This document shows, in pieces, positions 1 through 32,000 of a stretch of DNA of 32,000 nucleotides. The notes beneath the pieces are model-generated. The model saw only the letters and a program-made list of their open reading frames with translations. It ran no database searches and was not told where the DNA came from. A program made the translations under genes and the position numbers. Source of the stretch: Bellilinea caldifistulae. Its GTDB lineage: Bacteria > Chloroflexota > Anaerolineae > Anaerolineales > Anaerolineaceae. How positions within the stretch are numbered: position 1 is the first letter of the stretch; the number at the start of each line of letters is the position of its first letter. The stretch is from NCBI RefSeq assembly GCF_001306055.1, contig NZ_LGHJ01000020.1, forward strand, positions 30,001-62,000, read 5' to 3'.

Positions 1-2476
1 CCTCACCTGGGGTGAGATTGTGGATGAATTAAACTCGCTGCGTTGGCTGGACATGGGGCAAAGTAGCGGGGAAGAACCCCTGCCACTGGCGGAGTCTTTC
101 CAACCCGGTCCGCGTTATGGCGGCCGGTTGAAGCCCTTTTTCGAATACCTCAAAAATCTTTGCAACTTGAAGCAGCCGGTGGTGGTCGTTTCTCGGCAGG
201 TCTCCCGTCTGAAAGCCCTGTGGCGGGAGCAGGGGTGTGAACCCGGGCAGCCCGAGTTTAAAGAAGGCTCTCTCAGTGAGGGCTGGACGCTGATTCTTTC
301 CCCGGAAAAACGTTTTCACCTCTTGACCGACAGTGAAATTTTTGGATGGGAGCGGCCTCAACCCCGCACGCGTGCCAGGCCAATTGCCGAAGCCCCGGAA
401 GCGTCCTATGCCGATTTCAAACCCGGTTCGTGGGTTGTCCACGTGGATTACGGCATTGGCAAGTTCATCGGTCTGGTACAGCGCGTGCTGGATGGGGTTG
501 AGCGTGAATTCCTGTGTGTGGAATACGCCGACGGTGACCAGTTATTTGTACCCGTCCATCAGGCGGACCGCCTGAGCCGCTACATCGGCCCGAGCGGTGA
601 AGCACCCAGTCCAACCCGGCTTGGAAGCAACGAATGGCAAAACACCCGCCAGCGAGTGCGTGAGGCTGTGCTGGAGGTGGCTCAAGATCTCCTCGATCTT
701 TACTCACGCCGTCAGGTCGCCCAGGGTTTTGCTTTCAGTCCCGATACTCCGTGGCAGCAGGATTTGGAGGCCTCCTTTCCGTATGTCGAAACGGAGGATC
801 AACTCAAAGCCATTGCCGAAGTCAAGCGCGACATGGAGCGCCCGCGCCCGATGGATCGGCTGTTGTGCGGTGATGTGGGTTACGGTAAAACCGAAGTCGC
901 TTTGCGGGCGGCTTTCAAAGCCGTGATGGACGGTAAACAGGTTGCCATGCTGGTACCGACAACGGTTTTGGCTCAGCAACACTACGAGACGTTCCGTCAG
1001 CGTCTGGCGGCTTTTCCGGTAGAGGTGGAGATGCTTTCGCGTTTTCGTTCTCCGCGCGAGCAGGATGAAATCATCCTGCGCACGGCCTTAGGGGAAGTGG
1101 ATATCTTGATCGGCACTCATCGCCTGCTTCAACCGGATGTGACTTTCAAAGACCTTGGGTTGTTAATCATTGACGAAGAACAGCGCTTTGGGGTTACTCA
1201 CAAGGAGCATTTCAAAAAGTTTCGTACCGAGGTGGATGTGCTGACCCTTACGGCTACCCCAATACCCAGGACACTGTACATGGCGTTGACCGGTGTTCGT
1301 GATATTTCGGTGATCAATACCCCGCCGGCGGAGCGTTTGCCGATCATCACTCATATTGGCCCGTATTCGCCCCGTCTGGTGCGACAGGCGATTGTGCGCG
1401 AACTGGAACGTGGCGGGCAGGTCTTTTTTGTCCATAATCGTGTTCAGACCATCCGCGCCATGGAACGGCATTTACACAATCTGGTGCCGGAAGCGCGGAT
1501 TGGAGTGGCCCATGGTCAGATGAACGAGGGCGAACTGGCGCAGGTGATGCACGATTTTACCCGCGGCAAAATTGATGTACTGCTGTGTACCTCGATTATC
1601 GAATCGGGTCTGGATATACCCAATGCCAACACCTTGATTGTGGATCGCGGTGACACTTTTGGTCTGGCACAGCTGTACCAGTTACGCGGGCGGGTGGGAC
1701 GCGGAGCTCAGCGTGCGTATGCTTATTTCTTCCGCCACCGGCGTAAACCACCCACGCCGGAGGGGCAGGAACGCCTGGAAGTGATTGCCGAGAACACTCA
1801 ACTGGGAGCCGGTTACTCGATTGCCATGCGGGATCTGGAGATGCGCGGGGCTGGTGAACTGCTGGGAACGAGGCAGCATGGTTATATTGCCAGTGTGGGT
1901 TTTCACCTCTATACCCGCTTGCTGGCGCAGGCAGTTAGGCAGTTGAAGCAGGTGAGCGGTTTAGAAACGGCCGAACTGCCGGTTGATGAGATGCGGGAAT
2001 TAAGTATGGCGGTGGCGGTTGAATTACCTCTGGCGAGTGGTATTCCTTCCTCATATGTGCCGGATCAACAAATCCGCCTGAACCTGTACCGCCGGATTGC
2101 GGATGTCAAAGACCTTGCCGAGCTGGATGCGCTGAGCCTTGAGTTTGAAGATCGTTTTGGCGCTTTGCCGGAGATGGTGCGGAATTTGTTTTATCAGATG
2201 AAAGTCAAATTGATGGCTCAGGAAGCCGGTTTGGTTTCGGTGGCTGTGGAAAATGATCAAATTGTCTTCCGTTTTCCTCCGTTGCCGGAGAATGTAGAAG
2301 CCCGCAATCTACCGCCGATTGGCACAATCGCGCGAGCCGGCAAGAATGCCTATCGCCTGCCGTTCAACCGCGGAGATCCACACTGGCAGGAGACCGTGCT
2401 GGAAACGATTGCTGCTATTCAATCGGTTTTACGCGAGAGCAGGATAGAACCCACCGGTGTAAAAGAAAATATCTAG
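1..2476 (+). CDS. mfd: Transcription-repair coupling factor Mfd, 5' partial. The frame is open to the window start, and roughly the N-terminal UvrB-homology third is missing.
   Basis: It has the CarD/TRCF RNAP-interaction motif WVVHVDYGIGKFIGL. Superfamily-2 helicase motifs are present: GDVGYGKTEVA (I), IIDEEQRFG (II) and QLRGRVGRG (VI). A C-terminal TRCF domain follows. The reading frame has no stop between nt 2 and the listed GTG at 20. Confidence 0.95.
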   Translation, partial: LTWGEIVDELNSLRWLDMGQSSGEEPLPLAESFQPGPRYGGRLKPFFEYLKNLCNLKQPVVVVSRQVSRLKALWREQGCEPGQPEFKEGSLSEGWTLILSPEKRFHLLTDSEIFGWERPQPRTRARPIAEAPEASYADFKPGSWVVHVDYGIGKFIGLVQRVLDGVEREFLCVEYADGDQLFVPVHQADRLSRYIGPSGEAPSPTRLGSNEWQNTRQRVREAVLEVAQDLLDLYSRRQVAQGFAFSPDTPWQQDLEASFPYVETEDQLKAIAEVKRDMERPRPMDRLLCGDVGYGKTEVALRAAFKAVMDGKQVAMLVPTTVLAQQHYETFRQRLAAFPVEVEMLSRFRSPREQDEIILRTALGEVDILIGTHRLLQPDVTFKDLGLLIIDEEQRFGVTHKEHFKKFRTEVDVLTLTATPIPRTLYMALTGVRDISVINTPPAERLPIITHIGPYSPRLVRQAIVRELERGGQVFFVHNRVQTIRAMERHLHNLVPEARIGVAHGQMNEGELAQVMHDFTRGKIDVLLCTSIIESGLDIPNANTLIVDRGDTFGLAQLYQLRGRVGRGAQRAYAYFFRHRRKPPTPEGQERLEVIAENTQLGAGYSIAMRDLEMRGAGELLGTRQHGYIASVGFHLYTRLLAQAVRQLKQVSGLETAELPVDEMRELSMAVAVELPLASGIPSSYVPDQQIRLNLYRRIADVKDLAELDALSLEFEDRFGALPEMVRNLFYQMKVKLMAQEAGLVSVAVENDQIVFRFPPLPENVEARNLPPIGTIARAGKNAYRLPFNRGDPHWQETVLETIAAIQSVLRESRIEPTGVKENI

Positions 2477-2501
2477 AAATAATGTTCTTTTTAATAAAGC
2501 A

Positions 2502-2510
2502 TGTTACAAT
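2502..2510 (+). promoter_or_regulatory. Possible extended -10 promoter element (TGtTACAAT) upstream of uvrB
   Basis: TG at 2502-2503, one spacer nt, then TACAAT at 2505-2510 in the 75-nt AT-rich mfd-uvrB spacer. No good -35 hexamer is present. Confidence 0.25.
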
Positions 2511-2551
2511 CGAAAGGTTGAGCGGCTCACGGATGTAGAGAGGATAATCTT

Positions 2552-4600
2552 ATGGAGTTCAAACTGCAAGCACCTTATATTCCGACCGGCGACCAGCCGG
2601 AAGCCATCCGTCAACTGGTTGAAGGGGTGCGCAAAGGATATCGTCATCAGGTGCTGTTAGGTGCGACCGGTACCGGCAAGACATTTTCGATGGCCAATGT
2701 GATTCAAGAACTTCAAATGCCGGCGCTGGTGATGGCGCACAATAAGACTCTGGCAGCGCAGTTGTACGCTGAATTTAAGGAGTTCTTTCCCGAAAACGCT
2801 GTGGAGTACTTTGTCAGTTATTACGATTATTACCAACCAGAGGCTTATGTTCCTCAGCACGATTTATACATCGAAAAAGAAACCGAAATCAACGAGGAAA
2901 TAGAGCGTTTACGGCTTGCGGCTACTACCGCTTTGATGACCCGCCGGGATGTGATCATTGTGGCTTCGGTTTCCTGCATTTATGGTTTGGGCAGTCCGGA
3001 GGAATTTGGGAAGGGGCAGATTCAGCTGGAAGTCGGAAAAATTTATCGGCGGAATGCCTTGCTGCGTCAGCTGGTTGAGATTCAGTATCAACGCAACGAT
3101 CTGGAATTGCGCGGGGGGACTTTTCGGGTAAGGGGGGATACGCTGGAGGTCTTTCCGGCTTATGAGGATCGCAAGGTGATTCGGATCGCCTTCTTTGGCG
3201 ATGAAGTTGAACGGATTCAGGTGGTCAATTCTCTGACTGGTGAACTGCTTTCTCAACCGGATTCGATCGTCATCTTTCCTGCCAAACATTACATCACCGG
3301 TGAAGAACGATTGAAAATTGCCATCCAGAATATCGAGGCCGAGTTGGAAGAACGGCTGGCTTACTTCCGGAAGAACAATCAATTTCTGGAAGCACAGCGG
3401 TTAGAACAACGAACCCGGTATGACCTTGAAATGTTGCGCGAAGCGGGTTACTGTTCCGGCATTGAAAACTACTCCCGTCATCTGGATCAACGCCCGCCGG
3501 GTTCGCCACCTTGGACGCTGATTGACTACCTGCCGAGTGAATACCTGTTAATTATTGATGAATCCCACATGACCATTCCGCAGATCCGCGGCATGTATAA
3601 CGGTGACCGTTCGCGCAAGGAAACGCTGGTAGAGTTCGGCTTCCGTCTGCCTTCAGCGCTGGATAACCGGCCATTGAAGTTTGATGAGTTTGAAGAACAC
3701 ATGGGTTATACCATTTATACTTCAGCCACACCCGGCCCTTATGAAATGGCACGCGCCGAGCAGGTAGTCGAGCAGATCATCCGTCCGACTGGGCTGGTTG
3801 ATCCGGAGGTGGAAGTGCGTCCGACTCGCGGACAGGTGGATGACCTGGTCAAGGAAATCCGCAAGCGGGTTGAGGTGGGAGAACGGGTGCTGGTGACAAC
3901 CCTTACCAAGCGCATGGCAGAAGACCTGTCCGACTACTTAATGGAGATGGGCATCAAAGTGCATTACCTGCACTCGGAGGTTGAAACGCTGGAGCGGGTT
4001 GGCATATTACGCGATTTACGGCGAGGTGTCTTCGATGTGGTAGTCGGCATCAATTTGCTGCGCGAAGGGCTGGATTTGCCGGAAGTATCCCTCGTTGCGA
4101 TAATCGATGCGGACAAAGAAGGCTTTTTGCGATCTTCCACTGCCTTGATTCAAACCATTGGACGGGCTGCCCGGCATGTCAATGGTCGGGTAATCATGTA
4201 TGCCGATACCATCACCGATTCAATGAAAACGGCGATTGACGAGACCAACCGCCGCCGTGCCAAACAAATCGCCTACAATCAGGCTCATGGCATTGAACCA
4301 GTCGGCATTGTCAAAGCCATTCATGATATTACCGAACGCATATCCGCCGGCGCCGGGGTTGCCGAGGGGCGGGGTGAATATCGAACCGGCGAAAAAGGTG
4401 GTTTTCTGCCGATGCCCGCCAATGAGTTGAAGCGTCTGATCAATGAGATGGAAAAACAAATGAAACAGGCTGCAAAAGACCTGGAGTTTGAAAAGGCAGC
4501 CGCCTTGAGAGATCAGATCTTTGAATTGCGGGCTTTACTGGCAGAGGAAAGCAACCTGCCCCCCTGGAAAAAAGCGCAATTGCTGGCAGGCGAAGATTAG
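2552..4600 (+). CDS. uvrB: Excinuclease ABC subunit B (UvrB)
   Basis: Walker [18 protein letters not shown] helicase motif II, a conserved [13 protein letters not shown] block, and a C-terminal UVR domain ([16 protein letters not shown]). A GAGAGG RBS precedes the ATG. Confidence 0.97.
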
Positions 4601-4707
4601 AGTTGGCTTAGTTTTTGCTGCGGCGCAACCGGCTTGATCAAAGAAGTCGGTATACTTCGGATTGGTTAAGCGCTGCGGGTTTTAACTTTGCGGATTCAGG
4701 AGGAAGC

Positions 4708-5568
4708 ATGAGTGTACAGGCCAATGCCACCCGAAAAAGCAATCTCTTCCAGAGGCACATCGCCGTTCCGGTGGAACATGGCTCGTGGGTGTTTTTACTC
4801 GGCCCGATGATGGTTGGACTGGTGATTTCTGGCGGGTGGAACAGCGCCCAAGGATGGGTGATTCTGGCAGCATTGGCGGGTTTCTTTTTCCGCCAGCCGC
4901 TTACGATATTGATTAAAGTGATCAGCCACCGACGTCCCTCTAAAGAGCGCTTGCCGGCTTTGTTCTGGATGGGAATATATGGTTTGATTGGGCTGATCGG
5001 CGTAGCCGGCATGCTCAGTCAGGATTTGGGTTTTCTGGTAATTCTGGCTTTGCCGGCATTTCCGGTGTTACTCTGGCACTTGTGGCTGGTCAGCCGGCGC
5101 GAAGAACGGCGAAAGCCAATTGTGGAAATTGCTGGCAGCGGGGTACTGGGGTTGGCAGCGCCAGCGGTTTATTGGTCAGGGATCGGCGGGATAAACTGGA
5201 GCGGGTGGGTGCTCTGGCTGCTGTTGTGGCTGCAGGCGATTGGTTCGATATTATATGCCTACCTGCGTCTTAATCAGCGAGAGTGGAAGGTATTGCCTAC
5301 CTGGGGGGAGAGGATACGGGCAGGCCGGACAGCGTTACTGGTATGTGGGGGAAGCTTTGCTGTGGTCGGGTTACTTTCAACAGCGGGGTTGCTGCCGCCG
5401 CTGCTCCCCCTGGCTTACCTGATTCAATTTACCGAAGCAGTTTGGGGAACCATCAGGCCGGCTGTTGGTGTAAAACCGGTAGCGATTGGCGTGCGCCAGT
5501 TGATAATCAGTACCCTGTTCATGTTCGTTTTTGCCCTCTTGTGGATTCAGCCGGCGTTTGGGTTCTAG
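4708..5568 (+). CDS. YwiC-like polytopic membrane protein (function unknown)
   Basis: The protein is strongly hydrophobic with about 8 predicted TM segments. Its N-terminus has the pattern HIAVPVEHGSWVFLLGPMMVGL, typical of YwiC-like proteins. I prefer the ATG at 4708, preceded by the AGGAGGAAGC RBS, over the upstream start at 4615 listed in the ORF track. Confidence 0.6.
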   Translation: MSVQANATRKSNLFQRHIAVPVEHGSWVFLLGPMMVGLVISGGWNSAQGWVILAALAGFFFRQPLTILIKVISHRRPSKERLPALFWMGIYGLIGLIGVAGMLSQDLGFLVILALPAFPVLLWHLWLVSRREERRKPIVEIAGSGVLGLAAPAVYWSGIGGINWSGWVLWLLLWLQAIGSILYAYLRLNQREWKVLPTWGERIRAGRTALLVCGGSFAVVGLLSTAGLLPPLLPLAYLIQFTEAVWGTIRPAVGVKPVAIGVRQLIISTLFMFVFALLWIQPAFGF

Positions 5569-5572
5569 CGCT

Positions 5573-7735
5573 TCAGGCTGTTTGGGCGTAATCCGACAAA
5601 TCCCCGTACAACAGGGCGCGGTTGCGTCCAGTTTTCTTGACCCGGTAAAGGGCGTGATCGGCATGACGCAGCAAGTTGGTCAGGTCATAGCCGGAGGTGG
5701 TATTGGTGGATATTCCCATGCTGATGGTGATGAAGAGCAATTCATTGCCGATATTGATGGGTTCAAGGCTGATGGACTGGCGCAGCCGGTCTAAAACAGG
5801 CCTGAGACCGGCATCCGAAATGCCGGAAAGCAACAAAACGAATTCATCACCGCCATAGCGGCCGAGCACATCGGATGCTCGCAGTCGGTTAGCGATGCGA
5901 CGGGCAACAGTGCTTAAGATATGATCGCCGATAGAATGCCCGTAGGAATCATTAAAGTCTTTGAAGTTGTCCAGATCAAAGACCACCACCGCCACCGGCG
6001 TATTGGCGCGACGGTTTTGTTCGATCACCTCGTTGCATTTTTGGAATAAGCCGCGCCGGTTATATACCCCGGTCAACGGATCGGTTACGGATAAACTTTG
6101 GACTTCTTCATACAAACGGGCGTTTTGCACGGCCAGGGCAGCTTGATCGGCAAAGGCTTGCAGACGAAAGACAACTTCCTCGTTGAAAAACCCGGGCACA
6201 GCACTATCCAGATTCAGAAATCCAATCACCTGCCCGCGGCTGAGCAGCGGCATTCCCGCGTAAGATTTGATCCAACCCATGGTTGAATTGCCACGCCAGA
6301 GGGATGATTTTTCGGTATCCGGGATGACCAGCGGCAGAAGACTTTCCACCATCTTTTGAAGGGTTGGAAATTCAATTAATTTGAAACGCAAACCCTCCAG
6401 ATATTCACCCGTCTGGTTGGAAAGATAACCTTGATGGAAAAGTACCTCCACCCATTCGCCATCCAGCAGCATGATGTTGGCCGATTCGTGCGGAACAACC
6501 TTGCCGACGTTGAGCAGAATACGTTCGAGCACCTCGCGGAAGTTGAGGGTACTGTTCAAGGCAGCGGCGGTATCCCGTAAAGCGTCCGATAGTGCGCGGA
6601 GTTGACGTTCGGTTTCTTCCGCCCACTTGCGCTCGGTAATATCAAATGCAATCACCACGAACCCCAAATTTTGTTCCAGGTCACGAATAGGGGTAACCGT
6701 GCAGTAAGCGGTAAAGTCAGCTCCGTTTTTCCGTTTGAGAGTAACTTCGCCGCTCCACAAATCGCCGCGCCGGACAGTGGCACGGATGTGCTCAATAGCA
6801 GGTAAAGAGGACAGCGGAATGAAGGTTTCGAGGATGGGTTTCCCACGAATACTTTCAATTGGGTAGCCAAACAACTGTTCGCAATACTGGTTCGCGTAAG
6901 TGATATTACCGTTCTGATCAACGGCGATGGCAGCCTGACCGATGTGGTCCAGCAAGTCTGCCTGAAAGCGGATTTGTTTCTCGCGTTCTTTTTGATCGGT
7001 AATATCCCGAAAACTGGCAATTGCCCCGCTAAATACCTCACCCTCTATTAATGGAATGGCGGTCACCGATAACCAATGCAATTTCCCGTTCGAGTCAATC
7101 AGTCCCTGTTCAAAATTCTCTACTGCTTGTTTTTGGTTCAACACAATGGAAAGAGGAAGTTGTTCAGGGGTCAAGGGAGTAAGAAAATTATCCACCTGTA
7201 TCCAGCGGCAGTGTTCACAAGAAGATTGGAGCAGCTGATCTTGATGATGATCGAATATCTGCTCGGCAGCCCGGTTGGAAAATATCATCTCCCCGGCATG
7301 GTTGACCATCACAATCCCCTCGGATAATGTATGCAAGATGGTTTCCATTCGTTGTTGTGCCTTTTGAAACGCCTGCTTTGCTTTTACCTGCTCTGTGATA
7401 ACTTGAAAATAAACGGAGATACCCTTGGATTGGGGGTAGACTCTGACCTGATACCAGTTTTCATAAGGGGGTTGATTGAAGTAAGTCTCAAAGGACAGAG
7501 ACTGTTTGGATTGGATGGCGTAACGGTATTTTTCTTCAAAAATCGAGCCTTTGGCTTCCGGAAAGACTTCAAATAATGGTTTACCGAGTACTTCCCGGCG
7601 GTTGCGGTGCAGCATTCTTTCGGCAGCCTGATTGAAGTAAGTCACGACAAGATGATCGTCCAGCGAAAAGAAGGCATCGCTAATACTTTCCAAAATTTTT
7701 TGAGGTTGTTCTGCAAATTCAATTGGTGGGGACAT
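5573..7735 (-). CDS. Sensor diguanylate cyclase with several PAS domains, a GAF domain and a C-terminal GGDEF domain
   Basis: An intact GGDEF active site (RYGGDEFVLLL) with an RxxD I-site (RASD) five residues upstream. Several PAS-like repeats are present (e.g. FRDITDQKEREKQ and FDITERKWAEE PAC ends), plus a GAF-like segment before the GGDEF domain. Confidence 0.9.
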   Translation of the reverse strand: MSPPIEFAEQPQKILESISDAFFSLDDHLVVTYFNQAAERMLHRNRREVLGKPLFEVFPEAKGSIFEEKYRYAIQSKQSLSFETYFNQPPYENWYQVRVYPQSKGISVYFQVITEQVKAKQAFQKAQQRMETILHTLSEGIVMVNHAGEMIFSNRAAEQIFDHHQDQLLQSSCEHCRWIQVDNFLTPLTPEQLPLSIVLNQKQAVENFEQGLIDSNGKLHWLSVTAIPLIEGEVFSGAIASFRDITDQKEREKQIRFQADLLDHIGQAAIAVDQNGNITYANQYCEQLFGYPIESIRGKPILETFIPLSSLPAIEHIRATVRRGDLWSGEVTLKRKNGADFTAYCTVTPIRDLEQNLGFVVIAFDITERKWAEETERQLRALSDALRDTAAALNSTLNFREVLERILLNVGKVVPHESANIMLLDGEWVEVLFHQGYLSNQTGEYLEGLRFKLIEFPTLQKMVESLLPLVIPDTEKSSLWRGNSTMGWIKSYAGMPLLSRGQVIGFLNLDSAVPGFFNEEVVFRLQAFADQAALAVQNARLYEEVQSLSVTDPLTGVYNRRGLFQKCNEVIEQNRRANTPVAVVVFDLDNFKDFNDSYGHSIGDHILSTVARRIANRLRASDVLGRYGGDEFVLLLSGISDAGLRPVLDRLRQSISLEPINIGNELLFITISMGISTNTTSGYDLTNLLRHADHALYRVKKTGRNRALLYGDLSDYAQTA

Positions 7736-7807
7736 CCTTCATCCATCACAAATAACTCAATCATACCCACTAAAACGCTCTATATTGCATAGTTTATTGG
7801 AAATGTA

Positions 7808-7827
7808 AAGGATTTGCAAGGATTTGC
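7808..7827. repeat. Perfect tandem direct repeat AAGGATTTGC x2 in the divergent intergenic region between the diguanylate cyclase and the CAP-protein gene
   Basis: Read directly: aaggatttgc aaggatttgc at 7808-7817 and 7818-7827. This may be a regulator binding site; the function is unknown. Confidence 0.5.
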
Positions 7828-7854
7828 TTAGCATTTTTCAGTTAAGATTGGATT

Positions 7855-9102
7855 GTGAAAAATGTGAGTCGCTTCTACATACATAAAGTAAACCCAATTA
7901 TTCTCTGTCTGGTTGCGGTTTTAGTGTGGGGCTTGTCCGTTTCGCCGGCTGTCGTCCGTGCAGACGACTCGGTTCTGCCCGTGGTGGGCGAACCGGCAGC
8001 AGTGGATGAAACGAGTGAGCCGCACAACTCGATTCAGTTCAACGGCTGCGAACGCCAGAATTTTGAGCCGGTCAATGCGGAGTTTGAACAGCGGGTCGTA
8101 GAGCTGGTCAATCAAGAGCGTAACAAGCAAGATCTGCCTCCATTGAAATGGAATATAGACCTGGGTTATGCCGCTCGCTATCATGCCCGCGATATGGCGG
8201 AAGACGGGTACTTCAATCATGATTCCTACGATGGCGGACAAATGATCTGCAGCTGGAGCACGCGGATTGGAAAATTTTACAGCGGTTGGAGCAGCCTGGC
8301 AGAAAACATTGCAGCCGGTTATACCACACCGGAGAATGTGATCAGCGGCTGGATGAACTCCTCGGGTCATCGGGCTAACATCCTCAGTCCCAGCAACCGT
8401 GAAATTGGAGTGGGATACTGGTCGGGTGGCTCTTACCGTTATTACTGGGTGCAGGATTTCGGACGGCGTAGCTCGGTTTATCCGGTGGTGATTAACCGGG
8501 AGTATGCCAGGACCAGTTCGCCGGACGTAGAATTGTATATTTACGGACAGGGGGTGTGGACGGAAATGCGCCTGCGTAACGATGACGGGAATTGGAGCGA
8601 GTGGCGGCCGTTTCAGTCACGCCTTAACTGGCGCTTGAACCGGGTAAAGGGGATACGCACGGTAACGGTTGAATTGCGCAACGGGTCAGGTACAACCAGC
8701 AGTTGGGATACGATTGAATTGACCACGTCAGCTCCCGAATTGGAGGTACAACCGGCTTCTCTGACTTTCTTCTACGAAACCAGCACCGGACGACTGATCC
8801 CTCCCTCCGCTTCGGTCTTCATTCAAAACAGCGGCAATGATCAGGTGCTGAACTGGGTGGTGGAAAATATCAACGGGGATTGGTTCTCTCCTTCGGCATT
8901 GGCAGGCAGTACCCCGGCCAGCCTTGTGATTAGTCCGGTTCCCAATGGCGGGTCGTTTGTTCAGAATCAAATTTTGAGTGGCGGCTTGACCATCCGCATT
9001 ACGGATACTTTCCCGGTAGCGGGTTCACCAAGGCAGGTTGCGGTACAGGTGCTTGTGGTTGAGCGGGTACAGCAGGTTTTCTTGCCGATGGTGAGAAGAT
9101 AA
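7855..9102 (+). CDS. Secreted CAP/SCP (PR-1-like, YkwD-type) domain protein with a C-terminal beta-rich (Ig/BACON-like) extension
   Basis: N-terminal signal peptide (ILCLVAVLVWGLSVSPAVVRA/DD). CAP-domain signatures are present: ARYHARDMAEDGYFNHDS and GWMNSSGHRANIL. The start could be the GTG at 7855 or the GTG at 7864. Confidence 0.8.
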   Translation: MKNVSRFYIHKVNPIILCLVAVLVWGLSVSPAVVRADDSVLPVVGEPAAVDETSEPHNSIQFNGCERQNFEPVNAEFEQRVVELVNQERNKQDLPPLKWNIDLGYAARYHARDMAEDGYFNHDSYDGGQMICSWSTRIGKFYSGWSSLAENIAAGYTTPENVISGWMNSSGHRANILSPSNREIGVGYWSGGSYRYYWVQDFGRRSSVYPVVINREYARTSSPDVELYIYGQGVWTEMRLRNDDGNWSEWRPFQSRLNWRLNRVKGIRTVTVELRNGSGTTSSWDTIELTTSAPELEVQPASLTFFYETSTGRLIPPSASVFIQNSGNDQVLNWVVENINGDWFSPSALAGSTPASLVISPVPNGGSFVQNQILSGGLTIRITDTFPVAGSPRQVAVQVLVVERVQQVFLPMVRR

Positions 9103-9117
9103 GCAATAGATGCTCGA

Positions 9118-9771
9118 TCAGGTCAGGGCTGGCCTTGAAAGAGACTGCACCACCCGCGCGGCGGCTTTAACCTGAGCCGTGATCTGGTCAAACCGCCCAT
9201 TTTTGATCCATTGCCGTTTTACCAACCAGGAACCTCCTACAGCCAGAACCCGCTCGTGGGTCAGATAGCTCGACAGGTTATCGGTTTGGATGCCGCCGGT
9301 GGGTATAAAGCGAACGCTGGGGAATGGATCGGAAACCGCTTTGATGGCAGCAATTCCGCCCATTGTTTCAGCCGGAAAAAATTTGAACACTTCGATGCCC
9401 AGCCGCAGCCCTTGAAGAATTTCGTGGGGGGTGACGGCGCCGGGCAAAAACGGGATTCCCTCACTCAGTGCCCATTCAACGGCATCCTGCGGTAAGCCGG
9501 GGGAAACCAGAAAATCTGCCCCGGCTGAGGCTGCCTGTCTGGCCTGATCCAGAGTCAGAATTGTTCCTGCCCCCAGTGTAATGTTCGGATAAGCCCTGCG
9601 GATAGACTGAATGGCTTGCAGAGCAGCCGGTGTCCGCAGGGTGATTTCGACGAGCGGTAGCCCGGCTTCAATCAGGGTGCGGGCCAGCACTTCGGCACGG
9701 CTAGAGTCGTCAATTTCCACAACGGGAATGAGACCGAGGGAGTAGATGGTGCGATAGATCGGGTTGAGCAT
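9118..9771 (-). CDS. eda: 2-dehydro-3-deoxyphosphogluconate / 4-hydroxy-2-oxoglutarate aldolase (KDPG aldolase family)
   Basis: The family pattern is present: LVEITLRTPAALQAI, GAGTILT, FLVSPG, KFFPAE, PTGGI, VGGSWL. Confidence 0.85.
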   Translation of the reverse strand: MLNPIYRTIYSLGLIPVVEIDDSSRAEVLARTLIEAGLPLVEITLRTPAALQAIQSIRRAYPNITLGAGTILTLDQARQAASAGADFLVSPGLPQDAVEWALSEGIPFLPGAVTPHEILQGLRLGIEVFKFFPAETMGGIAAIKAVSDPFPSVRFIPTGGIQTDNLSSYLTHERVLAVGGSWLVKRQWIKNGRFDQITAQVKAAARVVQSLSRPALT

Positions 9772-9773
9772 CT

Positions 9774-10691
9774 CTAAAAATCCAGAAATCGGCTTGGGTT
9801 TTCCACTAATAGAGTGTTGATTGCGTATTCCTCTACCCCAAAACTTTTCAAGCGTGGGATAAAATCCAGGAGGATGTGACCGAGACCGAGTGTCAGGGGG
9901 TTGTGAACCTTCCAGGACGATTTGCGCGCCCGGTCACCAGAAAGCAGGATTTGCCGCAGATAGCCGGCTTCAATCAGGTCGCGGATCAGAATGGCGCGCT
10001 GATCATCCGACCAGTATTGTTCTTTACCAATCTGGTCGAATCCCAGAAAAACGCCTCGTTGAGCGAGCTGGAAGTAAATCTCGCGCGGTAAATTCCGGTC
10101 GAGGTGGCCGATGAGCAATTTTTGAGGAGAAACACCCGCCTCAAGCAGCAACTCGGCCTGTTCAAGGGCGAATGTTCCTGCTTCGGTATGGGTGCTGACC
10201 GGCGCGCCGGTTTTGCGGTGGGCAATACCGGCGGCTTGAATAACGCGCAGTTCTACATCGGCGGCATGATTCAGGCTGGTGGCGGCCTTGATTGCCCCGG
10301 CGCAGATGCCGGTTTCCCCAATTCCGACAGTGATTTCCTGTATCATTCGTTCGGCGATGTGTTCAGAAGATTGATTTTGTAAAAGTTCGGCAGAAAACTT
10401 TGCTTTGTGGTGACCCGTGACGGCGATAATATGAACACCGGTTGCCTGTGAAATTTGGGCGAGGTCAAGCGGTGAACGGCCGATTTCCTCAGTGGTCATT
10501 TCAACCAGCGCACCACCGCCAAGCGATTTGAAATAACGCAATTCGGCAACGGCTGCGGGAATTGAATCAAGACCGAGATCGGCATCTTCAAGCGCCATCG
10601 AATCGGGCGGGTACCAGAGAACATGCTCGTGGCAGGCAGTAATCCCCAATTGCCCGGCAGGGATAGAACCCAGTACAGTTTGAACTGCCAT
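9774..10691 (-). CDS. Phosphotriesterase-related (PTE/PHP, amidohydrolase cog1735) protein, a likely (phospho)sugar lactonase
   Basis: N-terminal metal-binding HxH (ITACHEHVLW), an internal STHTE motif, and GHLD and DR motifs typical of the PTE family. Confidence 0.8.
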   Translation of the reverse strand: MAVQTVLGSIPAGQLGITACHEHVLWYPPDSMALEDADLGLDSIPAAVAELRYFKSLGGGALVEMTTEEIGRSPLDLAQISQATGVHIIAVTGHHKAKFSAELLQNQSSEHIAERMIQEITVGIGETGICAGAIKAATSLNHAADVELRVIQAAGIAHRKTGAPVSTHTEAGTFALEQAELLLEAGVSPQKLLIGHLDRNLPREIYFQLAQRGVFLGFDQIGKEQYWSDDQRAILIRDLIEAGYLRQILLSGDRARKSSWKVHNPLTLGLGHILLDFIPRLKSFGVEEYAINTLLVENPSRFLDF

Positions 10692-10701
10692 TCAGACCTC
10701 C

Positions 10702-11994
10702 TTAATCCAACACCGCACCTGTTTGGCGAAGGGTGGATTGCAATTTCGAGATGGGAACTTCACGGAGTTGACAATTCAGGGCTACGGCAAGGGCTGCGGC
10801 TGTGCCGGCTGCCTGCCCCATGGCCATGCACTGTCCCATGCTACGCACTGAGGCGTGGGCATCATGGTCTGCCGAAAGGCAACGGCCGGCAACCAGCAGC
10901 TGTTCTGCTTTTTGAGGCAGTAAACAGCGATAGGGGATATGATAGGTTTCTCCCTCCGGCAGGTATTCCCAGCGGGTGTCCTGTCCGGCGTGATGTTCTT
11001 CGATGGGAGCGCCGCATTGGGCAATTGCATCATCGAACTTGCGTGCAGAAAGCACATCTGCGCGGGTCAATCGGTATTCACCGAAAATCCTGCGGCTTTC
11101 GCGGATGCCGATTTGGATGCTAAAGCCACCCAAGGCGGCGTTTTCATATCCGGGGATCTGCTCGATGAGAAAGCGAGCGTATTCCAGCGACTGTCGGCGG
11201 CCTTCGATTTCGGCGAGGGTCAGTTGGGTCAAATCGAGGGGGTCAACATCCCGAACGCGAGTCATGTTGGTGGCCATCACACCTGGTAGGGGGGTGATGT
11301 GGACACTGCCTTCCTTGCGGGGCAAGTCGTATCCCAGTTGCTCGGCTTGCTGCATTTTTGCGTGCAATTCGGATTTCTTAACACTTTTTGCCCGCGCAAC
11401 ATCTACGTTAATCATTTTGAAGGTGGTGGTGAGAGATTGAATGGGTCCGTCGCGACTGCTTTCAAAAGGGACGCCCATGCGGGCAGCCACATCAGCATCT
11501 CCGCTGGCATCAATGACTACCTTGGCAGACAGACGGTAAAGGCCGGTTTTGCTGGCAATGACCACACCACGAATTTCCGCGCCTTCTGAAAGCACATCAA
11601 CCACCAGTGCATGATAATACAAACGGACACCGGCCTGACGGGCGAGATGCTCCCACACAACTTTGAGTGTCTCGGGATCGTAGGTGATGCCCTGGCCGGC
11701 GCCATAGGTGTTTGGGCGGTAAATTGCAGCGTTGCGTTTGAACAATTCTTCAATTACGCTATCCGGAACACCGCCTACCACTTTGCGCGGATGAACACCG
11801 GGCGTAAAAAAGCCATAGAAGGTGTCCAGAACCTGAGTGCTGATACCTCCCATGAAACCATAGCGTTCTACCAGCGAGGTGGCTACGCCAAGGCGGGCAG
11901 CAGTGATGGCAGCTGTGGCGCCCGCCGAACCCGACCCAACCACCAGCACATCCGTGGAAGGTAAATCTTGGAGAGAAGTGGAATAAATCATCAT
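10702..11994 (-). CDS. FAD-dependent oxidoreductase (FAD_oxidored/pfam12831-like)
   Basis: N-terminal dinucleotide fold VLVVGSGSAGATAAITAARLG...ERYGFMGG. The length and the C-terminal GRCLSADHDAHASVRSMGQCMAMGQAAG motif are typical of this family. Confidence 0.75.
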   Translation of the reverse strand: MMIYSTSLQDLPSTDVLVVGSGSAGATAAITAARLGVATSLVERYGFMGGISTQVLDTFYGFFTPGVHPRKVVGGVPDSVIEELFKRNAAIYRPNTYGAGQGITYDPETLKVVWEHLARQAGVRLYYHALVVDVLSEGAEIRGVVIASKTGLYRLSAKVVIDASGDADVAARMGVPFESSRDGPIQSLTTTFKMINVDVARAKSVKKSELHAKMQQAEQLGYDLPRKEGSVHITPLPGVMATNMTRVRDVDPLDLTQLTLAEIEGRRQSLEYARFLIEQIPGYENAALGGFSIQIGIRESRRIFGEYRLTRADVLSARKFDDAIAQCGAPIEEHHAGQDTRWEYLPEGETYHIPYRCLLPQKAEQLLVAGRCLSADHDAHASVRSMGQCMAMGQAAGTAAALAVALNCQLREVPISKLQSTLRQTGAVLD

Positions 11995-12014
11995 CGGTTC
12001 CCTTGCCTGAGGAT

Positions 12015-12794
12015 CTAGCGCACCGTCCAGCCGCCATCCACCGTCAGGACGGCACCGGTGATGAAGCGGGCAGCATCGGAGGCCAGGAATACAGCGGCTC
12101 CGGCAACGTCTTCCGGTTGACCAAAATCGGCGGTCAGGGGTTGCAGATCCGCCATTCGGGAGCGGATGTGGGGACTGTTCTGGGCGCGTTGGCTCATCGG
12201 GGTTGCAATCAAACCGGGGCAGATGACATTCGCGCGGATACCGCGTGGAGCATAGTAGGCGGCAATCGAGCGTGTCAGGCTGATGGCGGCACCTTTGCTG
12301 GCAGCATAAGCGTGGGTTGCGAAATCTTCATCGCCACCTACCAGACCCAGTACCGAGGATACGACTACGATGGCTCCTTGGTGCTGGGGCAGCATTGCCT
12401 GAATGGCGAATTTACAACAGTAGAACAGGCTGTTCAAATTCAAATCGAGGGTCTTTTGCCAGCCTTCCAGCGTGCAGGTATCTACCGGTCCATCACCCCA
12501 ACGTCTACCAGAGCCACCGGCAACATTGACCAGTGCATCCAGGCGTTGAAATCGGCTAACGACTTGTAAGGTGACCTCTTCGACCTGATCGGCACGGGTG
12601 ACATCCACCTGCACACAGGTTACAGAAGAAGGTGACGAGCAGGTCTGGCGGGTTTCTTCGGCGGCTTTGAGGTCAATATCCCATAGGATAACCCTTGCAC
12701 CCTCTCGGGAAAATTGGCGGGCGATGGCTGCTCCAATGCCGCTGCCTGCCCCGGTGACTATTGCAACTTTATCCTTTAATTGCATGGTCAACAC
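12015..12794 (-). CDS. Short-chain dehydrogenase/reductase (SDR) family oxidoreductase
   Basis: TGAGSGIG cofactor motif, NVAG, the catalytic YAASK (YxxxK), and a PG..T motif. Its start overlaps the stop of the upstream SIS gene by 7 nt. Confidence 0.9.
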   Translation of the reverse strand: MLTMQLKDKVAIVTGAGSGIGAAIARQFSREGARVILWDIDLKAAEETRQTCSSPSSVTCVQVDVTRADQVEEVTLQVVSRFQRLDALVNVAGGSGRRWGDGPVDTCTLEGWQKTLDLNLNSLFYCCKFAIQAMLPQHQGAIVVVSSVLGLVGGDEDFATHAYAASKGAAISLTRSIAAYYAPRGIRANVICPGLIATPMSQRAQNSPHIRSRMADLQPLTADFGQPEDVAGAAVFLASDAARFITGAVLTVDGGWTVR

Positions 12795-13567
12795 CCATAC
12801 ACTCTACGCACGCGGGCGCGATAGTCATCGTAACACGCATCGAACCGTTTTTTGGATTCTTCCCGGCCGATGAAGTAACTGCTGGTCAGAACAATGGGCG
12901 GTTTGCCCATGGCGGTTAACTTTTCGGCAATCCGGCACTTGAGGGCATTGGTGATGGCAGCGGCTCCAATGGTGGAACCAGGGCCGACCGGATCTTCCAA
13001 TCCCTCAACGTGCACCATTGCATCGCCGGCTGGGGTGCAGTTGTCAATGACGATATCGGCAATATCAATCAGCTTTTTACCGCTGGAATGGAGCGCCGGG
13101 CTTGCCTGACAATGATCCATTGATACGACGGCAATTACCGGCATGTTCAACCGTTTGGCTTCCAATGCCACATCAATAATGACCTCGTTGACTCCACTGT
13201 TAGAGAAGATCAGAAAGCAATCCGGGGGTGAGAAAACAAAATTCCGCAGGATAATCTGCCCCAGACCCTCTACATGTTCTAAAAACATGGCTTGCCGCTG
13301 ACCGTTGGAGCCAACGACGAGGTTGTGGAAGGTGAGAGATAATTCCACAATGGGGTGGAAGCCGGGGAAACTGCCGTGGCGGGGGAACATTTCTTCGACA
13401 AATATGCGCGAATGACCACTGCCGAACATGTGCACCAGACCGTCTCCAGCGATGGTGTGGGCGCACTGTTCGGCTGCCTTTTCTATGTTTTCCAACTGGG
13501 TTTGTTGAATGCGGGTCAGAATGGCTTGCGCGTGATGGAGATATTCGACTGAGGCATTGGTTTGCAT
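12788..13567 (-). CDS. SIS-domain (UPF0309-type sugar isomerase domain) protein
   Basis: A FGSGHS phosphosugar-binding loop and the overall UPF0309 pattern (IEKAAEQCAHTIAGDGLVHMFGSGHSRIFVEEMFPRHG). Confidence 0.75.
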   Translation of the reverse strand: MQTNASVEYLHHAQAILTRIQQTQLENIEKAAEQCAHTIAGDGLVHMFGSGHSRIFVEEMFPRHGSFPGFHPIVELSLTFHNLVVGSNGQRQAMFLEHVEGLGQIILRNFVFSPPDCFLIFSNSGVNEVIIDVALEAKRLNMPVIAVVSMDHCQASPALHSSGKKLIDIADIVIDNCTPAGDAMVHVEGLEDPVGPGSTIGAAAITNALKCRIAEKLTAMGKPPIVLTSSYFIGREESKKRFDACYDDYRARVRRVYGC

Positions 13568-13586
13568 AGAACCTCTACAAGATAAT

Positions 13587-14327
13587 TTAACGAATTTGAG
13601 TAATGCTGTACTCGTAACGGTCGGCGCGGTAATAACTGGTGGAATATTCGATCAAATCTCCTTCTTCGACATAAGTGGCTGTGCCGACATACAACAAGGG
13701 TGCACATTCTTCCACTTCCAGTAAGTCAGCCCGATAGCCATCGGCGGCCACAGCGCGCACGACAATGTCCATGCGTTTGATCATCAGAGCGAAGCGGTTG
13801 GTGAGCACTTCAAAGAGGGACTGATCGGTGAAATTCACGGTTTCAATGCCGGGGCAGCGCTCGGTCAGGATAATGGAAATCTGGTGGCAGATTAATTCGT
13901 TATCGCCATAGCGCAACCGTTCCAGAATCACACAGGGCGCACCTTGTACTTTTTCCAGTACCGGGACATTTTCCATTGTGACGGTGGAAGGTTCGCAGCG
14001 CAAAACTTTGGATGAGGGTACTCGCCCCATTTCGCGCATCTGCTGACTGAAACTGCGGTCGAGGAAAAACTGAATACTGGGAATATCCCGCACAAAGGTG
14101 CCTTTTCCGGGATAGCGTTCAACCAGATTTTCGTCCACCAATCGGCCAATCGCCTGACGAACCGTCTGCCGGCCAACGTTATAAGCCTGACAGATTTCTA
14201 ATTCCGGGGGCAGCATGCTCCCGGGTTTGAGTACGCCGCGTTGAATCATACGGCGTAGATCTAAATAAATCTGATAATACAGCGGAATAGGATTATGGGG
14301 ATCAACAGTTGAGTAGGGTAGGCTCAT
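13587..14327 (-). CDS. GntR-family transcriptional regulator, HutC/UTRA subfamily
   Basis: N-terminal winged HTH (PIPLYYQIYLDLRRMIQRGVLKPGSMLPPELEICQAYNVGRQTVRQAIGRLVDENLVERYPGKGTFV) followed by a UTRA-like effector domain. Confidence 0.9.
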   Translation of the reverse strand: MSLPYSTVDPHNPIPLYYQIYLDLRRMIQRGVLKPGSMLPPELEICQAYNVGRQTVRQAIGRLVDENLVERYPGKGTFVRDIPSIQFFLDRSFSQQMREMGRVPSSKVLRCEPSTVTMENVPVLEKVQGAPCVILERLRYGDNELICHQISIILTERCPGIETVNFTDQSLFEVLTNRFALMIKRMDIVVRAVAADGYRADLLEVEECAPLLYVGTATYVEEGDLIEYSTSYYRADRYEYSITQIR

Positions 14328-14360
14328 AGTTTCCTTTCCGGATAACGGTTAAAGTTGGAT

Positions 14361-15527
14361 TTACACCGAAGACGACATAGCCAGAGGGTACTTTCCCCAT
14401 TCATGAGCAGCCTGAAACAGGGTGATTACATTCTCAGCCGGAACATCGGCCTGAAGGTGGTTGGCAGGGGCCAGGATGTAACCGCCACCTTCGGCAAGTT
14501 GGGCAAGACGTGTTTTCACTTCTTGAACAACTTCCTCACGGCTGCCGAGCATGGCATGACTGATGTCAATGCCACCCAGGAAGCTTATCTGATTGCCGAA
14601 TTTCTGTTTAATTTCTGGGATATTTGTGGACGGTAGCGGTTCCAATGGATGAAGGACATCTACCCCCAGCTCAATGAAATCCGGTATTAGACGACCGACA
14701 GCACCATCGCTGTGCAACATAATCTTGATCTCTGGTTTATGGCTGCGAATGGTGTTAATCATTCTTTGCAAACAGGGTTTGATGAAACGGCGGAACATCC
14801 CCGGTGAAAGAATTAAACCGGAATTACCGGCGTAGTCATCACCGGGCAATTCAATCATATCGAACCATCGCCCGCCGGCCCGCATGGCAGCATCCAAAAG
14901 TCCTTCCAGGAGGGTGGTGATGCGGTCGAGAAGTGCCAGTGCAAAATCGGGGTTTTCGATTAAGTCGGTGAGAAAATTTTCGGTACCGCGCAGGTCACAA
15001 GCGGTTTGAAAGGGGCCGTGAGAAGCCACCATGCGCATCACCACAAAGTAGGGGGTGTGGGTTTGTAATTCCTCCGCTCTTTGCGCGACCCCATTCATCC
15101 AGGAAGGATCGAGGGGATCAGGCCAGCGCACCAGCCGTTCAATATCCTCTCTATCGGTTGTGTTTTGTAAAAGACCCCTGCCGGCATAGTAGTAGGGTAA
15201 AGCCCGTTTCCAGATTTGACCGAATGAATCAAAAAAAGTATTTTCATCATCACCGGGGATGACCGGGCTGTTGGGCAGCCGAGCCGGCCAACAGTAGCGA
15301 AAATCCGTGTCCAAAAGGCTCAGCAGGCGATCATCCATATAGGAGATGTTGTGACCTTGACGAAAAGGCGGGACGGCCTGACCAAGTTGGAAGTAATCCA
15401 GTAAACGAAAATAGAGATCGTCCACCAGACCATAGGGGCCGCCTCCGAGAGCCGTGGGGACACGGTCGGGAGTTTCGTGCCGCAGGGCAGTATATACACG
15501 CTGGCGGGGAGTCAGGGGAAGGGTCAT
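14361..15527 (-). CDS. Uroporphyrinogen-decarboxylase (URO-D) family protein. It is not in a haem-biosynthesis context.
   Basis: Its length and TIM-barrel pattern resemble URO-D/MtaA-CmuA family members (PDRVP near the N-terminus, HSDG, and GGYILAPANH at the C-terminus). It is the first gene of the minus-strand operon. Confidence 0.7.
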   Translation of the reverse strand: MTLPLTPRQRVYTALRHETPDRVPTALGGGPYGLVDDLYFRLLDYFQLGQAVPPFRQGHNISYMDDRLLSLLDTDFRYCWPARLPNSPVIPGDDENTFFDSFGQIWKRALPYYYAGRGLLQNTTDREDIERLVRWPDPLDPSWMNGVAQRAEELQTHTPYFVVMRMVASHGPFQTACDLRGTENFLTDLIENPDFALALLDRITTLLEGLLDAAMRAGGRWFDMIELPGDDYAGNSGLILSPGMFRRFIKPCLQRMINTIRSHKPEIKIMLHSDGAVGRLIPDFIELGVDVLHPLEPLPSTNIPEIKQKFGNQISFLGGIDISHAMLGSREEVVQEVKTRLAQLAEGGGYILAPANHLQADVPAENVITLFQAAHEWGKYPLAMSSSV

Positions 15528-15550
15528 AAAAATTCAAGAACGATTATTCA

Positions 15551-15564
15551 AATGTGCGTACATT
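15551..15564. promoter_or_regulatory. Candidate operator 1: AATGTGCGTACATT (5-bp inverted arms AATGT/ACATT)
   Basis: It matches a second site at 15633-15646 at 13 of 14 positions. It follows the GntR-type GT-Nx-AC rule and lies upstream of the minus-strand operon start (15527). Confidence 0.5.
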
Positions 15565-15600
15565 GAGTCAATTTTAGCCGAATTCCAGCAGAAAAGCAAG

Positions 15601-15629
15601 TTGACACGCATAATAGAATCATCTATAAT
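15601..15629 (+). promoter_or_regulatory. Consensus sigma-70-type promoter for the plus-strand oxidoreductase gene
   Basis: TTGACA (15601-15606), a 17-nt spacer, then TATAAT (15624-15629), about 50 nt upstream of the ATG at 15682. Confidence 0.65.
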
Positions 15630-15632
15630 TAG

Positions 15633-15646
15633 AATGTTCGTACATT
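15633..15646. promoter_or_regulatory. Candidate operator 2: AATGTTCGTACATT, immediately downstream of the -10 hexamer
   Basis: It is the same 14-mer as 15551-15564 with one difference. It overlaps the expected transcription start, which is the classical position for a repressor. Confidence 0.5.
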
Positions 15647-15681
15647 TGGATATTTAAATTTCCCCCTTGGAGAGACAAACT

Positions 15682-16878
15682 ATGAGCCACAAGATCGCCA
15701 TGCTGGGTACCGGCTTGATTGGTCGTTTTTATACCATGAGCCTGTTGAAGTATCGCGGAAAAGAACAGGTTGTGGTGGCTTACTCGAGGAGAGCGGAGCA
15801 AGCCGAGAAATTTGCGGCAGAGTTTGGTATCCCGCGCTGGACAACCGATATGGCGGAAGCAATCCGCGACCCGGAAGTGGACACGGTCGTGATCGGCTTA
15901 CCGAATTACTTGCACAAGCAGGCGGCCCTGTTGGCGGCCGAGGCGGGCAAGGCGGTGCTGTGCACCAAGCCGCTGGCAACCAACGCAGACGAAGCGCTGG
16001 AGATGCTGGAAGCGGTGGAAAAGGCGGGAGTCTTTCATGGCTACCTTGAGGATCTGGTCTATACCCCCAAAACCCTTAAGGCGTTGGAGTCAGCTCGTAA
16101 GGGAGCCTTGGGTAAGGTGTTGTGGGCGCGCTCGCGCGAAACGCACGGTGGCCCGCACAGTGACTGGTTCTGGACCAAGGAGCAGTCCGGCGGGGGCGCC
16201 ATTGTGGATATGGGCTGTCACTGCATCGAAATTGCGCGTAATTTCATCGGCAAAGAAAACCGACCTATCGAGGTAACGTGTTGGGCAGATACGCAGGTTC
16301 ATCCCATTGATGCGGAAGATCATGCGGTGGGTTTGGTGCGATATGACAATGGGGCGATTGGGCAATTTGAGGTTTCCTGGACTTTTCGCGGAGGAATGGA
16401 CCTGCGGGATGAGATTGCCGGTACAGAAGGGACGGTGTGGCTGAATCACTGGTTGCGCACGGGCTTTGAGATGTTTACCGCTGTCGGGCAGGGCGGTTAT
16501 GTGGCAGAAAAAGCCGAAGGGGACACCGGCTGGCTTTTCCCTGTGGGTGATGAAATTGGCTCGCTGGGTTATGTGGAGATGTTCCTGGATATGTTCAATG
16601 CCATGGACGAGGGCCGGCAGCCGATGGAAACCTTTTACGATGGTTATGTGGTCAACGCGATAATTGATGCGTGCTACAAGTCGGCCCAGACCAAAAAATG
16701 GGAACCGGTTGAATTGAAGGTCTGGCGCGGCGGTGAAGGGAGAGACCTTGGTGCTGCTTTGAAGGATTACGACGAGGAACATTACCTGATCAAGGAAGAG
16801 CGGATGCCTAACGGCAACCTCAAAGTCATCCTGAAAAACAAGAAAACCGGGGCAATCACGCAGATCATTCGCGAGTAA
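15682..16878 (+). CDS. Gfo/Idh/MocA-family NAD(P)-dependent oxidoreductase (paralogue 1)
   Basis: N-terminal Rossmann fold ([13 protein letters not shown]), the EKP-like motif CTKPLA, and a C-terminal alpha/beta domain. I prefer the ATG at 15682, preceded by the GGAGAGA RBS, over the listed start at 15667. Confidence 0.85.
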
Positions 16879-16885
16879 AAACATT

Positions 16886-16900
16886 GTCTATAAAATAGAC
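16886..16900. promoter_or_regulatory. Perfect palindrome GTCTAT-AAA-ATAGAC, with a third GTCTAT half-site at 16928-16933 and three ACGAA(A/G) repeats
   Basis: Read directly in the 171-nt AT-rich spacer upstream of the ROK regulator gene. This is a possible operator. Confidence 0.35.
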
Positions 16901-16932
16901 GAAGTTCTTAATAAAATATACGAAATCGTCTA

Positions 16933-16961
16933 TTGAATTTACGAAAGAATTTTGTAATAAT
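16933..16961 (+). promoter_or_regulatory. Possible promoter for the ROK regulator / ABC transporter genes
   Basis: TTGAAT (16933-16938), a 17-nt spacer containing TG at 16953-16954, then AATAAT (16956-16961), giving an extended -10 arrangement. Confidence 0.3.
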
Positions 16962-17049
16962 AAAAACAAGTTGTTTTTTACCGCAAGCGATTGCGATAAA
17001 GGCATCCCTGTGTCGGCGTTGATTTTCGGTCTTCGCTTAATCCCTGTCC

Positions 17050-18294
17050 ATGAACAACACCTTTCGGTCACGAATCAAAGCCCCGATTTTGTTGAACAGC
17101 GCAGAAGCGGAGATCATCCGTGCATTGCGGCGTCAGGGATGTATTACCAGTACCGACCTCAGCCGGATGACCGGCTGGTCTAAGGCAAAGACCGCCCAAG
17201 ACATTCGTGATCTGGTTGAAAAAGGATTTTTGATGGAAGCAGGCGAGGGTATTTCCCAGGGTGGAAGAAAACCCCGCCTGCTTTGCATTAATCGCAATCT
17301 CGGTTTTGTGGTTGGGGTGGATATTGGTGCAACCAGCGTGGATGTTGCTCTGGCGGATATTTCGGGCAGCGTTCTTCAACGCTATAGCGAACCGGCGGAT
17401 GTGCGCCAACGCCCGGAACCTTTTTTAGGCCGTTGTGTGGAGATTATCCTTCACCTGATGGAATTGCAGGGGTGCCGGGCTGATCAGATTTTGGGAATCG
17501 GGATTGGTGTACCGGGACCGGTTGACTTTGCGCGCGGGGTGCTGGTGGCTCCACCTTTGATGCCGGATTGGGAAAATTTTTCAATACGGGGGTTTGTAAA
17601 AGAGTCCTTTCCGAATGCGTTTGTGGTTGTGGATAACGATGTCAACATTATGGCACTGGGTGAGCAGCGCGCCGGTGATGGAATCAATGTTGATCATTTT
17701 ATTTTCGTAAAAATTGGCACGGGCATTGGAGCGGGGATTGTTTCCAACGGGAAAATTCACCGGGGAAGTACCGGCTGTGCCGGGGATATTGGCCATATCT
17801 GTGTGGATAAAAACGGACCAATCTGCCGCTGCGGTAACACCGGTTGTCTGGAAGCGATGGCTGCCGGCCCGGCGATTGCAGAGAAAGCCATGCAGGCTGC
17901 GTTGAACGGCAGCAGTCTCCTCCTCAAAAATTTAATGAATCAGAACGGCGGCGTTTTACGCCCCGAAGATGTCAACACTGCCTGCCGTGAAGGCGATCAG
18001 GCCGCCTTGGAGATTATTCGAGCCAGCGGTCAAATGATTGGAGATGTGTTGGCGGGGCTGGTCAATTTCTTCAATCCCAGCCATATTTTTATTGGTGGGG
18101 GTATTGCCAATTTTGGCAATCATTTACTGGTTTCAATTCGCCGGGCTGTGCTGCGCCGTTCTCTGCCGCTGGCAACCACCCATCTCTCAATCAATTTCTC
18201 GCGGATGGGCCCCGATGCGGGAGTAACCGGCGCGGTTGCACTGGCACTGGAATACCTGTTCGTCATCGAAGACCAACCAACTACCACAATTTGA
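17050..18294 (+). CDS. ROK-family transcriptional regulator (NagC/XylR-like, N-terminal winged HTH plus ROK sugar-binding domain)
   Basis: N-terminal HTH (IIRALRRQGCITSTDLSRMTGWSKAKTAQDIRDLVEKGFL), the ROK motif VDNDVNIMALGE, and a Zn-binding CxCGxxGCLE motif (CRCGNTGCLEAMA). Confidence 0.9.
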   Translation: MNNTFRSRIKAPILLNSAEAEIIRALRRQGCITSTDLSRMTGWSKAKTAQDIRDLVEKGFLMEAGEGISQGGRKPRLLCINRNLGFVVGVDIGATSVDVALADISGSVLQRYSEPADVRQRPEPFLGRCVEIILHLMELQGCRADQILGIGIGVPGPVDFARGVLVAPPLMPDWENFSIRGFVKESFPNAFVVVDNDVNIMALGEQRAGDGINVDHFIFVKIGTGIGAGIVSNGKIHRGSTGCAGDIGHICVDKNGPICRCGNTGCLEAMAAGPAIAEKAMQAALNGSSLLLKNLMNQNGGVLRPEDVNTACREGDQAALEIIRASGQMIGDVLAGLVNFFNPSHIFIGGGIANFGNHLLVSIRRAVLRRSLPLATTHLSINFSRMGPDAGVTGAVALALEYLFVIEDQPTTTI

Positions 18295-18397
18295 TTCGGA
18301 AAATCACAAGAAAGGAGGTGTTCCAACTGTCAAAAAAGAATCTAATGATCGTTTGTCCGAATTTTTGTTTGAACGAAAAACTTAACAGAAGGAGAAG

Positions 18398-20533
18398 ATG
18401 AACATGCAAAGAAAACCCCTCTTTACAATTCTCGGCCTCATCATGGTCATTTCCATGGTGCTGGCAGCCTGCAGTACACCGGCAACACCGACCACTGAGG
18501 TCCAGCCGACTCAGCCGCCACAAACCGGACAACAACCCACTCAACCCCCTGTTGAATCGAAAGGCCCTCCGTTCACGATTGGGATTTCGAATCCGTTCAT
18601 CAGCAGTGAGTATCGGACGCAGATGATTGCGGAGTTGATTGAAGTCAACAAAGAGTATATGGACAAAGGGCTGACGACGGAATTGGTGATCGAGAGTGCG
18701 GACACGGACGTAGCCGGTCAGATTCAGCAGTTGCAGAATCTGATGGCGAAGGGTGTGGATGCGATTCTGGTCAATCCGAGTGATGTCAATGGTCTGAATG
18801 CGACGCTGCAAGAAGCGGTGAGCAAGGGGATCATTGTGATCTCGGTGGATCAGGAGTTGAATGTACCGGGCGTGTACAACGTGGGGATTGATCAGAAGGA
18901 ATGGGCGAAGACGAGTGCCAAGTGGCTGGCCGAGAAATTGGGCGGCAAGGGCAACATCGTGCTGATCGAAGGTTTTCCCGGTCATCCGGCGAATGTAGCG
19001 CGGATGGAAGGGGTAGACGAGGTGCTGTCGCAATACCCGGACATCAAAGTGCTGGCGAAGGACACGGGGAAATGGGATGAAGCGACCGGGCAGCAGGTGA
19101 TGTCGAACTTCCTGGCGGCGTATCCGAATCTGGATGGGTACTGGACGCAGGACGGTATGGCGATTGGGGCCTTGCAGGCGGTGATAGCGGCCAACCCGGC
19201 GAAGTTCCCGGTGGGTGTTGGTGAAGGTCGCTGCCAGTTCCTGAAGTTGTGGGAAGAGGTGTTGAAGGATCGCCCGGACTTTGAGACGATTGCGGTGGCC
19301 AATCCGCCGGGTGTTTCACCGACCGGGTTGCGGATTGCGGTGAACATGCTGCTGGGCAAGCAGGTGGACAAGAGCAAGCTGGGCGGAGCGAATGGTTTGT
19401 CATTCGTCATTCCGGTGCCGATTGTGATCACCAAGGACAACCTGCAACAGGGATTGGACATCTGCAAGGACAAACCGGATGCCTACCTGCTGGACGGCAT
19501 CATGACCGATCAGGAAGTTCTGGATACCTTCTTCGTCAAGGAACAGGCCGCCACCCGCAAATTCACGATTGGGATTTCGAATCCGTTCATCAGCAGTGAG
19601 TATCGGACGCAGATGATTGCGGAGTTGATTGAAGTCAACAAAGAGTACATGGACAAAGGGCTGACGACGGAATTGGTGATCGAGAGTGCGGACACGGACG
19701 TAGCCGGTCAGATTCAGCAGTTGCAGAATCTGATGGCGAAGGGCGTGGATGCGATTCTGGTCAATCCGAGTGATGTCAATGGTCTGAACGCGACGCTGCA
19801 AGAAGCGGTGAGCAAGGGGATCATTGTGATCTCGGTGGATCAGGAGTTGAATGTACCGGGCGTGTACAACGTGGGGATTGATCAGAAGGAATGGGCGAAG
19901 ACGAGTGCCAAGTGGCTGGCCGAGAAATTGGGCGGCAAGGGCAACATCGTGCTGATCGAAGGTTTTCCCGGTCATCCGGCGAATGTAGCGCGGATGGAAG
20001 GGGTAGACGAGGTGCTGTCGCAATACCCGGACATCAAAGTGCTGGCGAAGGACACGGGGAAATGGGATGAAGCGACCGGGCAGCAGGTGATGTCGAACTT
20101 CCTGGCGGCGTATCCGAATCTGGATGGGTACTGGACGCAGGACGGTATGGCGATTGGGGCCTTGCAGGCGGTGATAGCGGCCAACCCGGCGAAGTTCCCG
20201 GTGGGTGTTGGTGAAGGTCGCTGCCAGTTCCTGAAGTTGTGGGAAGAGGTGTTGAAGGATCGCCCGGACTTTGAGACGATTGCGGTGGCCAATCCGCCGG
20301 GTGTTTCACCGACCGGGTTGCGGATTGCGGTGAACATGCTGCTGGGCAAGCAGGTGGACAAGAGCAAGCTGGGCGGAGCGAATGGTTTGTCATTCGTCAT
20401 TCCGGTGCCGATTGTGATCACCAAGGACAACCTGCAACAGGGATTGGACATCTGCAAGGACAAACCGGATGCCTACCTGCTGGACGGCATCATGACCGAT
20501 CAGGAAGTTCTGGATACCTTCTTCTTGAAATAA
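18398..20533 (+). CDS. Lipoprotein ABC-transporter sugar-binding protein (type I PBP, RbsB-like) containing two tandem, nearly identical complete binding domains
   Basis: Signal peptide with the lipobox LAAC, then a Pro/Thr/Gln-rich tether. A 320-aa PBP domain starting FTIGISNPFISSEY follows and is repeated after the 9-aa linker VKEQAATRK. The true start may be the second ATG at 18404, which has better spacing to AAGGAG. Confidence 0.85.
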   Translation: MNMQRKPLFTILGLIMVISMVLAACSTPATPTTEVQPTQPPQTGQQPTQPPVESKGPPFTIGISNPFISSEYRTQMIAELIEVNKEYMDKGLTTELVIESADTDVAGQIQQLQNLMAKGVDAILVNPSDVNGLNATLQEAVSKGIIVISVDQELNVPGVYNVGIDQKEWAKTSAKWLAEKLGGKGNIVLIEGFPGHPANVARMEGVDEVLSQYPDIKVLAKDTGKWDEATGQQVMSNFLAAYPNLDGYWTQDGMAIGALQAVIAANPAKFPVGVGEGRCQFLKLWEEVLKDRPDFETIAVANPPGVSPTGLRIAVNMLLGKQVDKSKLGGANGLSFVIPVPIVITKDNLQQGLDICKDKPDAYLLDGIMTDQEVLDTFFVKEQAATRKFTIGISNPFISSEYRTQMIAELIEVNKEYMDKGLTTELVIESADTDVAGQIQQLQNLMAKGVDAILVNPSDVNGLNATLQEAVSKGIIVISVDQELNVPGVYNVGIDQKEWAKTSAKWLAEKLGGKGNIVLIEGFPGHPANVARMEGVDEVLSQYPDIKVLAKDTGKWDEATGQQVMSNFLAAYPNLDGYWTQDGMAIGALQAVIAANPAKFPVGVGEGRCQFLKLWEEVLKDRPDFETIAVANPPGVSPTGLRIAVNMLLGKQVDKSKLGGANGLSFVIPVPIVITKDNLQQGLDICKDKPDAYLLDGIMTDQEVLDTFFLK
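18572..19533 (+). repeat. Tandem duplication, copy 1 (962 bp)
   Basis: By direct line-by-line comparison it is identical to 19562-20523 except at 18658, 18744 and 18799 (T here, C in copy 2). Confidence 0.95.
19562..20523 (+). repeat. Tandem duplication, copy 2 (962 bp; offset 990 bp = 330 codons, in frame)
   Basis: 959 of 962 positions are identical to copy 1. A unique 28-bp junction (19534-19561) separates the two copies. Confidence 0.95.
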
Positions 20534-20537
20534 CTCT

Positions 20538-22058
20538 ATGAGTGTGTCGCTTTCTGCCCGCAATATTGTAAAGCGTTATGGGGGTGTCGTTGCGCTATCG
20601 GACGGGAACCTGGATGTGAAATCCGGGGAAGTGGTCGCATTGATTGGGGCAAATGGAAGCGGCAAAAGCACGATGAGTAAGGTCATCAACGGAGTAGTTG
20701 TCCTCGATGGAGGGCAACTACTCCTCGATGATAAACCCGTGCGCTTCTCTTCCCCGCAGGCGGCTCGAAAGATGGGTATTGCTACCGTCTTTCAAGAACT
20801 CAGCCTGGTAGCCAAAATGACTGTAGCGGATAATATCTGGTTGACGCGTGAACCGCTGAAGCCCAACGGGATGATTGACCGCAAAGTAATGCGGGAGCAG
20901 ACAGAGGCCCTGCTGGATTTGTTCAGCGGAACTTTCAAGGCCGATTTAAGGCCCGAAACGATCGTCTCCGATTTACACCCGGACGAAAAACAAATTGTAG
21001 AAATCCTAAAAGCCATCAGCCTTAATCCGCGCATTTTGATTCTGGATGAAGCGACGGCGAGCCTTGACAGCCGTCAGGTGGAGCGTTTGTTTGAACTGGT
21101 GAGACGGTGGAAAGAAGAAGGCAAAGCGATTGTCTTCGTTTCTCACCGCATGGAGGAAATTTTCCGCATAGCAGACCGTTATAGTGTCTTGCGGAATGGG
21201 AAAACGGTTGGGCAGGGGGATATCAAAGAGATCACGGAGAAAGATTTAATCCAACTGATGACCGAGAAAGAAAAGGTCTTTCAGTTCACCAAAGCAATTG
21301 CTTCTGAAGAAACAAGCGGTCTGGATCAACAAGTCTATCTGGAAGTAGAAAATTTGACCACCGAAACGCTGCGGGGAATCAGCCTGAAGGTGAAGCAGGG
21401 AGAATTGTTGGGAATTGGCGGTTTACAGGGGCAAGGACAGCGAGACTTGCTGCTGGCGTTGTTTGGGGACATACCTTACCATGGCACGGTTCGGATCAAA
21501 GGGGAAGTGGTGCGGTTCAAACACCCCCGGCAGGCGATGGATAAAAAATTGGCGCTTGTACCGGGGGATCGGGCTAGGGAAGGATTGCTCTATATTCGTT
21601 CGATCCTGGAGAACTTTTTGCTGCCTTCATGGCGGAAATACGGATTCCCGCTCAAGATGAAACTGGCGAAACGGGATGCAATGGCAATCAGTGAAAGGCT
21701 CAGTCTGGTCATGTCTGGCTTGATGGCACCGGTTAGCAGCCTTTCAGGCGGCAATGCTCAGAAGGTGGTCATTGGGAAATGGCTTTTGCGTGATCCGGAT
21801 TGTTATTTACTGGATGACCCGACCAAGGGGGTGGATGTGAACACCAAAGCCGAGTTTTATGCTTTGCTGACGGATCTTTCCAGGCAAGGGAAATCCATTT
21901 TGTTTTACAGCAGTGATGATGATGAATTAATCGGACTGTGTGACCGGGTAATTGTGCTTCATGATGGAAAAATTCGCGCTGAACTCAAAGGCGCTTCTTT
22001 GACCAAGGAAAATCTGATTGCTGCCAGCATGGGTGTTTCCAACGGAGGTGAGGCATGA
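20538..22058 (+). CDS. Sugar ABC transporter ATP-binding protein (CUT2/RbsA-type, two fused NBDs)
   Basis: First NBD: Walker A GANGSGKST, a signature-like region and Walker B ILILDEATASLD. Second NBD: the signature LSGGNAQKV and a degenerate P-loop, as is typical of RbsA/MglA-type proteins. Confidence 0.92.
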   Translation: MSVSLSARNIVKRYGGVVALSDGNLDVKSGEVVALIGANGSGKSTMSKVINGVVVLDGGQLLLDDKPVRFSSPQAARKMGIATVFQELSLVAKMTVADNIWLTREPLKPNGMIDRKVMREQTEALLDLFSGTFKADLRPETIVSDLHPDEKQIVEILKAISLNPRILILDEATASLDSRQVERLFELVRRWKEEGKAIVFVSHRMEEIFRIADRYSVLRNGKTVGQGDIKEITEKDLIQLMTEKEKVFQFTKAIASEETSGLDQQVYLEVENLTTETLRGISLKVKQGELLGIGGLQGQGQRDLLLALFGDIPYHGTVRIKGEVVRFKHPRQAMDKKLALVPGDRAREGLLYIRSILENFLLPSWRKYGFPLKMKLAKRDAMAISERLSLVMSGLMAPVSSLSGGNAQKVVIGKWLLRDPDCYLLDDPTKGVDVNTKAEFYALLTDLSRQGKSILFYSSDDDELIGLCDRVIVLHDGKIRAELKGASLTKENLIAASMGVSNGGEA

Positions 22059-23023
22059 AACGGTTTTCCTGGGATGAATTGATGAACCGCTACCCCGCCT
22101 TGTTTGCCATCCTCTTGCTGGTTGTAGCGCTGATCATCAACTTTATTTTGCAGCCCAACATGTTTGCCCGGGATACCTTAAATAGCAACATGCGGGTTTT
22201 CCTGCCGATGATTTTACTGGCTGCCGGGCAGGCAATTGTCATTTTGGGCGGCGGGATTGATATTTCGGTTGGCGGTATCGTTTCAATTGTCAATACCATT
22301 CTGGCAACTCAGGTGGGCTTGAACGGCTCGCCGGAAAAAATGTGGACGTATGTTTTTGTGTCGCTGGGCGCGGGCATTCTGGCAGGGGCAATCAACGGTT
22401 TCTTCATTGCCTTCCTGCGCTTGCAGCCGATTATCACCACCTATGCAACCAGTTTCCTGTATGTTGGTTTTGCTTTGTTTATTCTGCCCAATCCCGGCGG
22501 CGGTATTCCGGCTGCAATTGCCAATGTGTATCGGAACACAACCCCGTTGGGTTTACCGCTGGCTTTTTATGTAATTGCGGTTGTTTTGTTGATCTGGATG
22601 TATGTCCGCTCAACGCGGTTTGGAAATTACCTGTATGCGGTTGGCGGCAATGCTGAAGCGGCTTATGAAACGGCTGTACCGGTGACGTGGGTACTTTTCA
22701 GTACTTATGTTGTCTCCGGCTTTATGGCAGCCCTGGCAGGTATTGCCATAACAATGTTGAGCGGTTCCGGGAACGCCGAAATTGGTGTCCCGATGACGTT
22801 GACATCCATAACCGCGGTTGTAATCGGGGGGACGGCTCTGAGCGGTGGTGTTGGCGGGGTGGCAGGGCCGGTGGTTGGTGCGATTACATTGGGTATTATT
22901 CAAAACATTATTTCCTTTTCGCGGATTGATACCTGGTGGGAAACTTTTGTGAAAGCGACGATCATTGTGGTGGCACTGGCAGCCCCCGGTATTATCAATC
23001 TGCTGCGGAGGAAAAAAGTATGA
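22055..23023 (+). CDS. Sugar ABC transporter permease (RbsC/BPD_transp_2 family)
   Basis: Polytopic membrane protein with the GGIDLSVG-like motif (GGGIDISVGG). Its ATG overlaps the ATPase stop codon (ATGA). Confidence 0.9.
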   Translation: MKRFSWDELMNRYPALFAILLLVVALIINFILQPNMFARDTLNSNMRVFLPMILLAAGQAIVILGGGIDISVGGIVSIVNTILATQVGLNGSPEKMWTYVFVSLGAGILAGAINGFFIAFLRLQPIITTYATSFLYVGFALFILPNPGGGIPAAIANVYRNTTPLGLPLAFYVIAVVLLIWMYVRSTRFGNYLYAVGGNAEAAYETAVPVTWVLFSTYVVSGFMAALAGIAITMLSGSGNAEIGVPMTLTSITAVVIGGTALSGGVGGVAGPVVGAITLGIIQNIISFSRIDTWWETFVKATIIVVALAAPGIINLLRRKKV

Positions 23024-23988
23024 GAAGGTTTAGTATTTCGCCTCCTGTTGCGGCAATTTTGCTTGCAATTGTCCTTTTCCTGCTTTCGGGGTTTTTACCG
23101 AATGGATTTGGCAACGATATTAATGTGGCGATTGCTCAGGCCACCAATATTGTGCGGTTGGCGGTGTTTTTAGGAGTGATTGCCGCCGGTCAAACCCTGG
23201 TGATCATTAGCGGTTTTGAAGGAATTGATCTTTCGGCTGGTTCGGTAGTGACGTTAACGGCGATCCTGACCTATGTGACGGTGAAAGGGGAAGATGATAA
23301 AGTCCTGCTGGCACTGTTGATTTCACTGTCGGTCGGTGCGCTGATTGGCTTCATCAATGGTTTAGGAATCACCTTTCTAAAAATCTCTCCGTTTGTAATG
23401 ACGTTGGGGATGTCGGGTGTTGTGACTGGCCTGATCATCATCATCAATCATGGCAATGTCAGCGGAAAAGTAGCCCCCATTATGACCCGGCTGATCGCTC
23501 GTCCCCTCTCACCTGATATACCGATTCCGAATGCGATCATCATCTGGATTATTTTTGGGTTCCTGATGTGGCTGCTTTTGGAAAGATCAACCTTCGGCAA
23601 ACATCTTTTTGCAATCGGCGTCAACCGTGTGACGGCGAAACTTTCAGGGGTTAATGTTACAGCCACAAATCTGGCGGTCTACTCACTGGCGAGTGCGCTG
23701 GCCGGGTTTGGCGGTTTTCTGGTGGTGGGTAACACGGGTGTAGTCTTTATTGCGCTGGGACAGCCGTTCCTGTTTCCGTCTATTGCAGCAGTTGCAGTGG
23801 GTGGTACTTTACTATCGGGTGGTAAGGGTAGTTATTGGGGGACGATGGCGGGTGCCATTGTGCTGACTTTGATCACCAGCCTTTTAACCACCATGCAAAT
23901 GCCCGATTCAGTGCGCAGAATGGTATTGGGTGCAACGCTGCTGGTAATGATTTCAATCTACGGCCGGCAGCGCGGATTCAGACAATAA
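23020..23988 (+). CDS. Sugar ABC transporter permease (second RbsC-like subunit)
   Basis: Polytopic membrane protein with the motif GFEGIDLSAGS. I prefer the ATG at 23020, which overlaps the upstream stop (ATGA), over the listed start at 22936 that would overlap the previous gene by 88 nt. Confidence 0.88.
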   Translation: MRRFSISPPVAAILLAIVLFLLSGFLPNGFGNDINVAIAQATNIVRLAVFLGVIAAGQTLVIISGFEGIDLSAGSVVTLTAILTYVTVKGEDDKVLLALLISLSVGALIGFINGLGITFLKISPFVMTLGMSGVVTGLIIIINHGNVSGKVAPIMTRLIARPLSPDIPIPNAIIIWIIFGFLMWLLLERSTFGKHLFAIGVNRVTAKLSGVNVTATNLAVYSLASALAGFGGFLVVGNTGVVFIALGQPFLFPSIAAVAVGGTLLSGGKGSYWGTMAGAIVLTLITSLLTTMQMPDSVRRMVLGATLLVMISIYGRQRGFRQ

Positions 23989-24013
23989 AAATCATCATTT
24001 CAGGAGGCAGGCC

Positions 24014-25096
24014 ATGACTAAAACAGTAAAAGTTGGCATGATTGGAGCCGGTTTCGTCAGTGACATCCACGCCCATGCTTTTAAGCACTATGTTCACAAT
24101 GCCGAGGTTGTGGCTGTGGCATCACCCAACCGGGCAGGGGAATTTGCCAAAACTCATGGCATCCCCCACGCTTTTCATGACTACCGTGAAATGTTGAAAA
24201 TGAAAGAAATTGACGTGGTCACGGTAGCCATACCGAACTACCTTCATTGTCAGGCGACCCTCGACGCCGCAGCAGCGGGGAAGCACATCATTTGTGAAAA
24301 ACCGCTTTGCAAGACATTGGAAGAGGCCGATCAAATGATCGAAGCCACCAAGAAAGCAGGAGTCTTGCTGATGTATGCCGAGGAATTGTGCTTTGCGCCG
24401 AAATATGTGCGTGCCAAGCAATTGATAGAGGAAGGTGCCTTGGGCGAGCCGTTTCTTGTCAAGCAATCCGAAGAGCATGATGGCCCGCACATGCCTTGGT
24501 TCTGGGATGTGAACCTTTCCGGTGGCGGTGTGCTGCTGGATATGGGATGCCACTCGGTTGAATATGGGCGCTGGGTGTTTGGCAAACCGAAAGTCAAAAG
24601 CGTAACGGCATATTGTAATACTTTTGTGCATCGCGAACGGACCAAAGGTGAAGATCACTCGATTATGGTGATCGAGTATGAAGGCAACAAAATCAACATT
24701 GCCGAAAATTCGTGGGCGAAAGGCGGCGGGGTGGATGACCGCTGTGAGATTTATGGCACAAAGGGCAACACACGCGCCGATTTACTTAAAGGCAGCTCCT
24801 TGTGGACATACAGTCAGGAAGGGTATGGCTACGCCGTAGAGAAAGCCGGCACGACCCGCGGCTGGACGTTTACCATGTTCGAGGAAGTTTGGAATTACGG
24901 CTTCCCGCAGGAAATGCAGCACTTTGTGAATTGTGTGCTGGGAAAAGAAGAGCCAATCGAAACGGGCGAGGACGGTCGCGAAGTGCTGAAGATTTTGTAT
25001 GCTGCTTATCAATCTGCGGGCGAGGGCCGGCGGATTGAGTTTCCGTACAATCCGCCGCAGGTCGAAAAACCAATTGATTTGTGGCGAAAACTCTAA
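24014..25096 (+). CDS. Gfo/Idh/MocA-family oxidoreductase (paralogue 2)
   Basis: Rossmann N-terminus VGMIGAGFVSDIHA, an EKP motif (CEKPLC), and a C-terminal dimerisation domain. It shares the GPHxxWFWD....GGGxxxDMGCH block with paralogue 1. Confidence 0.88.
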   Translation: MTKTVKVGMIGAGFVSDIHAHAFKHYVHNAEVVAVASPNRAGEFAKTHGIPHAFHDYREMLKMKEIDVVTVAIPNYLHCQATLDAAAAGKHIICEKPLCKTLEEADQMIEATKKAGVLLMYAEELCFAPKYVRAKQLIEEGALGEPFLVKQSEEHDGPHMPWFWDVNLSGGGVLLDMGCHSVEYGRWVFGKPKVKSVTAYCNTFVHRERTKGEDHSIMVIEYEGNKINIAENSWAKGGGVDDRCEIYGTKGNTRADLLKGSSLWTYSQEGYGYAVEKAGTTRGWTFTMFEEVWNYGFPQEMQHFVNCVLGKEEPIETGEDGREVLKILYAAYQSAGEGRRIEFPYNPPQVEKPIDLWRKL

Positions 25097-25114
25097 TTCT
25101 TTACTGGAGGTATC

Positions 25115-25858
25115 ATGACAGCTATCAATGTGAAAACAATCACTTATGAACAATTGGCCAAGGTGATTGACCATTCGCTGTTGCGCCCGGAGCTGACTTC
25201 TCAGGAGGTTATCGAAGGATGTCAACTGGCGGCGCGTTATCATGTGGCAACGGTGTGCGTAAAGCCCTGTCATGTGCGCCTGGCGGCCGAGCAATTGAAA
25301 GACTCGGATGTGCTGGTCAGCACGGTGGTGGGCTTTCCGCATGGCAGCAGCGTGACCGAAATCAAGGTTGCTGAAGCCCAACGCGCTATGGATGACGGGG
25401 CAGTTGAGCTCGACATGGTGCTCAACATCGGCGAGCTCCGCTCGGGCAACGATGAATACGTTTATCAGGATATAAAAGCTGTGTGCGATGCTGCCCATGC
25501 CCGAGGCGTAAAGGTGAAGGTGATTCTGGAGAATGCTTACCTGACCGATGAGGAAAAAGTGCGCGCCTGCCAGCTGGCGGAAAAAGCCGGGGCCGACTGG
25601 GTAAAGACCTCTACCGGTTTTGCTCCCGGCGGGGCAATCCTGGATGACCTGCGTTTAATGCGCCGCTCGGTCAGCGAAAAAGTGCAAATTAAGGCGGCTG
25701 GCGGTGTGCGGACGCTGGATGCACTGCTGGCGGTAATTGAAGCGGGTGTGACCCGTTGTGGTGCTACCGCGACTGCCAAAATTTTGGACGACTTCAAAGC
25801 GCGTCAGGCCGGTGAACAGACCTCCACGGGTGAGGTAAAAATCGGTGGCGAATATTAG
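25115..25858 (+). CDS. deoC: Deoxyribose-phosphate aldolase (DeoC family class I aldolase)
   Basis: [38 protein letters not shown], and VKTSTGF (Schiff-base Lys region). Confidence 0.85.
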
Positions 25859-25875
25859 GAGAGGGGAGGGATAGT

Positions 25876-27036
25876 ATGACAAAATTGAGCAAATCAACCA
25901 TCGGGGTGGGAGTTGCCGGCACCGGTTTCATTGGACCTGCCCATGTTGAAGCCTTACGCCGCAATGGAATTACCGTGCTGGGACTGGCGGAAAATACCCG
26001 CGAAAAAGCCGAACAAAAGGCAGCCGAGATGGGCATTCCGCGCATTTACGGCTCGCTGGATGAGATGCTGAAGGACGATGACATTCAAGTTGTTCATCTG
26101 GCGACACCTAATTATCTCCATTACCCCCACGCCAAAGCGGCGTTATTGGCCGGTAAACATGTAGTTTGCGAAAAACCGCTTGCCATGAATACCCGCGAAT
26201 CGGCGGAACTGGTGCAACTGGCGAAGGAAACTGGCAAAGTCAATGTAGTCAATTTCAATATCCGTATGTATCCGCTGGTACAACAGGCACGCAGCATGGT
26301 GCAGAGCGGTGAATTGGGTGATTTATTCATCCTGCAAGGCTCTTATCTGCAAGATTGGCTATTGTTCCCGACGGATTGGAACTGGCGGTTGGAGCCGGAA
26401 CTGGGCGGTAGCCTGCGGGCGGTGGGTGACATTGGTTCACACTGGCTGGATTTGATCACTTTTATCACTGGATTGCGCGTAGTCGAGGTTTTTGCCGATT
26501 TCAAAACAATGCACCCCGTCCGCAAAAAACCGGCCAGGCCAGTGGAAACATACACGGGTAAGATTTTACAGCCGGAGGATTATGTTGACCAGCCCATTTT
26601 CACTGAGGATTATGCGACGGTTCTACTGCATTTTGAGAATGATGTACGCGGGGTGTTGACGGTCGGGCAGGTCTGTTCGGGACGTAAAAACCGCCTGTTC
26701 TTTGAGATCAACGCTTCGAAATCCTCGCTGGCGTGGGACTCGGAAAGGCCGAACGAATTGTGGGTGGGCCATCGTACTCAACCCAATCAAATCATCATGA
26801 AAGATCCGGCCTTGCTTTCACCTGAGGCACGGGCGGTTACGTCCTATCCCGGGGGACATAACGAGGGCTTCCCGGATACCTTCAAGCAACTTTACAACAA
26901 GGTGTATAACTACATCCTTGCCGGAGATTACAACAAACCACCCGATTTCCCCACCTTTGCGGATGGTCACTACGAGATGCAATTGTGTGAAGCCATCGAA
27001 CGCAGCGCAAAAGAAAAAGTTTGGATCAAAGTTTAA
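25876..27036 (+). CDS. Gfo/Idh/MocA-family oxidoreductase (paralogue 3)
   Basis: Rossmann N-terminus [14 protein letters not shown], an EKP motif (CEKPLA), and a longer, divergent C-terminal domain. Confidence 0.88.
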
Positions 27037-27054
27037 TCACATACGGAGGGAGCA

Positions 27055-27969
27055 ATGAAACTTGGATTTTTTACGGCCGCATTACCGGGGAGCACCCTGG
27101 AGGAAGTTGCCCGCTGGGGAGCAGAGAGCGGTTTTCAAGCCATCGAAATTGCTTGCTGGCCGCACGAGAAAGCCACGCGGCGCTATGCCGGTGTGACTCA
27201 CATTGATGTAGCCCAACTGGATCAACCCAGGGCTCGCGAGATCCGTAAAATGCTGGATGGGTACGGCTTGATGATCTCATCTTTGGGATATTATCCCAAT
27301 CCGCTCCATCCAGACCCGGAACATCGTGAGACGGTAATTGCCCACCTCAAAAAGGTGATTGACGCGGCGGCTTTGCTGGAGGTTGGTGTGGTGGGTACTT
27401 TCATTGGCAAAGACAAGAACAAGACTGTGCCGCAAAACCTTGAGGATTATGCCCGCATCTGGCCGCCGATTGTGCAATACGCCAAAGAGCGCGGGGTGAA
27501 AATTGCCATCGAGAACTGCCCGATGATTTTCTCTTACGACGAGTGGCCAGGCGGCAATAACCTGGCCAGCACACCGGCCATCTGGCGCAAAATGTGGGAG
27601 ATCATCCCGGAGGATAACTTTGGCTTGAATCTCGACCCCTCCCATCTGGTTTTGCAGATGATCGACTACGAACGTGTTGTGCGGGAATTTGCCAGTAAAA
27701 TCTTCCATGTCCATGCCAAAGACCTGCATATTGACCGCGAGGGGCTTTACAATCACGGTGTTCTGTCGCAAGGCATGGGCTGGCAAGTGCCGCGCTTGCC
27801 CGGCCTGGGTGATATGGACTGGGGCAAGTTCTTTGCAGCGCTGACGGCCGCCCGCTACGACTATGTGGTCAGTATTGAACATGAGGACCGGGCGTTTGAA
27901 GGATCGGAAGAACTGGTCAAGCGCGGTTTTTACCTTGCGCGGGATGTGTTGAAACCCTATATCCATTAG
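27055..27969 (+). CDS. Sugar phosphate isomerase/epimerase (xylose-isomerase-like TIM barrel, AP_endonuc_2 family)
   Basis: Typical pattern: GFQAIEI, IAIENCP, DPSHL, HAKD, SIEHED (metal ligands of the TIM-barrel family). Confidence 0.85.
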   Translation: MKLGFFTAALPGSTLEEVARWGAESGFQAIEIACWPHEKATRRYAGVTHIDVAQLDQPRAREIRKMLDGYGLMISSLGYYPNPLHPDPEHRETVIAHLKKVIDAAALLEVGVVGTFIGKDKNKTVPQNLEDYARIWPPIVQYAKERGVKIAIENCPMIFSYDEWPGGNNLASTPAIWRKMWEIIPEDNFGLNLDPSHLVLQMIDYERVVREFASKIFHVHAKDLHIDREGLYNHGVLSQGMGWQVPRLPGLGDMDWGKFFAALTAARYDYVVSIEHEDRAFEGSEELVKRGFYLARDVLKPYIH

Positions 27970-27980
27970 CCAGACCCGGA

Positions 27981-28022
27981 AACAGTCCTGTGCCTGGTGT
28001 TTTTACCGGGCACGGGACTGTT
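27981..28022 (+). terminator. Strong 18-bp stem-loop between the TIM-barrel gene and the glucokinase gene
   Basis: Left arm AACAGTCCTGTGCCTGGT (27981-27998), loop GTTTTT, right arm ACCGGGCACGGGACTGTT (28005-28022). There are two G-U pairs and the rest are Watson-Crick. No clear U-tract follows, so the terminator call is tentative. Confidence 0.4.
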
Positions 28023-28039
28023 ATGGATTATTATGACCT

Positions 28040-29008
28040 ATGAAACGATATATCGGCTGTGATTTAGGCGGCACCAATCTGCGTGCTGCACTGGTAGATA
28101 TTGAAACCGGCACGGTTCTCTTTCAGCAAAGTGTGCCAACATTGGCGCGCGAAGGCCACGATGCGGTCATGCAGCGCATGGCGGATTTGTTTCTCACCAT
28201 GATTAAGGCTGCCGGTCTACAAACAGAGGATGTTGGTGGGATCGGAATCGGCGTGCCGGGTGTGCTTGACCTCGAAAAAGGGGAAACCCTGTTTTTGCCC
28301 AACCTGCCGGGAACCTGGCCGCATGTGCCGTTGCGGGATGTACTGTACCAGGCGACAGGATTGCCGGTTGCGCTGTTGAATGATGTCCGTTCGATCACTT
28401 TTGGGGAATGGCGTTTTGGGGCAGGGCAGGGAGTGGATACTGTAGCCGTTCTGGCAATCGGTACGGGGATTGGCGGCGGACTGGTGATCAATGGGCAGTT
28501 ACATCTGGGAATCGGGGGTACCGCAGGCGAATTGGGTCACATGGTGATTGATTTCAACGGGCCGCGCTGCGGCTGCGGCAATTACGGTTGTCTGGAAGCG
28601 TTTGCCTCTGGACCGGCGATTGCAGCTATGGGCATGAAAGCCGTGGCACAGGGTTTGACGACCAAAATTGGTGAGTTGTGCGGTTATGATTTGAACGCCA
28701 TCACACCGGCGTTGATTGCGGAAGCTGCTCTCCAAGGGGATGAAATCGCTCGCGAAATTTACCAGCAGGTCGGTTTTTATCTGGGAGTTGCGGCTTCCAG
28801 TTTGTGCGCATCGGTCAGTCCACGGCGGATCATTGTCACCGGCGGCGTTGCCAACGCTGGCCGGCTGCTGCTTGATCCAATGGAAAAGACGATGCGTGAG
28901 CGGGTGCATATCATGCCGGTGGAACAGGTGGAAATTGTACCCGGACAGTTAGGAGATCATGCCGGGGTGGTTGGGGCAGCCTGTTGGGCGGCTAACCGGC
29001 TTGGGTAG
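28040..29008 (+). CDS. ROK-family glucokinase (no HTH domain)
   Basis: N-terminal ATP-binding motif [10 protein letters not shown], the ROK motif [11 protein letters not shown], and the Zn motif [15 protein letters not shown]. At 322 aa it is the size of a kinase rather than a regulator. Confidence 0.88.
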
Positions 29009-29057
29009 TCGGCGAGGTCTTTACCCTTTCTGATTTATGTGCGGCTTATTTTCATTG

Positions 29058-29066
29058 TGATATAAT
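29058..29066 (+). promoter_or_regulatory. Possible extended -10 promoter (TGaTATAAT) for the tRNA gene
   Basis: TG at 29058-29059, one nt, then TATAAT at 29061-29066, 29 nt upstream of the tRNA 5' end. Confidence 0.4.
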
Positions 29067-29094
29067 TTGGCTGCAAGGCAGTCAAGTGCCGCCG

Positions 29095-29166
29095 GGGCCC
29101 GTAGCTCAGCGGCAGAGCGCGCGGCTCATAACCGCTTGGTCGAAGGTTCGAATCCTTCCGGGCCCA
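29095..29166 (+). tRNA. tRNA with anticodon CAT (elongator Met, or Ile2 read as lysidine-CAU); CCA is not encoded
   Basis: Cloverleaf folded by hand. Acceptor stem: GGGCCCG/CGGGCCC. D arm: GCTC-AGCGGCA-GAGC. Anticodon arm: CGCGG-CTCATAA-CCGCT, with a C:T mismatch at positions 27:43. Variable loop: TGGTC. T arm: GAAGG-TTCGAAT-CCTTC. Discriminator: A. Confidence 0.9.
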
Positions 29167-29196
29167 CAGAAATCGTGTTGTTCGCCAGCCCCATTG

Positions 29197-29226
29197 AGGG
29201 GTGGTATTCGCACCCCGCATTTTTTT
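29197..29226 (+). terminator. Rho-independent terminator after the tRNA
   Basis: Stem GGGGTG / CACCCC (29197-29202 / 29210-29215) with a 7-nt loop, followed by a run of 7 T (29219-29225). A second small hairpin, GGGGA-TAT-TCCCC (29230-29242), follows. Confidence 0.7.
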
Positions 29227-29397
29227 GTCGGGGGATATTCCCCTTTCTGGTGATAAACAACCACGACCTCACTGAGTTTTTTTGATGGATAAGTCTCTGG
29301 ATCTGATAAAAATTACTCCCCCGACTTAACCCCAAAATCACCGTTTTTCTCCCCTGCGGGGGGATGGAATCGGCACGCGTTCTGGCGTAACATCAGC

Positions 29398-29931
29398 ATG
29401 ATGATACTTTCAACGAGTGTTTCTGCCGGAATGTGTGTGCTGGTGTGCAGCCGCGAGAGAGTGGGGGATGCAGCCACTCATCTGCTGGTTGAACTGGCGC
29501 TGCGCGGTGAGGCGCTGGCAATAGACGGCGGTAACCGCTTGCAAGCTTACCCGCTGGCGCGCGCCTTGCGTGAACGCACTAACCGTTTCGACTTTTTCTG
29601 CCAGCGGGTACTGATCCGGCGGGCGTTTACTGCCTATCAGTTGCTAGCGCTGCTGGAAAGCCTCCCTCTCCTTACCTCCCCGCTGGTCATTCTGGATCCG
29701 TTAGCTTCTTTTTATGATGAAACGCTGCCGGTCGGGCAGGCGCGCTGGCTGGTGCAGCGCTGTCTCCAGGAGATCGAGCGGTTGAAAAGAGCGGCACCGG
29801 TTTTTCTTTTGCTGAGAACCTGTCCCTTGCCGCAGCGCCGTTTTTTGCAGGACATGGTCTGCCGGCAGGCGGATACGCTTTTCTACGAGCAGGAGGAAAT
29901 AACCTCCTTTGTTCAACCCGCGTTGTTTTGA
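29398..29931 (+). CDS. Small (177 aa) RecA/RadB/KaiC-fold-like protein with a degenerate P-loop (hypothetical)
   Basis: Its motifs occur in the order seen in RecA-superfamily cores. First is a beta-strand plus loop at the Walker-A position, but it reads SRERVGDAAT and lacks a GK[ST]. Next is IRRAFTAYQLLALLESL. Then comes a Walker-B-like hydrophobic strand ending in Asp (PLVILDPLASFYDE), followed by a helix and strand (LQEIERLKRAAPVFLLLR). No database search was possible. Confidence 0.5.
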   Translation: MMILSTSVSAGMCVLVCSRERVGDAATHLLVELALRGEALAIDGGNRLQAYPLARALRERTNRFDFFCQRVLIRRAFTAYQLLALLESLPLLTSPLVILDPLASFYDETLPVGQARWLVQRCLQEIERLKRAAPVFLLLRTCPLPQRRFLQDMVCRQADTLFYEQEEITSFVQPALF

Positions 29932-29943
29932 GAGGTCAAGCCA

Positions 29944-30228
29944 ATGGGGCGTACGGTTCCAACCATCACCCGTCAACTGAATGAAACCGAAGCCATGCTG
30001 CAAACCTTTCGGCGGACGTTGCGGCGCGGTGATCAGGCTTTGCTGGATGGTCTGCTGGCATCTGCGCATCGTCATCTGGCTGCTATTTCGGCAAGCGGTG
30101 CGTTGCTGCCTTTTGAAGCCGCCTTACTGGCCATGCTGCTCGAACAAGCCCGCCGGATTGCGGCGCTGGAGGAGGAAATCCGCATCTTTCAGGAGGAAGT
30201 GGTGCGGCTGCGCGATGGCAAGGGTTGA
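29944..30228 (+). CDS. Hypothetical 94-aa, Ala/Leu/Arg-rich, probably all-helical protein
   Basis: The ORF starts 12 nt after the preceding stop and its last 14 nt overlap the PolB start. Its C-terminus looks like a coiled coil (IAALEEEIRIFQEEVVRLR). No recognisable family motif was seen. Confidence 0.45.
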   Translation: MGRTVPTITRQLNETEAMLQTFRRTLRRGDQALLDGLLASAHRHLAAISASGALLPFEAALLAMLLEQARRIAALEEEIRIFQEEVVRLRDGKG

Positions 30229-32000
30229 AAAGACCGGCTGGCTGATGGATGTGTACACCCGTCCGAGCGGTGAACTGGTCTGCTGGTTGTTGAGCGAGGA
30301 CGGGCAGCGCTGGCTGCTGCCGATGGATTTTCCGGTTACTTTTTACGCGGCAGGCAGCTTGGCGGTGCTGCGGCAGGCCTGGCGCTTTTTGCGGGGGCGC
30401 GGAGTACAACTTTCCCGGCAGGTGCGCCGTGATCTGTTTCACGGAGAGCGGGTTGTGTTGTCCGCAACCTTGGATTTGCCCGGACGTCTGCCTGAGACCT
30501 ACCGCCGCCTGGCGCAGGCTTTTCCGGTATTGGATTACTACGATGCTGACCTGCCGCTCTCTGTGCGTTTTGTGGCTGGTACGCAAGTGCCGCTGCTGGG
30601 ACGCTGCCGCTTTGAAACCGACGGCCAGCGTTTGTTGGGATTGCAGCCGCTTGAGTCGGCTTGGGAGATGCAGCCCTCGCTGCCGCCCCTGCGGGTGATG
30701 GAAATCGAGTGTGACGCCGAGCCGGCGTTGCATCCCCCGCAGGAGATCGTCATTCGCTGCGACAGACGCTGCTATCGTTTTCCCTTGCAGCCCTTGCGTG
30801 CCTTTGTGGTCAACCTGCAGGCACTGCTGGGGACTTACGATCCGGACGTAATTCTGACCCGTTATGGCGATACCTGGCTGTTCCCGTTCTTAAGCGAACA
30901 TGCTCCGTCTTTCAACCCCAACCGCGACGAGCAGATGAAGGTTGAGTTTCGCCGCGAGCGCAGTTTGTTTGCTTATGGGCAGGTGCTTTACCGCGGGGCG
31001 CAAGCCCTGCTGTTTGGGCGCTGGCACATTGACCGTTGTAATGCCGCTTTGTTTGCCGAAATCGGGCTGACCGGTGCCCTGGAGATGGCACGGGTTACCG
31101 GTTTGGGGGTGCAGGAGGCGGTGCGCAAGTCACCGGGTGCAGGCATTACCGCCATGCAAATGCAGACTGCCCTGAGGGATGGAGTGCTGATCCCGGCGGT
31201 CAAACAGCAAGCGGAAGCTACCCGCACACTGGTTAGTCTGATTCGCTATGATCGGGGGGGGATGGTCTACCAGCCGCTGGTTGGTGTGCATCGTCATGTT
31301 GCCGAACTGGATTTTGCTTCAATGTACCCGGCGATCATGGTGCGTTATAACATCTCGCCGGAAACACTCTACCAGAGGGATGCGCCGGCCGGCTTAATTC
31401 CGCGCACGCTGCAACCCCTGCTGGTCAAGCGTCTGGCGCTCAAACATTGCCTGCATACCCTCGACCGGCGCGACAGCCGTGTAAGCGATTTGAAAGCCCG
31501 TCAGACGGCGCTCAAGTGGCTACTGGTGGTGTGTTTTGGATATCTGGGGTACAAAAATGCCCGGTTTGGGCGAGTGGAATCACACGAGGCGGTTACCGCC
31601 ATCAGCCGCGAGTTGCTGCTGCAGGCCAAGGAAAATGCTGAGGATATGGGATTCACCATCCTGCACATGTATGTGGACAGTTTGTTTGTAAAACGAGAGG
31701 ATACCCGGACTGAAGCGGATTTTCTGCCACTGGCAGAGAAAATTCAGGCAGAGACGGGTATTGGGGTGACCCTTGAAGGCGTATATCGCTGGCTGGTGTT
31801 TTTGCCGGCCTGCCGTGATCAACGCATTCCGGTGGCAAACCGTTATTTTGGGGTGTTTGAGGATGGTACGTTGAAGTATCGTGGCATTGCCCTGCGCCGT
31901 CATGATACCTGTCCGTATGTTGCCCAAACGCAGCTGGATATATTGAGTTGTCTGGCGCAGGCAGATGATCCGCGAGAGCAATGGAAAGAGGCATGGGGTC
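30215..32000 (+). CDS. Family-B DNA polymerase (archaeal/Pol II-like, RNA-primed type), 3' partial. It is divergent, with a degenerate exonuclease domain. It is not in the supplied ORF track because it has no stop within the window.
   Basis: My own translation from the ATG at 30215 gives 595 codons with no stop up to nt 32000. It aligns by eye to Pfu-type PolB. Matching blocks are DPDVILTRYGDTWLFPFL (Exo II region), GRWHIDRCN, GGMVYQPLVGVHRHVAELDFASMYPAIMVRYNISPETL (motif A), RQTALKWLLVVCFGYLGYKNARF (motif B), GFTILHMYVDSLFV (motif C) and NRYFGV...YRGIALRRHD (KxY region). Confidence 0.85.
   Translation, partial: MARVEKTGWLMDVYTRPSGELVCWLLSEDGQRWLLPMDFPVTFYAAGSLAVLRQAWRFLRGRGVQLSRQVRRDLFHGERVVLSATLDLPGRLPETYRRLAQAFPVLDYYDADLPLSVRFVAGTQVPLLGRCRFETDGQRLLGLQPLESAWEMQPSLPPLRVMEIECDAEPALHPPQEIVIRCDRRCYRFPLQPLRAFVVNLQALLGTYDPDVILTRYGDTWLFPFLSEHAPSFNPNRDEQMKVEFRRERSLFAYGQVLYRGAQALLFGRWHIDRCNAALFAEIGLTGALEMARVTGLGVQEAVRKSPGAGITAMQMQTALRDGVLIPAVKQQAEATRTLVSLIRYDRGGMVYQPLVGVHRHVAELDFASMYPAIMVRYNISPETLYQRDAPAGLIPRTLQPLLVKRLALKHCLHTLDRRDSRVSDLKARQTALKWLLVVCFGYLGYKNARFGRVESHEAVTAISRELLLQAKENAEDMGFTILHMYVDSLFVKREDTRTEADFLPLAEKIQAETGIGVTLEGVYRWLVFLPACRDQRIPVANRYFGVFEDGTLKYRGIALRRHDTCPYVAQTQLDILSCLAQADDPREQWKEAWG

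Follow-up and report, generated by a model that had tools for sequence, protein, structure and literature searches.

PolB2 DNA polymerases form a group of family-B enzymes encoded with two smaller proteins, iRadA and PPB2. Makarova et al. 2014 (PMC4104785) were the first to note the trio, type 1a of the PolB2 mutasome operon was also treated by Kazlauskas et al. 2020 (PMC7544198), and the same group is named G2/PolB2 in PMC12926913. A detailed analysis by Timinskas, Timinskas and Venclovas 2025 (PMC11791011) covered 1823 operons and modelled a PolB2:iRadA:PPB2(3) 'mutasome'. According to that work iRadA-PPB2-PolB2 is the sole gene order reported in bacteria, archaeal orders vary, and the operon family reached bacteria by horizontal transfer from archaea.

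The only member of the group with both genetics and biochemistry behind it is Dpo2 of Sulfolobus islandicus and S. solfataricus, a translesion synthesis (TLS) extender that is damage-inducible. Two reports describe the S. islandicus enzyme as an active, exonuclease-free extender polymerase that is induced by damage (PMC8764526; PMC7390963). No experimental study of any bacterial PolB2 complex was found in the literature that we searched.

Here we compare these systems with a locus of Bellilinea caldifistulae, which lies in a 32,000-nt stretch of DNA that we call the window. Three of its genes very probably represent, in this species, the bacterial type-1a PolB2 operon, iRadA-PPB2-PolB2, whose products would form a clamp-tethered TLS heteropentamer. 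The operon family is already known and this is not a new kind of system. An earlier, sequence-only reading of the same DNA had not recognised the trio as a characterised operon; it was in fact described in 2014 (PMC4104785), and the 2025 analysis includes a near-identical operon from Bellilinea sp. (PMC11791011).

Organization of the locus

The features are collected in Table 1. All coordinates are positions in the window. The PolB2 gene runs past its end, and the part beyond was read from B. caldifistulae DF967971.1, the sequence of which is identical to that of the window.

Table 1. Features of the PolB2 locus of B. caldifistulae and the evidence for each
Feature	Positions	Strand	Evidence
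tRNA-Met (anticodon CAT)	29095-29167	+	ARAGORN; Rfam RF00005 at 69.6 bits
Terminator-like hairpin and T-run after the tRNA	29198-29226 (hairpin 29198-29216)	+	Consensus scan
Operator-like element, GACTTAACCCCAAAATCACC	29323-29342	+	Alignment across loci; putative function
Putative sigma-70-type promoter	29364-29393	+	Inferred from conservation
ORF1, iRadA, 177 aa	29398-29931	+	ORF list, homology, fold
QPALF, beta-clamp-binding-like motif at the iRadA C-terminus	29914-29928	+	Motif level only
ORF2, PPB2, 94 aa	29944-30228	+	ORF list, homology
PolB2, first 595 of 707 aa inside the window	30215-32000	+	Homology
Decayed 3'-5' exonuclease motifs of PolB2	30698-30889	+	Alignment to 5MDN and orthologs
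GVLIPAVKQQAE...RYDRGG, beta-alpha segment and D(K/R) motif of PolB2	31181-31261	+	Sequence motif
Polymerase motif A, ELDFASMYP, catalytic Asp retained	31304-31330	+	Alignment to 5MDN and orthologs
Polymerase motif C, HMYVDS, PolB2 residues 484-489	31664-31681	+	Aligns to YGDTDS of 5MDN

The tRNA-Met gene is an upstream neighbour that stands outside the operon, and it is followed by the terminator-like hairpin GGGGTGGTATTCGCACCCC, then GCATTTTTTT (a consensus scan; pattern match only). Within the operon, a GAGG Shine-Dalgarno sequence is found 8 nt upstream of PPB2, and the PolB2 ATG at 30215 produces a 14-nt overlap with ORF2, from where the frame stays open to the end of the window (595 codons). 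The sequence-only reading had allowed for a larger system continuing beyond this point. Extension of the contig shows instead that PolB2, with 707 aa, is the last gene of the operon (the full gene lies at 8272-10395 of locus L015) and is followed by a convergent gene.

The order iRadA-PPB2-PolB2 is kept in the source genome and in 14 of 14 related Chloroflexota loci, which bears out the synteny between the small genes and this PolB clade that had been put forward as a check. Both small ORFs are real genes rather than chance ORFs, because of this shared order, their pN/pS values against close relatives (0.15-0.24 for ORF2 and 0.31-0.33 for ORF1) and the at least 1772 proteins that are matched by a profile of ORF1 relatives.

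The position of the operon raises another question. Could the trio be the cargo of a mobile element or defence island that integrated beside tRNA-Met? The operon adjoins a tRNA gene, the distance between the two is 230 nt here vs 1.6-4 kb in the relatives L002-L004, which have the same tRNA, and the family did move horizontally from archaea into bacteria (PMC11791011). However, integrases, repeats and defence-family matches were sought and none were found, and the Bellilinea clade conserves the order ROK kinase, tRNA-Met, operon and convergent acyl-CoA synthetase-like gene. The operon is therefore stably chromosomal, with variable DNA between it and the tRNA, and we regard the cargo explanation as very improbable.

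The published family matches the locus at every point compared: gene order, protein sizes, the MGRT and D(K/R)GG motifs, a substituted DxD, a dead exonuclease, a RadA core without Walker A and a clamp motif on iRadA. Nothing of substance differs. The iRadA, PPB2 and PolB2 proteins of the window are 87, 93 and 91% identical to GIV65310, GIV65311 and GIV65312 of Bellilinea sp., respectively, the published proteins listed in the supplement of PMC11791011, and the latter two share 90% clusters with their counterparts. The similarity to archaeal members is far lower (about 26-29% identity to a Methanomethylicia operon).

The three proteins

The first protein, iRadA (WP_145962535 / BECAL_01447), was modelled with AlphaFold2 from an 83-sequence alignment at a pLDDT of 92.6, with beta1 beginning at residue 13. 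The best Foldseek matches of this model are RadA, RAD51, DMC1 and RAD51 paralogs (E about 3e-8, TMq 0.6-0.74), and a profile search against PDB sequences also matches RadA (E = 2.3e-5). A Walker A motif, sought as GxxxxGK[ST] or GK[ST], was found in 0 of 83 homologs. The protein has the features that define iRadA, i.e. the fold of the RadA/Rad51 ATPase core, no N-terminal helical domain and no ATPase active-site residues. By its predicted fold and its sequence, ORF1 is a RadA/Rad51-core protein without catalytic activity.

Members of the family often also have a clamp-binding motif, on either iRadA or PolB2, and here the C-terminal QPALF of iRadA is a putative example at the level of the motif. 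A QxxL[FLW] pattern lies within the last 12 residues in 42 of 83 iRadA homologs, and L[FLW] within the last five in 63 of 83. Clamp motifs in bacteria are mostly on iRadA, being frequent in the family without being universal (PMC11791011). The C-terminus of PolB2 outside the window, QQYYLPLLK, might be a second clamp-like motif, which is a rare occurrence at that position (PMC11791011).

The second protein, PPB2 (WP_061915103 / BECAL_01448; arCOG07300), has a match to Pfam DUF8156 (PF26485) on record. It is predicted to be alpha-helical, is close to the usual length of about 90 aa, and begins with MGRT (29944-29955), a sequence that is invariant in 15 of 15 orthologs and forms the N-terminal arm diagnostic of the family (PMC11791011). 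BLASTP gives 40% identity to the PPB2 of Leptospirillum and 29% to an archaeal PPB2. From this sequence evidence, ORF2 is a small, predicted alpha-helical partner of PolB2 that belongs to the PPB2 family.

The third protein, PolB2 (WP_061915105 / BECAL_01449-equivalent GAP10283), matches PF00136 with E = 2e-20. The NCBIfam model NF004416 (type B DNA-directed DNA polymerase, equivalog) is by far its top-scoring model; the window fragment reaches 336.6 bits and orthologs of full length reach 348-387 bits, all of which fall short of the cutoff of 516 bits. The best match in the PDB is the PolB of P. calidifontis (5MDN, E = 2e-31); E. coli Pol II is matched with E = 2e-5.

The ExoI position of PolB2 reads MEIECDAE (30698-30721) and the ExoII position TRYGDTWLFPF (30857-30889). 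When aligned to 5MDN, the DIE of that enzyme falls opposite ECD, the FD of ExoII falls opposite WL, and the ExoIII region is shortened. The acidic residues of ExoI are not conserved among relatives, which have AP, SP or EP there. Judged from these alignments, PolB2 is a family-B DNA polymerase with a predicted dead exonuclease.

Motif C has Tyr in place of the first Asp of DxD and keeps the second Asp. The resulting YVD is found in 13 of 13 orthologs whose frame is intact at this motif and is listed for PolB2 of Chloroflexota, the first Asp being substituted in most members of the group (PMC11791011). Motif B reads K..LVVCFGYLGY and departs from the usual KxxxNSxYG. Between the exonuclease and polymerase motifs, PolB2 orthologs conserve (I/V)L(I/V)Px.KQQ.E and D(R/K)GG, three loci having DFGG in place of the latter; in published models the beta-alpha motif binds iRadA and the D(K/R) motif that follows contacts the PPB2 arm (PMC11791011).

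The altered motifs can also be taken to mean that PolB2 is a pseudo-enzyme. Together with the dead RadA and PPB2 it would then form a complex without catalytic activity, which would either regulate replication or mark forks that have stalled. Makarova et al. 2014 originally saw the operon in this way, proposing inactivation and a regulatory role (PMC4104785), and the YVD in place of DxD, the unusual motif B and the decayed exonuclease are all consistent with it. However, the Dpo2 of S. islandicus has IID for DxD (PMC11791011) and yet is a robust polymerase (PMC8764526), and PolB2 orthologs conserve the Asp of motif A, the second Asp of motif C and the Lys of KxY. We therefore consider a pseudo-enzyme improbable and prefer an active TLS polymerase, although the activity of a bacterial PolB2 is an extrapolation from Sulfolobus because motif B departs from the usual pattern.

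The sequence-only reading had described ORF1 as a RecA-superfamily core without Walker A, ORF2 as a small helical protein and ORF3 as a PolB with altered motifs. Each description agrees with our results: the first through AlphaFold2, Foldseek and the profile, which make it more precisely RadA/Rad51-like, the second through the PPB2 family matches and MGRT, and the third through the decayed exonuclease and the YVD of motif C. Every position it gave also holds when checked with ARAGORN, the ORF list, the hairpin scan and the location of HMYVDS. Working from letters alone, it arrived at the right architecture for a family whose members databases still label 'hypothetical protein'.

The proposed complex and related polymerases

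We propose that the three genes are co-transcribed from a promoter immediately upstream of iRadA, and that the 14-nt overlap may couple the translation of PPB2 and PolB2. The products would assemble into a heteropentamer in which one PolB2 and one iRadA join a trimer of PPB2. In this assembly iRadA, as an ATPase-dead RadA/Rad51 core, would be held by the beta-alpha segment of PolB2, which would mimic the polymerisation motif of RadA/Rad51, while one MGRT arm of PPB2 would lie between PolB2 and iRadA, beside the DNA. The C-terminal QPALF of iRadA would tether the complex to the beta sliding clamp. Without proofreading, PolB2 would serve in translesion synthesis, where its most likely task is to extend primer ends that are mismatched or lie opposite a lesion, and the outcome would be damage tolerance at the price of mutations.

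The predicted stoichiometry and interfaces come from published AlphaFold models of the 87-93% identical operon, and the presumed TLS activity from the genetics and biochemistry of Sulfolobus Dpo2. The model 'PolB2 + iRadA + 3x PPB2' of Bellilinea sp. has a pLDDT of 84.8, a pTM of 0.84, an ipTM of 0.79 and a ranking score of 0.80 (PMC11791011). In the published description PPB2 has three helices and trimerises within a 1:1:3 complex. For GIV65311, the PPB2 that is 93% identical to ours, supplementary file 2 gives 88.4/78.7/90.9/56.3, which we read as the pLDDT of monomer/dimer/trimer/tetramer by analogy with Table 1 of that paper (PMC11791011). The ranking of 0.80 is a lowest-range score in the published set of pentamers.

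Dpo2 resembles the PolB2 of the window in belonging to the same polymerase group, in being exonuclease-free with a non-canonical motif C, and in being encoded with iRadA and PPB2; it differs in being archaeal and in working with PCNA rather than the beta clamp. A multi-subunit error-prone/TLS polymerase of this kind has been likened to the Pol V mutasome of E. coli (UmuD'2C-RecA) and to yeast Pol zeta (PMC11791011). The shared features are a polymerase for TLS, a small subunit that forms oligomers and has an N-terminal arm, clamp tethering and a RecA/Rad51-family protein that is bound via a mimic of the filament interface. Unlike the PolB2 complex, Pol V has a Y-family polymerase and uses the active cellular RecA, with no dedicated dead paralogue. 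The accessory subunits of Pol V and Pol zeta have no sequence homology to those of the window.

The sequence-only reading had instead compared the trio with ImuA-ImuB-DnaE2. Its idea of a multi-subunit error-prone or TLS polymerase matches the literature; the analogy that the literature draws is with Pol V and Pol zeta (PMC11791011). The ImuA-ImuB-DnaE2 system is also a three-gene cassette and likewise encodes a RecA-superfamily protein with a dead ATPase, along with an error-prone polymerase that lacks proofreading. However, DnaE2 is a C-family enzyme, an inactive member of the Y family takes the middle place that a 94-aa helical protein has here, and ImuA descends from the RecA of bacteria, whereas the matches of ORF1 are to RadA/Rad51 of archaea and eukaryotes. 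We reject membership of this system on the family-B polymerase, an ORF2 without a Y-family domain and an ORF1 of RadA/Rad51 rather than RecA type.

A looser version of the comparison would make the trio a mutagenesis module new to the literature, which parallels ImuA-ImuB-DnaE2 independently and is built on a B-family enzyme. Library scans gave no Pfam, NCBIfam or PADLOC matches for ORF1 and ORF2, and NCBI labels both as hypothetical proteins. A DUF8156 match is nevertheless on record for ORF2, ORF1 is RadA/Rad51-like and ORF2 is no Y-family ImuB, and the family has been in print since 2014 and in detail since 2025, with the near-identical Bellilinea operon included (PMC4104785, PMC11791011). 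This explanation is refuted by the literature match and is almost certainly wrong.

E. coli Pol II (PolB group G1) is likewise a bacterial family-B polymerase with a role in the damage response, but it has an intact DEDDy exonuclease and a DTD motif and is encoded alone. Pol II-type membership was rejected: with the three Pol II models (NF00442x; cutoffs of 570, 1103 and 1435 bits) the protein of the window reaches 24-53 bits, and its exonuclease and DTD motifs are lost.

Bellilinea caldifistulae has a species name and an assembly of 3.7 Mb, and it should be available in culture. If so, its copy of the PolB2 operon is usable for testing the computed model, i.e. the pentamer, the tethering of iRadA to the beta clamp, mismatch extension and damage induction.

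Upstream region and regulation

The regulatory layout, with an operator-like element, an apparently leaderless promoter and, in relatives, a GerE-type gene, is the only part of this work that goes beyond the published description. The operator-like element occurs once in the window vs 0 expected by chance. In relatives it is a near-palindrome such as GGATTAAYCC, AGACTAGTCT or GGGGTTAGCCCC, then AAATCACC. It aligns across 12 loci with PolB2 proteins that are only about 50% identical, and is also present in L020-L022.

The putative promoter consists of a -35-like ATGGAA (29364-29369; TTGnnn in relatives), an 18-nt spacer and a -10-like TAACAT (29388-29393), and it scored below the threshold of a generic promoter scan. 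At almost every related locus a TAnnnT box precedes the start codon by 6-7 nt. The start of iRadA differs among public annotations, which give 177, 166 or 164 aa; conservation of the N-terminus and of the -10-like box just upstream favours a start at 29398 or 29401. As 4-7 nt separate the end of the -10 box from the ATG, the sequence suggests that the iRadA mRNA is leaderless or has a very short leader.

Neighbouring lexA, SRAP or DUF72 genes and induction by damage are enriched in the family and do not define it (PMC11791011). Genes for lexA, SRAP, DUF72 and GerE were sought among the scanned ORFs of the 32-kb window and none were found, so the association with the DNA-damage response that such neighbours signal is lacking at this locus and damage induction is unsupported here. 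Nor did a search for a LexA (Cheo) box, up to 260 nt upstream and with up to 1 mismatch, find one in the window.

With its identity unchanged, could this PolB2 operon lie outside the LexA/SOS regulon, under a different dedicated regulator that acts at the conserved upstream element? The missing Cheo box and the conserved element and promoter point in this direction, and so do the relatives: in 8 of 14 loci the gene immediately upstream of iRadA encodes a small GerE/LuxR-type regulator, and 4 of 4 independently sampled members of that regulator family were also next to iRadA. GerE also outranks LexA in the published neighbourhood table (131 vs 108 of 1823 operons; PMC11791011). Conversely, the window has no gene for a GerE-type regulator, and one relative, L012, has a perfect LexA box instead. 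We regard control outside LexA as possible, if rather doubtful.

A more specific version is offered just as tentatively. The Anaerolineae PolB2 operon may lack a connection to LexA, and a small dedicated regulator with an N-terminal RHH-like region and a GerE/LuxR helix-turn-helix may act on the near-palindromic operator (GGATTAAYCC ... AAATCACC) upstream of the promoter of a leaderless iRadA mRNA. Since B. caldifistulae keeps the operator and promoter with no adjoining regulator gene, the regulator would then act in trans, or the mutasome would be derepressed and constitutive. The genes for Mfd and UvrB lie 25 kb from the operon.

A described family of polymerase operons

The three genes that follow the tRNA gene are a member of the already described iRadA-PPB2-PolB2 family, which has so far been characterised computationally in bacteria. 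An earlier reading, made from the sequence alone, did not recognise the trio as a known operon. This view has to be given up, as the family is published (PMC4104785, PMC11791011) and a near-identical operon from Bellilinea sp. has been modelled. Makarova et al. were the first to report the association, in 2014 (PMC4104785), including bacterial cases with lexA. In the description of Timinskas, Timinskas and Venclovas (PMC11791011), iRadA is a RadA homologue that lacks the N-terminal domain and the ATPase residues, PPB2 is a small three-helix protein (formerly arCOG07300) with a conserved N-terminal 'MGRT' arm, and the sole bacterial gene order is iRadA-PPB2-PolB2. The first Asp of the DxD motif is replaced in most PolB2. 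These polymerases also carry a beta-alpha segment, followed by a D(K/R) motif, and in the published models the segment binds iRadA in the manner of a Rad51 filament contact. Clamp-binding motifs are located mainly on iRadA. The supplement of the same paper lists many type-1a operons from Chloroflexota/Anaerolineae, with 'YVD' and with iRadA tails such as QMELW and QLVLW.

We compared the window proteins by BLASTP with the sequences printed in that supplement. The Bellilinea sp. proteins are 87% (iRadA), 93% (PPB2) and 91% (PolB2, first 399 aa) identical to ours, and those of an archaeon of the Methanomethylicia 29%, 29% and 26%. For Leptospirillum the values are 29% for iRadA and 40% for PPB2, the comparison set being without its PolB2. 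In 90% clusters, the window PPB2 groups with GIV65311 and the window PolB2 with GIV65312. The B. caldifistulae accessions were not among the supplement entries searched, and it is the near-identical Bellilinea sp. entry that ties this operon to the literature. The published pentamer model of that entry (GIV65312/65310/65311) has a pLDDT of 84.8, a pTM of 0.84, an ipTM of 0.79 and a ranking score of 0.80 (PMC11791011).

The published complex model is the best-supported mechanism for this operon, with its functional part taken by analogy from archaeal work. In it, one exonuclease-free PolB2 would bind one iRadA and a PPB2 trimer (1:1:3). This assembly would be tethered to the beta clamp, here via the QPALF end of iRadA, and may work in translesion synthesis. 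The Sulfolobus islandicus PolB2, Dpo2, is described as damage-inducible and robustly active without proofreading, and as efficiently extending mismatched or lesion-opposed termini (PMC8764526, PMC7390963). The literature searched held no experimental work on a bacterial PolB2 complex. In its architecture and probable function, the trio was read correctly from the sequence.

Gene anatomy and conservation

The coordinates of the sequence-only reading are all correct, including a polymerase ATG that lies 14 nt within ORF2. The features are collected in the table below.

Features of the operon region in the window and at the loci of relatives (positions at relatives' loci, L002 to L022, follow each locus's own numbering)
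Feature	Locus	Position	Strand	Remarks
tRNA-Met(CAT)	window	29095-29167	+	sole tRNA gene of the window; Rfam agrees
GC-rich hairpin and T-run	window	29198-29226		3' of tRNA-Met
Layout 1, CTCACC				
Layout 2, near-palindrome	window	29323-29333		GGATTAAYCC, AGACTAGTCT or GGGGTTAGCCCC; window version GACTTAACCCC
Layout 3, AAATCACC				after the near-palindrome
Layouts 2 and 3, whole element	window	29323-29342		
Layout 4, -35-like box	window	29364-29369		(A/C)GATTG or ATGGAA
Layout 5, spacer				17-18 nt
Layout 6, -10-like box	window	29388-29393		TAnnnT, ending 4-7 nt 5' of ATG
ORF1 (iRadA)	window	29398-29931	+	177 aa
ORF2 (PPB2)	window	29944-30228	+	94 aa; GAGG 8 nt 5' of ATG
ORF3 (PolB2)	window	30215 to window end	+	595 codons open
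tRNA-Met/operon interval	L002	1692-5187		
tRNA-Met/operon interval	L003	1208-5188		
tRNA-Met/operon interval	L004	3554-5177		
GerE/LuxR-type regulator gene	L005	4482-4994		
GerE/LuxR-type regulator gene	L006	3652-4086		
GerE/LuxR-type regulator gene	L007	2179-2670		
GerE/LuxR-type regulator gene	L008	4646-5071		
GerE/LuxR-type regulator gene	L009	653-1180		
GerE/LuxR-type regulator gene	L010	4403-4861		
GerE/LuxR-type regulator gene	L014	4550-4999		
GerE/LuxR-type regulator gene	L020-L022	4501-49xx		

The stretch from 29398 to the end of the window, 32000, is recovered base for base, together with the exact ORF2 protein, in a longer B. caldifistulae sequence, DF967971.1 (3.70 Mb; GCA_001050215.2). 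There the polymerase is complete at 707 aa, and the gene 3' of it is convergent and acyl-CoA synthetase-like, with CoA-binding and ATP-grasp domains. The cassette therefore consists of exactly three genes and ends with the polymerase, not with the larger system that had been thought possible past the window end. In public records ORF1 and ORF2 are each named 'hypothetical protein' and ORF3 'DNA polymerase domain-containing protein', while UniProt has a Rad51-like C-terminal domain protein (ORF1) and a DUF8156 protein (ORF2). Terminator-like hairpins inside ORF1 and PolB2 are no commoner than in shuffled sequence and were disregarded for this reason.

With one genome scanned per species, we found 14 loci that encode a related polymerase, all in the Chloroflexota and mostly in the Anaerolineae. 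Homologues of ORF1 and ORF2 lie directly 5' of the polymerase in every one of the 14, with the order kept (tblastn). Identity to the window proteins is 47-93% for the polymerase, 44-86% for ORF2 and 28-83% for ORF1. Both PPB2 and PolB2 were delimited at 13 loci, and at 10 of these the two genes share 8-14 nt. Compared with close relatives, ORF2 has a pN/pS of 0.15-0.24 and ORF1 one of 0.31-0.33. All three are real genes, conserved as a trio. We rejected a mobile-element or defence reading of the trio on synteny and the lack of hallmark genes.

Apparent frameshifts interrupt the PolB2 frames in two of the metagenome-assembled genomes (L013 and L014), and the alignment is garbled in places. Both are probably assembly errors, and such stretches were therefore left out of the comparison. 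In another, Bellilinea sp. KatS3mg046, the operon is found twice, on separate contigs that are each about 64 kb long (GIV65310-12 and GIV65363-65; P0001/P0003 and P0130/P0131), with proteins 87-99% identical to those of the window. The operon may be truly duplicated there, or two strains may have been binned as one.

Between tRNA-Met and the operon lie 230 nt in the window (29168-29397) but 1.6-4 kb in close relatives. At L003 this longer interval contains an esterase-like gene as well as ORFs that have no Pfam match. The tRNA-adjacent stretch looks like a variable insertion spot.

The three proteins

Scans of ORF1 with Pfam, NCBIfam and PADLOC gave nothing usable; a PADLOC match to ZacB (E = 0.0019) was judged spurious. 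A 17-sequence profile searched against the PDB finds RadA ATPase-core chains (E = 2.3e-5), followed by Rad51, RAD51D and DMC1, and a search for relatives finds at least 1772 proteins. AlphaFold gives a pLDDT of 50 from the single sequence, and 92.6 with a pTM of 0.87 from an 83-sequence alignment. The best Foldseek matches of the latter model are RadA, RAD51, DMC1 and RAD51 paralogues (E about 3e-8, query TM 0.6-0.74), which bears out the RecA-like core that had been suggested. The first strand begins at residue 13, so the protein is without the N-terminal helical domain. The loss of Walker A that had been read in ORF1 extends to its homologues, with the motif in 0 of 83. The C-terminal end is QPALF, and QxxL[FLW] tails occur in 42 of the 83. 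For the start, positions 29398, 29401 and 29431 come into question, and public annotations differ in giving 177 aa (WP_145962535), 166 aa (GAP10281) or 164 aa (KPL73643). We favour the long form, because distant homologues keep its N-terminus and because of the position of the -10-like box.

ORF2 begins MGRTVPTITRQ, and MGRT is invariant in 15/15 orthologues. The Pfam scan was empty even at E <= 1 and NCBIfam and PADLOC gave nothing usable; a precomputed PF26485 (DUF8156) match is recorded for the protein. The Pfam release that we scanned is apparently older than this family.

ORF3 is a family-B polymerase (PF00136, E = 2e-20). Among structures, archaeal PolB (5MDN, from P. calidifontis, E = 2e-31) is nearer to it than E. 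coli Pol II is (2e-5), and its score with the nearest NCBIfam model, NF004416, lies under the cutoff of that model. A PADLOC match to HEase was judged spurious. The polymerase motifs are altered much as the sequence-only reading had it. In an alignment to 5MDN the DIE of ExoI is replaced by ECD, with the acidic residues not kept in relatives, the FD of ExoII is replaced by WL, and the region after ExoII is shortened. Motif A is intact (ELDFASMYP). Motif C, within HMYVDS at residues 484-489, is YVD and not DTD, here and in every orthologue with the frame intact there. The C-terminus of PolB2, KKQQYYLPLLK (10360-10392 of L015, the full locus of the same genome, outside the window), corresponds to RQFHLPLCR, RQLHLPVCR and RQFYLPLLR in relatives. 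By its sequence, this tail may be a second clamp-binding-like motif (QxxLxL) beside the QPALF of iRadA; clamp motifs on both proteins are described as rare (PMC11791011).

Upstream element and regulation

The 100 nt 5' of iRadA align between Anaerolineae loci with protein identities of only about 50%. The near-palindrome and AAATCACC suggest an operator, and the iRadA mRNA may be leaderless, because the -10-like box ends so close to the ATG. A generic promoter scan gave no sigma-70 site at its threshold. The tRNA is the only Rfam match in 28900-30300, and the element is therefore not a known RNA family.

Directly 5' of iRadA, on the same strand, 8 of the 14 loci encode a GerE/LuxR helix-turn-helix protein of 141-175 aa with a weakly RHH-like N-terminal region. 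A profile search finds at least 547 relatives of this regulator. Four independently sampled members all lie directly 5' of an iRadA homologue, with DUF8156 and DNA_pol_B genes next in three of the four. At L019 (4501-5569) the regulator and an iRadA homologue form a pair. A convergent gene comes next, and neither PPB2 nor PolB2 lies within 4.5 kb; the pair is a solo regulator-iRadA module or else a decayed operon. In Table S1 of PMC11791011 GerE is counted in 131 of 1823 neighbourhoods versus 108 for LexA, and where its main text names orc1/cdc6, lexA, SRAP and DUF72 as neighbours, GerE goes unmentioned. The upstream layout and the GerE-type regulator go past the published description. The window has no gene for this regulator (tblastn), although the conserved element is present.

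No LexA box of the Cheo, E. coli or cyanobacterial type was found in the window, and no lexA, SRAP, DUF72 or GerE gene is among the window ORFs scanned. Mfd (TRCF; its N-terminus truncated by the window edge) and UvrB are neighbours at 20-4600, and we found no evidence tying them to the operon. The DNA-damage link of the operon is unsupported in the window, because there is no Cheo-type box upstream, no gene of these four kinds, and Mfd/UvrB lie 25 kb off. At a locus from the Promineifilaceae (L012), a perfect Cheo-type box, AGAACATCTGTTCT, lies at about 1243-1256, that is 17 to 4 nt 5' of the iRadA ATG at 1260, and overlaps the start region of the gene. Within 260 nt 5' of iRadA no Cheo-type box is found at any other locus checked, the window among them, except that L013 has a single match with one mismatch, about 155 nt upstream.

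Other features of the window

At 18398-20533 the window encodes a periplasmic sugar-binding protein of 711 aa with two Peripla_BP_4 stretches. A pair of antisense ORFs of equal length (19044-19403 and 20034-20393) lies over this gene, 990 nt apart, and this spacing suggests an internal tandem duplication of the domain.

Follow-up and report, generated by a model that had tools for sequence, protein, structure and literature searches.

An exonuclease-degenerate, PolB2-type DNA polymerase encoded with iRadA and PPB2 in Bellilinea caldifistulae

The 32,000-nucleotide stretch of DNA analysed here (the window) belongs to Bellilinea caldifistulae (Chloroflexota, Anaerolineae), and it carries an operon of three genes in the order iRadA-PPB2-PolB2, with the polymerase gene in last position:

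29398-29931, + strand: iRadA, first gene, 177 aa, ATPase-dead RadA/Rad51-like protein
29944-30228, + strand: PPB2 (DUF8156), second gene, 94 aa, with an MGRT N-terminus
30215-32000, + strand: PolB2, third gene, ATG at 30215, interrupted by the window end

The start of PolB2 overlaps the stop of PPB2 by 14 nt. PolB2 is 707 aa long in the genome; the window contains codons 1-595, and the thumb and the C-terminus are encoded past its end. The same gene order was seen in 66 of 80 related genomes, and a PPB2 gene was present in 71 of 80 loci. It is a published type of bacterial operon, and the operon of a Bellilinea sp. has been catalogued as '1a (iRadA-PPB2-PolB2)' (Timinskas 2025, PMC11791011). 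The neighbouring 10 kb on each side are occupied by sugar-catabolism and acetyl-CoA synthetase genes, and no integrase, Cas1 or phage gene was found within that distance on either side. A tRNA-Met gene lies 230 nt upstream of the operon, an adjacency that is not kept among orthologous loci. Close relatives have the polymerase annotated generically, as DNA polymerase or hypothetical protein, and both small partners as 'hypothetical' or 'DUF8156'.

PolB2 matched the B-family polymerase model PF00136 of Pfam (2.3e-20). Its AF2 model (pLDDT 88.6, pTM 0.87) found 5mdn, 3k59 and 4k8z (Pol II, KOD) as best Foldseek matches, with TMq of 0.69-0.73 (0.66-0.73 over the top matches) and a probability of 1.0, and PolB2 has a complete B-family polymerase fold with N-terminal, exo-like, palm and fingers domains. 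Archaeal-type PolBs were closest to the family profile (5mdn, 8.9e-55), whereas E. coli Pol II was far (2.5e-13). BLASTP aligned the palm and fingers with S. islandicus Dpo2 (33.5% identity, 212 aa, 131 bits), and an alignment to euryarchaeal PolB2 (30%, 402 aa, 121 bits) included the N-terminal and exo regions, which scored only about 10 bits against any PolB in the PDB. Among NCBIfam models, NF004416 ranked above NF004418 and both far above the Pol I and Pol II models, and Dpo2 ranked them likewise. The curated cut-off of no NCBIfam model was reached; full-length PolB2 scored 359.6 bits against the 516 bits set for NF004416 (type B DNA-directed DNA polymerase, equivalog), and with two archaeal PolB2 references, both partial at 399 aa, NF004416 was also first and also under its cut-off. 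Two other identities were considered and rejected. An E. coli-type Pol II is contradicted by the Pol II models of NCBIfam, whose best score was 61.5 bits, with cut-offs of 570-1435, and by the absence of intact Exo I/II/III and canonical motifs B/C, while a piPolB or casposon PolB does not agree with the degenerate exonuclease or with the surrounding 10 kb, free of integrase and Cas1.

A previous sequence-only reading had aligned the protein to B-family polymerases by eye. Its six motif strings and their coordinates are exact translations in the frame of the ORF starting from ATG 30215, and the residue equivalences that we obtained with phmmer and a family profile (HMMER) against solved archaeal PolB structures were the same. 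Conservation was examined in two comparison sets, one of 100 relatives with 57-94% identity and one of 120 representatives with 33-60% identity (121 sequences with the query). The exonuclease-like domain contains the following features:

30698-30712, + strand: Exo I remnant MEIEC (canonical FDIET), model strand 161-165
30839-30892, + strand: Exo II remnant DPDVILTRYGDTWLFPFL, last part YGDTWLFPFL (30863-30892), Gly-Asp pair retained, Asn replaced by Tyr217 and catalytic Asp by Leu222
31016-31042, + strand: GRWHIDRCN, family-conserved strand (G268, R269, H271, D273)

Alignment of LRVMEIEC to LRVLAFDIEV confirmed that Exo I is degenerate, and the Glu-x-Glu left in MEIEC is incidental, because positions 163 (E/R/T/K) and 165 (R/S/E) vary across the PolB2 family (121 sequences). 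For Exo II, DPDVILTRYGDTWLFPFL aligned to DPDVIITYNGDNF(D/A)FPYL, which bears out both reported substitutions; family-wide, 103 of 121 sequences have L/I/V at position 222, and W/Y/G/F occupy position 217. The gap between GRWHIDRCN and the palm-proximal helix LEMARVTG is exactly 12 residues (277-288). Since the GRWHID strand (270-273) of the AF2 model runs directly into helix 280-295, the helical segment that bears Exo III in canonical PolBs is absent, a deletion that the earlier reading had noticed and that was already published (PMC7544198). That reading had named canonical motifs elsewhere in the chain as the evidence that would count against it. A regular-expression scan of the full 707 aa found no NxxxFD, DTD, KxxxNSxYG or KxY. 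The sole DxE (D167-A-E169) is not conserved even among 90%-identical relatives, and the sole YxxxD (Y108-D112) lies inside a conserved N-terminal 'DYYDAD' block, outside the exo region. Alignment and model together show a domain that has neither Exo I nor Exo II carboxylates and no Exo III helix at all.

The polymerase domain combines retained and substituted active-site residues:

31310-31339, + strand: motif A DFASMYPAIM, catalytic Asp366 and steric-gate Tyr371
31514-31552, + strand: motif B variant KWLLVVCFGYLGY, Lys434 retained, Asn replaced by Val, Ser by Val/Thr and Tyr by Phe
31664-31681, + strand: motif C variant HMYVDS, first Asp replaced by Tyr486, metal-ligand Asp488 and PolB2-specific His484 retained
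31838-31846, + strand: KxY equivalent N542-R543-Y544, aligned to KKRY of 5mdn

Motif A is intact, as had been read, with LDFASMYP aligned to LDFRSLYP; all 121 sequences have D366, and residue 371 is Y in 111 of them and F in the other 10. The motif B substitutions were reproduced by the HMMER alignment of KWLLVVCFGYLGY to KILANSYYGYYGY. The family motif is K-W-x-L-V-[TV]-[CS]-F-G-Y, the corresponding sequence of Sulfolobus Dpo2 is KWILVASFGYLGY, and the exact patterns KWLLVVCF or GYLGYKNA pointed to PolB relatives at no fewer than 580 places (at least) in a species-representative genome set. The motif B loop 442-447 has low confidence in the AF2 model, and some homologs hold inteins within this motif. 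In motif C (LHMYVDSLF, aligned to IYGDTDSLF) only the second Asp remains, as claimed, and His484 stands two residues ahead of the lost one. All 121 sequences have D488 and 112 of them H484, residue 486 varies between I, L and Y, and the family motif H-x-[ILY]-[VT]-D-S can be compared with HSIIDS of S. islandicus Dpo2. In canonical PolBs, the lysine of KxY contacts the primer terminus. As the equivalent in PolB2 is NRY, this lysine is lost, and the family counts at the three positions are N in 99, R in 109 and Y in 96 or F in 25 of 121 sequences.

The substituted motifs are invariant in the 100 relatives and family-wide in the 120 divergent representatives, in which Asp366, Lys434, Asp488 and the steric-gate Tyr371 are also invariant or nearly so. 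dN/dS of PolB2 was 0.075 overall and 0.072 in the exo-like domain, and this value of about 0.07 shows that the gene is constrained, not decaying. Strong purifying selection has kept active-site positions, retained and substituted alike, fixed in hundreds of genomes.

Another family mark lies between the exonuclease-like domain and motif A:

31178-31255, + strand: loop containing a beta-alpha element, with the D(K/R) motif at its end; model: short strand, low-confidence loop 333-336, helix 339-345

The group-specific D(K/R) motif is D346-R347 (31250-31255), followed by GG, and lies before the (D/Y)xGG block. D346 occurs in 121 of 121 sequences and is equivalent to 253-DK-254 of S. islandicus; in published models, the region of PolB2 bearing this motif contacts iRadA and PPB2 (PMC11791011). 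D346-R347 and N542-R543-Y544 are both family marks that the sequence-only reading did not mention. The hallmarks of the B2/G2 group have been described as an unconserved Exo I, an Exo III 'missing altogether', and a motif C with the second Asp only and a conserved His (Kazlauskas 2020, PMC7544198). Because PolB2 is nearest to archaeal PolB2/Dpo2, shares their NCBIfam ranking, has the B2/G2 hallmarks and is encoded in an iRadA-PPB2-PolB2 operon, its sequence marks the gene as an ordinary member of the published bacterial G2/PolB2 group of B-family polymerases. The bacterial clade is nested inside B2 in published trees (Kazlauskas 2020, PMC7544198; Timinskas 2025, PMC11791011), and the group and its predicted mutasome were described earlier (Makarova 2014; Kazlauskas 2020, PMC7544198; Timinskas 2025, PMC11791011). 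The earlier prediction of an exonuclease-dead, PolB2-type protein is supported by the alignment, the AF2 model, the PolB2 hallmarks and the operon, and the two small partner proteins of which it spoke are the upstream iRadA and PPB2 of this published operon type.

The first gene has two features of its own:

29464-29478, + strand: degenerate Walker A (P-loop) G-D-A-A-T of iRadA; RadA has G-K-T/S, and Lys is replaced by an acidic residue
29914-29928, + strand: C-terminal QPALF of iRadA, beta-clamp-binding-type pentapeptide (consensus QLxLF) in a disordered tail

iRadA had no match in Pfam and NCBIfam, and its family HMM matched published euryarchaeal iRadA (E=1e-7). The best 50 Foldseek matches of its AF2 model (pLDDT 81.9) in the PDB were all RadA/RAD51/DMC1/RAD51-paralog cores (TMq 0.61-0.73, probability 1.0); the protein corresponds to the RadA/Rad51 ATPase core without the N-terminal helical (DNA-binding/oligomerisation) domain. 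None of 17 aligned homologs has Lys at the P-loop position, which is mostly D or E, and iRadA is an ATPase-inactive homolog with ATP-binding residues lost. In the tail (residues 166-177, pLDDT below 50), Q173 and L176 do not vary, F177 reaches at least 90% conservation, and orthologs end in QPxLF, QLSLF or PxRLF. Some records place the iRadA start at Met12 (29431). PPB2 ('partner of PolB2', arCOG07300/DUF8156) is preceded by a GAGG Shine-Dalgarno-like sequence at 29932-29935 and matches B. caldifistulae BECAL_01448 at 100% identity, a protein assigned to PF26485 (DUF8156) in precomputed Pfam data. Its MGRT arm (29944-29955) forms the N-terminus in 120 of 120 PPB2 homologs, and the PPB2 family HMM matched published euryarchaeal PPB2 (E=1e-10).

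Taken from these features and from archaeal enzymology, the ORF very probably encodes the catalytic subunit of a bacterial PolB2 'mutasome' (G2 group, acquired from archaea), a proofreading-free extender of mismatched or lesion ends that works with iRadA and PPB2. According to published AlphaFold models, PolB2 would form a complex with one iRadA and a PPB2 trimer, and the iRadA tail may tether this complex to the beta clamp. The complex would polymerise without proofreading and mainly extend mismatched or lesion-paired primer ends, completing translesion synthesis once another polymerase has inserted a nucleotide, and the loss of the exonuclease would spare the aberrant terminus from removal. 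The Asn to Val and Tyr to Phe changes in motif B and the change of KxY to NRY plausibly relax terminal base-pair checking through altered minor-groove and triphosphate contacts. The Dpo2 enzymes of S. islandicus and S. solfataricus polymerise robustly and have no exonuclease; they insert accurately on undamaged DNA and specialise in extending mismatched or lesion-paired termini (PMC8764526). Dpo2 is damage-induced (PMC8764526; PMC11791011), and S. islandicus genetics tied it to damage tolerance and targeted mutagenesis (PMC11791011). The activity and role of the bacterial PolB2 are extrapolated from these Sulfolobus enzymes, at about 33% identity, because the literature cited contains no biochemically characterised bacterial PolB2. 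The earlier suggestion of a 'low-fidelity or translesion-capable' enzyme can be kept in its second half, as translesion capability is probable from Dpo2, whereas low fidelity does not fit the accurate insertion by that enzyme.

Another reading, in line with speculation in Makarova 2014, is an active complex whose main task is not translesion extension but recombination-associated or replication-restart synthesis, or control of initiation, by means of the RadA-like partner. The partner is indeed obligatory, archaeal operons are associated with Orc1/Cdc6 (Makarova 2014), and the B. caldifistulae operon has no LexA box. However, iRadA lacks both the ATPase site and the N-terminal DNA-binding/oligomerisation domain, orthologous promoters bear LexA-type boxes, and the S. 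islandicus genetics link Dpo2 to damage tolerance and mutagenesis, so we regard this role as unlikely. An older view, in which Makarova 2014 classed PolB2 as inactivated and which survived as the 'catalytically compromised, structural' option of the sequence-only reading, sees PolB2 as a catalytically dead protein with a scaffolding or regulatory role, comparable to the C-terminal half of Pol epsilon. The first motif C Asp, the motif B Asn/Ser/Tyr, the KxY Lys and all exonuclease carboxylates are replaced, and the low model confidence in the motif B loop points the same way. Against this stand the metal ligands D366 and D488 together with K434 and Y371, whose near-invariance in 121 sequences down to 33% identity is unexpected for a dead site, and the inteins within motif B of some homologs; Dpo2 with the same substitutions is a robust polymerase (PMC8764526), and piPolBs are active though they lack the first motif C Asp (Kazlauskas 2020, PMC7544198). 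We consider this outdated view very unlikely to apply here. That PolB2 replicates an integrated mobile element (pipolin-type piPolB, casposon or prophage) has a negligible probability, although tRNA-Met lies nearby and piPolBs likewise lack the first motif C Asp (PMC7544198), given the unconserved tRNA adjacency, the flanks free of integrase, Cas1 and phage genes, an exonuclease degenerate unlike those of piPolB and casposon PolBs, and partners that are iRadA and PPB2.

The proposed mutasome subunit was compared with known systems. Nothing substantive differs from the bacterial G2/PolB2 mutasome PolB2-iRadA-(PPB2)3 (PMC7544198, PMC11791011), examples of which are Leptospirillum ferriphilum LFML04_0990-0993 and the congeneric Bellilinea sp. 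GIV65311/GIV65312: the gene order is the same, and the unconserved Exo I, missing Exo III, motif C with a single Asp and His, D(K/R), PPB2 MGRT arm and beta-clamp motif on the iRadA tail are shared. Unlike in those systems, lexA is not adjacent in B. caldifistulae and no LexA box was found. Clamp motifs there lie mostly on iRadA and rarely on both subunits (Timinskas 2025, PMC11791011), whereas the C-terminus of B. caldifistulae PolB2, past the window end, adds a QxxLPL-like string. Dpo2 of S. islandicus and Saccharolobus solfataricus shares a near-identical motif B (KWILVASFGYLGY), motif C (H-x-I-I-D-S), the DK motif, the lack of functional exonuclease motifs and the iRadA and PPB2 partners; it differs in its archaeal gene order PPB2-PolB2-iRadA, a much more eroded exo domain without GRxHxD, the use of PCNA instead of the beta clamp, and regulation via Orc1-2, not LexA. 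Only the archaeal Dpo2 has been assayed. The E. coli Pol V mutasome (UmuD'2C-RecA-ATP) is also a multisubunit, damage-linked, proofreading-free translesion polymerase that binds the beta clamp and combines a subunit of the RecA family with small accessory proteins that are dimeric or trimeric, but its catalytic subunit is Y-family, its RecA is the active cellular recombinase rather than a dedicated dead paralog, and UmuD' is not homologous to PPB2. The ImuA-ImuB-DnaE2 cassette likewise has a dedicated inactive RecA-like protein (ImuA), an accessory subunit with a beta-clamp motif and an error-prone polymerase without proofreading, and is often LexA-controlled; it differs in using C-family DnaE2 and an inactive Y-family protein as clamp adaptor, with no PPB2 equivalent. 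Eukaryotic Pol zeta (Rev3-Rev7) and E. coli Pol II are B-family enzymes that take part in translesion synthesis. Pol zeta, too, is exonuclease-dead and extends aberrant termini, but keeps DTD and has other accessory subunits, and Pol II has an intact exonuclease and canonical motifs.

Upstream of iRadA, the following elements were located:

29349-29364, + strand: palindrome/hairpin CTCCCCTGCGGGGGGA, immediately before the putative operon promoter
29364-29393, + strand: putative sigma-70-type promoter, -35-like ATGGAA (29364-29369), 18-nt spacer, -10-like TAACAT (29388-29393)

C-runs precede the hairpin at 29318-29322 and 29330-29333. Among 67 orthologous upstream regions, 23 have CCCC-N3-6-GGGG between -120 and +30 relative to the start of iRadA, compared to 0.4 expected from shuffles, and in 0.92 Mb of loci 16 of 24 matches to TCCCC-N3-6-GGGGA fell at the hairpin position, as did 2 more whose ORF start is mis-called. 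The stem covaries in other species (TCACC/GGTGA, TCCTC/GAGGA, CCCT/AGGG). The putative promoter was inferred by eye from aligned orthologous upstream regions, in which the hairpin is followed by a conserved GATTG(T/A) and a TAnnnT hexamer precedes ATG by 4-8 nt; a consensus promoter scan gave no call for 29364-29393. Its end 4 nt before ATG suggests a leaderless or near-leaderless mRNA. No LexA-type box (GAAC-N4-GTTC, up to 1 mismatch) was found in 23770-32000, and no lexA within 10 kb on either side of the B. caldifistulae operon or within 6 kb in 80 related loci. A link to DNA damage comes from nine orthologous operons, where a perfect AGAAC-N4-GTTCT box lies between positions -47 and -89 relative to the start; for six of these the bases downstream were examined, and each time the box abuts a TATAAT/TATACT -10. 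The conserved promoter-adjacent hairpin, in the equivalent place of which sister lineages have a LexA box, is the only loose end. It is conceivable, if rather doubtful, that the Bellilinea-type operon is controlled without LexA through this C-run and G-run hairpin element (29318-29364) abutting the -35 of a leaderless promoter, either as the operator of a damage-response regulator or as a read-through insulator that silences a mutagenic polymerase.

The substitution pattern is already known as the published PolB2/G2 signature, and a congeneric operon is part of the published data set. The unusual residues, as hallmarks of the family in print, are therefore no new discovery; as such the finding matters little, and its practical value is modest. 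Genome annotation of PolB2 and both partners could be improved. If true, control through the non-LexA element would point to a further way of regulating induced mutagenesis in Chloroflexota, second to LexA and so far undescribed. What is known of the bacterial PolB2 mutasome comes so far from archaeal enzymology and AlphaFold models, and as B. caldifistulae is a cultured thermophile, its three proteins could allow the first biochemical or structural test of that complex.

The B-family polymerase gene that begins at 30215 encodes a protein, PolB2, whose exonuclease site is without ligands and whose polymerase site retains the steric gate, the lysine of motif B and the two aspartates that act as metal ligands. 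It shares a translationally coupled operon with a dedicated dead RadA (iRadA) and a small MGRT protein (PPB2), and the three genes are as follows:

29398-29931, plus strand: iRadA, 177 aa, with a fold match to RadA/RAD51 cores
29944-30228, plus strand: PPB2, 94 aa, with a precomputed Pfam assignment to DUF8156
30215 (ATG) to the window end at 32000, plus strand: PolB2, 595 codons inside the window, since the frame runs past its end

Full-length PolB2 has 707 aa in the genome, and positions 29398-32000 are identical to contig DF967971.1 of GCA_001050215.2. Pfam assigned DNA_pol_B to the protein, and the top NCBIfam model was NF004416 (360 bits for the full length, under the curated 516), followed by NF004418, with archaeal Pol I and Pol II models scoring far lower. 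The same ranking was obtained for the Sulfolobus islandicus PolB2, Dpo2, and for a euryarchaeal PolB2, both being partial reference sequences from the supplement of PMC11791011. By BLASTP, PolB2 was 33.5% identical to Dpo2 over 212 aa (131 bits) and 30% identical to the euryarchaeal protein over 402 aa, including the N-terminal and exo-like regions, which barely align to any solved PolB. Dpo2 carries the same unusual pattern, with KWILVASFGYLGY as motif B and HSIIDS as motif C.

Motifs of PolB2 and, after the semicolon, of solved archaeal PolBs
Exo I: MEIEC; FDIEV/T
Exo II: YGDTWLFPFL; NGDNF(D)FPYL
Motif A: LDFASMYP; LDFRSLYP
Motif B: KWLLVVCFGYLGY; KILANSYYGYYGY
Motif C: LHMYVDS; IYGDTDS

The sequence-only reading had claimed from a by-eye alignment that the exonuclease and fidelity motifs are replaced while motif A is intact, and this observation was confirmed by translation, phmmer, profile alignment and a regex scan. 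Its six peptide strings each translate exactly where it had placed them, exactly 12 residues separate GRWHIDRCN from LEMARVTG where it had given about 12, and its alignment was reproduced both with phmmer and with a family profile of 22 sequences searched against all PDB chains. NxxxFD, DTD, KxxxNSxYG and KxY gave no match in the regex scan of full-length PolB2. The sole YxxxD lies within an N-terminal 'DYYDAD' block, and the only DxE, at 167-169 just past MEIEC, was rejected because it is unconserved in relatives at 82-94% identity; thus no canonical motifs were found elsewhere in the protein. Single-sequence phmmer aligned 'HIDRCNAAL' with the Exo III region of 5mdn, but even so aligned the motif is not rescued, because position -4 lacks a Tyr and the Asp is shifted by one residue.

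Residues ~240-334 were left unaligned to any PDB chain by the family profile. The AlphaFold2 model of PolB2, built with 100 homologs as input (pLDDT 88.6, pTM 0.87), resembles Pyrobaculum PolB, E. coli Pol II and KOD (TMq 0.66-0.73), and its exo-like domain retains the strand of Exo I (161-165) and the helix of Exo II (218-229). GRWHID forms a strand (270-273), not the Exo III helix, and leads straight into helix 280-295; therefore the helical segment bearing Exo III is missing, in agreement with the deletion proposed from the sequence. GRWHID(R) was also considered as the published D(K/R) motif and rejected, as indexing S. islandicus Dpo2 pairs DK 253-254 with D346-R347 (ADKGG and YDRGG). Supplement 2 of PMC11791011 places this DK at 253-254, agreeing with the paper, and places the motif C 'IID' at 391-393 versus 401-403 in the main text, which reflects either inconsistent numbering in the source or a gap in the text as stored.

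All of the altered motifs were invariant in 100 PolB2 relatives at 57-94% identity. When 1.84 billion cluster representatives were searched exhaustively with HMMER, 619 clusters were returned at E<=1e-30, and a wide comparison was made with 120 full-length representatives at 33-60% identity to PolB2, counts being given over 121 sequences. D366, D488, G268, R269 and D346 were invariant, K434 was kept in 120 and H484 in 112 of the 121 sequences, and residue 371 was Tyr in 111 and Phe in 10. In the same comparison, the first-Asp position of motif C was I, L or Y, the catalytic-Asp position of Exo II was L, I or V, the acidic positions of Exo I were unconserved, and the KxY motif read N-R-Y. Against an 87%-identical ortholog, dN/dS was 0.075 for the whole protein and 0.072 for the exo-like domain. 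Given this conservation and the low dN/dS, the altered pattern is fixed and under selection rather than decaying. Four homologs of 1210-1274 aa (P0319, P0354, P0395 and P0398) contain inteins with LAGLIDADG homing endonucleases; the match breaks at or beside residue 440-441, within motif B (KWLLVVCF/GY), in P0319, P0395 and P0398, and at query residue 385 in P0354.

The exact peptides KWLLVVCF and GYLGYKNA located PolB2 relatives at at least 580 places (one genome per species). The best 80 of these loci were nearly all labelled Chloroflexota/Anaerolineae, one record being an uncultured Methylomonas MAG, and partner HMMs found the order iRadA-PPB2-PolB2 in 66 of the 80, with the exceptions mostly at contig ends. 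The two small upstream proteins had no match in our Pfam or NCBIfam scans, and their identities were drawn from fold search, conserved context and literature. The iRadA model (pLDDT 81.9) matched solely RadA/RAD51/DMC1/RAD51-paralog cores (TMq 0.61-0.73), and only 16 homologs were found by word-index search. Its P-loop reads GDAAT, the lysine being absent from every homolog, and a conserved QPALF, a pentapeptide of the beta-clamp-binding type, closes its disordered C-terminus. Some public records start iRadA at Met12 (29431; 166 aa) instead of ATG 29398/29401; the longer form is probably right, because homologs share the N-terminal extension ('(M)ILxxxxxxG') and it agrees with the spacing of the promoter, and the mRNA may be leaderless. 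PPB2 matches Bellilinea caldifistulae BECAL_01448 at 100% identity, the MGRT N-terminus is present in it and in 120 of 120 homologs, and its stop overlaps the PolB2 start by 14 nt. Two operon versions occur on different contigs of the Bellilinea sp. MAG KatS3mg046 (P0121/P0123 and P0001), with iRadA 99% and 87% identical to that of the window, representing either several strains binned together or a pair of paralogous operons.

The operon ends downstream at a convergent ADP-forming acetyl-CoA synthetase gene. The following features lie upstream of it:

29095-29167: tRNA-Met (CAT) gene
29198-29216: terminator-like hairpin and T-run after the tRNA
29318-29393: conserved element and putative promoter
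29349-29364: C-run/G-run hairpin CTCCCCTGCGGGGGGA with C-runs before it, conserved in orthologous loci
Directly downstream of the hairpin: putative -35 (ATGGAA) and -10 (TAACAT), ending 4 nt before the iRadA ATG

Rfam found nothing upstream of the operon beyond the tRNA. CCCC-N3-6-GGGG was present at a constant distance in 23 of the 67 upstream regions of orthologous operons versus 0.4 expected, and in 0.92 Mb of loci the element was largely restricted to the spot upstream of iRadA. The core was invariant in 22 copies, with almost no covariation by RNAalifold, and variants in the loci of other lineages preserved the pairing. The hairpin may serve as an operator or an insulator-terminator, or have some other role. 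A perfect LexA/Cheo-type box, AGAAC-N4-GTTCT, was found 47-89 nt upstream of iRadA in nine orthologous operons (L023, L038, L041, L045, L050, L052, L059, L063 and L080), followed within two bases by TATAAT in L041, L045, L050, L052, L059 and L063, and by TATACT in L080. None of the nine has the CCCC/GGGG hairpin, and the two elements are therefore mutually exclusive in this sample. No LexA-type box was found near the operon in the window, searching the literature for a LexA motif of Chloroflexi gave nothing useful, and phmmer with an approximate E. coli LexA query, which a distant LexA could escape, found no lexA within 6 kb in the best 80 of at least 580 loci. Makarova et al. 2014 described the linkage of PolB2, inactivated RadA and arCOG07300, also in bacteria and sometimes with lexA (PMC4104785). 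The boxes at orthologous operons support an SOS link for the PolB2 family.

Beyond the tRNA lies a sugar ABC-transporter and catabolism cluster (~18400-29008), unrelated to PolB2, with a periplasmic binding protein, an ABC ATPase, two permeases, two GFO/IDH/MocA oxidoreductases, a DeoC aldolase, a ROK kinase and an AP_endonuc_2 (xylose-isomerase-like TIM barrel) protein.

The altered-motif feature is already known. Kazlauskas et al. 2020 defined the bacterial G2 subclade nested within archaeal B2, with Exo I unconserved, Exo III wholly missing, motif C reduced to a single conserved Asp accompanied by a conserved His, and a D(K/R) motif (PMC7544198), a hallmark list that is the same as that of the sequence-only reading; a 2026 survey restates that all G2/PolB2 exonuclease domains are inactivated (PMC12926913). 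Timinskas et al. 2025 renamed the partners iRadA and PPB2, modelled a PolB2:iRadA:(PPB2)3 complex, found the MGRT arm and an iRadA-binding beta-alpha loop before D(K/R), located clamp motifs mainly on iRadA, gave iRadA-PPB2-PolB2 as the sole bacterial order, and include a Bellilinea sp. operon in their tables under type 1a (PMC11791011). Feng et al. 2022 showed that Dpo2 is a robust polymerase with no exonuclease, accurate in insertion on undamaged DNA and efficient in extending mismatched or lesion-paired termini (PMC8764526).

By homology, PolB2, iRadA and PPB2 would assemble together, be recruited to the beta clamp, and extend aberrant primer termini in translesion synthesis. The iRadA tail is of the clamp-binding type, and replacement of the motif B Asn and Tyr and of the KxY Lys would remove contacts with which canonical B-family enzymes check nascent and terminal base pairs, which fits an extender role. 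A role in recombination or restart has less support. The sequence-only reading had predicted an exonuclease-dead enzyme, either low-fidelity or translesion-capable, or catalytically compromised with a structural role; the interpretation is supported, but its inactive alternative is outdated, and a dead scaffold is unlikely because the catalytic residues are invariant and Dpo2 is active. A mobile-element polymerase at tRNA-Met was rejected: neither integrase nor Cas1 nor phage genes occur within 10 kb of the operon, and the tRNA adjacency is not conserved, since in a few orthologous loci it is tRNA-Ser that stands directly upstream. Past the window end, PolB2 terminates in ...KKQQYYLPLLK (12360-12392 of the B. 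caldifistulae locus L081), and close relatives have QFHLPL, QFYLPL or QPRLPL, resembling the hexapeptide beta-clamp motif QLxLxL. If this motif is real, clamp motifs would be present on both iRadA and PolB2 here, an arrangement called rare by PMC11791011.
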